DNA of 64,000 nucleotides from Octopus sinensis (lineage: Eukaryota). The DNA is taken from the NCBI RefSeq assembly GCF_006345805.1, contig NC_043016.1, positions 27,342,001 through 27,406,000 on the forward strand, written 5' to 3'. This document shows positions 1 through 64,000 of the stretch, in pieces. The number at the start of each line of letters is the position of its first letter. The stretch's first letter is position 1. The translations under genes and the position numbers were made by a program. The notes beneath the pieces are model-generated. The model ran no database searches and had not been told where the DNA came from. It saw only the letters and a program-made list of their open reading frames with translations.

Positions 1-29
1 AAATTGGTTTTTAAATAGAGTGATATATA

Positions 30-310
30 AGAAACAAATTAAAAATAATGTTCATTTTCCTTTATTGTACTAATTGTTTCTAGTAATAATTATAGGTACT
101 TTACTGATAGGCTTACTAAACTGGTATATTGATCAATTGAGAAAAATTGAACAGCCTAAGGTCATTCAATTTTTTCTCAATTGTTTACTATGTCAATTGA
201 GTAAACCTATCAGTAATGTACATAAAATGACCACTGAGAACAGCAGTAAGTGAAATTTGGTCCAATAAAGGAAAAATATGCAATGACCATTATTTTTAAC
301 TTGTTTTACA
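30..310. repeat. Imperfect foldback (nested inverted repeats)
   Basis: AAACAAATTAAAAATAAT/ATTATTTTTAACTTGTTT, TTTTCCTTTATTG/CAATAAAGGAAAA, TTACTGATAGG/CCTATCAGTAA and CAATTGAGAAAAA/TTTTTCTCAATTG nested around about 158. Confidence 0.75.
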
Positions 311-814
311 TACAGATGAATGTATGTATGTATGTATGTATGTATGTATGTATGAATGTATGTATGTATGTATGTATGTATGTTGTATTTGTATGTATGT
401 ATGTATGTATGTATGTGTATGCATGCATACTTGCATATATACTAATTTTCGTAACTTTATTTATATTTAAATTTCCTCTATCATCTTTATTCAATTTATT
501 CATTTATTATTCTAATTCTATTTACCTACTCCATCTTATCACCAACCAGCCTGCAAACACCTCGCTCAAACACATAATAATACAAATCATAAACAGTATC
601 ATTGAGTCTACTCTAATGAACTGATAAACATATATAAAACTCCAAGGGTATATTTTCTTCCCTCTGGAGATATGCTCAGGGCATATGAATTTATATTTAA
701 TTAATTCACTGAGTATTAATTGAAACAGCTGTAAAGGATAACGATTGATTTGTTGTTAATAATAACAATCAACTTCCCAGTCTCCATTTTCTTTTTCTTC
801 TTATACACACACAT

Positions 815-873
<59 letters not shown>

Positions 874-878
<5 letters not shown>

Positions 879-1130
879 GTAAAAGTAATATGTGACAATT
901 ATTTGGTAGCCATGATAAAACTCTGAGCTTTGGATGCCAAGGTGGAAATCCACACCACCATCTCTTCAGTTAGCCAGCCATCGGAAAAATACTATGAAAA
1001 GGATTTTTTCATAGTATTTTTCCGATGCCCAGATAACTGAAGAGATGGCGGCATGGACTTCCACCTCGGCATCTGAAGCTCGGAGTTTTATCATGGCTAC
1101 CGAATAATTGTCACATTACTTTTACAGATA
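874..1130. repeat. ~257-bp palindromic foldback (MITE-like)
   Basis: TATCTGTAAAAGTAAT...GGTAGCCATGATAAAACTC pairs with GAGTTTTATCATGGCTACC...ATTACTTTTACAGATA; central TCGGAAAAATACTATGAAAA/TTTTCATAGTATTTTTCCGA. Confidence 0.9.
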
Positions 1131-1825
1131 AATTCCTCTATTTACATAATATTGAGGTCTCTTTCATTCTTTTGTTGTCTTACCATTTCTATCAATATAT
1201 ATATATATATATATATAAACATACACATATATACATTTAAATCCAAATTGAGGGACTTTGGATTTTTATTCACATTCATAGCAACCCAAGTTGCTAATGT
1301 GAACTATAAAAGAATTATACCTGCTACAGACCTCCTACACCTAGATTCTTGGATCATACAATTACATATCATTATATATATAAACGTAAATTTGAGAGCA
1401 TCTACCTGTTTTTTCTAGCATGTTGTGAAACCACCTATCGGACAATTTTTCTATGTAAATGTTTTTAAAGTACCCTTCATAATAGAAATAATTGAATATT
1501 CTCTACAAAATTTAACAAAATTTTATGAAGCATTAAAAATTGTACTTTTGGAGGTTTCACATACTGTTACAGATAATACCTAAGCGACCACAAATTTGAA
1601 TTTTCATATAAGATGAAGGGCACTTTGAGAAGTATTTCGTAAAAGCGACTGCCAAGTGCCCTCAATATCATATTGTTGTTCATACAAAAACGAAAAGACA
1701 CTTTAAAACAACTAAAAGAACCTCGCCCTGGTTGTCAAGGGAAGCTACTCATAATATATTCCCAGAGTTATTTCCCTTAACCTAGACGGAAGAAGGATGG
1801 ATAGACGGGTGGACAGACAAACAGA

Positions 1826-1975
1826 CAGATAGAAAGATTTCTTTATTGGCCACGCAGGGCTGAAGACAGACGAGACAAAATACAAAGTAGAGCTTTTCTT
1901 TTGGGGAAGAAGAGGAGGAAAGAAAAAAAGGGTCGAATTCCGATCAAAAGGGATCGTGGAAAAAAATTGGGGTGA
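1826..1975 (-). mobile_element. Short 3'-end fragment of a related Tx1-like LINE
   Basis: Shares ATTTCTTTATTG(G/A)CCACGCAGGGCTGAA and CGAATTCCGATCAAAAGGGATCGTG with 3997-4100. Confidence 0.8.
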
Positions 1976-2025
1976 CAGACAGACAGGCAGGCAGGCAGGC
2001 AGACAGGCAGACAGACAGATAGACG

Positions 2026-2079
<54 letters not shown>

Positions 2080-2229
2080 CAGACAAAAAATGAAGTAGAC
2101 AGCATACAGATGGACAGCAAGACCAAGAGACAGACCGAGTGTCAGATTGATAGAAGATGGATAGAGAAGGATGTAGAGAGAGAGAGAGAGAGAGAGTGCG
2201 TGTGTGAAAGGGAGATACATAGATGGATA

Positions 2230-3815
2230 GATAAATAGTTTGATAGTTTGATAGAAGAAATATGGAAGAATGTGAAGGAAATTGTCGTTGAAACAGCAGA
2301 GAAACATGTTCTGTACAAGAAACCCACACGATCAGCAAAGTGGATTTTGGAGGAGACTATTGCAATAGCAGAAGAAAGAAGGAGAGCAAAGGTGACCAGA
2401 AGCAGGGATGAAATGCGGCGCCTGAATGCAATGTTCCAACAGGCGGCCAGGAAGGACAAAGAGAAATACTGGAATGAGGAATGTGCAAGGGCAGAGGTGG
2501 CATATAGGAAAGGGAACATGAGAGAACTTTACCAACATGTAAAGAAGACCCGTACCATCACCCTGATCCCCCATGTAAGCAAAATTCTCTTTAAAATCAT
2601 CCAGAAGCGCCTGAACACAACTATTGAGAGAGAATTGCCAGAAGTGCAAGCTGGTTTCAGAAATGGAAGAGGCACCCGCGATCACATCGCCAACCTACGG
2701 TGGATTATGGAAAAGGCAAGAGAATACCAACAGAAGCTGTACATGTGTTTTATCGATTACTCCAAAGCCTTTGACAGCATTGATCATGACAAGGTATGGA
2801 AATGTCTGAAGAAAATGGGAACACCTTTACACCTTGTCCAGCTTATTAGATCACTCTATCGAAACCAAGTGACTACAGTACGGACACCATATGGCGACAC
2901 TGATTGGTTTGAGATTGGAAAAGGCACTCGGCAAGGTTGCATCCTGTCACCAGCAGCCTTCAACATGTACGCTGAAAAGGTCATGAGAAATGCAGGCCTG
3001 GAGGATAGCAGCATTGGAGTGAGGATTAGAGAAAGAAATATTAATAACCTTCGCTATGCAGATGATACAACGCTGCTGGCAGAAAATTCTAGAGAATCTT
3101 ATCCTACTAGTCAAGAAAGAGTGTGAGAAATTTGGGCTGTACCTCAATGTTAAGAAAACGATCATGTCAACAGCAGCCACAACAAACATCAGTATCAAGA
3201 TCGATAATGAAGAGATCGAAGTGGTTGCTGATTTCATCTTCCTTGGCTCCAAAATAAATCGTGATGGTAACTGCACTCCAGAAATAAGGCGGCGGATAGT
3301 ACAAGGCAGGGAGCCAATGGTCAGCATGAGCAAGGTCTGGAAGAGTAGAGACATCCGCCTCGCTACCAAATGCAGATTGGTGAATGCAATCGTCTTCCCA
3401 ATAGCAACATATGGATGCGAGACCTGGACACTAAAGAAAGCTGACCAGAAGAGAATTAATGCATTCGAGTTTTGGTGTTGGAGAAGACTTCTACGGATTC
3501 CATGGACAGCGAGGCTCACCAATGGAGAAGTTCTTAACCAGATCAAGCCGAATCTGTCGCTGGAAGCTAGGATCACCAAGCATAGATTGGCATATTTTGG
3601 TTATATTATGTGGAGAAAATCCCTGGAGAAGGACATCATGCTCGGAATGGTCAGTGGCAAGAGAGGAAAAGGCCGACCAAGAACCCGCTGGCTTGATACC
3701 ATCAAGAGTGACACGGGAATGGTCATAGCCAATCTGAAAGAATAGGCCCAGGATGGAACTGGCTGGAGAACACTGATCCATCTAATAACCGAGAGTCGAC
3801 TTCGACTGAGCGGAT
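2230..3815 (+). mobile_element. 5'-truncated RTE-clade (BovB-like) LINE, internally deleted and frameshifted
   Basis: RT motifs FIDYSKAFD, RQGCILSP, YADD. C-terminus YGCETWT...AFEFWCWRRLLRIPWTAR. 3' end GAGAGTCGACTTCGACTGAGCG running into GATA repeats. Confidence 0.9.
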
Positions 3816-3917
3816 AGATAGATGGATAGATAGTTTGATAAATAAATAGATAGAGGGAGTGATAAATAGATGGCTAAATATAGATAGACACTCTGACACA
3901 GCTAAATAAATAAATAA

Positions 3918-3996
<79 letters not shown>

Positions 3997-3999
<3 letters not shown>

Positions 4000-6368
4000 T
4001 TCTTTATTGACCACGCAGGGCTGAACTTAGAAGGGATAAAATACAAACTAGAGCTTGGGGGGGAGGGGGGAGCGAATTCCGATCAAAAGGGATCGTGAAA
4101 AAAAAGAGTGGGGCCGATCAATAGGGATCGTGTATCATAGAAAGTCAATGCAAAAAGGGAAAACAGATTAGGTTTGTCCGTTGATAGAAAAGCCTACGGA
4201 AAAGACTACGGGAACCTTGGGCAATAGTATCATGCAAAAAGAAAACAGATTACAGTAAGTGGCTCTCTTTTTTCCTTTCGTTTTGTTTTTTTCTTTTGGT
4301 CCATAGGATTATGCTCAAACTGCCTCCGTCATTCTCACGTACCATTCTTGCTACATTCACCCATCTTTTTTGAAGCATTCACTAGACAAAACTTCCCTCT
4401 CTACTCTCACCTTCCTCTTCAATTGATACTTGAAGAAGTTGATGAGAGATTGACCAGAGAGAAAAGTGTTTGTCTTTAGGCCTTTCAGACGCGTCCATCA
4501 TATACATTCTTTCGTCATAGCCACAAGTACGATGAAAAAGCTCTTTCAAGGAAGGAGGCGCGACAAAATTCACGAAAGACTCGGTTGATAAACTGACTTG
4601 TCCCACACGCGATAGCAGTCGTTCGACATAGGCCTACAGGTCGGAAATGGTTGGACACTGTACGTGTGCATGCAGGACGGTTTCGTCGCTCTGACCGCAT
4701 CTCGGACAGGTCGGCCCCGTGTTTCTCGAGCCATATCTGTAGAGCTTATCCCGAATGGGTAGCGCTTCTCGATAGCACTGACAGGCCAGGGATCTCTGGA
4801 AGTTGTCCATAGGTCCCGGCCCGAAAGTTGTCTTGAACAAGCGGGTCAGGTATTCCTCATCGACGTCCAGGTTCGCCCGGAGATCGTCAACGTACCTCCC
4901 CTCCAATAATCTCCTATAGAATGCTTTGGTTGTGTTGAAGTCGCTCAAGGTCGACCCGGGACGGCATAGTTGCTTGAGAGCAACGCGATACTCGCGGTGC
5001 CATTCGCCCTTCCTCGGCCTCTTTTTGATCCACGACTGCAGTTCGGTCATGGCGACGAGCTGCGGGAAAGTGTGCTTCACAAACGGCGACCATACCTGTT
5101 CACCGTCGTCTGCGTAGAGTTGGAGATGTCGCAGTTTCAGCGCGTGTCTGTGCATCATCAACTACGGCATGCTCAGCCCTCCTTTTAACGGGTATTGACA
5201 GCAAATGGATCACCTGACCATTGGAACGCATCCTTTCCACAAGAAGCGGAAGAGAATGCGTTCTAGTTTGGTGATGGTAGGGCGGTCAGGTGGTAGTAAA
5301 TGACGGACGCGATGTACGTGTTCGCAACCTTTGCTCGACCTTTTAGGGACAGCTTCCTCTCGGCCCATTGCCGGACGAGAGTGACCACTCTACTCGTTAT
5401 CTCGTCCCAGTTCTTCTCCATTTGGCGGTCCGGACCAAACCAGACCCCGAGCAACTCGACCGGACTGTCGGTCCAGCGTCCCACGACGGAGGCACCGGTG
5501 GACGGCATGGGCTTGCTTCTCCAGGTGCTGAGTCGCAAGCCTACTGACTTTTCCCGGTTGATTTTTGCTCCTGTTACTGTTTCGTAGTCTTTCAGTGTCT
5601 CGCCGACCAGCTTGATGTACGTTTGGTTAGATACTACGACGGTGACGTCGTCCGTGTATGCAGACACGCTCGTCCCGCAACCCAATTCTTGCGGGATGCC
5701 CCTGAAAGTCGCCAGCTTCCGCAGTAGTGGCTTGAGAGTCAATACGTACAGAAGCGACGAGAGTGAGCATCCCTGACGGACCGAACATGCAATGTCTAAA
5801 AGTCTCGATAGATGTCCATTTACGCGAATTACCGAACGGATGCCTCTGTACAAAGCAGCTATCCAGCCGCGGAAGACGGGACCGAAACCGGCCACTATGA
5901 GGACAGCCTCCAAGTATCGATGGTCTACCCTATCGAAAGCTTTCGATTGATCCAAATTGATCAGAGCCCCATCCATGCCAGGTTCCTTAACTACCCAGTC
6001 TATGATGTTGCGCATCAGATGGAGGTTGTCATGGATGCTCCGGCCCGGCACGGCGCACGTTTGCGCCTTGTCGACCAGTTTCTTGACAAGCGCCAATCTC
6101 TTGGCCAAAATTTTCAAGTCTGCATTGAGCAGAGTGATGGGCCTAAAGTTATCTATTACGCCCCGCCCCCTTGTTTGGATCTTTCTTCAGCAGCGTTACG
6201 GCTCCTCGACTCACAAAACCGGGGATGCTCCCACTTTGCTGCCAAGACGTCTTCAAACAAGGCTGGCATACAACTGTAAAGCTCGTAGGGTAGACCATCC
6301 AAACCCGGCGATTTGTCCCTCGAGCATTCTGCTATCGCGTCCCGCACTTCCGCTGCCGTTATGGCACA
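3997..6368 (-). mobile_element. 5'-truncated Tx1/L1-clade LINE flanked by (ATCT)n on both sides
   Basis: KSPGLDGLPYELY, LDQSKAFDRVDH, SVRQGCSLS, AYTDDV and C-terminal CPRCGQSDETVLHAHVQCP zinc knuckle. 3' end GTGGTCAATAAAGAAATCT followed by (ATCT)n. Confidence 0.9.
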
Positions 6369-6369
6369 A

Positions 6370-6441
<72 letters not shown>

Positions 6442-6550
6442 GTAGATAGGTAGGTAGATAGATAGATTATATATATATTCACCTATATGTGTCTATCTGT
6501 TTATCTGTCCGTCTCTCTGTCTCTTTCTTTCTCTATATATATGTCTGTCA

Positions 6551-6623
<73 letters not shown>

Positions 6624-6714
6624 CCTATCTATCTATCTATCTATCTATCTACCTACCTACCTACCTATCAATCTATCTATCCAGCTAGCTAGATAAACAG
6701 ACAGACAGACAAAC

Positions 6715-6796
<82 letters not shown>

Positions 6797-6904
6797 TGTG
6801 ACAGGGGGGTTAGGCAGAGAGACTGATAGATATATGTCTCTCTATCCATCCATCCATCTGTACATCGTTCAATCTATCAATTTGTCTATCTGCCTATCTA
6901 TATA

Positions 6905-6973
<69 letters not shown>

Positions 6974-6995
6974 ACTATCTATCTATCTATCTATC
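6369..6995. repeat. Alternating (GATA)n / (TATC)n microsatellite blocks
   Basis: GATA about 6369-6466, TATC about 6550-6680, GATA about 6717-6795, TATC about 6944-6993. Confidence 0.95.
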
Positions 6996-7074
6996 CACTT
7001 CCCCCCCCCCCGTCCCTCTCTACTTTAATATATGGCACTGAGCGACAACCTTCTACTCACACTTATACTCATCT

Positions 7075-7120
7075 AATCACGTGACAACCGATGTCAATTG
7101 CGTAGCAGGAAAATGGCGGC
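7075..7120 (+). promoter_or_regulatory. Candidate core promoter/5' end: E-box TCACGTGAC and YY1-type AAAATGGCGGC overlapping the ATG
   Basis: CACGTG at 7078-7083 and AAAATGGCGGC at 7110-7120. Both motifs are typical near housekeeping-gene start sites. Motif match only. Confidence 0.45.
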
Positions 7121-7199
7121 TTCATCCCGTTTGGGGAAGAAGTTAGCTACGAAAACCCGTCTTTCTGCTTCACTGGATCCCAAATTAACCACAGATTCG
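7113..7199 (+). CDS. BAHD1: Putative coding exon 1 ([29 protein letters not shown])
   Basis: AAAATGGCGGC start context, 29 open codons, then TCG|gtaagt consensus donor at 7200 in phase 0, matching the phase-0 acceptor at 33603. The region is locally CpG-rich. Not supported by homology. Confidence 0.65.
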
Positions 7200-10100
7200 G
7201 TAAGTAAACTATTTAGGGCTTCCATATTTTATATATTTTGATGCATTTGCCTCTTTTTTTGTGTCTTAATTTTGTTTTTTGCCCTTTTTTCAACCACTTT
7301 AAGCGTATTTTGTGCTAGATTCGTCCCGTAATGGGGTCGACGTGTGTGTAAATGAATGCAGTTTGCGAGGTTTTACTAGAGACTTCGAACCTGGCATAAG
7401 GTCAGCGAGAAAGTAGAAACCCTAAAGTGTCCATTCATGTCCAAGACGATGTATTTCGTTTTGCTTTTGTATATTTTAGAGGTCACTTTTTGCACACCTC
7501 ACTCTCTTTTTTTTCATCGTCCGAAAGTTGACGTGCCTGTAAAAGAATGCAGTCTTCTGGATTTTGATGGGGATTTTCACCCCGTCTTGAGGTAAGAAAG
7601 AAAGTAAGGACCCTAAAGAGTCCCTCTACTTAATACAACGTATTTTGTCCAGTTTTTGTATATTTTTAGGTGCCACTTTTAACACACACCCCTTTTAATT
7701 TTGCCTTAATGAGGTCGACGTGCGTGTAAATAAATGCAGTTTTCTCTATTTTTATGGTGTGTTTAACTCCGGATTTGAGGTCAGTGAGGATGTAGAGGCC
7801 TTAAGGAGTCCATTCATACCTAACACGATGTATTTCATCTTGTGTATATATCTTTTTAAGGGTTACTTTTAATACACCTTTTCATTTTTTTTTCCTTCGT
7901 CCGAAGGTCGGCCAGCCTGCAAATGAATGCAGGTTTCTTCTTTTTGATGGAGTTTTAACGCCGGTTTTTGAGTTATGGAGAAAGTAGCTGATTTGAGGAG
8001 TCCATCTCTGCCAAACACCACCTATTTTGTTTCCTGTTTATATCTTCTTGGATCACTTTTTACACTACTCCCTCTCGTTTTTAATTCGCCCGAAGGTCGT
8101 CGACTGGACATATGAACTCCTATCTCTTCTTGATGGAGTTTAAACCCCTGGTCTACTCTCAATGAGAAAGTAGAATCTCTTAGAAATCCATCCATGCCCA
8201 ACACATCCTGCTTCATGCTGTGTTTATGCTTTTTTTAAGGGGCGGATATAATAAACCTCATTTCTTATTTTTGGTAATTTATTTCCTCGTCCGAAGGTCG
8301 ACTTGCCTACATATAAAAGCAGATTTTTCTCATTGTGCGTGTTCAATCCGCTGGTTTATCGTCTATGAGAAAGTAGGATTTCTGAGGAGTCCATCCATGC
8401 CTAACACATCCTGTTTTATTATATTTTTATATCTTTTTAAGGGGGTAGAATTAACACAATTCCCTCCACAGTTTTGCCTCGCCATGTCGACCTGGCTACA
8501 AATATAGGCAGTTTTTTTCTCAATGTCGGAGTTCAAACCCCAGGTTACCCCTCAGTGAGAATGTCGGATCTGTAAGGAGTTCATCCATACCTAACACGTC
8601 CCATGTCAAGTTGTGTTTATATCTTAAGATACAAATTTAAGACGTCCTGTTTACATATATAAACAGTTTTTGTCTTGTAGGAATTCAAGCCCCAAGGTTT
8701 CTGTGAGAAAGTAGGATCTCCAAAGGAGTTCATCCACATCTAACACGATCTATTTCTTCTTTTTTTCTTGTATCTTTTTAAATTGCATTTTCAACACACC
8801 TCCCTTCTCGTTTCTGCCTCACGGTCGACTTGCTTCCATATATATGCAGTTTTTGTCTCGTTATCGGTGTTCGAACTCCAGGTATGTCAAAGAGAAAGTA
8901 AAATCATGAAGGAGTCCATCCATGCTTAACACTACCAAATATTTGTAATTAGTTTTTTTTATTTATTTTTGTTGACGTAATATATAGCAGAGTAATTACC
9001 CTAGTCTTGATGCTTTTTTTTTTACCTGATGAAAGAAACCACAGGTGACAATACTTTCCGACCATGACAATCCACTCCGGATATACTTTTTCATTCGTGG
9101 TTATGTGTTTGGAGGACTACATCATCAAATGTAGCAGTTGTTTAGCTGAAGGCTGGCTGTTCAAATAGGATAGTTCAAATAGCCTTATATAATATATATA
9201 TCAGCAGAAGTTTGAGTGACTCAAGATGTAAGTTTCATGCATTGGCTTTTATCAAACTGGTTTCAGTTGTACAGAGCTTGGCCTTTTAGTCACTGTGTAA
9301 CTTTTAACCAATTCATAATAAATAAAAAAAATCTTATGTACTCGTGTTTTTTGAGTTCTATTTTCTTTTGTGTCCACAAACCTATACACACACACACACA
9401 CACAGAGGGTGTTCTGAAAAGTTCCTATCTTTGGATAAAAGAAAATACAGGTGGATCTATTAATTATGATTTTATTTAACATATTCCCCTCTCAGATTTA
9501 CTCACTTATTGCAGCGGTCCTTTAGTTTTTCTAAGCCCTGTAAAAGAACTCAGAATTTTGGGGCCCCAACCAGACCTTTTGTGATACTCTTGAAGCCAAG
9601 AACTTTTCAGCACCCCCTTGTATGTATGTGTATATATATATAATCAAAGACTGGAATTTATGGTTTTATCTTTAATTATAGTCATTTCTACAGAGCATGG
9701 GAAATACATTTCATGATTATAAATTAATTCATATGATGGAACATATTTTTTTATGTAAACTACATGCATTTTTCAGGCAAGCTCTCAAAAGTAATGCAGC
9801 TTAGCAACTGGAATATCACAGTATTTCTAGTTTTTACAACTTAGCAGGAGGAGCAGTTATGTAAATTTATATATACTAGCAGAAACACTGCCCTCCGAAT
9901 GGTTTTTGACCACATTTCAGCCAATATATATACATAAGCATGTGTGTATATACATTTATTCTTTTATGGGAATATTATTGATTGCGTTTAGGCCTGAATA
10001 TTCTCACAGTTCACCAGCCTCACTCCTGAGCTATATGGTCATTACATCTACTGTTGTATTAGTGTGACTTTATCCTCCTGCAATCAACTTAACTCCTTCC

Positions 10101-13100
10101 TCTCATTTATCCAGTCCTTTCACTCCACCCTTGAATTCTCCTGTTCTGTCTCTGACACCTTTGTTAACTTCCTTGGTGTTTTCATTTCCTTTAACCACTC
10201 CTCCCTCTCTACTTCTATCCCCTACAGTCCTATAGATACCTACACGAAACTGTCCATCTCCTGCTCTCACTTCCTCTGCCTCCATTGGCTCTGTAATGGT
10301 GACCATGATTTTGGGATGCAATCCCAACTCATAGCCTGCCACTTCAACCAATAAGGATATCCTTCCATTATAATCCAAGCTATCCTCATCCATGCTTGGT
10401 CTGTTGATTGTCCTCTCTCCCCATGCTCATCCCATCTTTACCTGCCTCTCCTTTCCCCCCTTACTTATCCCCCCCCCACAGTACCCTGCCAACACTATTT
10501 TATGTTCTTTCTGCATACTTTCAATCTGACCCGGCCACATCTCACATTTTCCCCAACCTATACGACTTACTAGTCCTTGGCTCTTTCCTCGCTCCCAGCA
10601 ACAGAACATTGCTCCTTCCCTTGCTGTTGCCCATGCTGTTACACATGTTCCATCCCCAACACTACTGTCTTCACTGGTACACACCATCACTCTTTTCATA
10701 ACACTGACTCCTCATGTAGATCTAGTAATCTTAGTTACTGCATCCTCTGCACTCTTACATAGGACAAATTTGTTAATGCCTGGATGACTGTTTTACCATA
10801 AGACTTGGTAATGATACCTCAGTTTTGTGCCACTTTCACTTGGCTGGCATAGACTTTGGTCCCCAACTGTCTAAATTCCCAGCACTTTTTCATTTATCCC
10901 TTCTTCCTTTTCCCCTTCACACCCACACCTGCCAGCTATCTCTTACATTCCCACAGTCCCTTAAACCCCATAAGACACCTACAGTACACCATTTAACAAA
11001 ATACTGTACACTATACATACTAACATGATTAAACAATACACTCATGCACTTGCTACCACACGCACACTTATCTATTTCACACACACTAGCACTCACACTT
11101 CAATTACAATCTCACATGCTACTCATATGCATACTTACTAACATCAGTATATAAACACACATACTTCTGGCACTTCTACTCCACCTAGACACATCTAGTA
11201 TGACACACACAACAGCCTCATACATACATACAAAGTGTAAGCAAGCACACATACACCAGGTTCATAGTTGCCAAAAGTAACCACTTTACCACATTCGACC
11301 ATTTCAGCATGCCACAACAATTGTATACACTTAAGTCTCTATCCTCCATTTTCCTCCTCTGTTTTTTTCCCTCCTCATCTATTCTTCAGAAGAAGAGTGT
11401 ATACTCAGAAAGTAGATGTTACCTTTTTTTTTTTTTTACCCCTCCAGTTTCCATCAACCCACCACACTTAGTATTTTTTTTACATTGTTTTCATATTATA
11501 TTTTTTGCATTATATATCTGTGCAAATGTTGGTTTTTTTTTTTTCAAATATCGTCTGATATCTGATAAATTGTTTCACTATGATAGATATAACATAAAAA
11601 ATTTTCCCAAATATTTGAAGGTATCTCAAAGAAAAACCTTGTAGTTACTTATTTTTAGTGAAAACAGTTGAATAGAGGGAGTAGAGAGCAAGATAGAGAA
11701 AGAAAGACAAAGTATTGCAAGGAAACAAAGTGAAAAAGACAATGTACTGGGATGTGGACAGACAAAAATATTAAAAGAAATGGTTGGCCAAGGGTTATGA
11801 ATGAAGTTTTGGGGTGAAAGAAAAGGCAAAGACAAAAGAAGACATTGAAAAAATATCAGTAAGGAGCAAATTGAAGTAGTAAATAATCTAAATCGTTCAT
11901 TATTCAACAGACCATAATTAACACACTTTTTTTTCTTGTCACTAAATAAAATTCAAAGTAATTTTGAAAGGATTGACATAGAGTAAAAATTCTCACAAAT
12001 ATTCTTGAAGTATCTAAAAAGAAAAACTATATTCATTTTTAGTGAAAAGAATTGAATCGACATAAATATTGTCAAAGTATCTCAAAGAAAATCTGTGTAG
12101 TCACATTTTTAATGGAAATAATTAAATAGTGGAAGAGAGAGAGAGATGCATGTTGCAGTGAATAAAAATATTTTAATAAAAACAATTGAATACGATACTT
12201 GAGAATAAAAATAAATTTAAATTTTGATAATTGCTTTCTTTTAGTAAAACTTACATAATTTCAATTAATTAATAAACAGCTTCTTTTATTATACTATTAT
12301 ATGTATACACAAGGACATACACGTACTTTGATATATGAGAGAGAGAGTAAAACTTAAAGTTGGTAATATACAGGGTGTGCTGTAAAGAATTACTGATTGA
12401 GATTTAGTTATAATTTTTAGTAAAGAGCATAAAAACACACGAGTTCTATAGAATTTAATTACATATGGCCGGGTAATGTATTAAGATACATTTCATTCAA
12501 TATGTTTGTCTTTAACCTTCATAATCATCCGAAGACAGCCAAGAACAGAATCACAGGAACACCAGATGACTTCTTCGATTAAATGATCTCATGACATGAC
12601 TAAGGCTTTCTTCAGAGCAGTGATATTTTTGTAGGAAACTCTTGAAATGTCACTTTCTAGAATAGTTCATAGGGTTGACATCTGGGCTGGGGCAGGGAGC
12701 ACACATTCTTGTCTCAGAACCTTGTGAAATGGCTCTTGCTCCACTGCTGTGTCACATAAGGCATATGAGAAGGAGCGCTGTCTTGCATAAACACATAATT
12801 ATTGCCAAATTGACCTTTGTTCCCTCTAATGAATATCAGAGGAAATTTTCCACCGTTGGATGACACTGCCAGCCAAACCATCACTCGAACAGGCTTCATT
12901 CGGTGACACACCTTGCAGGCACCTTCAGGGACAACATCCAACCTCATGGCCCAAATCCTGTTATTCTGGGTGTTCACTACAGCCTCCACAGTTAACATCG
13001 TTTTGTCTGACTAGATGAAGACATTGTCACCAGTGCTCTAAATCTCCTCTGCCATTTTCTTGCACCTGTCCGGTTGCTTTGGAAACGGCCAAAATTAGGT

Positions 13101-14747
13101 GTCGACATTGCAGTTTTAATGACTTACAATTTAAGTCATCATGCATGACTTGTCATATGATTGTCTGGGAGATATCAAGACTTTTAACCATGTCTTCTGT
13201 TCTACTGTGGGTTTCACGACACTTTCTTTTGGACAACATCCACCAATAGTTTCATCCTTACAGATTATTTGTGACCAAGAATGGGCTTGCTATTGATTGA
13301 ACCTGTCTCTCAGTGGTGTTTCATAACATTATAGACTGTTTTGGGATCAGCACCAATCCTTGAAGCCACATCTTTGATGCTATGTCCTGCTTTTTTTCAG
13401 AGCTACAATCTCACTTTACCTGTTAGCTGCCATGTTGAAACATTTTACTCGCTGAATATAAACAAACAATTGTGTGTACATGAACAATTGAATGTTGAGC
13501 AGCACATTTTAATTATTTTTGTGCAATTTCAAACTAATTGTAATAAAATAAACTTATTTAAATAATTAAGTATTCTTTACAACACACACTGACATACAAT
13601 ACATTATTTCAAAATATTTTAGTTTTTACCCATTACTTTATATATACTTGTACAGTATATAAAATTGTACTCTATATAACTTAATATGTTATTCTCTCTA
13701 TCAGTATATTAATATAGTTTTTCTTTTCCTTCTATCTTATTTTTCACTAAGATAAGGACAGATCCAAAGTAACTTTATGCAAAAATATGTACGTATTTAT
13801 ACTCACACACAAACTCACATGCTTATACATATAGAGACATGTAGACATCTATTTATGCACACATACATATACATACACTTATATATAGACATGCACACAT
13901 ACATGCATACGTACGCCTATATTTGTACATAGACATATGCTTTGTCAATATTCTAAGCATACGATTTAACTTTGTATCAAGGTCACAAGCACTTTCACAT
14001 AGGCACCGATGTGGCTGTGAGGTGAGAAGTTTGCTTCACCACCACATGGTTCTGAGTTCAGTCCCACTGTGTACCACCTTGGACCAGTGTTTTCTACCAT
14101 ACACCAAGGCCAACTGAATGCGTGTAACTGGGTTTTGTAGACAGAAACTGAAAGAAGCCCATCATTGTCTTCACATTGCATGACAAATGATCGTCACTAT
14201 CATCCAAGCAGTATCATTCATTTCCAATATTCTACAAAACACACCTGACAATGAAGAAATATTATCTTGCTTGGAAACAGGTGAATGTTGGCAACAGGAA
14301 GGGCATTCAGCTGCAGAAAATCTGCCTCAGTTTACTCTGTCCAAGCCATGTAAGCATGGATAAGTTGGTGTTAAAATGATGATGATGAAATCTAACTTTA
14401 TATCTGTAAAAGCTTACCCTTCTCCTCCCTTCAGTGTCTGTAGCAACAGTTTAAAATTGTAGTGGTTCGTTCCATAAGTTTTCTCTCTCCTCGTGTTTAT
14501 ATGAAGAATCTTTTACAATAAAAACAGTATCACTCACTCTAGTTTATATTTATTTTTTATCTTTTACTTGTTTCAGTCATTAGACTGCAGCGATACCTTG
14601 AAGAATTTTTGTCAAATGAATCAACTTCCGTACTTATTCTGTCGATCTCTTTTTCTGCATCGCTAAGTTACAGGGATGTAAACACTGCTTGTCAAGCAGT
14701 GGTGGGGAATAAATAGACACACAAACGCATGCTCGCGCACATATGTG

Positions 14748-14787
<40 letters not shown>

Positions 14788-15210
14788 GGCTACCCCCTCG
14801 TTATCGAATATGGCCATTGCACGAAGCTTAACTGTTACTGGTGCTGTGATCGAATGTGACTTTTTAGCCCAGCTAAAGATCTACAAGATCTATATATATA
14901 TATATATATATATGTATATGTATATATACACATAACAGAGGTAACAAAGGAATAAAATAATTATCTTATGAACATCATTAGCTTATAGCTATTTCTACTA
15001 TAAGATGTGGTTGAGGCTCATAGTTGAGTGCCTAAGTAATGCTTTAAGTTTCATCAGTTTCGTGTAAAATAATGAAGTTCATAAGGTATTTGTTTTATTT
15101 CTTTGACCATCTCTTCTTATTACTGTGCTGTATCTGACTAAAACACTTCATTCAGAAATTTATGTATAATGCGTACTGCACCAGGTTATTAGTATCACAA
15201 TGTCTATGTG

Positions 15211-15259
<49 letters not shown>

Positions 15260-18200
15260 GGGCTTTTTCCAGTTGTCTACCAAATCCACTCACAAGGCTT
15301 TGGTTGGGCTGAGGCTATAAAAGACATGCATGGGTTTGAACCCAGAATTATGCAGTTGAAAAGCAAACATTAATTATTTTTTTAATTTTTATCTTCTGTA
15401 ACTTTTCTTCATAATTATCTTATTCATTAATTTCAATCTTTTAATCATTATTTTAATAATGTATTTTTTATCAAATACGATTTAATTACTAAATAAATTT
15501 TCATATTTTATGTTTAATTTGACTATTTATTATATAATTACATGTTTTTAGCAATTTTTAGTTGGTCTTGATATTTATATGTAATTAGACTTTTCTGTTA
15601 GAAAGAATTATTTACTTTTCTCAAGATTTAGTCTATTTGAAATATGAATGTTTAATTTGTAATAAGTATAAGCAAATTTATTATTAAGTATTATATATAT
15701 ATATAAATGTGTGTGTGTATGTGTATCTATAAATGTGTGTGTGTGTATATATATATATTTATATATATATATATATAAATGTGTGTGTATGTGTATCTAT
15801 AAATGTATGTATATATATATATATATATGTGTGTGTGTATATGTAGGTATGTGTATATGTATGTGTGTGTAGATATATACACATACTCATACAACTGAGT
15901 GTATGTGTATATATATATGTGTATATATATATACACACACACATACACACACTTTCACTTGAATATAAAAAATCATTATGATTTTGTTTATAAAGTTACA
16001 AATATATGTGTATTTACAAAAGAAATAGTAAAAATTTGGATCAATTATTAATTTTATAATGTTAATAAATCAGTTATTTGTAAGATATTAATTTACAAAA
16101 AATCAAAACTAATCCCACACCAGTAATTTGTTTGTTAATTCTACCAGCTTGACATTTTAGAATTTCAATAGATTGTCACCTTTATATCTGACAGCTGTCA
16201 GATCAGATTGAAGCCCGTTGCAGCCTCTTGGCTTGCCAGTTCTCAGTCAAACCATTCAACCCATGCCAGCATGGAAAGTGGATGTTAAATGATGATGATG
16301 ATGACCATGAGATTGAATATTGAATATTTTTGTCTTTCAATCTCCATATTAGAGTTGCTAAGGAAGTACTCAGTGCTTCCGATTTTTATTTGAAGGAGCT
16401 TAAATGGTTTTGCCATCTTGATTTAAATTATGTTGTCCTGTTCCCAAACATAGTGATATACTTTGTTGTAAGCGGAGACAGAACATATCTTGCATTTGCA
16501 TAATCAACTGATGAAATAATGGCATTTCTATTCACTATTGTCATCATTTAACGTCCATTTTCTAGTGTCAGCTTTGGCAAGTTTTGTACAGTTGAATGTC
16601 CTTCCTTATACCAACCACCTTAAGGGGCTGGGCATAATGGTGGATACAAGGTGTTGAGAATGATTGTAGATGTGTGAGTATGGTAGAGGGGAGAGTTTTC
16701 CGGAGACACAGAATGTGTTCAGTAAGAATGTGTTCAGTAAGAATAATGTGGAAAAGAAGGGATGGAAGGTTCCAAGGGAGGAAGAAGTAACTGGTAGTGC
16801 AAAGAAGGTTGGGGAGTAATATGTGCTGATTCTACTCCCAAGTGATTACAGATGCTGAGTAGTGCCATAGATAGAGAAGTAATGGAGGAGGAGTTTATGG
16901 GACTAAAATGTAGGGATTCTTGACAGAACAATAGATTACAATGCAGAGAATGTTTTCAGGACATCATTTTTGTTGTAGTGGATAGGTCTTAAGAATAGTG
17001 AATTGCTAGCCTTCTCAGTCCTTTGTTATGTCCTCCATGGGACAATATTTTGAGATCTGCCTTCACTACTTCATCTCATGTTTTCCTAGGCTTGCCCATT
17101 CCACAAGTTCCATCCACTTTAAGTGAGCAGCACTTCTTTATGCAACTGTCCTCATCCCTCTGCATCTGATTCCTCTTAATTTTTCTCTCAGTACTTTAGC
17201 ACTTTGTCATACATATACACTGATATTGCACATCCATTAGAGTATACTCACTTATTCCTTTCTAATTTATACATGTAGTATTGTTGTTCATGCACAAGCA
17301 TCATACAATGTCTTTCACTCTGAGAGAGATACCTTTTGTAGCCAGCAAAGATGATAGCTCTCTGAACTTTCTCCATCCTTATTTTAGGGTCTGTACTTTC
17401 AAAACATCCTCCTCTGCTGCTAATTAGATCATCCATATAACAGAAACTATCTTCTTCCTCTAGGCAGCCTCCAGAGCATTTAAATAAATCTATTTTTCAT
17501 TGTTCCTTAATGTTTTTTGCTCCTGCACAACTTTCACATACATTATTTCTATTAACCCTCCTGTAATTCCTCTGTACGTTTTGTATGTCCATAGTTTCTA
17601 CTGAATACACCATACAGAATTCCTGCCATATTAAGGCAGCAAGTGGCAGAATTATCAGTGCTTTGGACTGAATAATTGGTGGCGTTTCTCCCAGATCTTT
17701 ATGTACTGAATTTAAATACCACTGAAATCAACTTTCCCTTTCATCCTTCAGGGTCAACAAAATAAATTACCAGTCAAGACTTGGGGTTGATATAATCAAC
17801 ATCTAAAGGCAAATTTACTGCAGTTACTGTGGAGTTAAAGCTATGGCTTTAAAATACCCAGAGTTACCTCTCTCCAGTATTTGCCATAGAAGAAAGCTAA
17901 AGAACCAGAAACTCTGCATCTAGAAATCCAATAGGGGGCAACACTGGGCAGATATGGTGTTTTTACACCGTTTACCATAAAAAGAGAATTATTTTCCCCA
18001 CTTTAACTGCAGTGAATTTTCCTTTAGAAGTTGAAATATATCATGATTATATTTTTTTTACATACTACACTTAACTGATTATAGTAGTGGACATCATCAT
18101 CATTCTAATGTTCACATTTCCATACTTGCATGGAGACAGATATTTGTACAGCTGGATGCTCTTTTTGTCACCAACCTTCACTTGTTTCCAAGTAAGGTAA

Positions 18201-21200
18201 TATTTCCCCAAGACCAGATATGTTTTTACAGAAGACAGGAACTGAAGGACACCAGTTGCATGGTGGTGACACTTGTTTACAACTTTCACATAACACACAT
18301 TCATGTGTGTGTGTTTTGGTCTCCTTGCCTTGACTTTTCATAACTTCCATCTACTGAATTATGTGGGAGAATTTTTTATGTTTGTAAATCTGATACTATA
18401 AAGCCTACCTGTGAAGGTAGAGTTTATAATATCAGATTATGAGGTAGTGTTGTGTTCTTGAGCAAGACGCTTTATTTCATGGTGCTCAAATTCACTCAGC
18501 TGTAGAAATGAGTTGCGATGTCACTGGTTCCAAGCTGTATCAGCCTTTGCTTTTTGCTTGGATAACATCTGTGGCATGGAGAGAGGAGGCTGGTATGCAT
18601 GGGCAACTGCTGAGGGGAACTTTCTAGGTGCAATCCCATGGTCGTTCATGACCAAAGGTTTTTTTTTTAATAAACCCTACATACACCACTGGATATGTTT
18701 CTATTTTACTTGTTTCAGTCATTGAACTATGGTTGTGCCGAGGCACCATTGTGAAGGGTTTAATCAAACAAATCAACCCCAAAACTTACTTTTTAAAGTC
18801 TGGTGCTTATTTAATTAGTCTTTTTTTATGAACTGCTAAGTTATGGGGGATATAAACAAGCCAACACTGGTTTCTAAGTAGTGGAAGGGGACCAGCACAA
18901 ATAAATATATAAATGGTTATGTGGTAAGAAGCTTGCTTCTCAAACACGTGGTTTTGGGTTCAGTCCTACTGCATGACACCTTGAGCAAGTGTCTTCTACT
19001 ATAACCTCAGGCTACTGAAGCCTTTTGAGTGGATTTGGTGGATGGAAACTAAAAGAAGCCTGTTGGGTGTATATAAAACCAAGAAAGTGAGAACAAATTT
19101 CAAAGGTCAGTGTTCATATTCACTAAATATATTTCAAAGTGTCAGAATATTCCACAGCATACATAAGTGCATTTGTATACACAAGATATAATATAAAAAT
19201 TTATACATATATAAATACATAAATATACTTGCGAGATTGTATGTCCGTATTAAAATCAATGAGGATATTAAAATATGCAGATGGTGAATAGTAATCCAAA
19301 TAGATGAGAAAGTTGGCATAAAATGACTTTAAAAAGAATCTTGAGCAGGTGCAAAGTCTGACAGCCATTTTGAGAAGATATAGGTTGGTATGGGCGACTT
19401 AATTCCAACTATAACAATCATCTATATATTTTTCTCATCAGAGTTAATCTAAAGGATTTATAAAAGTTATTTAAATCTTAAAAGTTTTAAGTAACATGAG
19501 AAATTTAAGAATTTAAAAAACCTGAACATTGTGTCGGAACATGTTTTAATAAATTATGAAGCTAAAGATAATAGTGTTTTAAGATTAATCCAAATACATA
19601 AAGGATAACTAGGTTAAAATATAAACTGATTATATTTGGAGAAAAATTAAAAAGTTGATAAATATTTATGTCTACAAAGAATAATGACATCCAAGATCTT
19701 AAGTAAAAATTTTTGTCAGCACAGAGTATATAGATTGCTTCTTTTGTGCATAATTTACAGTTTCTGGTGTGGTTTCCATTATAATAGACCAATCTAGACT
19801 GAATTTTTTGTTGTGCATTTTCAATTTATTAATGTGGGCAGCTAGTACAGTTGAATTTTTTGTTTCTTGTGTGTGCCCTATATCTGGTCTTAAAACAGTA
19901 GTACTTCCTATATATATCTTTTTTGGTTCACTAATGGTTGAAACCTCAACTTTATATATGACATCTCTCCTTAAACAGAAACCCTTTAAGGGACATAGTT
20001 CCTGGTTATGGAAATTACATGTTTTATTTCCATGCTTTGCCTTTATATTTTTAATATCAGGATTCTTATTACTCTTCTTATTAAGATCAGCTATATTGTC
20101 ATCTCTATCAATACTATTATTTCTAAGTTTAAATCTATTGTTGGCTGCAATAATAAATCCTAGGTTGAGCATGGTTTAGTACAATAATTTAAGGCAGGAC
20201 CTATTAAAGATGGAATGATATTTATGGCCTGATGGGAAATTCCTGTCAATAATCCTAAAAAATAATTTAGGGCAGTTTATAACTTGAAGGGAAAAAGGTA
20301 GGGTGAACCAGATACTTGTATGTTTCCTCACCAAGTTGTTCCTGTTCTGCCCAGTATAGTCATTATAATTAAATGAAGTATACTATGGTGTCGGTTCTTA
20401 TGCTCAGGGTGGGGGGTTGTTCAAGGGCGATGTGTCAATGTTTAATTTCGCAATATTTGGAAAACATTTGCCTAATTTATTTTTAAATATTGTATTCTTA
20501 ATATATTTTCTTATTGAATCCACTGTCCTTCAATGCTGTATTATAAAAGGGTGAAAAGTTTAAAAACATCTTTTCGTTAGCAGATAAGTTGTCGATTCTT
20601 ATTGACACACCTTTGACTACCCCATTAATAACACGTTGGGGATAATTTGATGAGGTGTGGATATACTTAATGGTTTTATTAGGCTTATGGTAAGGGTAAA
20701 ATAAGCCATTATCTAAATTTAATGTTACATCCAAAATGTTAACACATTTAGTGACATTTTCAAATATAATATCTAAGTTATATAACTTTAAAAATTTTAT
20801 TAGTCTTTTCTTTACCCTACCATTTGCTTGTGTAGAGGAGCTGGAAATAGTGAATAACGCATCGTCTCTATACAAACCTCTGCTGATATTAGGGAATTCT
20901 TCCTTAATTTTAGACAGTAAGAACAAGCCAACAATGTCAGTGACCTGGGCAGAGTCCAAGCTTCCCATTGTAACATCAAAGTTGTCTTGAAGTTCACATT
21001 GGGTGCAGGTCCTTTATCTGAAAGATATCAGTGCTATCCTTGAGGTAAAAATATTTTCTCTGATGGTGTAATATCAGTAAAATTCTCCACAAAAGTGATT
21101 GCTTTATCAAGCAGGTCCAGCTTAATAGATTGGTAGTAATTACTAATGTTGAATTGTATAAAGTGAGTTTTCCATTTATTATTCAATGAGCAGAACCAAG

Positions 21201-21876
21201 TTATGATGTCCCCTGTGTATAGCCAAAGTGGAAGTTCCATATTTCTTCTAACACAAGGGATAATTCTATCAATAATAGACTTACTAATTCTGCCCAAGTC
21301 AGATTTGGTTGGGCAAATTAGTATAACAGTGGGTTTGCTCTCAAAGTTAGCTTTGTGATCCTTAAATGTGAAATGTAGGATTTTACTGGCATATGGTTCT
21401 ATCCTGTCTGATAATTTTAGCTCCTTAAAGTCAGTGTTTCTTATTAATTTCATTCAGTCTGTTTGTTATCAGCAACTATTTTATATTTAGAGTTCAATTC
21501 CTTCAGAATAAAGGTATTATAAGCATCGATTGGTAGTGAATATAGGTTTCCTGTTTTATCAGAAAGAACATGTAGGTTATCAGTTTTTTTTATTTGGGAG
21601 ATAATATCAGTTAATTTGTTCTGAATGTGATTTGTGTGTGTGTGTTTGTGTCCCATCACCATTTGACAACCAGTGTTGGTGTGTTACCCCCCCCCCCTCA
21701 CTGTAACTTTGCAGTTTGGCAAAGAGACCAACAGAATAAGTACTAGGCTTCAAAAATAAGTCCTGAGGTTGATTTGTTCAGCTAAAACCCCTCGTGATTG
21801 TGCTCCAGCTTGGCCACAGTCAAATGACTGAAACATATAAAAGATATATGTATGTGAATATATATATGTGTGTGTG

Positions 21877-21907
<31 letters not shown>

Positions 21908-24900
21908 CGACTGAGAGAGAGAGAGAGAGAGATCTTTTACATGTTTACACGCTCCTAGAAATTGAAAGCAAGATCAAACTCTCTCATGAAACGGAAAGAG
22001 CAGAGAGAGAAGGGCTGTGGAAAGCATAAAAACAAATCCCAAAGCTTTCTATAAATTCTCAAAAGGAAACAGCTACAATACAATATAAAATAGGACCATT
22101 GTTCCAAGGAAATGACTCACTGACAGCAGATCCAGGAAGGATAAGTGAAATACTCAGTGAACAATTTAAAAGTGTCTTCACTTCCCACCTCGGACACATG
22201 CAGATAAAAAATCCAGCTGAATTCTTTGATATTGCAACTCTAAAAAAGAAGGCGCCAGCCATCAATTACATCAACATTGAGGAAACAGATGTAACAGCAG
22301 CCATTGATGAAATGAGTTCATGCTCTGCCACTGATCCTGATGGCTTCCCAGCTATTCTCCTGAAGTCGTGTAAGCAGGCTTTAGCGAAACCACTTCAGAT
22401 ACTCTTCCACAGTTTCCTTGCATGTGGTATACTTCTTAAAAAGCTGAAAGACGGTATTATATGCCCTATCCACAAAGGAGGAAGCAGAGCAGAAGCCAAA
22501 AACTACAGGCCAATCTCTCTAACTTCGCATATCAGTAAAGTCATGGGGAAAATCATCAGAAAGAAGTTGATAATGTTCTAGAAGAAAATGACCTACTGAA
22601 CAATACTCAGCATGGCTTCTGCCCAGGAAGAAGCTGCCTCACACAGCTCCTTTGGCACTATGACTGGGTTTTGAAACAGCTGCTTGACCATTCAGATGTC
22701 AGCATAGCAAAGGCATTTGATAAGGTAGATCATGGCATAAGTCATAAGCTATGAAACCTTGGCATTGTTGGCAAACTGGGAGAGTGGCTGCATGACTTCC
22801 TTGAAAAGAGAAGTCAGGTAGTTGCAGCCAATGGCACCCTTTCTGAGGAAACTGAAATTGTAAATGGTGTTCTGGGGCCATTACTGTTCATAATAGCCCT
22901 TGTAGACATGCCCACAGTCACTCGGACAGCCACTATCACTAGCTATGCTGATGATGCAAAATTATCACAGGCAATACAAAACCAAGAGGATGTCACAAAC
23001 TTACAGCAGGACCTAAACTCAATATGCAAGTGGGCTGAAATAAACAATATGCAGTTTAATGCTGGAAAATTTCAAGCACTGCACTATCAACTCTACAATC
23101 CCAGAGTCACAGGCAGTGAAAGTCTTGGGGATCAGTATGTGCAATGACACATCATTTCATATGCACATAAGCAAGATGGCAGCAAAGTGCAGACAACTGA
23201 CAGGATGGATACTGAAATCCTTCAAGACGAGACCAAAAAAACTATGTTGACCCTGTGGAGAACCTTTGTTCTCATCTGCCTGGACTACTGTTCCCAGTTA
23301 TGGCCACCACATAGTGCCAAACTAACAGTGGAGCTTGAAGCAGTCCAATGCCACTACACTAAAAAGATTGAAACAGTACAGTGGATGAGCTATAGGGTTA
23401 GGGTGAGAGAACTACAGCTCTATTCCCTGGAGCGAAGGCATGAGAGATATGCAAGGGCTAGTACCTAACTTTGGCATTGAGTGTTATACAAATGCCAGAA
23501 CTGGCTGCCATTGTATTGTACCAAAGATACTGTCCACATCTAAGCCCGTTGTTGGATGTATAAAAGACAAATTAGAGTGAAAAAAACCATAGAAGGCTTG
23601 TGTTATATGGTTAAAGAATATATTATTGGTTTTCTGTGGCATTTTCTGTCTCACGTGTTTTGATATATATCAAAACATGAGACCAAAAATGCCACTGAAA
23701 ACCAATAATATATTATTAACCATATAACACAAGTCATCTTTAGTTTTTTCATTCTATTTTGTCTTATATATATATATATATGTATATCATCATCGTTTAA
23801 CATCTGCTTTCCATAGCTGGATGCCCTTCCTAACGCCAACCACTCCGAGAGTGTAGTGGGTGCTTTTATGTTCCACTGGCACGAGGGCCAGTCAGGTAGT
23901 ACTGGCAATGGCCATGCCCAAATGGTGTTTTTTTTGTGCCACCTGCACAGGAGCCAGTCCAGCGGCACTGGCAACAAGTTCGCTTGAATGTTTTTTCACG
24001 TGCTACCAGCATAAGTGCCAGTAAGGCAACGCAGGTAATGATCACGCTCAAATGGTGCTTTTTACGTTCCACTGGCACGGAAGCCAGTTTGTTACTCTGG
24101 CAACAATCGCGCTTGGATGGTACTCTTAGTGCTCCACTAGCACGGATGCCAGTCATCGAATTCGATTTTGATTTCACTTGCCTCAACAGGTCTTTGCAAG
24201 CAGAGTTTAGTGTCCAATGGAGGAAAGGTACACATAAGTGTACTGGTTGCACCCCAGGCATAGGCCACAAGGTTATGGTCTCATTTGGCTTGCCGAGTCT
24301 TCTCAAGCACAGCATATTTCCAAAGGTCCCAGTCACTAGTCATTGCCTCGGCGAGGCCCAATGTTCAAAGGTCATGCTTCACCACCTCATCCCAGGTCTT
24401 ACTGCGTCTACCTCTTCCACAGGTTCCCTCAACTGCTAGGGTGTGGCACTTTTTCACACTGCTATCCACATCCATTCTCGCCACATGGCCATACCAGCAC
24501 AGTAATCTCTTGCAAACCACATCTGATGCTTCTTAGGTCCAACTTTTCTCTCAAGGTACTTACACTCTGTCGAGTATGTACACTGACATTACACATCCAT
24601 CGGAGTATTCTGGCTTCATTCCTTGTGAGCTTACGCATGTCCTCAGCAGTCACAGCCCATGTTTCACTGCCATGTAGCATGGCTGTTCATACACATGCGT
24701 CATACAGTCTACCTTTTACTCTGAGCGAGAGGCCCTTTGTCATATATACCAGAGCGTTGTGATTGAATTCGGTAGGTGGAAGTTACTGCCGTGTGTGTAT
24801 ATGTGCATGTAGGTGCTTGTGCCTCTCCGAAAGAGAGAGAGAGGGATATATATATATATCTGATATCTGATTTGATTTGATTTCCACTTGCCTCAACAGG

Positions 24901-25959
24901 TCTTCACAAGTGGAGTTTTGTGTCCCAAGAAGGAAACGTATGCATAAGTCGACTGGCTACATCCCAGGTAGAGGCCATGGGTTATGGTCTCACTAGTCCT
25001 GCCGGGTCTTCTCACGCACAGCATACTTCCATAGGTCTCGGTCTCTAGTCATTTCCTCGGTGAGACCTAAAGTTCGAAGGTCGTTCTTCACCACCTCGTC
25101 CCAGGTTTTCCTGGGTCTGCCTCTTCTGCAGGTTCCCTCAACCGCTAGGGTGTGGCACTTTTTCACACAACTATCTTCAGACATTCTCGTCACATGACCA
25201 TACCAGCGCAAACGTCTCTCTTGCACACAACAACTGATGCTTCTTAGGTCCAACTTTTCTCTCAAGGTACTTACACTCTGTCGAGTATGAACAATGACAT
25301 TACACATCCATCAGAGCATACTGGCTTCATTTCTTGCGAGCTTACGCATATCCTCAGCAGTCACAGCCCATGTTTCACTACCATGTAGCATGGCTGTATG
25401 TACACATGCATCATACAGTCTGCCTTTTACTCTGAGCAAGAGGCCTTTTGACACCAGCAGGGGTAACAGCACTCTGAACTTTGCTCAGGCTATTCTTACT
25501 CTAGCAGTTACACTTTCAGCACACCCACCTCCGCTACTGACTTGGTCACCTAGGTAACGGAAGCTATCAACTACTTCTAGTTTTTCTCCCTGGAATGTGG
25601 TAGAAGTTGGTCTCTGAACATTTTCAGTGTTTATTACTCCTGAGCATCTGCCACAAACAAAAACTATTTTCCTAGATAGCCTTCCTTTGACATTGCTGCA
25701 CCTCTTATGTGTCCATAGCTTACACTTGGTAAGCTATGGACACATAAGAGGTGCAGCAAAGGGCCTCTCGCTAAAGGGTAAAAAGTAGACTGTATGACGC
25801 ATGTGTATGAACAGCCATGCTACATGGCAGTGAGACATGGCTGTAACTGTTGAGGACATACGTAGACTTGAAAGAAATGAAGCTAGTATGCTCCGATGGA
25901 TGTGTAATGTCAGTGTGCATACTCGACAGAGTGTAAGTACCTTGAGAGAAAAGTTGGAC

Positions 25960-26025
<66 letters not shown>

Positions 26026-27807
26026 CAAAGGGCCTCTCTCTCAGAGTAAAAGGTAGACTGTATGACGCATATGTACAAACAGCCATGCTGTATATTGATA
26101 TATATATAGTGTTTGAGACCTTTTTTTGAAAGGGTGATTTATATATATATATAAATATATTGGGTTGGTGCATAATTATATATATATACATATATATACA
26201 TACATATGTATGTATATATATATGTATATTTATATATACATATATGTATATATCTATACATATAAATTTGACATGGGTGATTCTTTCTTGTCTTGGGATT
26301 CACAGTCAAATTGCTGGGTGGGATTGCATGAAAAATTACATGTGTAGAATGATTCAGTGGTGATGCTGGGCTTTGTATTTTTCATAGCTCCCATGGTTAC
26401 TGAGATAATCTACTATAATAATACTCTTGTGTTTATGAATGAGAAAGGAAGGGATGATGTCATACTTGGTAGTGAGATGATGAAAATTGTATACTGAAAA
26501 AGTAAATCTAGCATATATATATATATGTGTGTGTATAGAGATGTGTATATATGTCATATATATATTATATAAAATCCGTTCTGTCTGTCTGTATGTCATC
26601 TAGGATCTCGGGCATCCTCCATCCGATTGCACTGAAATTTGATATGTAGATACTGACGCTATCAGGGCGTGTATAAGTCTTGAAGAAATTACAAAAATCG
26701 ATTCCAGGTGAGAATGCAATCGATAAAGCCGTGGGAATGTGCATTTGTACACGCACATACATCAGCTATTGCGATCGATACGCGTACACGAGAAAAATGC
26801 ACGTGCATTTTGCGCAAAAAAAGCCGGCTGGCTTGAAATAATATCACAAAATGCAGAATATTTGAGAGACCAAACAAGTAAGATGCAAAAGAGATATTTT
26901 CTTCAAACTTAGCATGAAGGAAGGAAAGACTATTTGGTTTCTCAAGAAGTTTTTTTTTTTTTTTTTTTGCCTTAACTTTGTTTAACAAAACCAAAAATTT
27001 TATTGAAATAAAGGCATGCTTAATTATTTTTTAATGAAAAGAAAACTCTGATTTCTTTTTATTCAAGGAAGAAAATACTATTTTCTTGCTAATAAATGAT
27101 TTTTGTTGCCTTACAGCTTTAAACCAAAAAAGTGTGCGTTTTAGCAAAAGAAAGCCATTATTGTATTCAATCAAGATTTTTTGAGCTTTATTTCATCATC
27201 GTTTTTGTCCTGCTTGTCTTCTGTCAACCTGTACATAACTGCATCTTCCATGTTTTGTTGTTTTTGTACTGCTTAAAAGCTTACTGTTTAAACTATGTTT
27301 GTGTTCTCCCAGTCAACAGCCTTATCATTACTGGTACTTTAAACACTTCAGTTGCATATTTGTGTGAATAAAATCGTTTTTCTTTGCAATAGGAAAAAAG
27401 TCTATCTTTTTGGATGGGGGTGTTTAGCTCTCATATATATATAAATATGTGTGTCTGTGTGTGTGTATGTATATATATATATATATATGTGTGTGTTTGT
27501 ATGTATATATATATATATATATATACATACACATGTGTATATATATATATGTGTGTGTATATGTTTGTATGTATATGTCTATATGTATATATATATGTTT
27601 GTATGTAAATGTATATATAGATAGAGAGAGAGAGAGAGCAATAAGGAAATGGAGGGGATCAATAGGTGGTTCATCAACTTTTAGACATTATATTATGTCA
27701 ACTTATTTATTTACTAAAATGACAATTACAAGAATATACATACATATGTATATGTTTTATATATAAATATATGTATGTTTATATATATATATATATATAT
27801 GTATGTT

Positions 27808-27838
<31 letters not shown>

Positions 27839-27860
27839 ATATAATATGTATGTATGTTTT

Positions 27861-27955
<95 letters not shown>

Positions 27956-27992
27956 TTTATATATATATAATATATATATGTATGTATGTTTT

Positions 27993-28029
<37 letters not shown>

Positions 28030-28080
28030 ATATATTATATATATATGTATGTATGTTATATATATATATGTATGTATGTT

Positions 28081-28150
<70 letters not shown>

Positions 28151-28182
28151 TATATATTATATAATATATATGTATGTATGTT

Positions 28183-28217
<35 letters not shown>

Positions 28218-28246
28218 TATATATATAATATATATATATATGTTTT

Positions 28247-28285
<39 letters not shown>

Positions 28286-28305
28286 ATATATATATATATA
28301 GTTTT

Positions 28306-28338
<33 letters not shown>

Positions 28339-28409
28339 ATATATATATATATATGTTTTTATATATATATATATATATATGTTTTTATATATATATATAT
28401 ATATGTTTT

Positions 28410-28442
<33 letters not shown>

Positions 28443-28456
28443 ATATTATATATATG

Positions 28457-28511
<55 letters not shown>

Positions 28512-31500
28512 ATATATATCAATGATTGTCTGAAATCTCATCCGGAGAGATCCGCACTTGTTGCAAAAGCGTTACAGCGATATGATATGGATGTTGTAGC
28601 GTTAGCCAAAACAAGAATTCATGGAAAGGGGAATTTCTTAGAGAAATCTGCTGGGTATCATTTCTTTTGGAGTGGTAGAGAGGAGACCTATAAGAGAGAA
28701 TCAGGAGTGGGATTTGGTATCAAAACCACACTGGTTTCAAAACTTGAGGAACTACCATGTGATCATTTGGATCGTTTGATGTCTTTAAGACTTCAATTAA
28801 GAAAAGGTCGCTATACAACACTCATAAGTGCATATGCTCCAACTATGAATTCATCAGAGGATGATAAACTTGCCTTCTATCTATTACTTACAGAGATTAT
28901 TTGCAGTATCCCCAATGATGACAAAGTTGTCATTTTAGGTGATTTTAATGCTCATGTTGATCCAGATTCGGAGACTTAGGGTATCTTAGGAAAACATGGG
29001 GTTGGGAGTTCCAACAGTAATGGTTTACTGCAGTTACAAATGTACGTAGAGATGGATTTTTGTGTCATGAATAAAATGTTTCAACTAAAGAATAAGTAGT
29101 AAATGACTTGGATGCACCCTGGTTCTAAGAAATAGCATCTTATAAATTACGTCCTCACCAGGAAAACGAGATACTAGGGACTTTGCTATTGTACGAGTGA
29201 TGCGTGGTGCAGAGTACTGGACTGACCATAGGCTTTTGCGTACCAAGGTGAAAGTTTTTGTCAAGCCTAAGGTTAGAGCAAATAATGACAAGTTACCTAA
29301 ATGGAATGATGTCAATAGACTTAAGATTCCGTCAGTACGCAATGAGTTTGTGAATGAGATAAACAATTTGTCCTGTGATGGAAGGTGGAAGTCATTCAAA
29401 GAAAAAGTATACAAGATTTGTAGTAACATTCTTAGCTTTGTTGTAAAAAAAAAACACCAAGATTGGTTTGATGATAATGATGAAGAAGTTAATCTTATCT
29501 TAGAGAAGTGAAAGGCATTTAACAAGTTTCAACATGTTGACATGTCAATGAACAGGACAGTGGCTACATATTTCAAAGCAGTAAAAGCAACAGTGCAGAA
29601 GAAGCTACGGATGATGCAGGAAAATTGGTGGAGTGGTAGATGCAATGAAATCCAAGTAGCCTCAAATGCTAACAATTCCAAACTTTCTTACTCATCACTT
29701 CGAAGCAAGGATGGCACAGAATTACTAACAAATCCTAAAGATATTGTTGGAAGAGGGAAAGAACATTTTGATGAGTTGCTCAGTAGACCCACTGAAGCTG
29801 ACCTCTCTTTTCTTGATAATATACCTGAGAGACCAATAAAACATCTTATAGCAGAAGTTCCAAACCTGGCTGAAATAAAAGCAGCAATCAGGAAATTGAA
29901 CAATGGAAAGGCCCCTGATATGGATGGACTAGGTGCAGGGATATATATGGTGATCATCTTTGTGCAATATTGATGGATGTGATTCAGAGGGTTTGGCAAA
30001 GTGAAGAGGTTCCGGATTGTTGTGATGCAACTATGGAGATGCTATATAAATCTAAAGGTGGAAAGGATGTCTGTGATAATTATCACGGCATCTGTCTGTT
30101 AGCTGTTGCTGGAAAGGTCCTCTGTAGGGTAATGCTGGATAGATTGCTTCTGCACATTGCTGATGGGGTTCTACCAGAATCACAATGTGGGTTTAGGGAT
30201 AGTAGGAGTACTATGGATATGATATTTTCAGCCAGAGAGTTGCAAGAGAAGTGCATCAAATAGGATATGGACTTATACAAGGTTTTCATTGATGTAACAA
30301 AAGTGTTTGATTCTATCAATAGAATTGCACTTTGGGAGGTCCTGAAAAAGCTAGGATGACCTGAAAAATTTGTGAGAATGCTTAGACAATTTTATGACAA
30401 GATGTAAGTGAGAGTTCATGTTGGAGGTACCTTATCAGATCCAATTTCTGTAGAAAATGGTGTAAAACAAGGTGATATTCCTGTTCTTACACTGTTTGCT
30501 ATATATTTTGCAATAAGTCTTTCAAATAGCTTTTGAAGATTGCCTTAAAGGGGTCTATAAAAGATATAGAACAACAGGAAAACAGTTTAATCTCAAAAGA
30601 CTGTGCTAAAACAAAAGTTTTACATTCTCACCTTGTTGAGTTTCTGTATGCAGATGATTGTGATTTGTTGGCATATTCTCAGAAAGATATGCAGCATATG
30701 GTGAATGTGATTTGTGCAGCATTGGATCTAACAATCAATCTAAAAAAAACTGTTATAATGTACCAACCTGCTCCCTCCAAGATGTATGTGGAACCTTTTA
30801 TAACTGTGCCTAGATTTATTTATTTAGGAAGTACCTTGAGCACTGCTGGTCTTCATGAAATTTCATACAGAATAAGCAGGGCTAGTAGTGCTTTTGGTAG
30901 GCTTGATAGGTGTCTGTGGAAACAGGATAATATATCTTCACAAATTAAAGTTATATAAAGGTATATAACACGTGCGTCCTCCCATCTTTACTATATGGAA
31001 GTGAGGCATGGGTTGTTTACCATAGGCAGGTAAGGCAATTGGAACGATATCATCAATACTGTCTGAGAAAAGTTTGGGGGATAAACTGGAAAATGGTCAT
31101 TAATAATGTGGAGGTGCTTTTGCAAAGATGTTTGAGGTGGGGAGGACATTTGGTAAGGGTGAGTGATGAGCAACTGCCCAAGCAGCTATTGTATGGTGAG
31201 CTGGAAGATGGTAGGAGAGCAGCGCATAAGCCTAAACTAAGGTTTAAAGATTGCCTTAAAAATGCTCTAATACAAACAGGAATTGCAACTGGTAATTGGG
31301 AGAGGGTGGCACAAGACTGTGATGGCTGGAGGAAGATAGTGCATGATGGTTGTTCGAGGTTTGAGAGGGAGAGAGTGAAGTATGAGAGAATTAGGAGGTG
31401 GGACCTGTGGAAAGTGAGACAGTGTTGCTTTTTATGTGTGGGGTTTTGTGGGAGGCCTGGTGAGCTATCAAAAATCTCACAGAAATCGACCCATGATAAA

Positions 31501-32111
31501 CAATGATGTAGCTATTAAACTTCACAACAGAACATGTGTAAAATGTGGAAGGGTGTCCCTCTCGGTTGGAGACCTAAAAAGACACATTAAGAGAGTGCAT
31601 ATGATGGAACTTGTTTCTCCTGCCAGCCAGCACAGTTGTCTAGTATGTAATAAAATGTGTAAAAGCTTGGCTGGGCTGAAAAGTCATATAAGGGCATCAC
31701 ATGGCAACAGTAATGAATCATTTCAGTAAGTCTTCTTGGCAATGGTTTTTCTCATGTTACAAGTGTGCAGCTATGATGTATATATGTGTATTATATATGT
31801 GTATGTATATATGTATGTGTGTATATATATATATATGTTTGTATGTATATATGTATGTATATCATCATCCTCATATATATATATATGCATGTGTATATAT
31901 ATATGTAAATATATATATGTATATAATACAAATAAGAAAATGGAGGAACAGATTCATTTCAATCATCGACTTACAAATATTACCAATTCATATTATTTAT
32001 TAACTACTTAAATAGGAACATACAAATCCAACAAAATAAAACAATATACACCTTATGTATATTATTATATATATATACTTATATATATGTATATATATAT
32101 ATATAATATTA

Positions 32112-32169
<58 letters not shown>

Positions 32170-32515
32170 CACTTATGTATATATATATATATATGTATGT
32201 ATATATATATATATATGTATGTATATATATATATATGTATATATGTATATACACTTATGTATGTATATATATATATATATATATGTATATACACTTATGT
32301 ATATATATATATTATATATATGTATATACACTTATGTATATATATATATATATATATATGTATATAACTTATGTATATATATATATATATGTATATACAC
32401 TTATGTATATATATATATATATATATGTATATACACTTATGTATATATATATATATATATATGTATATACACTTATATATATATGTATATATATATATGT
32501 ATATACACTTATGTA

Positions 32516-32547
<32 letters not shown>

Positions 32548-33214
32548 TATGTTATATATATATATATATAATATGTATATATATATGGTATATATATATA
32601 TATTATATATATGTATATATATATGTATATATATATATATGTATATATATATGTATATATATATATTATATATATGTATATATATATGTATATATATATA
32701 TGTATATACACTTAGGTATATATATATTATATATATATATATATTCTTGTGTATGTGTATTTTGTTTCATATTTATATTTGCATTTTTATATTTTTATAA
32801 TTGTACTTTATAATCTCTGACGAGGCCTTGAGATAGATATATATATATATAAGTAACTCATTTTTAACTACATATTACCTCAATACATCTGACTAATATA
32901 GACAGAATGAAATACCTTTATCTATAGGCTGAAACAGCTGTAAGATCTATTTTGTGTGTATTATTTTTATGGTATTATCTTATTGATGTATATTGTTTTA
33001 TTTTGTTGAATTTGGATGTTCCTATTTATGTAGCTAATAAATAATATGAATTGGTAATATCTGAAAGTCAATGATTGAAATGAATCTGTTCCTCCATTTT
33101 CTTATTTGTATTATGAATTTGAGGTAAAATATTTTACCTTCGCTCATCTAATACAATAAATGAATTAATTGCTTTGCAATTATAAGCATTTATGTATTTG
33201 CCTTGCGTATATAT

Positions 33215-33275
<61 letters not shown>

Positions 33276-36200
33276 TGCGTATGTATATGTGTGTGTATAT
33301 ATATATGAATATGTGTGTGTGTATATGTACTAGGGTTGATTTGTTCAACATAACTTTCAACGCAGCGCCACTGCATGGCTGTAGTCCAATGACTGAAACA
33401 AGTAAAAGAAATATTATTTTTAAAAGATTTTTGTATTAATCAAATTATCAATTTAAAGTTTATAAAATTTAAACAAGTTATTTTTTTTTTAAATGTATTA
33501 ATTAGATTGTTAACCTAAGGAACATGAAAATTATTTAAAGATAGTTTTATTTAAAAACAATTTTTTTATTAATTAAATATTTTGCATTTTTTTTTTTTTA
33601 AGGTTAATGAAACACGGAAATATTCCTGCGAGAAATCGGATTACAAAAGAAAGCACACAATTGGCCGAAGGCGTGCTGTGTCTCGCGTGGTTACATATGA
33701 TGAATCTGTTCCACTCTACGAAGCATTTGTCCGTGCTGCAGAACTACGCGAAAAGAAATCGGAAACAGCCAGAGACAAAAACCATGGCAATGTTTCCACG
33801 CCTTCTATGTCATCCGTCCGAGAAAATGACAAAGGAAGAGAAGACATCAGTGCCACCAGCAGCACCACCCCTGTCATCAATGATAGTACCAAGACCAAAA
33901 AATATCTCCGTAGTGTTAATCACAAGAGTAATACATTACTATCATCAGAGTTGCAACATGGTGTGAAGAAAAGAAAAAATTTGAAGAGATTGCAGTTGAA
34001 AAACGATGCCTTAAAGATGAAAAATCAGAGGAGTGAGGTACAGATAAAAAAGCAAACAGGAAAAGGCCGTCCCAAAAAGTCGGCATCATTGCCTTCATCC
34101 TCCATGCTATCATCAAAACGAACTTCTTCATTAAGAACCAAAAAAACTATTTCAAAATCAAATGTCGATAACTTATTGCGGTTAAACAAAGGTAAAAAAC
34201 TCTCCGTGTGTCTAATACGTTTGAAGCGTGAAGCAAGTTTAAACGCTGCTGCAAAAGTGAATTTGATATATAATGAAAGTTTACAGTCTCCTTCATCAAC
34301 TGTTTTATCATCACCGTCTTCAGCATTTTGTTCTTCACATAGTGGTGGTAGCAAGCAGACAACACAAACACATGCACTTGGATCTAGAACATATAGACAG
34401 ATGAAGAAGAACAAACATAAAATTGTAAATAAAACTAAAAATGCACGAGGTTTGCGTCTGAAACGAGACAGCAGCTTAGCAACAATTAGTTCTCCTGCAA
34501 ATTCTTTAACTCCCTCACCTCGTTCTTCTTCTTCGCGTTCTTCTTGTTCTTCCTCTTCTTTGTGGCAATGCAAATCTGTTGCAGAGATGATTACAGTGAA
34601 GAAGAGAAAACCTGGAAGAAGGAAGCAACATGATACTTCTTCTTCATCCTCATCTTCATTTTCTTCTCCAAATAGAAGTAAAAGACAATTAAAAACAAAA
34701 ACAAAGAAACACAAAGGACCCTCATTGTCTATAGCCAAAAAGTCACTTGAACCAAAAAAATCCAGGCTCAAAAAGTGTCACACAGTTAGATCAACTCGAA
34801 GACAACAACAACAACAACAGCAGCAGCAGCAGCGAAAGAAGAAGAGTAAAGAATTGGAAGAAAGGAAAAAGCATTTAAAATTTTCTCAGACTGAAAATCT
34901 TGTTAAACCTGTGCTGAATCGAAAATTGAAAGAGTGTAATATTCATGAATTAGACTCCTCCTCGTCAAATTTACTGCAGAGTGACAATGCTAAAGGTGTT
35001 GATGTGATTTCGTCTCTCCCAGTTTCAGCATCAAAAAAACGCAACTTAGGGTTTATGTCAGCACAAGAATATTATGTTGGTGCAAGTAATATTAAATCAA
35101 TTCCAGCAATGAAAAAACACAGGAATGAATATCTATCGCCTTCTAAACTCATTCCTAGTAATGCTAAGACAACTTCCTCAATATCAATACCACTATCGGA
35201 GAATCGTAAGTTAAAGTTTCAAACTTCGTTATCATCAACTTGTCGCAGGAGTTGTTATACTTGCCGTTTACAAGCAGGTGTTCGATTGAAAGAGTTTGAA
35301 ACCAGGTGTGAAAAGGCAAATGAAGAGCTGCAGCATGATGCAAATATGAATAAAGCAATTATGAATCATGGTCAATGTGCAAAAGACTGCATCACATGTC
35401 ATCTTGGAGCAGATATGCGGTTAAATGAATATGAATGCGATGAGACAAATTGTAAAATAAACATGAATGACGGAATATACCAAGGAAATGACATATTGTC
35501 TTGTCATTTAAGAGCAGGATTAGAAAAATATCGAGTTGGTTGTGAGGCAGACAGTAGTGGGACGCAGTGTCACAAAAACTGTATCATTTGTCATCATTTC
35601 AGTTCAGGTATGGGTGGTTATCATGTCGGCTGTGAAAATAAAAACATGGAAGGGGAACGAAATCCAAACAATGATGGCATAGCAGTTGTGAATGCGTGTC
35701 GTTTTGTTCAAGCTAACGATGCTCCATCGCCTCTACTGGCACCAACATCAACGCTGCCTTCACATGAAAAAAATTGCAGTGCAGCTTTAGAAAACTCAGT
35801 GACTCTGATGCAGTGTTGTCACCAGCGTCAGCATCATCACCGCCATCATCACCATCTTAACCAACACCCGCATCTATCTCCTTTGGAAAATCCCCAAAAT
35901 TTATTCCGAAATCAGAATCCAGCAGAGAGTAGTAAAAAGCAGCGAACTCTTAAAAAACTGGAGCATAACGAAGCAATTGATGAAGATCTAGATGTTGTCA
36001 CTGTTCCAGATGATAACCCTGCTACGAAGTATTTGAATTTCAATGTAAAAGACAATTATCAATGCCGAGCAATGAGTTGTAATGTTATACAAGAAAAATT
36101 CACTAATGCTAATGAGGAATTAATTAACAAGCGATTAACTAATATTGACATTTCCACTAACGACTCACATGCAGATTGTGAAAATTTAAAAAACATTAAA

Positions 36201-39200
36201 TCTTTGAAATTGCCCAATGATGATGGAATTGATGAAACAATAGATGGATCTGATGTGATTGATGTTGTAGGAGATGAAGATATATCTGCTAGCCCTGATT
36301 ATCGTCAAAATCTGATATCTAATTTTAAATTTGGAGAAACAACACTCGGTAATGACAACCGCCATGACCACCAGCACAAGCATGACGACAATGATGATGG
36401 TAATGATAGTAGCAAACAGTGTAAATCTGTTAATGATTTCAAATTTGAAAAATTAACATTAACGAACAAGCAAAACAAAAAGTTTGGTTTTGGTGTTGCC
36501 GTTGCTGTTTCGTCTGGTTCATCATCATCATCATCATCTTTGTTAGCTAATGAGTTTTCTCGCTCAAATTGTTATCAAAGTTTAAATTCTAACAGAAATG
36601 ACAGCATTAGTAATACTACTAATAATAAAAAAAATCCAGGAAAATCTACTGCGAAATCACTACATTTTACAAATTTACAAGCTCTCAAATCAAATGAAAG
36701 ATTAGATGGCGCTAGTACTGCTGATGCAGTATCAACACCAGCATTGACATCAGCTAAAGATACACATGCTAATTATCCAAATTTAATTATTATTGGAGAT
36801 GATGACAATAAATTAATATATCCTACTAAACGATCAGCAACTGAAGTTGTAGGAGATGTACATCCCAAAAAAAGATGTTATAAGTACACACCACCTTTAG
36901 ATGGTATTGGAAGCAGCCGTTTTCCTTCTAGTACTGCTGGTGCAACAACTACTACTTCATTTGGGCTGTGTAGTAACAAATATTATTATTGTAGTAGTAG
37001 TAGTAGTAATAGTAGTAGTAACGATGGTGGTGTTAGTAATATGAAAAATACTTTTGTAAGTAATAATAATATTAATAGTATTGATAATAACAAGCTTGGT
37101 GGTGTTTGTGCGAAAGAATTGTATTGCTCCAATGAGGAACAGTATATTTGCTATGAAGCTAATTGTCAGAAGCATTCGCCTATGATGGAAAATTCATTAC
37201 GCAAAGTTCCAAAAAGCCTTGCTGATTTAAATATTCCATCTTATGAAACTTGTTCAATGACAACAAAGAGAACAATCACACCAAAGGAACTGAATAAATT
37301 AAAGTTGTCAAGAATTGGTAGTTTACAAGGAAAAACTTGGGGAAAACATACGATGATAGCAAAAGGAATGGTGGAAAGATCGGATAAGTGTAAATTGACT
37401 GAGAAAAGTGCTGGTTTTAATGAAGAAACTTGTGGAAATCATCCAGTGATGGCAAAACGAGTGATAGAGAGATCAGATAAATGTAATTTGTCTGGTAAAG
37501 GTGCTGATTTTCATGGAAAAAATTGGGAAAAGCACAACACAAAGATTGCAAAATTTGTGCCCAGAAAAAGGTCACAAAAAGTTGCTGGTTTTCATGGACA
37601 GAATTGGGAAAAAGATGCAAGGGTTTCAAATTCAGTGTCTGGGAAAACATTTGAGAACATTGCTGGTTTTCATGGAGAAAACTGGGAAAAACATACTGCA
37701 GGGATTTCAAATTTAATGTCTGGGAAAACCCCTGAAAACATTGGTGGATTCCATGGACAAATTTGGGGAAAAGATGCAGTGGTTTCAAATTTGGTGTCTG
37801 GAAAAATATTTGAAAATGTTGCTGGTTTTGATGGAGACAACTGGGAAAAATGCACTACAGGGATTTCAAATTTGGTATCTGGGAAAAGATCAGAGAAAGT
37901 TACAGGTTTCAGTGGACAAACTTGGGAAAAAGATGTTAGGATTTCAAATTTGGCATCTGGGAAAACAAATGAGAATATCTCTGGTAGGTTTCATGGAGAA
38001 GATTGGGAAAAATGCACAACAGGAATTTCAAATTTGATGTCTGGGAAAACCTCCAAAAATATTAGTGATTTTCATGGACAAGATTGGGAAAAAAATGCAG
38101 GGGTCTCAAATTTGGTGCCTGGAAAAGCGTCTGCGAAAATCACTGATTTTGACTCCAAAATATGTGAAAAAAATGCAATGATTACAAACTTGATGTCAAA
38201 GAGAAAGGATGAGTGTAAAGTATCTGAGAAACTCACTAGTTTTGAAGGAGAAATTTGTGGAAAAGACACAGTGGTGGCAAGTTCATCATCAAGAATAGGT
38301 GAATATAAAACAGCTGAGAAATTTGCTAGTTTTGAAGGAGAAATTTGTGGAAAACCTCCGTTGATTTCAAAAGCAATGCCAGAGGGATCGGACAAATTCA
38401 AAATATCTCAAAAAATTGCTAGTTTTGATGGAGAAATTTTTGATAAAAATGCGGTAATGACTAATTTGATGCCAGAGAGATCAGATGGATTTAAAATATC
38501 CAATAAAATCACTAGTTTTGATGGAGAAATCTGTGATAAAAATGCAGTGATGACAACTTTGATGCCAGAGAGATCAGGAGAATTCAAAATATCTGAAAAA
38601 ATTGCTAGTTTTGCTGGACAAACTTGTGATAAAAGTGCAGTGATTTTAAAATCAGTACCAGCATGTTTACCTTCTCCAGAAGCAAAACGGTCCGGAAACA
38701 TTGCTAGTTTTGCTGGACAAACTTGTGATAAAAGTGTGGGTATTTTAAAAGCAATGCCAGCACATAAATCTTCTTCAGAAGCAAAACTATCTGCAGACAT
38801 TACTAGTTTTGACGGACAACCTTGTGATAAAAGTGTGGTGATTTTAAAATCTATACCAGCATGTATGCCTTCTCCAGACGCAAAACTATCTGCAAATATT
38901 GCTAGTTTTGATGGACAAACTTGTGATAATTGTCCAGCGGTTGCAAAATCGCTGTTAGAAAGAAAAGCAGGGAAAATTCAGTTAGCTAGGAAAAACGTTG
39001 CAGCTTTTGATAGACAAAGTTGTGACAAAAAAAAACACCCGGTGATGAGCATGAGAAAATCAGTACCAAAGAAACCAATTGAATGTAAATTTCCAAAAGA
39101 AATTGCTTGTTTTGATGCTACAGAGTGTTGTGAAAGTCATTTTATGATGGAAGAATCACTGCAGCATCATGGTGAATGTAAGGGGTCAAAAAACCTTGGC

Positions 39201-42200
39201 GTTGAGAGAGAAACTTGTGGAAAATCTTTGTTAACAAAAGGGTCACTATTGCATACACCAAGTAAAGTATCTCTGAGAACTGCAAGCCTTTGTACTGATG
39301 TACAGTCTTGTAAACATCACTTAGTGATGGAAGAATTGTCACAGCTTTCTCATGGTAAATCAAGTACATTTAAAGGATCAAAAAGAGTTAGTGCTGAGAG
39401 AGAATCTTGCAGAAAATCTTTGTTAATGAAAGGGTCTCCATCACATAAACCAAGTAAGACGTCTTCAAGAACGTCAAGCCTTAGCCGTGAATTACAATCG
39501 TCGTGTAAAAAACATTCATCTTCAGAGGGATCCCTAGCATATAAAGCACATAAATGTAAGAGTATTGCTGGTGATAATCTTAAAATGCAACCATGTACGA
39601 AACACATGTTGAGAGAAAAGCCACTACGAAAATCTAGTAAATTAACTGAGAAAGCCACAAGACTTGATCTTAAAACAGAATCATGTAGCAAACATATAAT
39701 GCCAAGAGAAGCACCAGTGCGAAAATCAAGTAAACTAACTGAGAAACCTACAGGACTTGATCTTAAAGCACAGATGTGTAGGAAGTTTGCAGTAACAAAG
39801 GAATGTGAGTCATTACCAGTTAAGGCGTCAAAGAGAATAGCTAGTCTTAATGCTCAAGCAATAATGGATCTTTGCCAAGAAACTCGGCAGTCAAGACGAG
39901 ACTTGAACCAAGATAGTCATCGTTCTGCGAGAACTCATTACATATTTAATCCAAGACGGCAATCCTGTCGGTGGGTGAATGGTCTTGGGATGATTTTGAT
40001 GAATAATATGGCAGACGGTGAGGATTTAAGTAATGAAGATGAGGATATATTGAGCCAGAAGATGTTGAGTAGCTGCTCAATGACAGGGCTTGGTGTGAGT
40101 GCCGATGCAACAAAAATAGTCTGTTCGGCCAGTGGTACTAATAGCAACACTATCTGCAGTGGTGTGAAGAACAACAGCAAGAAATTGGCTGCCGCTACAA
40201 AAAATAATAATAACAATAATAATAATAATATTTCTAGAGATGTTGACATGCGAGTGCTCAGTGATATCTCACCCTCTGATGACTGCAGTGTTGATATGCA
40301 AATAAAGAAGCAAAACAGCAGCAGCAGTAGCAATAACAGTAGTAGTGGCACCACCACATGCGACACAGCAACACTGACGACAAAAAACAAAAATTTGAAT
40401 TCAAATTCAGCATCATCACTATCTTCATCATCCTCATCAAAATTTTCAAATGTTAATAACATCGTATCGCATCCTAAAACCACTCCGTCGACAGATTCTA
40501 CAAAAACTACTCACCCTAGTTGTTCTTCACTTCCGTGTATGCTTGGAGCAACGGGAGCTGGGAGGGATAATTCTACTCACAGTCAGTGCCAAGCATTCAC
40601 CTTAACAGGGATTGGAAGTATTACAAATTTCACCAATGTTCCTTATCATCCTCAGACTTATGGAAGAGGGCAATTTTCTGTTCCTTGCAGTCATTATGGT
40701 GAGTTAATGTTTCATTTCTTCATTATGATATGTAATAATAAATTTTTGGACTTTGTAACTCTCTACCAACAAAATATGCAAATATATATACATATATATC
40801 TATGTATGCATACAGAAGAATTTAAGATGGGCTGCCCCTGGGAGCTCGTCTATGCTGATGACATTGTTCTTATAGCTGAATCACTACTAGAACTAGACAA
40901 GATTTCAGGTATGGAAATAAGGCTAGAATCAAAGGGTCTTAGAGTTAATCTAGCAAAAATCAAAGTCTTAGTAAGTAGGAAGGTAGACAAATTACAAATG
41001 CCTTCAAGCATGATATATTACCAACAGTCTCGGTCACCCATCATTACATCTGTGAGGCCCCAGAACTAAAAGGTGCTTTTTACATGCCACTGGCATGGGT
41101 ACCAGTTATGTGGCACTGCTCAATCTGTAGAAAAGGCATAGGTAGAAACGCCATGAGATGTAACCAGTGTAAGCTATGGACACATAAGAGGTGCAGCAAT
41201 ATCAGAGGAAGGTTAACGGGGAAAATAGTTTGTGTGTAGGTGCACAGGTACAATTAACACTAAAAATGTACAGAAAATAGACTCCATCAAAATGCCAGGG
41301 GGAAAAACTTGTAGTAGTTGATAGCTTCCATTACCTAGGTGACCAAGTCAGTAGTGGAGGTGGATGCTCCAAGAGCATAGCTGCTAGAATAAGAATTAGG
41401 CTGGGCAAAGTTCAGAGAGCACCTACCTCTGTTGGTAACAAAGGTCCTCTCCTTCAGAGTTAAAGGCAGATTGTATGATGCCTATGTGTGAACAGCCATG
41501 TGACATCACAGTGAAACATGGGCTGTGACTGCTGAGGACATGTAAAAGCTTAAAAGAAATGAAGCTAGTATACTTTGCTGGATGTGCAATGTCAGTATGT
41601 ATGCACGACAGAGTGTAAGCGTCTTGAGGGAAAAGTTGGATATAAGAGACATCAGGTAGAAGTGCCAACCTCTAATAGTGGAGAGAGCTTGTGGAAGATG
41701 TAGACCTAGGAAAACGTGGGACGGTGTGGTAAAGCATGATCTTCAAACGTTGGGCCACACAGAGGCAATAACAAGTGACCAAGACTGTTGGCGATATGCC
41801 ATGCTTGAGAAGACACGTCAAGCCAAGTGAAATCATAGCCATGGCTGATCCCAGTGTTGTGTAACTGGCATCTGTGACAGTGGCATGTAAAAAGTACCTT
41901 TTGGATATTGGGCAATATGCTGTGCTTCAGAAAACCCATCAAGCTAAGTGAAATCATATTCATGGCCAATGCCAGTGTCACATAATCGGCACCTGTGTCA
42001 CATAAAAAGCACCCTTCAACTATAGGCCGCACGTAAGCAGTGACAAGTGACTCAGACTGTTGGCAGTATACCATGCTTGAGAAGACTGGTCAAGGCAAGT
42101 GAGATCATAGTCATGGCCAATGCTGGTGTTTCAAAACAGGCATGTAAAAAGCACCCACTACACTCTTGGAGTGGTTGGTGTTAGGAAGGGCATCAAGTTG

Positions 42201-45200
42201 TAGAAACCATGCCATATCAGACTGGATCCTGATGCAGCTCTCCAGCTTACCAGTTTTCAGTCAAACCATCCAACCCTTGTCGGCATAGAAAATGGACATT
42301 AAATGATGATGATGGTGTATATATACATATATGTATGTATATATACACACATATTTGCGTGTGTGTGTGTATATATATATATATGATCCAATTCACTTAT
42401 ACCCACTTCACTGTACATTGAAGATATGCCCCAATAAATCTTCACTTTCATCTTTTTTCTTCTGACTTGACAATATTTGTTTCTATTTTACTTTAATCTC
42501 TCATCAACTACCATGAAGCTACCTGCCCCAATATTAAACCTCCTCTCAGTTGATGAGTTTTCATCATACAAGATGAAAACCTATCAACTGAAAGGGGGTT
42601 TAGTATTGAGGCAGGTAGTTTTGTGGTAGTTGGTGAGAGATTAAAATAAAATGTTTTTGTGTGTGTGAGTAGGAGTCCACTAGGGTTCATTTCAGTCCTC
42701 CAAGTTATAACTGAGGAATTCAAGACTGGCTGCCCTTGGGAGCTCCTCTATGCCAATGACTTTGCTCTTATTGCTTAATCACTAGCAGAACCAGAGAAGA
42801 AATTTCAGGTATGGAAGTGCAGACTGGATGCAATGAGTTAATTAGAGTTAATTTTTCAAAGACCAAAGTATTAATAGAAAACAAGCAAATTACAGATCCT
42901 TTCATGGAGATGGCTCTGCTTGATATGTAGAAAAGGTGATGGGAGAAACTCCATAAGGTGTGACCCAGTGCAAGCTATGGACACATAAGAGATGCAGTGA
43001 TATCACCAGAAGACTAACAGAGAATGTAGTCTTTAGATATGGCAGATGTGCAAAATAGAGACTCTGTCAAATGTCAGGGGATATCCTTAGAAGTGGTAGA
43101 CAGTTTCCGTTACTTAGGTGAACAAGTTAATAGTGGAGGAGGTTATTCTGAAAGCACAGTTGCTAAAATAAGAATAAGCTTGGCGAAGTTCTTAATTAGA
43201 TGGATTTTAGGCAATGTGCAACTGGTCCTAGCAGTAGTTCTTTCCATTTGAGAAGAACCAAATCATCTCCAGCTCAATAGGTTGCCTCAGCTTGTTCAGG
43301 TGCTTCTATGGCTTTGTGAAGCAGTTCTCTGTGGTTGTCCTTTGGCTGTCAGAATTTCTCCCTTGCACCTCTTGTATGAGTGGGAGCAAAGGTTCTCATT
43401 CAGGCTCAGCTTCAAGAGGGTGACTCCAACACACATCCATCTTGCCAAAACCCAGATTCCCTTGCTCAGATCTTCCATCGTCTTTAATAAATTCTTTGAT
43501 ATTTTCAAAATTAATTGAAAAAAACAAAAAGTACCATTGTGTTTATTTTGGTACCAAACAACTTTACACAAACCCTAGTTCTATGATACAAACTATGTTT
43601 TAATGTATTAATTTATGTTTTAAACACCAGATTAATTCCTGACAGTTTATAAATTCTTTATAATTTTCAAAAATTGATTGAAAAAATCTGTATTGTATTT
43701 CATCCAAAATATGGTAACAAAAGAATAAAACCCTTTTCATAGCAATCCAACTGAGGACCACCTTTGGTTCTATGACATAAAAGGCAGTGTATTTCAGAAG
43801 AAATATACTAACAAAAGGGTCAAATGAGCATCATATTTCAAAGTCTATTTTTGTAATTAAATATGTTTTTATTTTTCACTGCAGGTTATTATCCAAATGG
43901 GAATTACTGCTCTCATCCTACGCCAATGGTTCCACAGTTGTCAGAACCTTGTGTTCTTAGTCACTCTTTACCAATTCATGTGCCACATGCAGAGGTTAAG
44001 GTGCTTATACACAATCCAATCCCAACACAACCCTTGTACAACATCCAACCAATGATGCAACGATGACAACTGCCGCTGTGAGCAACAACAGTTCTTCTGT
44101 GCAACCACAAAAAGTGCCATCACAGCAACAACGGCGAGGACGCAATGTTGGTGGAGGCACAAAGAAGAAGACATCAAGACTATCGTTGATGCGGTCACCT
44201 ATATCTAAAAGCAAAACTAAAAGTGTTGGTGTAAGACTTGGTGTTGAGAAGAATGAAGGGAAGGATCTCAGAAAATCTGAGACAAAGAAGAAGACCAAAA
44301 TTAATAATAATAATAATAACAATAACAACAACAACAATAATAATAATAACAACAACAACAACAGCAACAACAACAATAATAACAACAATAACAATAATGA
44401 TAAAAATAATAATAATAATAATAATAAGAGAAGCCAGAAAATTTTGAAAAAGGCTGCACCAATGAAAGACAATCTTAAGAAAATAAATCTCTGTGGTTGT
44501 GATATAAAAGAGATTTCCTTGGATAAGAGCGAAAGGTGTTTGATGGTTTCCAAAAGAAAGAAGACTTATTGTGGGTGGTCATGGGAAGGTGTGCCGGAAA
44601 TGAAAGCAATACTTAACGTGGTGAGATTGTTTGCATTTAATTTTTTCCTTTCACATCTTTTGTCTTTTACTCGTTTCAGTCATTGGACTGAAAGGTACCA
44701 CCTTGATTGCTTCAGTTGAACAAATTGCCCTCTGTACTTATGTTATTGCTTTTAAGTCTAGTACTTAATCCATAAGTTGCTATTACAGAACCACTAGACT
44801 ACAAGGATGTAAATAAACCAAAATCAGTTCAGCAGTGTGTGAGAACAAGTACATACTTACACATATGGTAAAATAGAAAAAGAAAGGATACAGTAAATTT
44901 GCTGTAGGGAGTGGAAAATCCAGTGTTTTGGACAGGGATCTTCTTCAGTGAAAAGTGGAAGGAAAGAAATGCAAGTCTTGCCAACACAGACAAACAGCAT
45001 AACCTTTGGATTCTGTCTTATTTTACATATTTGTTTGCATGTGTGTGTGTGTAAGTCATCTAAAAGTCCGTAAGTCAGGAAAAAATGCACTTGTATATCT
45101 GTCAATAGGGTAGGTATATTATCTGAAGTGTACGGTATTATATATCCATTACGGCCGATCTTACAAATCAGTTTCGTGCTAGGGATTCAACAGTGTTATG

Positions 45201-45906
45201 TAACAATCCATTTATGTGACTCTACATTCATCAGAGGTAGCCGTTATGGAATAAAATATGGCAGCTGCTCTCTATTGTTGAAGGTGAATAGACACCACAG
45301 GTTTGCATAATCGGTTTGTGACTTAACACTGTACACTTTGGATATATATATATATATATAAATATTATATTTTCTTTATTTGTGAATTAAGGCTACCATT
45401 GGTTTCATGTTAAGAAAAGTAAGAAAATATCCTAGTGTCTTAATTTTTCAAGCTGATTACATGGAGAAAGATGTTCGCCTCCATTTTGGAAAACAGTCTC
45501 CCATTTTCTTATCAGTATGTGTTCCAGGGAGGAGGTGAAAACACTTTTAAACTGCTCACTGAGCACTTCACTTATCCTTTTTGGGTCAGTCAGCCATTAT
45601 CTTGGAACAACAGTCCTATCTTGTTTTGTACTATGGCTTTTTTTTTCTTTTTTTTTTTTGCAAATTTATCGAAAGCTTTCGGGGTTTGTTTTTATATTTT
45701 CCACAGCTCTGTTCTTTCTCCCTGCTCATTTCTTTCCATAGAGTTTGATATTGTGTTCGATTTCCAGGGGAGTCCATCTTAAATTAGACGTCTCCCTACT
45801 CTTGAGTTGTCTATGCAACCAGTTTGAGACCTTTGATCTGTATCTCATAAGGATGTTTCCTGTCTCTAGAGATTTTGCTTGTAGCTATGCTGGCCTTTCT
45901 TTCAGG

Positions 45907-45982
<76 letters not shown>

Positions 45983-46370
45983 CATACATACATACATACA
46001 TACATACATACATACATACATGTATATTTTCATATGCATATGCAACACCAGCACCTGCATGCCTGCAAGACAAGGATTTCTTGGCTGGGAGATGGAGCTG
46101 GAGTTGTGGGGCATGGCTGTAAAGGACATGCCTATATGTATGAATGGCCACAATTTTACTTGGCTTTACTGTCTTCCCATGCACAGCAAATCACCAGAAG
46201 TCTCAGTCCCTTGTCACCCACTCTGTGAAGCCCAACCTCTGAAGATCCTTTCTCACCACTTCATCCCATGTCTCCCTGAGTGTACTCCTTCCACAATTTC
46301 CCTCTAGAATTAGACATCAGCACTTATGCAAGATCTGCATAAACACATATACAAATGCATCTATATATGC

Positions 46371-46402
<32 letters not shown>

Positions 46403-49400
46403 CATCATCATCTAGCGTCCGCTTTCCATGCTAGCATGGGTTGGACGGTTCAACTGGGGTTTGTGAAGCCAGAAGGCCGCATCAGGCCCAGTCTGATCTG
46501 GCAGTGTTTCTACGGCTGGATGCCCTTCCTACGCCAACCACTCCGTGAGTGTAGTGGGTGCTTTTTACATATATAAATGTACATGTAAGTGTAAATGTAT
46601 ATATAATGGACTCTCCCATTGAAGACAACGTGTGAGTATTTAGCTTTTTTGCCAAACAACCTGCAAATATGATTTGCTTATAGTGATCAAATATGTACTG
46701 TACATTAGTTCACTCTCTCCATCAAATTGATGTTACCTGAAAAGGTGCACAGTTTGCCATTTGTCAGGTGTTGAAGTGATCACAGAGCAATGTGAGATGA
46801 AGTGTTTTGCTGAAGAACACAACAAACCACCTGGTCTAGGAATTAAACCGTTGTCTCACCCTGACCACCAGGCCATGTTTCCTCACACACGCACACATAT
46901 AATGAAAATAAATAAAACAAAAGAATAGAGATAAATTAATCCAGGCAAATATTTTTTCGAGTAGTCTTTAGTGACGGTTCTTGGTTAACTAGACTGATGA
47001 GTGATAATCATTGTGTAGTTTATAATCCAGCTATTACTATTGTACACATTTGATTAGTAAATCCAAATTTTGTTTTTGACAATTTCAGAGTATAGTATAA
47101 AAGATTGACCAATTTGTTCTTTCATAGTAATGCCTTTTCCTATGAACATTAGTATAAGCAACTTAGCTGACCTAAATAATATAGTTTGGTACTACCTGGA
47201 ATTTATTCATCTTATCCATTTTTATCTAATTTAGTCTGGGTCAGTAAAAGGTTTGACTATGCCTGAAGGTCTTGCAGTACCATGTTCTTATACCACTTCA
47301 ACCTTATTTGATTTACTTTTTATATTGATTATACTTCCCTTCACCCATTGATAGCTTTGGACAGCATTAGGCTGTTTACTACTATAGAAACTCTTACAGT
47401 ATCAAATTTTAATACTACTTCAACCTTTTTAATTTAACTTTTATAATCGATGTTTTTCCGGTCTATGTGATACTGTAGTTATGGATTGATTTAACCCTCT
47501 TGGGACACCCAAACCAATTGATCAGCCCAAGTGATACAAGCTGAAAGGATTTTGAGTTCAATCCATTGGCCCAATAGAACAAATGTTGTGAATGGTTGGT
47601 TTTGGAGTGTAATAGCTAATTAGAGGTAGATGTATCTCAATAGAAAAAAACTTTGATCTTTTTGGCTACACATACCAAAACACCATGTGTCTCAAAAGGT
47701 TAAGTGCAGAATTAACCCAACACTAACTCATCTGAAACATGCATAGACAAATTATGGATCATAAATTATGAAGTAAAAATATATAATTCTTCATTCTTTT
47801 TGTGTTGGAGCTTGCTTCCCAACCACATGGTTCCGGGTCAGTACCACTGTGTGGTACCTTGGGCAAGTGTCTTCTAATATAGCCTCAGGCCAACCAAAGT
47901 CTTGTGAGTGGATTTGGTAGACAGAGCCTGTGTCTTTGTGTCTGTTTGTCCCATCATACCACTGGACAACTGGTGCTGGTGTATTTATGTCCCTATAATT
48001 TAGCAGTTTGGCAAAAGCAACCTATTGAATAAGTACCATGCCTTAAAAAAAAGTAAGTACTGGGGTCTAGGCATTCAACTAAAAATTCTTCAAGGCAAAG
48101 CCCCAGCATGGCCACAGTCTAATGACTAAACAAGTAAAAGATAAAAGATAAAATATATATTCACACATACACACAAGTATTTATGTGTGATTGTATGTGT
48201 ATATTTTATCTTTTACTTGTTTCAGTCATATAAAATTATATGTTTTGTTACATCATCCTATATAGGTCATTTAATACTTGATATTTTGAGAAAGAATTCA
48301 TTTCATGGAATGGAATATAAGATAGAAAATCTATCCAAAATTTCAGAAAAAATGTGTATTTATTGGCAGGCTATTCTGCTCTGCTCTACTAAAATGTGTG
48401 GCTTTATTGCTGCCTTCCTTTTGTTCAAAATGTTGGTACATTTTGAATTAAACAAGATTTCTTTTTGTAATTTATGGACAGTGATGAAAATAATATTGTA
48501 CCATCCTAAATGGGTCATTTAATATTTCAGGAAATGCTTCTCTTTATCAAATATAAGGTAGAAAATCATGTAAGAATTCAGAAGAAAAAAAAGATTTATT
48601 TGTCTAATTTATGCTCTCTTTCTCTTTTGCTCATTTTTCAGACTGTTGATGCTCCACCGGTTGAGCGTAAATGCTACCCGGCCATCAAACATGATGATGG
48701 AGATATTATTCGCGTTAGAGATTGTGTTCTGTTGAAGTCTGGGCCTCGCAAGAAAGATGTACCATTCACAGCAAAAGTAATGGCCTTCTGGGAAAACCCA
48801 CCTGATGGTAAGTGCTGTGTTTTGTGTGTATCTAGGTGGTAGATTTTTTTCTTTTTAGCTTTGAAATATCACAAAATACATGAAAATAGTCTCTTCCACT
48901 TTCTCTTCTTCATCATTTAACATCTATTTTCCATGCTGGCATGGGTTGGATGGTTTGACTGGAACTGGTATGGGCCAAGGGCTGTACCAGGTTCTATTGT
49001 CTTTGGTGGCGTGGGTGTTTTTAACATGGTACCAACACCAGTATCAATTATGGCAGATGAGTCTTCTTTAGTACAGCAATATGCCAGATATCTTGGTCCT
49101 TAGTCATCTTCTTCACTAAACTCAGTGTTTCGAGATTGGCCTTCAATGCTTTGTCTCATGTCTTCCTGGGTCTCTTCTTTTCCGCCTTTTTTCCTTCTTT
49201 CATCCCCTCTTCTTCATCCTTCTCTTTTTCTTCTGTTCCTCCTCTCCATTTTCATGCTTCTTCCTCATTCTCTGCTCTCATCTTCCTCACTTTTGTTCAT
49301 TGCATCTACCCTTCCTTTCATGCCAGCCACTCCAACATGGCTTCCTCAGTCTCTGTGTTTAGCTTTGGCACATCTTTGACAAAGTATTGTCCATCTCTGC

Positions 49401-51755
49401 TTATGATGTCAATGTGGGCACAGGCATGGGTAGTGAGGCTATAGGTGCAGATATGGCTGTGTGGTTAAAAATTTGTTTTCCAATCATGTGATCTTGGGTT
49501 CAGTCCTGTTGCATGATACCTTGGGCGAGTGTCTTCTATTGCAGCCAAAGCTGCAGTAGACCAAAGTTTTGACCAAAGCTGACCAAAGTTTTGCAAGTGG
49601 ATTTAGTAGATAGAGACTGAGAGAAGCCTGTTGAATGTGTGTGTGTGTGTGTATGTTTATACAGAGTGTCTGTAAAGTCTGGACACATAGGCAAAATGTA
49701 TATTTTCAAGAAATACTAATAAAAATGTCCAACATTTTATTCAATTGGAATATTAACAAATAACATATTTGCAATATGGTTTCCTCCATTTGTAATGCAA
49801 AGGTCAATGCACTTTGCAAGATTTACATGAACCCAATACAATAACTCCACACTACCATCAATTTCAGTACAAAGCTATATTTAATCTGTGGAGGTAAAAA
49901 ATATATAAAGATAAAATATATATTTAAAAAATATAGTTAATTGAGTCAAGTACATCAACATCAAAAATCAATGGAAATTGTAGTTGTGATCCCTGTGCCG
50001 ATGGCACGTAAAAAGCACCCACTACACTCATGGAGTGGTTGGCGTTAGGAAGGGCATCCAGCTGTAGAAACATTGCCAGATCAAACTGGGCCTGGTGCAG
50101 CCTTCTGGCTTCCCAGACCCCGGTCGAACTGTCCAACCCATGCTAGCATGGAAAACTGACGTTAAACGATGATGATGATGAGATTTCCTATGTGTCCAGA
50201 CTTTGGGGACACCCTGTATATGTTGTGTGTGTGTGAGTTAATAAAGGAAATAATTAAAATGACATGGAGCAGCATTGGTGTCATCCGAATCTTCCAACCC
50301 TGCACTGGCTGTGTCTTTGTATACTGGCACTCCGTCTGTTACGGTGACGAGGGTTCCAGTTGATCCGGTGAACAGAACAGCTTGCTCGTGAAATTAGTGT
50401 GGAAGTGACTGAGCACTCCACAGACATGCATACCAATAACATAGTCTCAGAGAGATTCAGCGCAACACAGAATGTGACTAGGCTGACTCTTTAAAATACA
50501 AGTGCCTCCAATTTTTGCTAGCTGAATGTACTGGAACAACATGAAATAAAATGTCTTACTCAAGACATAAAGCACTGCTGAGAATCGAACTCACACTCTT
50601 TTGATTGGGAGCGGAATACCTTAACTACTAAGTCACGCCTAGTGATGTTGTACAAAGCTGGCAGGCTGTGTTTTTGAGACTTTCACTACAGCTTATGGCA
50701 CTATGAAAGGTAATTTGTACACAACCTGCCAGCTTTTCACAGCATGATTGACTGATTTTCTGTGTGACATTTCGTGCTTGACTTCCCACAGCTTATGATC
50801 TGCAGTACAATGAAATCACGTGATACAGTAGTGCCATTTGCTTGTGCTGATTAAATTTAGTCAACCAATGTAGAATTTTGTTGCTTTTTAGCATTTGTTT
50901 TCTTCATGAAATGATTTTTTGGTTGTTTACAACATTATAAATAACACATCCAGGTTTTATTTACACACACACACACACACACACTAGCTGAGTATCCCAT
51001 CATTGCTGGGCAGTTTTCATAATAGAATGCCTTTGTGGACTTTTGGAATAGCATGCCCACATAAACTGGATTTTCTGTTTTGGACAGAGATTTTTCAAAT
51101 TTTATTTTTAACCACACTCATGCAAATGATACGGAGTGGTGGGGGGGGGTCTTTAACTGAAGACATGTCATTGATTGGTTAAAATTACCCAAATACGACA
51201 ACTTTAACACAAAATAACTTCTAAAATACAAAATTTTGTCAAAAACGTTAAGAGTAAACTCTATGTGATACATAGTATCCGAAGTTTCAAAGTGTTTAGT
51301 TAAAAAAAAAAATTAATTAAAAAATCTATGCTTGAGATGGAAATGGTCCAAGATTTCTTAACAGAAATTTAGTAGTAGGCTCAGACATGGTTATGTTGTT
51401 AAGAAGCTTATTTTGGAACCACGTGGTTTCAGATTCAGTACCACTGTGCGGCACCTTTGGCAAGCATCTGCTTCCATAACACCCACCTGACCAATGCCAT
51501 TTGAATGAATTTGGTAGATGGAAACCGTGTGGAAGCCTATTGTATGTTTGTACTGTATATTATATATATGTATATGTGTATGTCTCTCCACTGTTTGACA
51601 TCCATTTAAAAGTTCAGCAAAAGAGATTGATAGAATAAATACTAGATTTAAAAAATAAGCAATGGGATTGATTTGGCTCAATCCTCCAAGGCAGTGATCC
51701 AGCATGGCAACAGTCCAATGACTGATGTAACTAAAACATATAAAGTGTGTGTGTG

Positions 51756-51794
<39 letters not shown>

Positions 51795-54169
51795 TAAGAA
51801 GCTTACTTCCCAACCACAGGGTTCTGGATTTAGTCTCACTGCATGGCAACTTGGGCAAGTGCCGTCTGTTATATCCTTGGGATGACCAGAGCCTTGTGAG
51901 TGGATTTGGTAGACGGAAACTGAAAGGAACATGTTGTGTGTGTATGTCTTTGTGTCCCCCCCCCCCCATTGCTTGACAGCCAATGTTGGTGTGTTTACGT
52001 CCCTGTAACTTAGCGGTTAGGCCAAAGAGACCAATAGAATAAGTACTAGGCTTACAAAGAATAAGTTCTGGAGTTGATTTCTTCGACTAAAACCCTTTAA
52101 AGGTTTTATCTCTTTTTATGTCTAGCATGGCCACAGTCAAATGACTGAAACAAATAAAAGAATACACACATACACACACCTTTGTCCCTCATTTTATTTT
52201 ACTTTTTATCTTTTTACATGTTTTTATGTTGTCTATGAATTCTTCATAGGGGAAATGATGATGAGTTTACTCTGGTACTATCGACCTGAGCATACTGAGA
52301 CTGGTCGTAAACCCAGTCATGTAGACTGTGAAGTGTTCGCTTCGAGGCACCGTGACGTCAACAGCATAGCTTGTATAGAAGAGAAATGTTACGTGTTAAC
52401 ATTCAACGAATACTGCAGGTACATCATGGTTTTCCTTTTATTTTTTTTATCCCCTGTCATCACCATCATTTTAACATTCACTTTTCCCTGCTCAAATGGG
52501 TCAGACACAATTTGTAAAGGCAGATTTTCTATGGCCTGATGCCAACCATCCCCTGTTTCAAAGTAAGGTAATAGTTCCCTATGGCCAGACATGTTTTCCT
52601 AGAAGATTGGAACACAAAGGACACTGTTTGTATGACAGTAACACTTAAAAGTTTCACACATCAAGGCAAGGAGATAGTAATACACACTCACTCAAACACA
52701 CACATACACATGATGGGCTTTTTTCAGGTACTACTGATAATGCAAAGCAGCAATAGAATCATTTTGTTCGGCATTTATTCACTTTTCTGTTCAGTGGCTG
52801 CTCTCAATTTATCAACTGTAAAATTTATCTTTTAAATATTCACCCACCAAAACAAAAAAATAGAATATCTAGTAGTGTGAAGTCCAATGAAAGCGAAGAG
52901 TATTCCACTGAACCTCTTCAGCTGATCTACCTGTTTGGCAGAAACTCATCAAAGTAGGCCCTTACGTTACTGTGGTGGCACGCAGATGCCCTATCTTGTT
53001 GGAAATAAAGCTCCTTATCTTCAAAGTACTTTTGCATACTTGACATAACAGATTATCAGAGCTAGTTTAAGTAAATGGGACCAGTTACAATACTATCGAA
53101 AAGATTGGTCCAATTAATATTTATGATGTTAAGCCATGCCATACCATCATTCCTGGCAAATTAACATACTGTTCCTCCATAATACACTGAGACTCAGATC
53201 GCCCCAGTAAATGCAGTTGTGGTAGTTAATTGCACCATTTGAACTAAATATAGCCTCACTAATCCAAACAATCTTTGTTAGAAAGTGTGCATCTTCTAAA
53301 CATCTTGTCAGGTACCACTTGCAAAACTCCACTCTTCAGTTCAGATCATATTCATTAGGACCATGGAAATGTAACTTTTCTAATGATGCTACTTCAAAAT
53401 GCAACAGATGCTTGATTTTAAAATTCCTATCTCATGACTCGCTTGCCACACAGAATTAGTGCCCTTCCTTACTTTGTGGGTTTGATATCTGCAGTTTTCT
53501 AAGAGACTGAACAGTTTCATCTGCTACAAACTTATCTCTAATTCAAGTGATGGTAAATCGCATATATAGCTCTGTTTGAAACTCCCTCCTAAACTGTCTT
53601 TTTTTTTTACATTTTTCAAACTTGACAATAAACTTTGTTCACAGCTTAGTCAGGCTCCCTTCATTATTTCTTAAGGGTTAAATCTAAAAAAGAAATGAAA
53701 GTTGAATTTTCAGTTGTTAAAGTGTTTATACAGTTTTGGGGAACACCCTTATATATGTGTGTGTGTTGTTGGAAAAATACCAATGTTGTTTTCTCTCTTG
53801 TCGGGTTATTAATACTGGAGAGAAATTTCACCTAGATATTATTACATTCAAAACATTATAGCAGCTTAATTAGATAATGAACTATGTATACAATTAATAA
53901 CTCACTTCCTCCCTCCCTTTCTCTGTATCACACATACTTACTTATGCCTTGTTCCACCCTTCTTTCTTCATTTTATTAACAGGTATAAAGCAGAAGTACG
54001 GAGAACTGAAGCAAATTTTCCAGCAAGACGGAAAGTTGTCCCACGACTTACAGAAGCTTATCCCAGACACAGCCGACTTCCTCCTCTCGATGCCAACCCT
54101 GAGACTGTTTTCCTTTGTCGTCAAGTTTATCAATTTAGACAGAGACGTTTTCTAAAAAAACCTGCATAG
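7113..54169 (+). CDS. BAHD1: BAHD1-like chromatin reader gene, six coding exons, about 2,770-2,813 aa depending on how the exon-3 frame break is resolved
   Basis: The spliced C-terminus reads ...[33 protein letters not shown]|[14 protein letters not shown]...[30 protein letters not shown]|Y...[22 protein letters not shown]. This matches the BAHD1 BAH domain as recalled ([14 protein letters not shown]...[14 protein letters not shown]...EVFASRH...[12 protein letters not shown]...VFLCRHVYDFR). Two ASLNA motifs are also present. GT-AG junction phases are 0,1,0,1,2, all compatible. Confidence 0.9.
7320..8930. repeat. Degenerate tandem array, about 9 units of ~190 bp
   Basis: GTCGAC-like cores at 7336, 7527, 7714, 7907, 8096, 8297, 8486, (8641, truncated) and 8824, with recurring blocks GAGAAAGTAG and AGGAGTCCATCCATGCCTAACAC. 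Confidence 0.85.
9403..9620. mobile_element. Non-autonomous mariner-type element (MITE)
   Basis: TIR-like ends CAGAGGGTGTTCTGAAAAGTTC / GAACTTTTCAGCACCCCCTTG-TA. Confidence 0.7.
10050..10870 (+). mobile_element. Highly decayed Penelope-like element (RT C-terminus plus GIY-YIG remnant)
   Basis: [28 protein letters not shown] resembles the PLE RT thumb region. [14 protein letters not shown] and HFHLAG resemble the GIY-YIG region of PLEs. Confidence 0.6.
12371..13591 (-). mobile_element. Decayed Tc1/mariner-superfamily DNA transposon
   Basis: TIRs CAGGGTGTGCTGTAAAGAAT / ATTCTTTACAACACACACTG. Transposase remnant [14 protein letters not shown]...VMVWLAVS...FMQDSAPSH. Confidence 0.8.
19330..21630 (-). 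mobile_element. Decayed Penelope-like retroelement (RT plus GIY-YIG endonuclease)
   Basis: [60 protein letters not shown] and IYKVEV...IYIGST across ORFs 21034-21453, 20498-20968 and 19699-20172. Confidence 0.85.
21950..23560 (+). mobile_element. Decayed CR1/L2-group LINE
   Basis: [62 protein letters not shown]. Confidence 0.85.
23559..23768. repeat. ~210-bp palindromic foldback
   Basis: CTTGTGTTATATGGTTAA/TTAACCATATAACACAAG and AATATATTATTGGTTTTC/GAAAACCAATAATATATT, centred on TTTTGATATATATCAAAA. Confidence 0.85.
24275..26090. mobile_element. Cluster of 3' fragments of one abundant RTE LINE family, two on the minus strand and one or two on the plus strand
   Basis: [44 protein letters not shown] recurs at 24462-24680 (-), 24993-25460 (-) and 25837-25960 (+). 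Confidence 0.85.
26560..26830 (+). mobile_element. Possible non-autonomous Helitron/Helentron-type fragment
   Basis: TATATAAAATCCGTTCTGTCTGTCTG...CCGATTGCACTGAAATTTG layout resembles such elements; recall only. Confidence 0.35.
27760..28520. repeat. Compound (TA)n/(TATG)n microsatellite
   Basis: Directly visible; produces spurious YI-rich ORFs. Confidence 0.97.
28520..31745 (+). mobile_element. Nearly full-length but disrupted RTE-clade LINE (APE, RT, two C-terminal C2H2 fingers)
   Basis: LMSLRL...[12 protein letters not shown]...LGDFNA (APE); [18 protein letters not shown] (RT); CVKC...LKRHIKRVH and CLVC...[10 protein letters not shown]. Confidence 0.88.
32050..32745. repeat. (TA)n-based minisatellite with recurring ATGTATATACACTT unit
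   Basis: Directly visible; roughly ten copies of GTATATACACTT. Confidence 0.95.
32813..32946 (+). ncRNA. Candidate minimal type-I hammerhead ribozyme (Penelope/retrozyme type)
   Basis: ATCT-CTGACGA-G-GCCT...AGGC-T-GAAAC-AGCT-GTA-AGAT. Stem I ATCT/AGAT; stem II GGCCT/AGGCT plus ATAGAT/ATCTAT; stem III with palindromic AGCT loop; predicted cleavage after GTA (32942). Confidence 0.6.
33603..40698 (+). CDS. BAHD1: Giant coding exon 2 (7,096 nt): basic/low-complexity N-terminal region, two ASLNA motifs, tandem repeats
   Basis: Part of the 2,495-codon ORF 33582-41069. Acceptor (t)n-aag|GTT at 33603; donor TAT G|gtgagt at 40699 (phase 1). Confidence 0.85.
40810..41830 (+). mobile_element. Decayed RTE LINE 3' portion (same family as 24275-26090) in intron 2
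   Basis: [18 protein letters not shown]; later GAGGAAAAGTTGG...AGACCTAGGAAAACGTGGG...AGAAGACACGTCAAGCCAAG. Confidence 0.85.
42720..43195 (+). mobile_element. Second decayed RTE fragment of the same family in intron 2
   Basis: GCTGCCCTTGGGAGCTCCTCTATGC..., [19 protein letters not shown]. Confidence 0.8.
43885..44620 (+). CDS. BAHD1: Coding exon 3, with a frame discontinuity near 43995-44066 and a poly-Asn tract
   Basis: Acceptor ttttcactgcag|GT TAT (phase 1). The second frame ends [21 protein letters not shown]|gtgaga (phase 0), corresponding to the pre-BAH NGW segment of BAHD1. The two halves are in different frames. Confidence 0.7.
44301..44428 (+). repeat. Coding (AAY)n trinucleotide tract, poly-Asn
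   Basis: [41 protein letters not shown] in the exon-3 frame. Confidence 0.9.
47495..47699. mobile_element. piggyBac-type MITE
   Basis: TTAA-CCCTCTTGGGACAC ... GTGTCTCAAAAGG-TTAA: short TIRs with TTAA flanks. Confidence 0.55.
48642..48807 (+). CDS. BAHD1: Coding exon 4, N-terminal part of the BAH domain
   Basis: ttttcag|ACT GTT GAT; [56 protein letters not shown]|gtaagt. Confidence 0.95.
49662..50216. mobile_element. Tc1-type non-autonomous element with a nested SINE-like insertion (about 49995-50180)
   Basis: TA-CAGAGTGTCTGTAAAGTCTGGACACATAGG ... CCTATGTGTCCAGACTTTGGGGACACCCTG-TA. Confidence 0.8.
50290..50640 (-). mobile_element. tRNA-derived SINE
   Basis: Reverse complement begins GGCGTGACTTAGTAGTTAAGG...GAGTTCGATTC (A-box and B-box-like). 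Confidence 0.6.
51790..52165 (+). mobile_element. Best full-length copy of an abundant tRNA-derived SINE. Other copies or halves at about 14005, 14580, 15260(-), 18700(-), 18915, 21650, 47808, 49450, 51393, 51550(-), 56030, 60925, 61440(-) and 63855
   Basis: Recurring GTAAGAAGCTT(G/A)CTT..CAACCAC..GGTT...CAGTCCCACTG....ACCTTGGGCAAGTG...GTGAGTGGATTTGGTAGACGGAAACTG head and GAATAAGTACTAGGCTT...AGCATGGCCACAGTCAAATGACTGAAACAA tail. Confidence 0.8.
52250..52418 (+). CDS. BAHD1: Coding exon 5, BAH domain core
   Basis: tcttcatag|GG GAA ATG; [57 protein letters not shown]|gtacat. Confidence 0.95.
52950..53750 (-). mobile_element. Decayed Tc1-like transposase remnant
   Basis: [41 protein letters not shown] resembles the F.DEA.F..NG.VN.HN.RYW motif; one TIR-like end GGGGAACACCCT. 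Confidence 0.55.
53983..54169 (+). CDS. BAHD1: Terminal coding exon 6, end of the BAH domain (not in the ORF track)
   Basis: ttaacag|G TAT AAA; hand translation [64 protein letters not shown]. Confidence 0.93.
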
Positions 54170-54289
54170 GAAAGCCTATAAACATATATACATATATATA
54201 TATGTGTGTGTCTGTATGTATACACACACAAATATATATATAATATGTATCATTATCATCATTATCAATATTGTTCTCATTAGTATCAT

Positions 54290-55275
54290 CATCAAGTCAG
54301 TGTGTCCATGGTTGCATGGGTCAAGCAAAACTTCATTGAGGGCATGTGATTTTTTCATATTTGAACAGCTAAATGGCCTTCAGACAGAATTCATTGAGGT
54401 TGATTTATCTAAGGCTAGATGTTATTCCTGTTGCCAAGCCTCACCTATTTCCAAGATAAATCATAATAGTTTTAACGTCCATTTATCCATATTCGCATGG
54501 GTCAGACGGAAGTCTTTGAGGCAAATTTTATAAAGCTGGTTGCCCTCCTCCTGTTGCCAACCATCACTTGTTTCCAAGCATCACTATCATCATTGTTTTA
54601 TCATTCACTTTTTCCATATCTGCCTGGGTCAAATAGAATTTGTTGAGACAAATTTTTTATGGCCAACTGCCCTTTCTGTCACCAACCCTCGCCAGTTTCC
54701 AAGCGCCATCATCATCATCATTTTTAACGTCCATTTTTCCTTACTTACCTGGATCAGACAGAATTTGTTGAGGCAGATTTTTCATAGGTTTGTCACCCTT
54801 TTCCAAGCACCATCATACCGTTTTAACGTCCACTATTCCATGCTTGCATGGGCCAGACAGATTTCAATGAGGCAGAATATCTACAGCCGGATCCCTTTCC
54901 TGTCTCCAATCCTCACCTGTCTGACAAGTAAGAGGAATTTGAAAGTGCAGAGCCATCAGTTAGAACATAGATAGCAGCACCACACCACTTTGTTCAAGTA
55001 GTGACATGCAAACTATCCACCTACATGCACATTTGCACATGCACACACACTCATAATCGCATACATCCTTCTCGTCATCATTTTAACGTCCACTTTTTTC
55101 CATGCTTACAATTGTCAGGTGGAATTCATTTGGGCAGATGTTTTGAGGTTGGTTGCCCTTCCTGTTGCCACATCATCATCGTCATCAGCATTATTATTAC
55201 AGTCATCATCATCATCCTGTCCATCTCTCCATGCTTGCATGAGTAAGGTGAGATTTTGTTGAGGACAAGTGTTTT
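54290..55275. repeat. About seven head-to-tail degenerate copies of a ~120-bp dispersed repeat (TTTAACGTCCA..TTCCATGCTTGCATGGG...TTGAGGCAGATTT...GCCCTTCCTGTTGCCAA)
   Basis: Units start near 54295, 54470, 54600, 54715, 54815, 55075 and 55205. Related single copies occur elsewhere, e.g. 23790, 46400, 48905, 57825 and 60565. Confidence 0.7.
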
Positions 55276-55276
55276 C

Positions 55277-55529
55277 TTGTAGTAAAGATTTTTTGCCAGC
55301 ATAACATGACAATCCTGGTTTTAGGATTATGTTGCTGTAATTTAGCCCCAGGAGACATCGTCTCCAGCTGGCTATATGACACAATCTGTTTCCTTATATT
55401 TTCGAACATATAAGGACACATCATGTCGTATAGCTAGTTGGAGACAATGTCTCCTGGGGCTAAATTACAGCAACATTAGTCCTAAAACCAGGACTGCCAT
55501 GTTATGTTGGCAAACATTCTTTACTACAA
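55277..55529. repeat. ~250-bp near-perfect foldback, 1.1 kb downstream of the stop codon
   Basis: TTGTAGTAAAG..TTGCCAGCATAACATG..CCTGGTTTTAGGA..TGTTGCTGTAATTTAGCCCCAGGAGACAT..TCTCCA paired with the reverse-complement arm; centre CCTTATAT/ATATAAGG. Confidence 0.92.
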
Positions 55530-55665
55530 AGTACTGTTGCTGAATATCTCACATGAGATTAAAAATTGTAATTTTCTAAGTGTTTCCTTATTTCTACACC
55601 TGAATGCTCTTCCTGTCACCAACTCTCATCCATTTGTCAAGTTAGGGGAATGTATTTATTTGTAC

Positions 55666-55709
<44 letters not shown>

Positions 55710-55767
55710 CGGAGATGTACTTGCATAGCAAGTGACCTGATCTGAGATTGTGTGCTGAAACAAAAGC

Positions 55768-55934
55768 AATTGCAGAGTGGAAGGTGTTTATAAGCCATTT
55801 AAAATCACACAAAAACCGTTAGATTCACTTCAACATTTAAATATAATTTACCAAAATATTTTAGTCGCTTTAAGACTGCGACCTGTTCACTGACAAAATT
55901 CCATGCTGGCTTATAAACACCTTCCACGCTGCAA
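55768..55934. mobile_element. Short element with 30-bp terminal inverted repeats
   Basis: AATTGCAGAGTGGAAGGTGTTTATAAGCCA / TGGCTTATAAACACCTTCCACGCTGCAATT. Confidence 0.7.
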
Positions 55935-55940
55935 TTTATT

Positions 55941-55979
<39 letters not shown>

Positions 55980-56884
55980 ATTTTCATTCACACATGTGCA
56001 CACACACAGACACAGATGCAAAACAGCCTGTGTGTTTAAGAAATTTGCTTCCCAACTCCAAACCACATTGTTTCAGGTTCAGTTCCACTGCCTGGCACCT
56101 TGGACAAATGTCTTCTACCATAGTCCTGGGCTGACCAAAGTTTTGTGAGTGGATATGGTTGACAGAAACATAGCAGAAGCAGAAAGAGGTGAACTTTGGC
56201 TTCTTTCTGTTCTGTTGCTCTCAAAACAAAAAGAAGATAGTTGTAATCATACAAATACATATTACATTTAAATACCACAAAGAATGTTATATTATATATA
56301 ATTATTTCTTGTTTGTTGTTGTTGTTGTTGTCCAACTGAAATTAACTAAGATATTGGCAAATTAGCAAAAAGACTTTTTCAAAAAAATTATTTAGAAATT
56401 TTCAAAAAACTTTATAATCTTTTTTTCTTTTCCGAGAAGTCTCTTGTTTTGTTTTGTTTTGTTTTTTTTGTTTGTTTTTTTCCTTTTTCAATTTTAATGA
56501 AACAGTTGTAAAAACGAGATTATCTTGGGACAAAAAAAAAACTGAAAATAAAAATGGTAAATCATATATATAGATATATATATATATAAATATGCACATA
56601 TACACTTTAATACACACACTACATATAAATATATATATGCATACACACTTACACACTGTGTGTACACATATATTTACTTGTCTTGCAAGTTACTTGGTGA
56701 CTGCACTTGTGCTGGTGCCACATAAAAGGCAGCCAGTACACTCTTGGAGTGGTTGGCATTAGAAAGAGAATCTATCCATAAAAACCATGCCAAAACAGAA
56801 AATAGTTCTCTGGCATACCAGCTCCTGTCAGCCCGTCCAACCCATACCATCTTAGAAGACGGACATTGAATAATGATGATTATA

Positions 56885-57751
56885 TGAGGTGGTATCAAAA
56901 AGTTCCTGCACACATTATGTGTAATAAAAAGTAACTTATCTACCTAAGTTTTGACATCATCTCCTTTGAAGTAGTCCCCTTGCACAGCAATACACCAGTC
57001 CCAGTGTTCCTGCCACTTTTGGAATCTGGTCTGGAAATAGTTTTCCATAAGCAAGTGAAAGACCTTCTGCAATTCTCTCTGAATATCTACAACAGTGTTA
57101 AAACAGTGACCTTTGAGCTGCATTTTCATCTTGAAGAGATGGAAGTTCACAAGCGCTAAATCTGGTGAATAAGGCAGGTGTTGAAGCGATTTCATTTTGT
57201 TTTTGGCGAGAAGCTCACGAGTAAGGAGACCTTGGTAACGGTGCATTGTTGTAGCAAAGAATCCAATTCTTCACACTCCATAGATCCAGTTGCTTTTACC
57301 AAATGTCCTCCCTCAAAAGCTTCAAAACATTGCAGTAGCACTCTCAACTGATGGTCTGGCCCTGGCGGACTAATTCTCAATGCACAGTACCGTGGATGTC
57401 AAAAAAAAAAAATTATTTATAAGCATGCTCTTGATTGAGCTGCAGCACTGTCATGTGCCTCTGTCACTTGATATGTTGTGCACGACCTGTTGCCTTGTCA
57501 CTTGATATGTTGTGCACGACCCGTTGCCTTGTCACTGTAAGCTTGCCAAAGCCAGCTCAATGTCTCTGTAGCAGATTTGCAAAAGTTTAACACAAAATTT
57601 CATGTTGGCTCTTTGTTCTAATTTCCTGTCCATGACAAAAACTCAGCACACTGCCTTATGAAAGTTTCTGCTAGCACTCACTACGCACACATCTGTGTGC
57701 TGTCAGCTATTGGTGTGCTACAGAACTAGTCGAGCAACTTTATGATACCAC

Positions 57752-57755
<4 letters not shown>
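56885..57755 (-). mobile_element. Internally deleted mariner element
   Basis: TIRs TGAGGTGGTATCAAAAAGTT / AACTTTATGATACCACCTCA with TA flanks; HLPYSPDLA...FHLF.MK..LKG..F remnant. Confidence 0.88.
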
Positions 57756-57809
<54 letters not shown>

Positions 57810-58501
57810 TGCACACATGTATCATCATCATTGAATGTTCCTTCTTCCATTCTGGTATGGTTTGAATTGTTTAATGGGAGTTGGTGAGTCAGAGGGATGT
57901 GCTGAAGTTCAATTCTGCTTTGGCATGGATTTTACAGCTGGAAGCCTTTCTCAATGTCAGCCACTTACAAAGTGTACTAGGTACTTTTGTTCATACTACC
58001 AGCACCAGTGTGATTTCCAAGTGCTTGCAGGATGTGTATACATATATATAGACATATGAATACACACACACACACACACACGTATATGTTTTTTGCCATG
58101 AAACTGAAAAGAAAAAAATTTAATTGCAATCATAAAACACAACTTATATTTAAAGGATATAAAAAGAAATGTTATTATTTTATATCTAATCATTTTGTTT
58201 CTTGTTGGTCTGAAAGAAATATGTAAGAAACTAAACAGCTGTAGAAAGGAGATTATGTTGGGAAAAAGAAATATTTACAAAATAGACTGAAAAAAAACTG
58301 TTACTTTATGCATATACCTACCTACATATATATAATATACATATATATATAAGTGGGTGTGGATGTGTGTGTGCGTGCATGTGTACATATATATTTGCTT
58401 GTTTGTGTTTTTCTTTGCCTCCCGAAGAAATATAAAGATTTGAAATAGAAGAGAAAGTTACCTTATATATATATGTATGTATAAGTATAAATATATAGAT
58501 A

Positions 58502-58535
<34 letters not shown>

Positions 58536-58958
58536 CATAATATATAAAATATATATGTGTACATATATATGTATCTGTATGTATATATATATATGTGTGT
58601 ATGTGTGTGTGTGTATATATATGTATGCATTTATATTTTTATCTATAAGTGTGTGTCTATGTATGTGTGCTTGCGTATATATATATATTTATATATATAT
58701 ATACACACACATACACACTCACACACATACACACACATGTGCATACATATATGTGCCTACATATATACATATATATGCACACACTTTGTTGTCAAAGGGG
58801 AAAAAAAAGAGAGAAAAGATGGAAAATACACATTAAACCGAAATTTACTAAAATAAATAAAACACAAACTTGAAACTTTGAAAATCAATATATAAAAATT
58901 TTAAAAAATTGAAAAAATATTTTTTTCTGAAATATGTTAAACACAATTTGAATAAAAT

Positions 58959-58989
<31 letters not shown>

Positions 58990-59878
58990 GCATATTGTTA
59001 TATAACATACAGACACACATACACACACTTATATTGTTTGTTTTTATTTTTCCTTTTATGTTTTCATTGTTGACACAAAAATAAAGATAATAATAATAAC
59101 TTACTCCAGTCTTCCGCTCTACCAACTGAGCTATTGTGAGAACACTAATTATAGTCACTCAGAAAGATGCTGTTGGGATGAATTTGATAAAGACAAATAT
59201 CAAATAAAACTCAGAACAAATGCTGAATCTGTGGGAAATGTGATGAAAGTATTAATCACCTCTTGAGTAAATGCTAACACAAAAAGTATATATGCACAGG
59301 CATGACTGTGTGTGTAAAAGAGGTCATTGGAATGTTAGTTGAGAGTGTGGCTGAAAAGTAACAGAAGTGGCATAAACATGAAGCAGAAATTTGTGATAAA
59401 GAATAAGAATTGCTGGATTTTATGGGATTTTTATTGGAATTGAGATCTGCATCGCCAACATGCAGTAAAGTATTTTGCAAGAATCTTAAGAAAGGTTCTT
59501 TAGATTTAAGGAAACTTGTTGTCACCAAACCTCAAGATAATCATCCCTGATAACTGATATAGAATATAATTATCATCATCATTTAATGTCTGTTTTGGCT
59601 TGGGTTATACAGCTGGATGCCCTTCCTAATGCCAAAAACTTTACAGAGTGTACCGGGTGATTTTTCTATGGCACCATCACCAGTGCTTTTTTACATTGCA
59701 CCAGCAACCACACCAGTGTCTTTTACATGTCACCTTGGATTTAAGATCTCAATTTTGTTGTGGTGGGTGGGGTTTGAAGAAGGAAGAGATTGAAGCTAAA
59801 AATTCATATAAAAAAAGTCAATGGATCTACAAATTTGAAAAGGTAACAATGTGAAGACTAGTGAGTCAAAGACGTGTA

Positions 59879-60444
59879 TTGGGTTGTCCGGAAAGTTCAT
59901 GCCGATTTTTAAAGGAAAGAAAACGGTTTATAAATACTTGCCATTACATTTTTAATCAACCAAATATGAACCACTTTATTGCACACTGTGTCTCCATCTT
60001 TCCTTTAACTTGAAAATACCCTCTTCCCAGAATTGAAGGGGTTTCATGGCAAAGAATTCATCAAGGTATCTTTTTACGTCATCCAAGGAATTTAAATTTT
60101 TACCATTAAGACTATTCTGCAGATACATGAATAAGTGGAAATCCGAAGGAGCAATATCTGGTGAATATGGAGGGTGGGGTAACACATCCCAGCCAAGCTA
60201 CAGCAATTTTTGTCTGATTCCCAAAGCATTAAGTGCCAAAAATAAACTTTCTTATCTTCCATTTTAAAGGGTTACAGAATTAACACAAGTTATAGGAACA
60301 TAAATCTTCTTCCATGAAAAGATAGCTTAAACTGTGCTCTAAATGGAGGTGTAGTCAAATCCTATTTTACGGACTCAACCATGTTCTAAAATAAGTCGAA
60401 ATGTAAGCTACTATAAATTGGCATGAACTTTCCAGACAACCCAA
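59879..60444 (-). mobile_element. Internally deleted mariner element
   Basis: TIRs TTGGGTTGTCCGGAAAGTTCATGCC / GGCATGAACTTTCCAGACAACCCAA; PHPPYSPDIAPSDFHLF. Confidence 0.9.
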
Positions 60445-61159
60445 TATTAGGGAGGACAGAATTAAAGAAAGAAACAAAGTCTTCTTATTATATCTCTGGT
60501 TCAGGCTTTTGTGATCAGTTCCATAAAGACTGTCATTATATCAGAGATTCTTCAAAATCATCATTTTCATTTAACGTCCATGTTCTATGCTGGTATGGGT
60601 TGGATAGTTTGACAAGATATGACAGGCCAAAAGACTGCATTGTGCACTGACATTTTCTTTGACATGGTTTCTCCAGTTGAATGGCTTTCCTAATGCTAAC
60701 CATACAACATGTACTGGTTGCTTTTTTTATGCCATCTGCACCTGTTGGGTCAATCTGAGGTAGTGGAGGACTTTAGAGAGAAATGAAGGATGACAAAAAC
60801 AGATGAGAATAGATTGCTGAATATAGAGAGTGATACTCTCATTGCATGGGGGATGCCTGGACAATGTGAATACAAAGCTTGTCACAGCAAAGGGGATCAA
60901 TATATTCACTGGTAATCTCTCATTTTGTAACCACAAGGTTTTGGGTTCAGTCCCACTGCACAGCTCCTTGGACAAGTATCCTATATTCCTAGTTGACTAG
61001 TGCCTTGTGAGTGAATTTTGTAGATAGAAACTGTATGGAAGCCTGTCATATATTTTATGTTCCACTCCCACAGCTTAATTAGTGCCAGTTTGTTTCTGTC
61101 CCAGTAACAAAGTGATTTGGCTGAAGAAACTGATTGAATAAGTATAAAGGGTAAAGACT

Positions 61160-61430
61160 ATCTCTGGTCATGAATTACCATGGAATTGCACCTAGAAAGT
61201 TACCCACCAAGGTACAAGTCTGGGCAAGGTTGTTTATAGAAGACCAGCAGTTGCCCATGCATACCAGCTTCCCCTTCCCACACCACCAGTCTTATCCAAG
61301 GGAAAGGCAAAGGGGCCAATACAGCTTGGCACCAGTAATGTCACATCTCATTTCTACAGCTGAGTAAACTGGAGCAATGTGAAATAAAGTGCCTTGCTGA
61401 AGAACACAACACACAGCCTGATCTAGGAAT
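61160..61430 (-). mobile_element. SINE with a conserved central domain (second copy about 18415-18650, +)
   Basis: Shared TGTGTTCTT(G/C)AGCAAG..ACTTTATTTCA..TGCTC.A.TT.ACTCAGCTGTAGAAATGAG and CTGGTATGCATGGGCAACTGCTG. Confidence 0.65.
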
Positions 61431-63379
61431 CTACCAGATTTTTAAAAACTCATGTACTGGAGTCAATTTGTTTGACTAAAACCCTTCAAGGCAGCACTCC
61501 AGTGTAGCAGTAGCCCAATGACTGAAGCAAATAAAAAGTTAGAATACAGGACAACAACAGCTTTAAAATTCTGTAGGACATTTATGTACAAACCAGTATT
61601 GTGATTGAGCAGTGTTGACTGGATATCATATATATTGGTAGTCAAAGCACAGGGAAAAACTGGAGAATGGAGAGTAGCATTGGTATAGTATTACACAATG
61701 GAAAAAAAGGTTGACTCAGAAGAAGCAAGATATAAGTACCTAGGGGTCCTGGAATGAGGTGACGCAATATCTTGAGAGATTAAGGAGTGAGTACAGTACA
61801 AAAGACTTACTATGAACACCTGTGCTATAACTTGTTTGTTAGTTACAGTGCAGCTATACTGGACATTAGAGGAAATTAGATGAGATGAACTGATGTACAT
61901 GAAAATTATTGATCAAATTCTAATTTATCCACTCAAAAGTACCATATTTGCTAGTGAATATGATGCATTTTATTTTTAAATGTATCCAAACTTTAACCCA
62001 TCTAATGTGGTTGTATTGTTGATAGGAGACCAAGGGTGCAGGATGAGCATAAGTCCATTAGGTACAATAATTGTTATTAATAATAAAACATTGGAAGCAG
62101 GTTAAATTATCACAGATTGTTAGCGCAAACAAAAAGAATTGTTATGGTACCTTAGCAATTATATGGGAATGTTGCATCATTTCATTATACCCCCTGCCTC
62201 TGCATACATAATCATACCTGATATGTGTCTTACGTTATTTAGTAATTGTGTTGCCTTTAATAAACATTTTTTTTTATCTAAATGAAAAATTCTCAAAAGA
62301 GGAAAAGAATTTTAACCTTTAGCACTGCATTTTCTCTAGAATTGTTTCCTCTACCACTGCCCTGTTACTACAAGGGAGAAAATTCATATGGTGACATGAT
62401 GCACCTACAGTGTGCTAAAGGCTAACTTTCAGTTATCTCTCAGCTGTTTCAGCAGGTGGCAACAAAATAATAGTGATGCTGTGCTGTGCTGGTTGCTAAT
62501 TACAGTTGCATAAAACATTACAGCTAGAAATACATATTTTACATATCCTGTATGACAATTGTCTTGACCAATATAACCAACTACACTAACTATATCTGAA
62601 AGAAGATGAAACTAAAATACAGATACTAACATAACATACTTTATGCACAATAAATTTATGCTTTCATATTTTATCCCAGTGTCCAATTACAGCATTGTAT
62701 TTACATGCACAGGATCATACATTAGTTCTAAAGAACTAATTTAAAATGTCTTTCAGTAAGTATTTGATCAAACTTACTAAATTTGTTTTTCCTTACACAA
62801 AATATACTTGAAAAGTATGGTGCATCTTATGCAAGAACATCTTATATGCTGGTAAATATGATAAATGAAACTTGGCTGTAGATAGACTGAAAACATAGCA
62901 ACAGAAAGGCATCATTAGAATATCAAAGGGGATTGACAAAGTGATTAATATTGACTTCCCCTTGCCCGGGAGTAAAGGGTTGATAAATACCTTAAATAAT
63001 TTGGGCATTAAGGGTGCCAAATTATTAGTGAACTAAATCTGGAAAAAGCGCAGTAATTTAAAGTTAAACTCAGTAATTTCCAATCAAATATCAAATCACT
63101 CGCTAATATTCACCAATCACATATCCATTTTTCTGCTTGCTATTTCTGGACGGTCGTTGGGTTAGAGTCCTCAGGGATTGCCTCTGTAAGGTCCTATCAG
63201 AAGCAAGGTAATTACATTTTACTGCCGGATCCCCAAGTGTGACTAATTTGAAACTATGTATATTATTCAACCATCTTTACAGCTGGTCTTCTAGAAATTG
63301 TGTGAATATTGCCATAAAGTGTACACTTGCTTTGTAAACCTTGAAAAGGCAAACAACTGCACACTGCAGAGGGTTTTGC

Positions 63380-63740
63380 AAGAGCTTGAGATAAATGGGC
63401 AACTTCTGGATGCTGTCAAGTCCCTATACAACTGGTCAAATGTTTGTCTTTAGGTAAATGTTAAATCGAGAGCTTTCAAAGTGCATGTTGGACTTCAGCA
63501 GGGGTGTGTATTGCCACTTCATTTTTTCATAACTTTTATGAACTGCATTGGTATGTGCAGCCATTATGAAAATGATATCACAATTGGTAGATGTTCTGAA
63601 GAGGATCTCCAACATAAACTGAATGGGTTCACTGCCAAGTGCTACAAGGCAGGAATGAGAAGAATTAGAAGACTGAGACATTGGTTATCTCAAGAAAGTC
63701 TTCTCAGTACACTTTGCATGTTAGTGGAACACCACCAAAC
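63380..63740 (+). mobile_element. Old LINE RT remnant
   Basis: VGLQQGCVL..HFFITFMN and EEDLQHKLN.F...C resemble RTE RT segments. Confidence 0.5.
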
Positions 63741-64000
63741 TCATGTTTCTCATCAGATATTCCATTAGTCACAATATAATATAACTGAATTTTTGTTGTC
63801 CTTTTTCAATTTCATTAAATATTTCTTATTGTGGAGGTAATCACACACAAAGAATTATTGTGAAGAAGCTCACTTTGCAACCAAGTGATTTCAGATTCAA
63901 TACCGTTATGCGGCATCAATAGCCCTGGGCTGACCAATGCCTTTTGAGTGAATTTGGCAGATGGAAACTGTGTGGAAGCTCATTGTGTATATATATATAT

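What the first reader, a model, noticed from the sequence alone, without database searches (positions are those of the whole stretch)
7320..8930. ~190-bp-period ancient tandem array starting 120 bp after the exon-1 donor
About nine units have core-to-core spacings of 191, 187, 193, 189, 201 and 189 bp, then two shorter units. The units are strongly diverged yet keep the blocks CGTCCGAAGGTCGAC, AATGCAG, GAGAAAGTAG and AGGAGTCCATCCATGCCTAACAC, and are separated by T-rich runs. The period matches a typical nucleosome repeat length, and the array lies where the phased nucleosomes downstream of a start site would be. CpGs survive in the cores in an otherwise CpG-poor window. It could be a DNA-encoded nucleosome-phasing or protein-binding array, a repeated RNA element, or simply an old satellite. 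It resembles no other repeat in this window.
Basis: partly seen in the sequence, partly recalled or inferred. Interest (0 to 1): 0.7.

Follow-up and report, generated by a model that had tools for sequence, protein, structure and literature searches.

The report
Old 190-bp tandem array, intron 1
Nine badly worn head-to-tail copies of a ~190-bp non-coding unit sit just inside the first intron of a BAH-domain gene; they look like an old, locally duplicated satellite-like repeat lying in the unmethylated start-of-gene zone, with no sign of an RNA or protein product and only weak hints of any chromatin role.

Summary
Window 7320-8960 contains nine head-to-tail units (191, 187, 193, 193, 197, 189, 155, 183 and 153 bp). 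A profile recovers them at E 1e-34 to 1e-48, and there is no other copy on either strand of the 64-kb window. Mean pairwise identity is 60%. Neighbouring units are more alike than distant ones (Mantel r -0.73), which points to stepwise local duplication that stopped long ago (smallest JC distance 0.37).

Readings that failed their tests:
- Coding sequence: there are 23-35 stops in each frame.
- Structured RNA: RNAalifold gives zero pairs on both strands, there is no covariation, there is no pre-miRNA-like hairpin, and Rfam and ARAGORN find nothing.
- tRNA-derived SINE.
- Helentron-type carrier termini.
- Excess splice-like sites.

CpG survival is real (o/e 0.79 against 0.39 for the window). 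It belongs to a wider CpG-retaining zone (4500-9000) around exon 1, and consensus CpGs are kept no better than other dinucleotides. That fits promoter-proximal hypomethylation.

The conserved blocks are only modestly slower-evolving than the rest of the unit (P about 0.01-0.02). A ~10.3-bp W-tract periodicity is borderline (about the 95th percentile) and is inherited from a single ancestral unit.

No genome, orthologue or chromatin data could be reached, so copy number, synteny and nucleosome phasing remain untested.

Verdict: an ordinary satDNA-like short array. A chromatin or binding role is neither supported nor excluded.

The parts
7113..7199 (+). Putative exon 1 of the host gene (ATG to TCG, 29 codons, phase 0), followed by the donor GTAAGT at 7200. 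This is context, not part of the repeat.
   Evidence: Read directly from the sequence. It joins in frame to the acceptor tttttttttttttaag|GTT at 33603, the start of the giant exon ORF. No homologue was available to confirm it. It is not homologous to the repeat units.
7320..8960 (+). The whole tandem array: nine head-to-tail units with a period of ~190 bp and 60% mean pairwise identity.
   Evidence: The flanks 6996-7330 and 8935-9400 contain no further detectable unit.
7320..7510 (+). Unit 1 (191 bp), subfamily A.
   Evidence: nhmmer E 3e-44; alignment A1.
7511..7697 (+). Unit 2 (187 bp), subfamily A. Its core CpG has decayed (GTTGAC).
   Evidence: nhmmer E 5e-43.
7698..7890 (+). Unit 3 (193 bp), subfamily A.
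   Evidence: nhmmer E 1.1e-45.
7891..8083 (+). Unit 4 (193 bp), intermediate between the two subfamilies.
   Evidence: nhmmer E 2.4e-45; NJ tree.
8084..8280 (+). Unit 5 (197 bp), subfamily B, with a duplicated GGTCGTCGAC core.
   Evidence: nhmmer E 5.6e-42.
8281..8469 (+). Unit 6 (189 bp), subfamily B. It is the closest unit to the consensus and carries all the quoted blocks exactly.
   Evidence: nhmmer E 6.1e-48.
8470..8624 (+). Unit 7 (155 bp). It lacks the last ~35 bp of the unit.
   Evidence: nhmmer E 5.3e-40.
8625..8807 (+). Unit 8 (183 bp). Its head is degenerate (GACGTC) and it has only 2 CpGs.
   Evidence: nhmmer E 4.7e-37.
8808..8960 (+). Unit 9 (153 bp), the truncated last unit.
   Evidence: nhmmer E 1.5e-34.
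4500..9000 (.). CpG-retaining zone around the putative start of the gene. CpG o/e is 0.73-1.17 in 500-bp bins, except in the microsatellite block 6500-6999. It drops to 0.05-0.27 from 9000 onward.
   Evidence: The pattern matches octopus genes that are methylated over the body but not at the TSS or promoter (PMC9476566).

Best explanation
This is an old, degenerate, satellite-like short tandem array. It was made by repeated local duplication of a ~190-bp non-coding unit through unequal exchange or replication slippage, at the 5' end of intron 1 of a BAH-domain gene. Amplification and homogenisation stopped long ago, and the copies have since drifted apart nearly neutrally.

The array makes no protein and no structured RNA. 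Its CpGs survive because the array lies in the germline-unmethylated zone around the gene's start, not because the cores are specially protected.

**Shown:** the array itself, its anatomy, its duplication pattern, the absence of coding or RNA-structure signals, and the regional CpG pattern.

**Inferred:** near-neutrality, the duplication mechanism, hypomethylation as the cause of CpG retention, and a great age.
For: - **Array anatomy.** Nine in-register units, with none elsewhere in the 64 kb.
- **Duplication pattern.** Identity falls steadily with distance along the array, from 0.653 at lag 1 to 0.536 at lag 8 (Mantel r -0.73, P<5e-5). The NJ tree groups neighbours: (u1-u4), (u5,u6), (u7,u8), u9.
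- **Age.** All copies are deeply diverged (JC distance mean 0.57, minimum 0.37), so there has been no recent homogenisation.
- **Unit lengths.** Lengths wander (standard deviation 13 bp; one 35-bp loss in unit 7), as expected for unconstrained indels.
- **No coding capacity.** There are 23-35 stops in every frame.
- **No RNA structure.** MFE z-scores run from -2.6 to +2.4. RNAalifold gives 0 pairs on both strands. The small hairpin is paired in 69% of cells against 66% in shuffles. There is no miRNA-like hairpin, and Rfam and ARAGORN find nothing.
- **CpG retention.** Consensus CpGs are kept in 56% of cells, the same as other dinucleotides (0.47-0.71). CpG o/e is high across the whole of 4500-9000, not only in the array. 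This matches the TSS-unmethylated, body-methylated gene class reported for octopus (PMC9476566).
- **Precedent.** Short euchromatic arrays of nucleosome-length monomers are common in another mollusc (PMC7492417).
Against: - Site rates are not uniform. There are 27 invariant columns against 17.8 +/- 3.8 simulated on the tree (P 0.011). The variance of column identity lies above all 1000 simulations. Conserved columns cluster (P about 0.02). This could reflect weak constraint, although alignment optimisation and context-dependent mutation produce the same effect.
- The consensus unit has a ~10.3-bp WW periodicity at about the 95th percentile of single segments.
- CpG o/e drops sharply at ~9000, exactly where the array ends. 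A pure distance-from-start effect does not predict that coincidence.
- The six leading units keep their length within 187-197 bp.
- No orthologous or genome-wide data could be examined, so neutrality is inferred, not measured.
Confidence: 0.6

Rival explanations
1. The array is a chromatin or cis-regulatory element. Each of the nine nucleosome-length units would offer a favoured nucleosome position, or a long binding site for a DNA-binding protein such as a multi-finger zinc-finger protein. Candidate sites are the GTCGAC head or the GAGAAAGTAG-N10-GGAGTCCATCCATGCCTAACAC block. Together the units would organise or delimit the unmethylated 5' domain of the gene.
For: - The period of 187-197 bp in six units lies within the usual nucleosome repeat range.
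- WW periodicity at ~10.3-10.4 bp is seen in the units (mean power 1.06, against 0.35 in background sets) and in the consensus (1.67). It arises mainly from the first ~80 bp of the unit.
- There are more invariant sites than a uniform-rate simulation gives.
- The array spans from +120 bp after the exon 1 donor to the point where CpG depletion begins.
Against: - The periodicity is inherited from one ancestor, so it counts as a single draw at about the 95th percentile. A neutral simulation from the consensus gives 0.82 +/- 0.19 (P 0.11).
- The whole-array peak at 11.2 bp does not fall in the 10-10.5 bp helical range. Power at the 189-bp harmonics near 10-10.5 bp is low, 0.63 and 0.2.
- There is no significant 190-bp GC or T-tract oscillation, and T-rich stretches occur two or three times per unit.
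- The conserved blocks are only slightly better kept than the rest (best 20-column window 0.776 against 0.717 +/- 0.026).
- The last three units lose the period (155, 183, 153 bp).
- A nucleosome-sized monomer is generic for satellite-like repeats.
Confidence: 0.2
2. The array is the internal tandem-repeat core, or a tandemised copy, of a mobile element. Candidates are a Helentron-type non-autonomous element (HINE), a repeat-bearing MITE, or a SINE-derived repeat. In that case the unit would be dispersed elsewhere in the genome, and its position in intron 1 would be an accident of insertion.
For: - In oyster, most short arrays of 140-180-bp monomers are carried by such elements (PMC7492417).
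- On the minus strand the unit has an A-rich tail and a TTCGAA/TTCAAAC motif that loosely resembles a B box (read).
- A long microsatellite block lies 325 bp upstream.
Against: - No sub-terminal inverted repeat links the flanks. There are 0 inverted 11-mers with up to 1 mismatch between 7000-7335 and 8930-9160, against 0.7 expected, and no longer pair.
- The putative exon 1 lies between the microsatellite and the array.
- ARAGORN finds no tRNA-like sequence, and Rfam gives no tRNA or other pol III RNA hit at E up to 10.
- There is no second copy or fragment in 64 kb on either strand. This argues against a very abundant dispersed family.
- After this much decay the termini could simply be unrecognisable, so the test is weak.
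Confidence: 0.15
3. The array is a cluster of small non-coding RNA genes (miRNA, snoRNA or another small RNA), one per unit, hosted in the intron. The ~22-nt conserved block would be the mature product.
For: - The best-conserved block is about 22-23 nt long.
- The location is intronic, the units lie in sense orientation, and the arrangement is tandem.
Against: - There is no consensus structure on either strand.
- There is no consistent hairpin around the block. The best local folds are -12 to -25 kcal/mol and lie on different strands and arms in different units.
- There is no covariation.
- Folding energies are not consistently below shuffles.
- The C/D-like TGATGG motif is present only in units 2, 4 and 5.
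- There is no Rfam hit.
Confidence: 0.03
4. The array is a series of cryptic or alternative mini-exons, or decoy splice sites. Each unit would carry a donor-like site, a CTAAC branch-point-like motif, a T-tract and an AG.
For: - Donor-like sites AAG|GTCAGC, GAG|GTAAGA, GAG|GTCAGT and CAG|GTATGT occur at equivalent places in units 1, 2, 3 and 9.
- CCTAACAC followed by a T-rich tract and AG occurs in several units.
Against: - Donor-like sites are not enriched: 7 in the array, against 4.6 +/- 3.3 per equal-sized window of the rest of intron 1.
- No site passes a simple acceptor filter.
- The donor column is not conserved in units 4-6.
- All frames are closed.
Confidence: 0.02

Closest known systems
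Satellite-DNA-like short tandem arrays in the euchromatin of molluscs (for example Crassostrea gigas; PMC7492417, PMC8268682)
   Same: A handful of head-to-tail monomers of nucleosome-like length, AT-rich and non-coding, lying in or near genes rather than in heterochromatin. Only 15.6% of oyster arrays reach 5 or more monomers, so nine is at the long end.
   Different: - The oyster arrays are mostly carried by Helentron-type elements with recognisable flanking modules. No such modules are detectable here.
- This monomer is longer (~190 bp against mostly 160-180 bp), and the copies are much more diverged (60% identity).
- Genome-wide copy number is unknown.
Classical satellite DNA with nucleosome-length monomers (for example primate alpha satellite, 171 bp; from general knowledge)
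   Same: Tandem monomers close to one nucleosome repeat in length, AT-rich, with W-tract periodicity near the helical repeat.
   Different: - This is a single 1.6-kb array in a gene's first intron.
- There is no homogenisation and no higher-order repeat. Identity simply decays with distance.
- There is no evidence of abundance or of a heterochromatic location.
Intronic or promoter-proximal minisatellites (VNTRs) that can act as enhancers or binding-site arrays (from general knowledge)
   Same: A tandem repeat in a first intron close to the start site, lying in unmethylated CpG-retaining DNA.
   Different: - The unit is much longer than that of typical minisatellites (10-100 bp).
- The copies are too diverged to be currently unstable.
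- No factor or activity is known.
Nucleosome-positioning sequences (5S rDNA, Widom 601 and some satellites; from general knowledge)
   Same: A ~10.3-bp periodicity of AA/TT/TA-type dinucleotides over ~80 bp of the unit.
   Different: - The signal is borderline and no stronger than neutral inheritance from one ancestor predicts.
- There is no single linker-like tract per unit.
- There are no in vivo data.

Membership tests
Tandem repeat / satDNA-like short array | Two or more head-to-tail monomers of roughly 100-500 bp that share ancestry | tested here: met
   Nine in-register units of 153-197 bp, with nhmmer E 1e-34 to 1e-48.
Classical satellite DNA | High genomic copy number and long homogenised arrays, usually heterochromatic | not testable with these tools
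   No genome of the source organism or its relatives could be reached. Within the window there is one array, and it shows no homogenisation.
Helentron non-autonomous element (HINE) carrying central repeats | A left flank with subTIR, complementary IR and microsatellite, and a right flank with subTIR and a palindrome (PMC7492417) | tested here: not met
   There are 0 inverted 11-mers (up to 1 mismatch) between the flanks, against 0.7 by chance. The only palindrome is a 6-bp stem at 9117. The microsatellite is separated from the array by the putative exon 1. Old termini could have decayed beyond recognition.
tRNA-derived SINE | A tRNA-like head with A and B boxes, detectable as tRNA-like sequence or structure | tested here: not met
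   ARAGORN finds 0 genes. Rfam gives no tRNA match at E up to 10 across 6500-9800. The TTCGAA-containing motif has no T-arm stem (read).
Structured non-coding RNA cluster (miRNA, snoRNA or other) | A conserved secondary structure supported by compensatory changes, or a match to a curated family | tested here: not met
   RNAalifold gives 0 pairs on both strands. The small hairpin shows no covariation. Folding z-scores are inconsistent. There is no pre-miRNA-like fold. Rfam finds nothing.
DNA-encoded nucleosome-positioning array | Periodicity of WW dinucleotides at ~10-10.5 bp beyond background | tested here: inconclusive
   Consensus power is 1.67 at 10.3 bp, about the 95th percentile of single segments. 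The unit mean is 1.06, against 0.82 +/- 0.19 in a neutral simulation (P 0.11).
DNA-encoded nucleosome-positioning array | One positioned nucleosome per unit in vivo | not testable with these tools
   This needs MNase-seq or a comparable map.
Coding repeat / repeated exons | An open reading frame or conserved splice sites in each unit | tested here: not met
   There are 23-35 stops per frame. Donor-like sites are not enriched, and none passes the acceptor filter.
Unmethylated promoter-proximal CpG-retaining zone | CpG o/e clearly above that of the gene body, centred on the start of the gene | tested here: met
   CpG o/e is 0.73-1.17 over 4500-9000, against 0.05-0.27 over 9000-11999 and 0.39 for the window. 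Actual methylation was not measured.

The most novel reading that the evidence does not exclude
The array is a selectively retained chromatin-organising element. Nine nucleosome-length units, each with helically phased W-tracts and a CpG-bearing palindromic GTCGAC core, would set the positions of the first downstream nucleosomes. They would also mark the 3' boundary of the unmethylated 5' domain of a BAH-domain chromatin gene. Such an element would be conserved unit-for-unit across octopods.
Probability: 0.07. Interest if true: 0.6.

Novelty: new member of a known kind. Interest (0 to 1): 0.2.

Why it matters
As it stands, it matters little. Short, decayed, nucleosome-length tandem arrays in gene-rich DNA are a known feature of mollusc genomes, and this is one more.

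Two points are worth keeping:
- **A natural clock for methylation history.** The array's CpGs have decayed no faster than other dinucleotides over ~0.4-0.8 substitutions per site. This implies that this stretch of intron 1 has stayed germline-unmethylated for as long as the array has existed.
- **The boundary coincidence.** CpG depletion begins within about 50 bp of the array's end. If genome-wide data showed that such arrays recur at the edges of unmethylated 5' domains, or carry phased nucleosomes, the finding would become a testable case of sequence-encoded chromatin organisation in a cephalopod.

Tried and rejected
**Searches for related sequence that found nothing**
- Two protein searches with the host gene found no homologue, so no orthologous intron could be fetched. 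One used 1000 aa of the giant exon. The other used exon 1 plus the first 159 aa of exon 2.
- Two pattern scans of metagenome contigs with the best-conserved blocks found nothing.
- A full-text search of papers for the block sequences found nothing.
- Searches for an octopus or cephalopod satellite catalogue found none.

**Readings tested and rejected**
- *Exon 1 or its donor region as a diverged 'unit 0'.* Rejected: the local alignment score was 25, against 22.5 +/- 2.6 for shuffles, and a rotated profile found no hit in either flank.
- *tRNA-derived SINE read on the minus strand.* Rejected.
- *Helentron-type carrier.* No termini were found.
- *Terminator-like hairpin plus T-run (alignment columns 23-42).* No covariation.
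- *miRNA cluster.* No consistent hairpin.
- *Splice-module or mini-exon array.* No enrichment of splice-like sites.
- *Dimeric higher-order repeat, suggested by the ~379-bp spacings.* Rejected: identity declines steadily from lag 1 to lag 8.
- *Whole-array WW peak at 11.2 bp.* Not pursued: it lies outside the 10-10.5 bp helical range, and power at the 189-bp harmonics near 10-10.5 bp is low.
- *A TATA-like (TA)n stretch plus an Inr-like motif in units 6-9.* Noticed by eye. The spacing is about 20 bp and the motif is absent from units 1-5. Not pursued.
Full report
**What is there.** The stretch 7320-8960 consists of nine head-to-tail copies of one non-coding unit.
- Tandem Repeats Finder at its lowest threshold does not report the array, because the copies are too diverged.
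- The seed-and-extend repeat finder returns in-register families spaced 186-203 bp apart.
- After I cut the units at a fixed offset from the GTCGAC core and aligned them, a profile built from the alignment recovered all nine at E 1.5e-34 to 6e-48. The next best hit in the whole 64-kb window, on either strand, has E 0.46.
- Unit lengths are 191, 187, 193, 193, 197, 189, 155, 183 and 153 bp.
The 23-mer AGGAGTCCATCCATGCCTAACAC has six matches at up to three mismatches, with none expected. CGTCCGAAGGTCGAC has four, against 0.09 expected. GAGAAAGTAG is exact in five units.
- Neither flank holds a further recognisable unit, and exon 1 is not a diverged copy.

**Context.** The window is a repeat-rich animal genome with LINE reverse-transcriptase fragments and many microsatellites.
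- A 29-codon open exon (7113-7199) ends in a strong donor (TCG|GTAAGT).
- It joins in phase to the acceptor in front of a 2,488-codon exon at 33603.
- A BAH-domain exon lies at 52141-52536 (Pfam E 8e-09).
- The exon model itself could not be confirmed by homology, because the protein database returned nothing for this gene.

**How the copies are related.**
- Mean pairwise identity is 0.60.
- Identity falls steadily with separation along the array, from 0.653 for neighbours to 0.536 for the two ends (Mantel r -0.73; none of 20,000 permutations was as low).
- A neighbour-joining tree groups adjacent units: (u1-u4), (u5,u6), (u7,u8), u9.
- There is no alternating (dimeric) pattern.
- Even the closest pair is 0.37 substitutions per site apart by the Jukes-Cantor correction, and the mean is 0.57.
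- This is the signature of growth by local duplication, followed by a long period without homogenisation. I infer great age from the distances, but no cephalopod neutral rate was available to convert them into years.

**What it is not.**
- Every reading frame on both strands is closed 23-35 times.
- Folding each unit on each strand gives z-scores from -2.6 to +2.4, with a different structure each time.
- RNAalifold predicts no consensus pair on either strand.
- The one recurrent small hairpin (CTGnnTA...TAnnCAG, followed by a T-run) is paired in 69% of cells, against 66% after shuffling, with no excess covariation.
- No pre-miRNA-like hairpin surrounds the 23-nt block.
- Rfam gives no match in the array at E up to 10 and none in the window at gathering thresholds. 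ARAGORN finds no tRNA-like gene.
- A minus-strand reading as a tRNA-derived SINE therefore fails.
- Donor-like sites occur at equivalent positions in a few units. They are no denser than in the rest of the intron (7, against 4.6 +/- 3.3 per equal window), and no acceptor passes a simple filter.
- The termini that define Helentron-type carriers of such arrays in oyster (PMC7492417) are absent. No inverted 11-mer links the flanks, against 0.7 expected by chance. After this much decay that is a weak negative.

**Are the blocks constrained?** Only slightly.
- Conserved columns cluster: lag-1 autocorrelation is 0.146 (P 0.02), and the best 20-column window is 0.776 against 0.717 +/- 0.026.
- A uniform-rate simulation on the inferred tree gives 17.8 +/- 3.8 invariant columns, against 27 observed (P 0.011).
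- Alignment optimisation and context-dependent mutation inflate such statistics. I therefore read this as weak evidence at most.
- Unit length is tight in the first six copies (187-197 bp), but the later ones are 155, 183 and 153 bp.

**CpGs.**
- CpG o/e is 0.79 in the array and 0.39 in the window.
- The five consensus CpGs are retained in 56% of cells. That is the same as other dinucleotides (0.47-0.71), and only the GTCGAC CpG is kept in 8 of 9 units.
- In 500-bp bins the whole of 4500-9000 has o/e 0.73-1.17, apart from the microsatellite block. This zone includes a LINE fragment upstream of exon 1.
- From 9000 on, o/e is 0.05-0.27.
- In Octopus bimaculoides a large class of genes is methylated over the body but not at the start site and promoter (PMC9476566). 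If the window comes from such a genome, the simplest reading is that the array sits in the unmethylated 5' zone and has done so throughout its history.
- The coincidence of the CpG boundary with the array's 3' end is unexplained.

**Nucleosome reading.**
- Averaged over units, WW-dinucleotide power at 10.4 bp is 1.06, against 0.35 +/- 0.12 in background sets.
- The units are copies of one ancestor, however. The consensus scores 1.67 at 10.3 bp, about the 95th percentile of single 185-bp segments.
- Neutral decay from the consensus predicts 0.82 +/- 0.19 (P 0.11).
- The signal comes mainly from the first ~80 bp of the unit.
- The whole-array peak at 11.2 bp lies outside the 10-10.5 bp helical range, and power at the 189-bp harmonics near 10-10.5 bp is low.
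- There is no significant 190-bp GC oscillation, and T-rich stretches occur two or three times per unit.
- The sequence is therefore compatible with a nucleosome-sized satellite but does not demonstrate encoded positioning.

**Verdict.**
- The best-supported explanation is an old, locally duplicated, satellite-like short array that now drifts almost neutrally in unmethylated promoter-proximal DNA (confidence 0.6).
- A chromatin or binding role (0.2) and a mobile-element origin (0.15) remain open, because no genome-wide, orthologous or experimental data could be reached.
- RNA and splice readings are unlikely.
- This is a new member of a known kind, of low interest unless the genome-wide or chromatin tests listed above come out positive.

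Noticed in passing
window 8960-9500: CpG o/e falls from 0.73-0.94 (7000-8999) to 0.27 and below within one 500-bp bin, exactly at the 3' end of the array. Unit 9, the last unit, still has o/e 1.13. The array's end and the start of CpG depletion coincide.
   Followed up: partly
window 4400-6400, minus strand: A LINE-type fragment (RVT_1 E 1.7e-21, zf-RVT E 8.8e-05) lies just upstream of exon 1. Its GC content is 0.51-0.56 and its CpG o/e 0.92-1.17. The bins holding the other reverse-transcriptase fragments have lower CpG o/e: 0.53 at 2001-4000, and 0.16-0.43 at 20001-24000 and 28001-32000. The fragment is either young or protected by the same unmethylated zone.
   Followed up: partly
window 6370-6995: A 600-bp tetranucleotide microsatellite block switches strand sense (ATAG, then TCTA/TATCTGTC, then TAGA, then ATCT). 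This creates long inverted arms, which produce sub-threshold matches to miRNA families (mir-4662: 46 bits against a gathering score of 97). The block ends about 120 bp before the putative ATG.
   Followed up: no
window 37331-38929, plus strand: The giant exon (33603-41069) contains in-frame coding tandem repeats of 78-99 bp (26-33 aa, motif like [11 protein letters not shown]...SNLVSGKT). They occur in several diverged blocks and are unrelated to the intronic array. The exon has no Pfam match and no homologue in the protein database.
   Followed up: no
window 27734-32744: Two ~700-bp (TA)n tracts (27734-28519 and 32054-32744) bracket a run of plus-strand ORFs (28329-31506) that I read by eye as fragments of a LINE-like retroelement. 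They were not scanned against Pfam.
   Followed up: no
window 10000-11400: A C-rich segment has a strong strand bias (GC skew -0.45 to -0.58) and almost no CpG (o/e 0.05-0.17). Its nature is unknown.
   Followed up: no
window 44063-44719, plus strand: An ORF carries long Asn runs over a (TAA)42 repeat at 44302-44427. It may be a further low-complexity exon of the host gene, or it may be spurious. It has no Pfam match.
   Followed up: no

Follow-up and report, generated by a model that had tools for sequence, protein, structure and literature searches.

The DNA analysed here (Octopus sinensis, assembly GCF_006345805.1, NC_043016.1, positions 27,342,001-27,406,000 of the forward strand; the whole stretch of 64,000 nt is called the window) holds a gene that, judged by its sequence, is the octopus orthologue of BAHD1, a chromatin-silencing protein. 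We consider it likely that the linker between the two conserved ASLNA motifs of this protein has grown within a single exon, probably as a disordered tether, and that a frame switch seen in exon 3 is an assembly error. The expansion of the linker is a case of an ordinary mechanism with an extreme outcome.

Gene model and conserved motifs

The BAHD1 identity, proposed earlier from the letters of the DNA, is borne out: the BAH exons are found downstream in the same orientation, and the best database relatives of the gene carry the name BAHD1, including the vertebrate proteins of Elgaria, Latimeria and Pristiophorus, in which the same motif pair is present. The NCBI model LOC115222450 (P0001) is annotated as 'uncharacterized protein', with 2,454 aa and without a BAH domain; exon 2 corresponds to its residues 30-2395 at 100% identity (tblastn of P0001). 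Comparisons include two cephalopod transcripts, P0266 (1,130 aa; Logan SRR27666080, 4.0 kb contig) and P0122 (922 aa; Logan SRR29271459, 3.7 kb), whose source, from shared derived residues alone, is probably decapodiform. The N-terminal part of the gene consists of the following features:

7113..7199, + strand: exon 1, start codon, 29 aa (tblastn of P0001 residues 1-32; open frame; donor TCG/GTAAGT)
33603..40698, + strand: exon 2, with both ASLNA motifs and the whole spacer (splice sites, P0001 identity, stop statistics, codon-position composition)
33639..33722, + strand: conserved N-terminal motif, 28 aa (pattern Y-K-x-x-H-x-I-G-x-R ... T-Y-x-E, by eye, unscored)
34194..34277, + strand: motif-1 block, 28 aa (ASLNA at 34233-34247; profile match; flank identical in P0266)
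39831..39881, + strand: motif-2 block, 17 aa (ASLNA at 39840-39854; profile match; then SARTHYIF...QSCRWV..GLG)

Exon 2 measures 7,096 nt or 2,365 codons (acceptor tttttaag/GTT, donor TG/GTGAGT). The raw open reading frame around both motifs spans 33582-41069, and its last 89 codons (40800-41066) represent a reverse-transcriptase fragment in the intron, outside the exon. All conserved blocks of the BAHD1 family are found in the octopus gene in their usual order: N-terminal YK..H.IG.R..TY.E, ASLNA motif 1, ASLNA motif 2 followed by ARTH, QCQxFTLxGxGS, a 15-aa block, GWSWEG and BAH. By eye, the N-terminal pattern was also recognized in P0266, chiton P0267, abalone P0123, Batillaria P0173, Owenia P0144, Lineus P0168 and Ptychodera P0145.

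The two basic-ASLNA motifs stand in the N-terminal region in the expected order, and their spacing alone is aberrant. As the sequence-only reading had it, they share one uninterrupted exon: they lie on the + strand and in the same frame at a distance of 5,607 nt (1,869 codons), which leaves 1,864 residues between the two pentapeptides. Several observations show that the pair is not due to chance. SLNA occurs three times in the six frames of the window, and two of these occurrences are the ASLNA motifs. Profiles for which 31 other species supplied the motif windows match these two sites (motif 1: 40.3 bits, E 7.5e-15; motif 2: 37.9 bits, E 4.5e-14) and no others. Finally, exon 2 contains no stop in 2,365 codons against 7.4% per codon expected from base composition (P ~1e-79), with 65-291 stops in each of the other five frames. 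The region 39750-40163, comprising motif 2 and the ARTHYIF..QSCRWV block behind it, is 47-51% identical to P0266 and P0122 (tblastn).

Length and content of the spacer

In 30 two-motif homologues (covering vertebrates, arthropods, an annelid, a brachiopod, an anemone, a chiton, a gastropod, a bivalve and the two cephalopod transcripts) the inter-motif spacing ranges from 58 to 380 aa with a median of 139.5 aa; the 1,869 aa of octopus amount to about 13 times this median. The two largest values, 367 and 380 aa, both belong to the other cephalopod transcripts; for cephalopods the starting length was probably about 370 aa already. The earlier suggestion of a lineage-specific spacer thus holds, as chiton (131), gastropod (112), bivalve (138) and both cephalopod transcripts are all far shorter. 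As far as sampled, with O. sinensis as the sole octopod in the comparison, the expansion appears specific to the octopus lineage. It is confined to the inter-motif stretch, since the distance from motif 2 to the BAH cage (586 aa) lies inside the homologue range (191-1,448 aa). Of the proposed insertion of about 1,870 aa, the extra length is confirmed, but not a single insertion event: we find an already variable linker that grew by internal tandem duplication and low-complexity runs. The spacer comprises:

34248..39839, + strand: spacer, 1,864 residues (S 13%, K 11%, N 7%; without Pfam or PDB match)
35253..35720 (end approximate), + strand: Cys-rich element, four tandem copies (C-x2-C-[HR]-[LH] ... 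Y/F-x-x-x-C)
37314..39095, + strand: tandem array, 20 diverged units of 26-33 aa (core [AT]-[SG]-F-x-G-x-x-[W/C]-x-K; TRF, 20 anchors, in-register alignment)

Three copies of the Cys-rich element were located by regular expression (at 35253, 35388 and 35580) and a fourth, partial one (18 aa) was read in the translation. The element is single-copy in P0122 and in P0266 (weak blastp match, E 0.097); apart from this match the octopus spacer could not be aligned with the 365-380-aa spacers of these transcripts, and no similarity was found between the spacer and other DNA in the window. The 26-33-aa repeat is previously undescribed. Exon 2, scanned against Pfam with E values up to 1 allowed, gave nothing above cut-off (one spurious match of 12.9 bits), and a PDB profile search with the array gave no match below E 0.5. 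AlphaFold2 drew periodic beta-strands at low confidence for the array alone (mean pLDDT 42); given two units and 10 aligned repeat rows, it reached pLDDT 50 and pTM 0.13. Obtained with one sequence or with very few aligned ones, these values speak only weakly for disorder.

With an interior that is unalignable to relatives and has neither domain nor fold, the spacer might be regarded as non-protein, either retained intron or an exon mostly spliced out in the form of internal introns (exitrons), with a functional linker of normal size. We hold this to be very unlikely, given that all 1,864 spacer codons are stop-free despite the expected stop rate given above. Codon-position composition is of the coding type throughout the spacer, array included (third-position C 8% against second-position C 25% in the spacer), and this signal is absent from the intron, where composition is flat across positions. 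Furthermore, the TRF periods in the array (78, 81, 93, 99 and 159 nt) are each a multiple of 3, and its units have acquired no stop at a dS of 0.6-0.9 between units. Stop-free, in-frame diverged repeats imply that at least one major isoform has been translated over the long term. The claim that the open frame implies selection is therefore upheld for the keeping open of the frame; it does not extend beyond that, with a dN/dS of about 0.7 for the repeat units (0.24, 0.56, 0.62 and 0.99 by unit class; 0.70 pooled).

Alternatively, the 20-unit array could be a functional module of multivalent short binding motifs (F-x-G-x-x-W/C-x-K), possibly derived from the motif-2 segment; octopus BAHD1 would then have gained the ability to make new interactions or to form condensates. 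In 17-18 of 19 units the core positions are retained, with the remaining positions diverged, dN/dS is below 1 in three of the four unit classes, and outside the array the unit profile matches best at motif 2, both in O. sinensis and in P0122 and P0266. Nonetheless, these matches score -0.3 to -0.9 bits whereas shuffled sequences reach 4.6 bits, profiles of motif 1 and motif 2 from other species match no repeat unit, the fourth unit class and the pooled estimate lie closer to neutrality, and the array has no fold and no known family. The core is moreover conserved at the codon level too (GGA 17/17, TTT 16/18, AAA 16/17), so protein-level selection on it is not demonstrated. On balance a functional array seems unlikely. 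The more elaborate proposal, in which array and four-copy Cys-rich element together form an octopod-specific multivalent or condensate-forming module, possibly a duplicated motif-2 segment, that alters H3K27me3-chromatin reading or compaction, strikes us as quite improbable.

In the explanation we prefer, the linker of octopus BAHD1 would have grown along three routes: in-frame tandem duplication (the 20 array units and the four Cys-rich copies), slippage-type low-complexity runs, which the spacer also contains, and the addition of other sequence. The inserted material would most likely act as a disordered tether, weakly constrained in sequence and strongly constrained in reading frame, since any stop or frameshift within it would remove the BAH domain that follows. 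By this reasoning the spacer is presumably disordered and the protein tolerant of linker length. Should the array prove common to other octopods and under constraint, it would count as an elaboration, specific to this lineage, of a Polycomb-linked reader. Otherwise it would be a textbook example of a linker growing almost neutrally, its frame preserved only through the need to reach the C-terminal domain.

Exon 3 and the BAH domain

The remaining exons all lie on the same strand:

43885..44620, + strand: exon 3 (frame A 43885-44063, then stop 44064-44066; frame B open 44000-44716)
48642..48807, + strand: exon 4, first BAH exon, ...WENPPDG (75-79% identity to P0122/P0266; phase 0 start fits the exon-3 end)
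52250..52418, + strand: exon 5, BAH core with cage residues (83-86% identity to P0122/P0266)
53983..54169, + strand: exon 6, BAH C-terminal end and stop codon (splice reading; Pfam BAH over exons 4-6)

Spliced exons 4-6 match Pfam BAH (PF01426) with 51.7 bits against a cut-off of 30.8, and the protein ends in ...FLKKPA*, comparable to ...ILKNP of relatives. The 12-aa GW-x-W-x-G block directly before BAH is located at 44573-44608, and exon 3 ends at 44620 in phase 0.

In the relatives one frame runs unbroken from the N-terminal motifs into BAH, whereas in the octopus assembly the frame switches within exon 3, as a result of which the annotated protein stops at 2,454 aa without BAH. The switch must fall within 44037-44063: P0122 and P0266, both single-frame, match in frame 3 as far as 44036 and in frame 2 over 44495-44620. 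Frame B encodes a K-rich and poly-N stretch and a 23-aa block, with the donor GTG/GTGAGA. No convincing GT-AG intron bridging frames A and B was found in exon 3.

Taken at face value, this could mean that the gene is split or truncated in O. sinensis, with a 2,454-aa product ending at 44064 and the BAH exons belonging to another gene, being expressed from an alternative promoter or decaying as a remnant. The frame A stop, at which the NCBI model ends, the lack of a convincing bridge and the absence of an NCBI gene call over the BAH exons all agree with a split. Yet frame B, which overlaps frame A, stays open over 717 nt starting at 44000, encodes the conserved KRKK..GWSWEG..MK and leaves its donor in phase 0, as exon 4 requires. 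The BAH exons, too, are intact (75-86% identity to cephalopod relatives) with cage residues kept. Long-read assemblies commonly carry one-base indel errors, and with both cephalopod relatives in a single frame here, such an indel is the simpler reading; a split gene we regard as rather improbable. The continuity of the octopus gene from N-terminus to BAH is thus deduced from the overlap of frame A with the open frame B, from the agreement of the splice phases and from the relatives. The sequence-only reading had spoken of a heterochromatin reader of about 2,800 aa: phase-compatible BAH exons are indeed present downstream, but as assembled and annotated the product has 2,454 aa and no BAH, and the longer protein would exist only if the frame switch is an assembly error. 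In that case LOC115222450 would need to be corrected to the N-terminal 2,454 aa of octopus BAHD1, with BAH exons 4.6-10 kb further downstream left unannotated owing to a probable one-base assembly error.

The paralogues TNRC18 and BAHCC1 are long proteins as well, with a total length like that of the octopus product of about 2,800 aa, and have a Tudor domain adjoining the C-terminal BAH. If the gene were their invertebrate counterpart, a length near 2,800 aa could be ancestral. The octopus BAH does match PDB chains of BAHCC1 (6vil, 46.6 bits) and TNRC18 (8ds8, 35 bits). BAHD1-named proteins are far better matches, though (200-250 bits; 50-62% identity for BAH, 50-60% over the BAH region), and the paired ASLNA motifs are common to vertebrate BAHD1. 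No Tudor or other extra domain appeared in Pfam scans of exon 2 and exons 3-6 (BAH is the sole domain in the latter), and molluscan and cephalopod orthologues measure 717-1,394 aa, except Mytilus with 1,983 aa. We consider this counterpart reading extremely improbable.

For human BAHD1 we relied on two published studies: the H3K27me3 cage residues W667 and Y669 are defined in PMC8096256, and residues 525-780 associate with MIER1-HDAC1/2 in gene silencing (PMC10325919). The aromatic cage W and Y are conserved in octopus exon 5. BAHD1 is a scaffold that reads H3K27me3 through its C-terminal BAH and recruits MIER-HDAC1/2 deacetylase complexes to silenced chromatin; by homology, octopus BAHD1 may do likewise. 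The octopus gene offers a clean natural test of how far two conserved short motifs can separate in a disordered chromatin scaffold, and a large separation with the other blocks unchanged is informative on whether the ASLNA motifs work jointly or each on its own.

Comparison with known BAHD1 homologues

Vertebrate BAHD1 (Elgaria XP_062973797.1 = P0191, Latimeria P0198, Pristiophorus P0203) has in common with octopus the W/Y cage of BAH, GW-x-W-x-G before it, the ...RILKNP end and two [KR][KR]-x-ASLNA motifs in the same order, at about 50-55% identity across the BAH region. The vertebrate proteins are however only about 780-860 aa long with motifs 91-113 aa apart, compared to about 2,800 and 1,869 aa in octopus, and the inter-motif sequence is unrelated.

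P0266 and P0122 share all conserved blocks with octopus; exon boundaries coincide, BAH is 75-79% identical, and the motif-1 flank of P0266 (22 aa) is identical. In each contig a single frame links the two motifs with the exon-3 region and BAH. Both differ from octopus in their spacers (367 and 380 aa, without tandem array) and in their one-frame exon-3 region. Other molluscan and lophotrochozoan orthologues (Liolophura P0267, Batillaria P0173, Solemya P0124, Haliotis P0123, Pecten P0134, Owenia P0144, Lingula P0181) show the octopus block order, including the N-terminal YK..H.IG.R..TY.E and the 15-aa block. Those with two motifs have spacers of 112-214 aa; in Owenia three motifs extend over 281 aa, and motif 2 is lost in some bivalves and Haliotis.

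Octopus-like length is reached by arthropod BAHD1-like proteins (Sabethes cyaneus XP_053691021.1 = P0174, 2,721 aa; P0202, 2,474 aa), which have the same motif pair and a C-terminal BAH. Here additional residues precede motif 1 and also separate motif 2 from BAH (up to 1,448 aa), whereas the spacer is 221-294 aa. Very long disordered BAHD1 homologues are thus not unique to octopus.

The motif pair and its exon

Both conserved peptides quoted in the sequence-only reading, each with an ASLNA motif at its core, were recovered in one uninterrupted exon and in the same frame. From core to core they are 5,607 nt (1,869 codons) apart in a single frame on the + strand.

Features of exon 2 (window positions)
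33603-40698, +, exon 2 (7,096 nt)
34194-34277, +, motif-1 block, 28 aa (ASLNA core 34233-34247)
34248-39839, +, spacer between the two motifs
~35253-35720, +, Cys-rich element in four copies, C-x2-C-[HR]-[LH] ... Y-x-V-x-C
37314-39095, +, tandem array of 20 consecutive units of 26-33 aa, core [AT]-[SG]-F-x-G-x-x-[W/C]-x-K
39831-39881, +, motif-2 block, 17 aa (ASLNA core 39840-39854)

Exon 2 is bounded by a polypyrimidine acceptor (tttttaag/GTT, at 33603) and a consensus donor (TG/GTGAGT, after 40698), and it translates to exactly residues 30-2395 of the NCBI protein LOC115222450. The mechanical reading frame that encloses both motif blocks (33582-41069) overshoots this donor by 371 nt because a reverse-transcriptase remnant of 89 codons in intron 2 (40800-41066, +; YADD, weak RVT_1 match of 19.6 bits) happens to be in frame. 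There are no stops in the 2,365 codons of exon 2, against 7.4% stops per codon predicted from its own base composition (P ~1e-79), and the remaining five frames hold 65-291 stops. Comparison with the rest of the window (blastn) revealed no similarity to other DNA and no interspersed-repeat origin, and gives no indication that an interspersed repeat was captured.

About 300 nt before the exon-2 acceptor, where G+C is only 21%, there is a (TA)50 microsatellite (33208-33306). Within the exon, positions 33639-33722 encode a third conserved motif at the N-terminal side, (D)YK.KH.IG.R......TY.ES.P.YE, common to chiton, gastropods, annelid, nemertean and hemichordate; no description of it was found in two papers on BAHD1.

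Gene identity and the frame of exon 3

LOC115222450 (CM016878.1:27339113-27396066 in GCA_006345805.1) is named 'uncharacterized protein' and has 2,454 aa with no Pfam domain on record. With a C-terminal human BAHD1 sequence that served only as a lead, we located further exons downstream of this model by tblastn, in a region over which the annotation calls no gene (48642-54169).

Exons outside exon 2 (window positions)
7113-7199, +, exon 1 of LOC115222450
43885 (start), +, last exon of the NCBI model, stop codon 44064-44066
48642-48807, 52250-52418 and 53983-54166, +, exons 4-6, with canonical splice sites and mutually compatible phases

When spliced, exons 4-6 score 51.7 bits against Pfam BAH (cut-off 30.8), and they encode a W and a Y matching W667 and Y669, the H3K27me3 'caging' residues of human BAHD1 (PMC8096256). 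Among database relatives of this region, the name 'bromo adjacent homology domain-containing 1 protein' recurs. Taken together, these results bear out the BAHD1 identity proposed earlier. Membership of the TNRC18/BAHCC1 group is contradicted: the solved BAH domains of these paralogues score lower against the octopus domain (46.6 bits for BAHCC1, 35 bits for TNRC18), and the ASLNA motif pair and the missing Tudor domain also speak against it. Intron 1 (26 kb) and the DNA preceding exon 1 contain non-LTR retrotransposon fragments (2248-3123, +; 4637-6117, -; 28329-28976, +), with RVT_1 (105 and 77 bits), zf-RVT and Exo_endo_phos endonuclease (34 bits) domains.

The connection between exon 2 and the BAH exons runs through exon 3, which is broken in the assembly. 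A conserved 23-aa block, recognized through relatives as the link to BAH, ends at 44620 at a donor (GTG/GTGAGA) in phase 0, as exon 4 requires, but it sits in a frame other than that of the first part of the exon. Frame A is open until the stop at 44064 and frame B is open over 44000-44716. Two transcript-derived homologues, P0122 (Logan SRR29271459) and P0266 (Logan SRR27666080), carry the whole region in a single frame. Aligned to the window, they use frame 3 as far as 44036 and frame 2 over 44495-44620, which places the switch within 44037-44063. A spliced-out intron was considered as its cause, and 93 formal GT-AG pairs were found, none resembling a real intron: either the acceptor is purine-rich and coding-like, or the conserved KVLIHNP block would be deleted. 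We infer that the switch is a one-base assembly error or a polymorphism, which would explain why the NCBI model is cut short, has no name and lacks BAH. A gene truly truncated in O. sinensis is disfavoured, as the BAH exons are intact and phase-matched and the overlapping frame B is long and open. We therefore hold that the gene is a BAHD1 orthologue whose annotation is incomplete because of the exon-3 frame break. The protein of ~2,800 aa suggested earlier fits in length (~2,804 aa, with the shift bridged by XXXX and no guessed residues), although as assembled the frame stops at 44064-44066.

Frame B of exon 3 also contains coding N20, N11 and N7 runs (~44290-44420) between a conserved 15-aa block and GWSWEG. 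The segment holding them has ~138 aa in O. sinensis and ~43 aa in the two cephalopod transcripts; growth is thus not limited to the spacer between the motifs.

Composition of the spacer and selection on it

Only four blocks of the reconstruction align with P0266 and P0122: residues 204-257 (motif 1), 2098-2216 (motif 2 plus ARTHYIF…QSCRWV…GLG), 2335-2452 and 2590-2801 (GWSWEG plus BAH). Neither transcript significantly matches the interior of the spacer. Residues S (13%), K (11%) and N (7%) are abundant in the spacer, which contains S7, Q10 and S7 runs and has no Pfam family; sequence searches of the PDB with the array profile and the first 1,025 spacer residues returned nothing. The Cys-rich element occurs four times, compared with one copy each in P0122 and P0266, and the spacing of its Cys and His residues might point to metal binding.

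The array covers ~594 aa, one third of the spacer. Its units were defined by TRF and a regular expression (self-blastp for internal repeats showed no off-diagonal matches), and further, more degenerate duplications were seen by eye between array and motif 2. TRF arrays between 37331 and 38929 have periods of 78, 81, 93, 99 and 159 nt, all multiples of three. Mis-assembly of the array is unlikely because the copies of each array match at just 70-81%. Folded alone (593 aa), the array obtained a mean pLDDT of 42 with AlphaFold2, with periodic strands drawn and none reaching pLDDT 70; two units with a 10-row in-register alignment of other units gave pLDDT 50 and pTM 0.13. These predictions are compatible with disorder and argue for it weakly.

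We also tested whether the units could derive from motif 2 as degenerate copies (KxSxxIASFDGQ compared with a 12-aa motif-2 segment). Motif profiles from other species matched no array unit. A profile of the 19 units first identified found its best matches outside the array in the N-terminal flank of motif 2 in all three cephalopods (window 39807-39857, P0122 residues 389-404 and P0266 residues 614-629; …K.SKR[IM]ASLNAQ against …K[IL]S..IASFDGQ), at -0.3 to -0.9 bits, below shuffled controls (up to 4.6 bits). The resemblance is kept as a hint only.

Composition of the whole spacer, array included, is of the coding type: at codon positions 1/2/3, C amounts to 15/25/8% and T to 22/20/39%, whereas the neighbouring intron is flat. 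Removal of the spacer by splicing is contradicted as its main evolutionary state, since it is stop-free and codon-structured. Divergence between the units reaches dS ~0.6-0.9, which makes the amplification an old one. By the Nei-Gojobori method, dN/dS in the four length classes of unit is 0.56, 0.24, 0.62 and 0.99, with a pooled value of 0.70. Core F, G and K are retained in 17-18 of 19 units, but their codons are also uniform (TTT 16, GGA 17, AAA 16), and constraint on the core at the protein level is therefore not demonstrated. Overall, the data show that selection has acted strongly to keep the frame open and weakly on residue identity, which is the expectation if a linker must be read through to BAH. 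The earlier argument that the open frame implies selection is right for the frame itself and does not extend far to the residues.

Motif spacing in homologues and interpretation

An HMMER search of 1.84 billion representative proteins with a 690-aa chimera of conserved pieces yielded 795 matches, and a later search with a profile of the chimera plus P0122 added 5 more proteins. That profile did not recover even LOC115222450, a query with BAH alone recovered only fragments of at most 302 aa, and a query with all of exon 2, whose 8,000 candidates were filled by low-complexity words, recovered only the protein itself; these searches are therefore uninformative about orthologues in other octopuses. 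In 30 distinct homologues with at least two [AS]S[LM][NDT]A motifs and a BAH cage, the distance from first to last motif is 58-380 aa (median 139.5), against 1,869 aa in O. sinensis.

Distance between first and last motif in selected homologues
Tick Ornithodoros, 58 aa
Shark Pristiophorus BAHD1-like, 91 aa
Lizard Elgaria BAHD1, 102 aa
Gastropod Batillaria, 112 aa
Coelacanth BAHD1, 113 aa
Chiton Liolophura, 131 aa
Bivalve Solemya, 138 aa
Nemertean Lineus, 161 aa
Hemichordate Ptychodera, 190 aa
Brachiopod Lingula, 214 aa
Anemone Actinostola, 231 aa
Annelid Owenia (three motifs), 281 aa
Mosquito Sabethes, 294 aa
Cephalopod transcript P0122, 367 aa
Cephalopod transcript P0266, 380 aa
O. sinensis (the window), 1,869 aa

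P0122 and P0266 have cephalopod-specific residues in common with O. sinensis (BAH identity 79% and 75%), and the two are united by derived states and a deletion of one residue. They are cephalopods outside the octopus lineage, most probably decapodiforms. The proposal of a spacer particular to the octopus lineage withstood the search for equally long spacers in other molluscs, where distances were 112, 131, 138, 367 and 380 aa. Judged from these sequences, with O. sinensis alone representing octopods, the linker expansion is extreme and appears lineage-restricted. Haliotis, Pecten, Argopecten, Dreissena, Mya and Mytilus (P0123, P0134, P0140, P0151, P0176, P0268) have motif 1 only and lack a second ASLNA, with the ARTH-type block retained, so motif 2 is not universal among molluscs.

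Being conserved from anemone to vertebrates, the ASLNA motifs qualify as short linear motifs. Literature searches returned no published function for them (only unrelated uses of the string) and nothing relevant on BAHD1 in cephalopods. Residues 525-780 of human BAHD1 suffice for H3K27me3 nucleosome binding and MIER-HDAC1/2 recruitment (PMC10325919; PMC8096256). The N-terminal region is described as an intrinsically disordered protein-interaction surface (PMC10325919). By homology, octopus BAHD1 is predicted to bind H3K27me3 nucleosomes via BAH and to recruit MIER-HDAC1/2. Both motifs and every other block are intact, at a 13-fold motif separation. The most economical reading is a flexible tether that was expanded by slippage and duplication and tolerated; a more interesting but less likely reading would make the array a new multivalent module. 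Such growth, largely by in-frame tandem duplication, follows an ordinary mechanism; its size and the new repeat are curious, and the interest stays modest unless the array proves conserved and constrained in other octopods.

Motif 2 and the BAH cage are 586 aa apart in O. sinensis, well within the range of the homologues (191-1,448). Arthropod-type homologues such as that of the mosquito Sabethes (2,721 aa) also exceed 2,400 aa in total, but there the excess lies elsewhere than between the motifs.

What the first reader, a model, noticed from the sequence alone, without database searches (positions are those of the whole stretch)
37317..39788. Unrecognised 26-36-aa tandem repeat region (~20 clear plus ~8 degenerate units) in the BAHD1-like protein
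The core is [AT]-[GS]-F-[HDE]-G-[EQ]-x-[WC]-[EDG]-K. The array shows a gradient of expansion history: alternating ~26/27-aa W-type units ([26 protein letters not shown] / [27 protein letters not shown]), then 31-aa units (SFDGEICDK), then 33-aa units (SFAGQTCDK), then decayed ETC/ESC units. F, G, W/C and K are held while the linkers drift, which suggests protein-level constraint. It could be a multivalent interaction or condensate scaffold attached to an H3K27me3-type BAH reader. I know of no such repeat in BAHD1.
Basis: partly seen in the sequence, partly recalled or inferred. Interest (0 to 1): 0.75.

Follow-up and report, generated by a model that had tools for sequence, protein, structure and literature searches.

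The report
Orphan protein repeat in BAHD1-like gene
A real and previously undescribed run of about 28 short protein repeats lies in the giant exon of an invertebrate BAHD1-like chromatin gene, but it evolves almost neutrally, so it is more likely a loosely constrained flexible spacer than a new functional domain.

Summary
Twenty clear units of 26-35 aa (37317-39104) and eight decayed units (39105-39848) lie in frame inside one 7.1-kb exon (33603-40698).

The repeat matches no Pfam family and no PDB sequence. A unit profile found nothing credible among 1.84 billion representative proteins. The libraries also hold no ortholog of this exon, so copy number across species could not be checked.

Protein-level constraint is weak:
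- Non-synonymous/synonymous ratio is 0.54, against 0.74±0.12 under a matched neutral model (P≈0.025).
- Only F, G and K are held beyond neutral expectation; W/C was not scored separately.
- The silent sites of the F, G and K codons are held too (3 variant codons, against 11-14 expected). The core is therefore partly conserved as DNA.

The closest units are only 84% identical, so the array is old and is not an active minisatellite. The AlphaFold2 model is a low-confidence β-solenoid (pLDDT 41), a known artefact for repeats.

The downstream BAH domain is BAHD1-type with the W-x-Y cage. As assembled, though, the array's reading frame stops at 44061-44063, before the BAH exons. A gastropod ortholog has one frame there.

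Verdict: an orphan, weakly constrained coding repeat, probably a flexible multivalent spacer. Modest interest.

The parts
33603..40698 (+). Giant coding exon (7096 nt) that contains the array. It is Lys/Ser/Asn-rich and low in complexity.
   Evidence: ORF 33582-41069. Acceptor is TTTTTTTTTTTTTAAG|G and donor is G|GTGAGT. The ORF tail beyond 40698 is an intronic reverse-transcriptase fragment. The 3' end of the exon is homologous to a gastropod ORF, L001 26-784.
37317..37502 (+). Units u1-u2, 31 aa each, of the old type. They are 73% identical to each other and 69-71% identical to u13.
37503..38141 (+). Units u3-u10: the W-type block of 26-28-aa units (F-H-G-x-x-W-E-K ... I-S-N-L-[MV]-S-G-K). 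It forms a two-unit, 159-nt higher-order repeat.
   Evidence: TRF period 159, score 640
38142..38603 (+). Units u11-u15: 30-31-aa C-type units (S-F-[DE]-G-E-I-C-[DG]-K).
   Evidence: TRF period 93
38604..38999 (+). Units u16-u19: 33-aa C-type units (S-F-A-G-Q-T-C-D-K) with a Pro-rich insert.
   Evidence: TRF period 99, 81% matches
39000..39104 (+). Unit u20, about 35 aa and divergent.
39105..39848 (+). Eight decayed units t1-t8, with a Cys-x-Lys anchor every 30-33 aa. They include a 192-nt and a 93-nt internal duplication.
43885..44620 (+). The next exon. Its acceptor is phase-compatible with the giant exon. Its first part (to about 44050) is read in the giant exon's frame. Its second part encodes ...[23 protein letters not shown], the lead-in to the BAH domain.
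44036..44063 (+). Frame discontinuity. The array's frame ends at TGA 44061-44063, and the BAH-encoding frame is open from 44000, with an ATG at 44063.
   Evidence: tblastn of the gastropod exon matches in two different frames; translation
48642..48807 (+). BAH exon 1
52250..52418 (+). BAH exon 2, which carries LLWYYRPEH with the caging W and Y.
   Evidence: PMC8096256
53983..54169 (+). BAH exon 3 and the stop codon.

Best explanation
The region is an old, lineage-restricted, in-frame coding tandem repeat inside the long low-complexity N-terminal (scaffold) part of an invertebrate BAHD1-like gene.

How it arose: it grew by unequal crossing-over from a unit of about 31 aa. One sub-family lost 5 aa, changed Cys to Trp (TGT to TGG) and expanded as a two-unit block. 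Another gained a Pro-rich insert.

How it has evolved since: expansion stopped long ago, and the units have drifted under weak purifying selection. Only a short motif is held: aromatic-x-Gly-x-x-(Trp/Cys)-x-Lys.

Inferred, not shown: the array is a flexible spacer that displays about 20-28 copies of this short sticky motif. These copies would give low-affinity, multivalent contacts, either with itself or with a partner of the repressor complex. I do not think it is a folded domain.
For: - Real and in frame: all unit lengths are multiples of 3, and there is no stop codon in 28 units.
- Orphan: no Pfam, PDB or representative-library relative.
- Block structure and age: the best pair of units is 84% identical, and dS is at least 0.22 for every pair within the three unit classes compared.
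- Weak synonymous excess in the true frame only. Ratios are 0.54 in the true frame, against 0.73 and 0.94 in shifted frames. The matched neutral simulation gives 0.74±0.12, P=0.025. The tail duplicates give 0.52 and 0.47.
- F, G and K columns are conserved beyond a tree-based neutral simulation. The gap statistic gives P<1/600. P(at least 3 columns conserved in 17 or more of 20 units) is 0.107-0.002, depending on rate calibration.
- Composition is 27% charged and 24% hydrophobic. Trp is 1.5% in the array, against 0.1% in the rest of the exon.
- There is no confident fold: pLDDT is 41.
Against: - The constraint is marginal.
- Within-class non-synonymous changes are not over-dispersed among columns (P=0.37), and the four quietest columns are unremarkable once the post-hoc choice is accounted for (P=0.20).
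- Silent sites of the F, G and K codons are also conserved. Only 3 of 54 units carry a variant codon, against 11-14 expected (P=0.026-0.001), and the core Gly codon is GGA in 17 of 17 units, against 32% GGA elsewhere in the exon. Part of the 'motif' conservation is therefore at the nucleotide level.
- There are no transcript, ortholog or binding data.
- Several hydrophobic positions recur in each unit, and AlphaFold2 draws three strands per unit, so a folded repeat is not excluded.
Confidence: 0.5

Rival explanations
1. The array is a neutral exonised minisatellite. It has no function of its own. It stays open only because a stop or frameshift would cut off the downstream coding sequence. The conserved core reflects DNA-level processes, such as gene-conversion tracts or purine-rich exonic splicing enhancers needed to define a 7.1-kb exon.
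For: - The corrected ratio is only about 0.7 of the neutral value.
- Across all 20 units, pN/pS is 0.82.
- Core synonymous divergence is about half that of the linker, 0.27 against 0.50.
- The silent sites of the F, G and K codons are held.
- Non-synonymous changes are not over-dispersed within classes.
- The sense strand is purine-rich throughout.
Against: - The true frame has the lowest non-synonymous/synonymous ratio in 5 of 6 unit classes.
- F, G and K stand out from the other columns more than in any of 600 neutral simulations.
- No pair of units is more than 84% identical, so recent gene conversion is not evident.
Confidence: 0.3
2. The array, or at least the W block, is a folded β-rich repeat domain: a β-solenoid or stacked β-hairpins with one coil per 26-27 residues.
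For: - AlphaFold2 places three short strands per unit in register. pLDDT is 50-64 over the W block.
- The top Foldseek matches are all β-helix proteins.
- Aliphatic, Asn and Gly positions recur in every unit.
Against: - Mean pLDDT is 41 and pTM is 0.38, and all Foldseek E-values are above 2.
- AlphaFold2 is documented to produce unrealistic β-solenoids for arbitrary repeat sequences (PMC11795689).
- Hydrophobic content is 24% and charged content 27%.
- The hydrophobic positions (3, 8, 14, 17, 18 and 26 of the unit) do not alternate as in β-strands.
- Unit length varies from 26 to 35 aa.
Confidence: 0.08
3. The array is a specific ligand-binding platform. Two versions were considered: (a) a Trp-based Argonaute/PIWI-type 'hook' platform, or (b) a His/Cys metal-binding array.
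For: - Nine Trp residues are concentrated in the array of an otherwise Trp-poor exon.
- His precedes Gly-x-x-Trp in 7 of the 8 units of the W block. Odd-numbered W units add His or Cys after Lys. Most C-type units carry a second Cys or His.
- From background knowledge, tandem, fast-evolving Trp repeats serve as Argonaute hooks in other silencing proteins.
Against: - Trp is next to Gly in only 2 of 9 W units, and the other units carry Cys or Phe at that position.
- His is absent from the C-type units.
- There is no sequence match to any known platform.
- Nothing here was or could be tested for binding.
Confidence: 0.06

Closest known systems
Vertebrate BAHD1 (heterochromatin and Polycomb co-repressor scaffold)
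   Same: - It has a C-terminal BAH domain of the H3K27me3-reader type. The best database hits to the window's BAH are proteins named BAHD1, at up to 62% identity.
- The caging W-x-Y is present in LLWYYRPEH (PMC8096256).
- It has a long non-globular N-terminal part. In the vertebrate protein this part recruits MIER1, HDAC1/2 and HP1 (PMC4777444).
   Different: - Vertebrate BAHD1 is about 780 aa with a Pro-rich region and has no described tandem repeat.
- In 2016 it was stated to have no invertebrate ortholog (PMC4777444).
- Here the N-terminal part is about 2400 aa and carries the array.
- As assembled, that N-terminal part is not in frame with the BAH exons.
BAHCC1 / Drosophila winged eye
   Same: It is a large protein with a C-terminal H3K27me3-type BAH domain. 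The BAHCC1 BAH (6vil) matches the window's BAH at E=7e-11.
   Different: BAHCC1 and winged eye carry a tandem Tudor domain that reads H4K20me1 (PMC12219854). No Tudor domain was found in the giant exon or the next exon.
Lineage-specific coding tandem repeats in disordered regions of nuclear proteins (the generic class)
   Same: Units are in frame, expansion occurred in blocks by unequal exchange, selection is weak, only a few residues are held, and there are no relatives outside a narrow lineage.
   Different: This particular unit (F-x-G-x-x-[W/C]-x-K plus [IV]-S-N-L-[MV]) is in no library searched. The units are old, at most 84% identical, rather than recently homogenised.
GW/WG Argonaute-hook repeat platforms (TNRC6/GW182, plant NRPE1 and SPT5L)
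   Same: These are tandem, fast-evolving repeats in silencing proteins, in which Trp is the main conserved residue (from background knowledge).
   Different: Gly flanks the Trp in only 2 units, half of the units have Cys instead of Trp, and there is no sequence match. No binding was tested.
MORN repeats and the copper-binding octarepeat of the mammalian prion protein (both recalled from memory only, as leads)
   Same: They are short repeats built around an aromatic or His residue, Gly, and a Trp a few residues later.
   Different: Neither MORN nor any other repeat family appears in the Pfam scan of the giant ORF at E≤1. The unit length (26-35 aa) and spacing differ. His is present in only 7 of 28 units.
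β-solenoid repeat proteins (tailspikes, autotransporter passengers)
   Same: The AlphaFold2 model has three strands per unit, and these proteins are its nearest Foldseek neighbours.
   Different: All the matches are insignificant (E>2, TM≤0.2). The model has low confidence and is of a kind known to be an AlphaFold2 artefact (PMC11795689).

Membership tests
Any curated protein repeat family (Pfam-A, including MORN and the like) | A profile match at or near the family's gathering score | tested here: not met
   The whole 2495-aa ORF was scanned. The only entry is Phage_TTP_12, at E=0.11 and 12.9 bits against a cut-off of 26.1.
Any protein with a solved structure | Sequence similarity of the unit profile or of the exon to a PDB chain | tested here: not met
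   The unit profile's best hit has E=1.1. The whole exon gives no hit at E≤0.01.
BAHD1-like BAH readers | A C-terminal BAH domain (PF01426) closest to proteins named BAHD1 | tested here: met
   There are 172 hits, all of those listed carrying PF01426. The best hit is 62% identical, and named hits are 'bromo adjacent homology domain-containing 1 protein'.
BAHD1-like BAH readers | Caging residues W-x-Y (human W667 and Y669), needed for H3K27me3 binding | tested here: met
   LLWYYRPEH in exon 52250-52418 aligns with the WYYRPEE of the H3K27me3 reader EBS. The caging residues are defined in PMC8096256. Binding itself was not tested.
BAHD1-like BAH readers | The N-terminal region (here, the array) and the BAH domain form one polypeptide | tested here: inconclusive
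   The splice phases fit, and the gastropod ortholog has one ORF across the junction exon. In the window, however, the frame changes near 44036-44063, and the array's frame meets a TGA at 44061-44063. No reads were available to tell an assembly error from a real change.
BAHCC1 / winged eye | A tandem Tudor domain upstream of the BAH domain | tested here: not met
   No Tudor match was found in Pfam or PDB searches of the giant exon or the next exon.
GW/WG Argonaute-hook platforms | Multiple Trp residues directly flanked by Gly or small residues in a disordered repeat, plus binding to a PIWI-domain pocket | tested here: not met
   Only TWGK (u1) and IWGK (u6) have WG. The other seven are [ND T]-W-E, and eleven units have Cys or Phe at that position. 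Binding is not testable here.
β-solenoid repeat domains | A confident repetitive β-coil structure | tested here: inconclusive
   pLDDT is 41, or 50-64 over the W block. All Foldseek E-values are above 2. The prediction is of a known artefact type (PMC11795689).
Active (hypervariable) coding minisatellite | Near-identical neighbouring units and recent homogenisation | tested here: not met
   Maximum unit identity is 84%, and the lowest pairwise dS is 0.22. Population polymorphism is not testable here.
Sticker-and-spacer multivalent disordered scaffolds | Regularly spaced aromatic 'stickers' in a polar or charged low-complexity chain, plus self-association or condensate formation | not testable with these tools
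   The spacing of Phe and Trp/Cys every 26-35 aa and the composition are as expected. Disorder could not be established, because the charge-hydropathy plot also misclassifies the BAH control. No assay was possible.

The most novel reading that the evidence does not exclude
The F-x-G-x-x-(W/C)-x-K units would be a new multivalent docking platform. On a reader of H3K27me3, about 20-28 copies would recruit a second silencing machine, or drive the protein's own clustering. Candidates are an Argonaute/PIWI-type Trp-pocket protein or the MIER-HDAC module. This would couple Polycomb-type chromatin to another pathway in this animal lineage.
Probability: 0.07. Interest if true: 0.7.

Novelty: new member of a known kind. 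Interest (0 to 1): 0.3.

Why it matters
If the array binds something, it would show how a Polycomb-mark reader acquired a lineage-specific multivalent arm. It would also give a concrete peptide, 8 residues long and repeated 20 or more times, for pull-downs.

As the evidence stands, it mainly illustrates how a giant exon of a chromatin scaffold gene accumulates and then slowly erodes an in-frame repeat.

It also carries a methodological point. Conservation of a few residues across repeat units is not proof of protein-level constraint, because here the silent sites of those same codons are conserved too.

In addition, the frame break between the array and the BAH exons should be checked before any gene model of this locus is trusted.

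Tried and rejected
Searches that found nothing usable:
- A homology search with the array and with the non-repeat flanks of the exon gave no hits. The libraries hold no ortholog of this exon, so copy number across species could not be compared.
- The unit profile against 1.84 billion representatives gave one hit (P0121). It is a 2775-aa protein made of repeats of about 90 aa, fibronectin-III-like by eye. It matches only 12 of the 31 profile positions, many times over. I rejected it as spurious.
- A metagenome scan with a two-core DNA pattern gave 0 hits.
- An exact-product look-up of the giant ORF was not on record.
- The gastropod locus L001 reaches only the last 250 codons or so of the homologous giant exon. 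The unit profile finds nothing in it.
- Rfam finds nothing in the window.
- No Tudor domain was found, so the gene is not BAHCC1-like.

Analyses that proved uninformative:
- The Uversky charge-hydropathy plot also puts the BAH control on the 'disordered' side.
- The AlphaFold2 β-solenoid is not evidence: confidence is low and the artefact is documented.

Readings considered and rejected:
- The antisense ORFs of 109-130 aa inside the array are by-products of a purine-rich sense strand. They are interrupted every 110-130 codons.


Full report
**1. What is there**

The window is AT-rich animal DNA full of non-LTR retrotransposon fragments. A single 2495-codon ORF runs from 33582 to 41069 on the + strand. 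A poly-T/AG acceptor at 33602|33603 and a G|GTGAGT donor at 40698|40699 delimit one 7096-nt exon. The ORF tail beyond the donor is an intronic reverse-transcriptase fragment.

Inside this exon, Tandem Repeats Finder reports arrays with periods of 78/81/159, 93 and 99 nt. Translation gives 20 clear units between 37317 and 39104 (the end of u20 reset from the Cys anchors):

| Units | Length | Type |
|---|---|---|
| u1-2 | 31 aa | old type |
| u3-10 | 26-28 aa | W-type |
| u11-15 | 30-31 aa | C-type |
| u16-19 | 33 aa | C-type with a Pro-rich insert |
| u20 | about 35 aa | divergent |

The loose core F-x-G-x-x-[WC]-x-K occurs 14 times, against 0.0135 expected in a shuffled ORF, and nowhere else in the six frames of the window.

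The whole unit aligns, not only the core. After the core come [IVM], S/A/T, N/K, L, [MV], then K/R, and a final [KN]-[IV]. The 26/27-aa units are 31-aa units that lost five residues.

**2. The degenerate tail**

From 39105 to 39848 a Cys-x-Lys anchor recurs eight times, at spacings of 30-33 aa. The 20-unit profile does not detect these units. A profile-profile comparison aligns them in register (columns 2-26 on 2-26, P=2.9e-4, probability 41%). The tail holds its own 192-nt and 93-nt duplications. I accept them as decayed units, giving about 28 in all.

**3. History of the array**

Pairwise nucleotide identity shows nested blocks rather than a simple gradient:
- u4-u10: 67-83% identical, with odd and even units forming two sub-families. 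This is a two-unit higher-order repeat, in line with the TRF period of 159 nt.
- u13-15: 72-84%.
- u16-18: 82-84%.
- u1-2: 73%, and closest to u13.

So 31-aa units lie on both sides of the derived W block. Trp against Cys is a single third-position change (TGG/TGT).

No two units are more than 84% identical, and the smallest pairwise dS is 0.22. Expansion therefore stopped long ago, and this is not an active minisatellite. I infer that the array should be shared by related species.

**4. Is it a known repeat?**

- Pfam gives nothing.
- PDB sequences give nothing, with either the unit profile or the whole exon.
- A unit profile run with HMMER over 1.84 billion representative proteins gave one hit. 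It is a 2775-aa protein of unrelated repeats of about 90 aa, and it matches 12 of the 31 profile positions many times over. I regard it as spurious.

There is a limit to this result. Neither the array nor the non-repeat flanks of the exon found any relative. The libraries seem to hold no ortholog of this exon, so absence says nothing about close relatives.

**5.

*Overall ratio.* Within unit classes, the Nei-Gojobori pN/pS is 0.53 (W), 0.59 (31-aa) and 0.75 (33-aa). Shifted frames give 0.69-1.24. To avoid counting shared changes twice, I counted changes from each class consensus. This gives 57 synonymous and 121 non-synonymous changes, a ratio of 0.54. The two wrong frames give 0.73 and 0.94.

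A neutral simulation used the observed mutation spectrum (transition/transversion ratio 1.74) and purged stop codons. It gives 0.74±0.12, so the observed value has P=0.025. The two tail duplications behave the same way, at 0.52 and 0.47. There is therefore a synonymous bias, but a small one: about 0.7 of the neutral value.

*Site by site.* Within-class non-synonymous changes are not over-dispersed among columns (P=0.37). The four quietest columns are unremarkable once the post-hoc choice is allowed for (P=0.20).

Over the whole tree of 20 units, F (19/20), K (18/20) and G (17/20) stand out from the other columns more than in any of 600 neutral simulations. The chance of three such columns is 0.107, 0.015 or 0.002, depending on how the neutral rate is calibrated.

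*Silent sites.* The silent positions of these same codons are held too:
- TTT in 17 of 19 Phe codons, GGA in 17 of 17 Gly codons and AAA in 17 of 18 Lys codons.
- GGA is only 32% of Gly codons elsewhere in the exon.
- If only the amino acid were constrained, 11-14 units should carry a synonymous variant. Three do (P=0.026-0.001).
- Synonymous divergence of the core is about half that of the linker, 0.27 against 0.50.

The core is therefore conserved partly as DNA. Candidate causes are conversion tracts, purine-rich splicing enhancers in a very long exon, or accuracy-driven codon choice. I could not separate these.

*Open frame.* Freedom from stops and frameshifts says little about the array itself, because any such change would also cut off the coding sequence downstream.

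**6. Structure**

AlphaFold2 without an alignment gives mean pLDDT 41, or 50-64 over the W block. It draws three short strands per unit, which is a β-solenoid. Foldseek against the PDB returns only β-helix proteins, all with E>2. AlphaFold2 is documented to draw such solenoids for arbitrary repeats (PMC11795689), so I do not count this as evidence. The charge-hydropathy plot was uninformative.

**7. The gene**

Downstream, three exons (48642-48807, 52250-52418 and 53983-54169) encode a BAH domain. Its best relatives are proteins named BAHD1, at up to 62% identity, all with PF01426. It keeps the W-x-Y caging residues (PMC8096256). No Tudor domain was found, so it is not BAHCC1/winged-eye-like in architecture (PMC12219854).

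A gastropod locus (Batillaria, L001) shows homologs of the 3' end of the giant exon and of the next exon. This ties the giant exon to the BAH gene.

The next exon starts at 43885, behind a strong acceptor that is phase-compatible with the giant exon. Its product reads ...[11 protein letters not shown]...[14 protein letters not shown]... and is 50% identical to the gastropod sequence.

In the window, however, this frame meets a TGA at 44061-44063. The rest of the exon and all the BAH exons are open in another frame, which is open from 44000 with an ATG at 44063. The gastropod has one continuous ORF there.

This is either a one-base assembly error or a real change that separates the array protein from the BAH domain. 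The long open downstream frame and the intact BAH exons make an error or a very recent change more likely. Only reads can decide.

**8. Verdict**

The case for protein-level function is weak, and part of the apparent motif conservation is at the nucleotide level.

My ranking of the explanations:

| Explanation | Confidence |
|---|---|
| Old, weakly constrained in-frame repeat acting as a flexible, possibly multivalent spacer in the scaffold half of a BAHD1-like protein | 0.5 |
| Essentially neutral filler | 0.3 |
| Folded β-repeat domain | 0.08 |
| Specific ligand platform (Trp hooks or His/Cys metal sites) | 0.06 |

Interest is modest at 0.3. It is a new member of a common kind.

Noticed in passing
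window 44036-44063 (exon 43885-44620): There is a frame discontinuity in the exon between the giant exon and the BAH exons. The upstream frame ends at TGA 44061-44063. The BAH-encoding frame is open from 44000, and its ATG at 44063 overlaps that TGA. The gastropod ortholog (L001 5770-6537) has one ORF here. This is either an assembly indel or a real split of the gene.
   Followed up: partly
window 35232-35663 (aa 551-694 of the ORF): Four copies of a Cys/His motif, C-x3-C-x2-C-[RH]-[LH]-...-[FY]-x3-C-E, lie upstream in the same exon. It may be a zinc-binding repeat. There is no Pfam or PDB match, and the AlphaFold2 pLDDT is 43.
   Followed up: partly
window about 34225-34270 and 39822-39860: Two similar short motifs, [15 protein letters not shown] and [15 protein letters not shown], lie near the two ends of the giant exon. 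The second immediately follows the last decayed unit.
   Followed up: no
L001 26-784 and 5770-6537 (Batillaria attramentaria, JACVVK020000005.1): The gastropod record annotates only a 170-aa BAH protein. Unannotated ORFs upstream are homologous to the 3' end of the giant exon (RWV[DN]GLG, Q[AS]FTL[ST]G[IM]G, FSVP) and to the next exon. The gastropod gene model is therefore truncated.
   Followed up: partly
window 2248-3745 (+), 4634-6117 (-), 28329-31506 (+), 40800-41460 (+), 43030-43248 (+): These are non-LTR retrotransposon fragments: RVT_1, zf-RVT and an APE-type endonuclease. Two of them lie in the intron just after the giant exon, and one is read through by the ORF tail at 40800-41069.
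   Followed up: partly
window 27771-28301, 32055-32813 and others: Long TA/TATG-type microsatellites produce spurious 'YIYIYI' ORFs of 170-250 codons.
   Followed up: no
window 44300-44440: A run of about 40 Asn codons (AAT/AAC) lies in the exon before the BAH domain. Poly-Q, poly-S and poly-N runs also occur in the giant exon (for example 34802-34833 and 40203-40230).
   Followed up: no
window 37417-39691, - strand: Antisense ORFs of 109-130 codons lie inside the array. They are expected from a purine-rich sense strand and a repeat without antisense stops. There is no sign that they are genes.
   Followed up: partly
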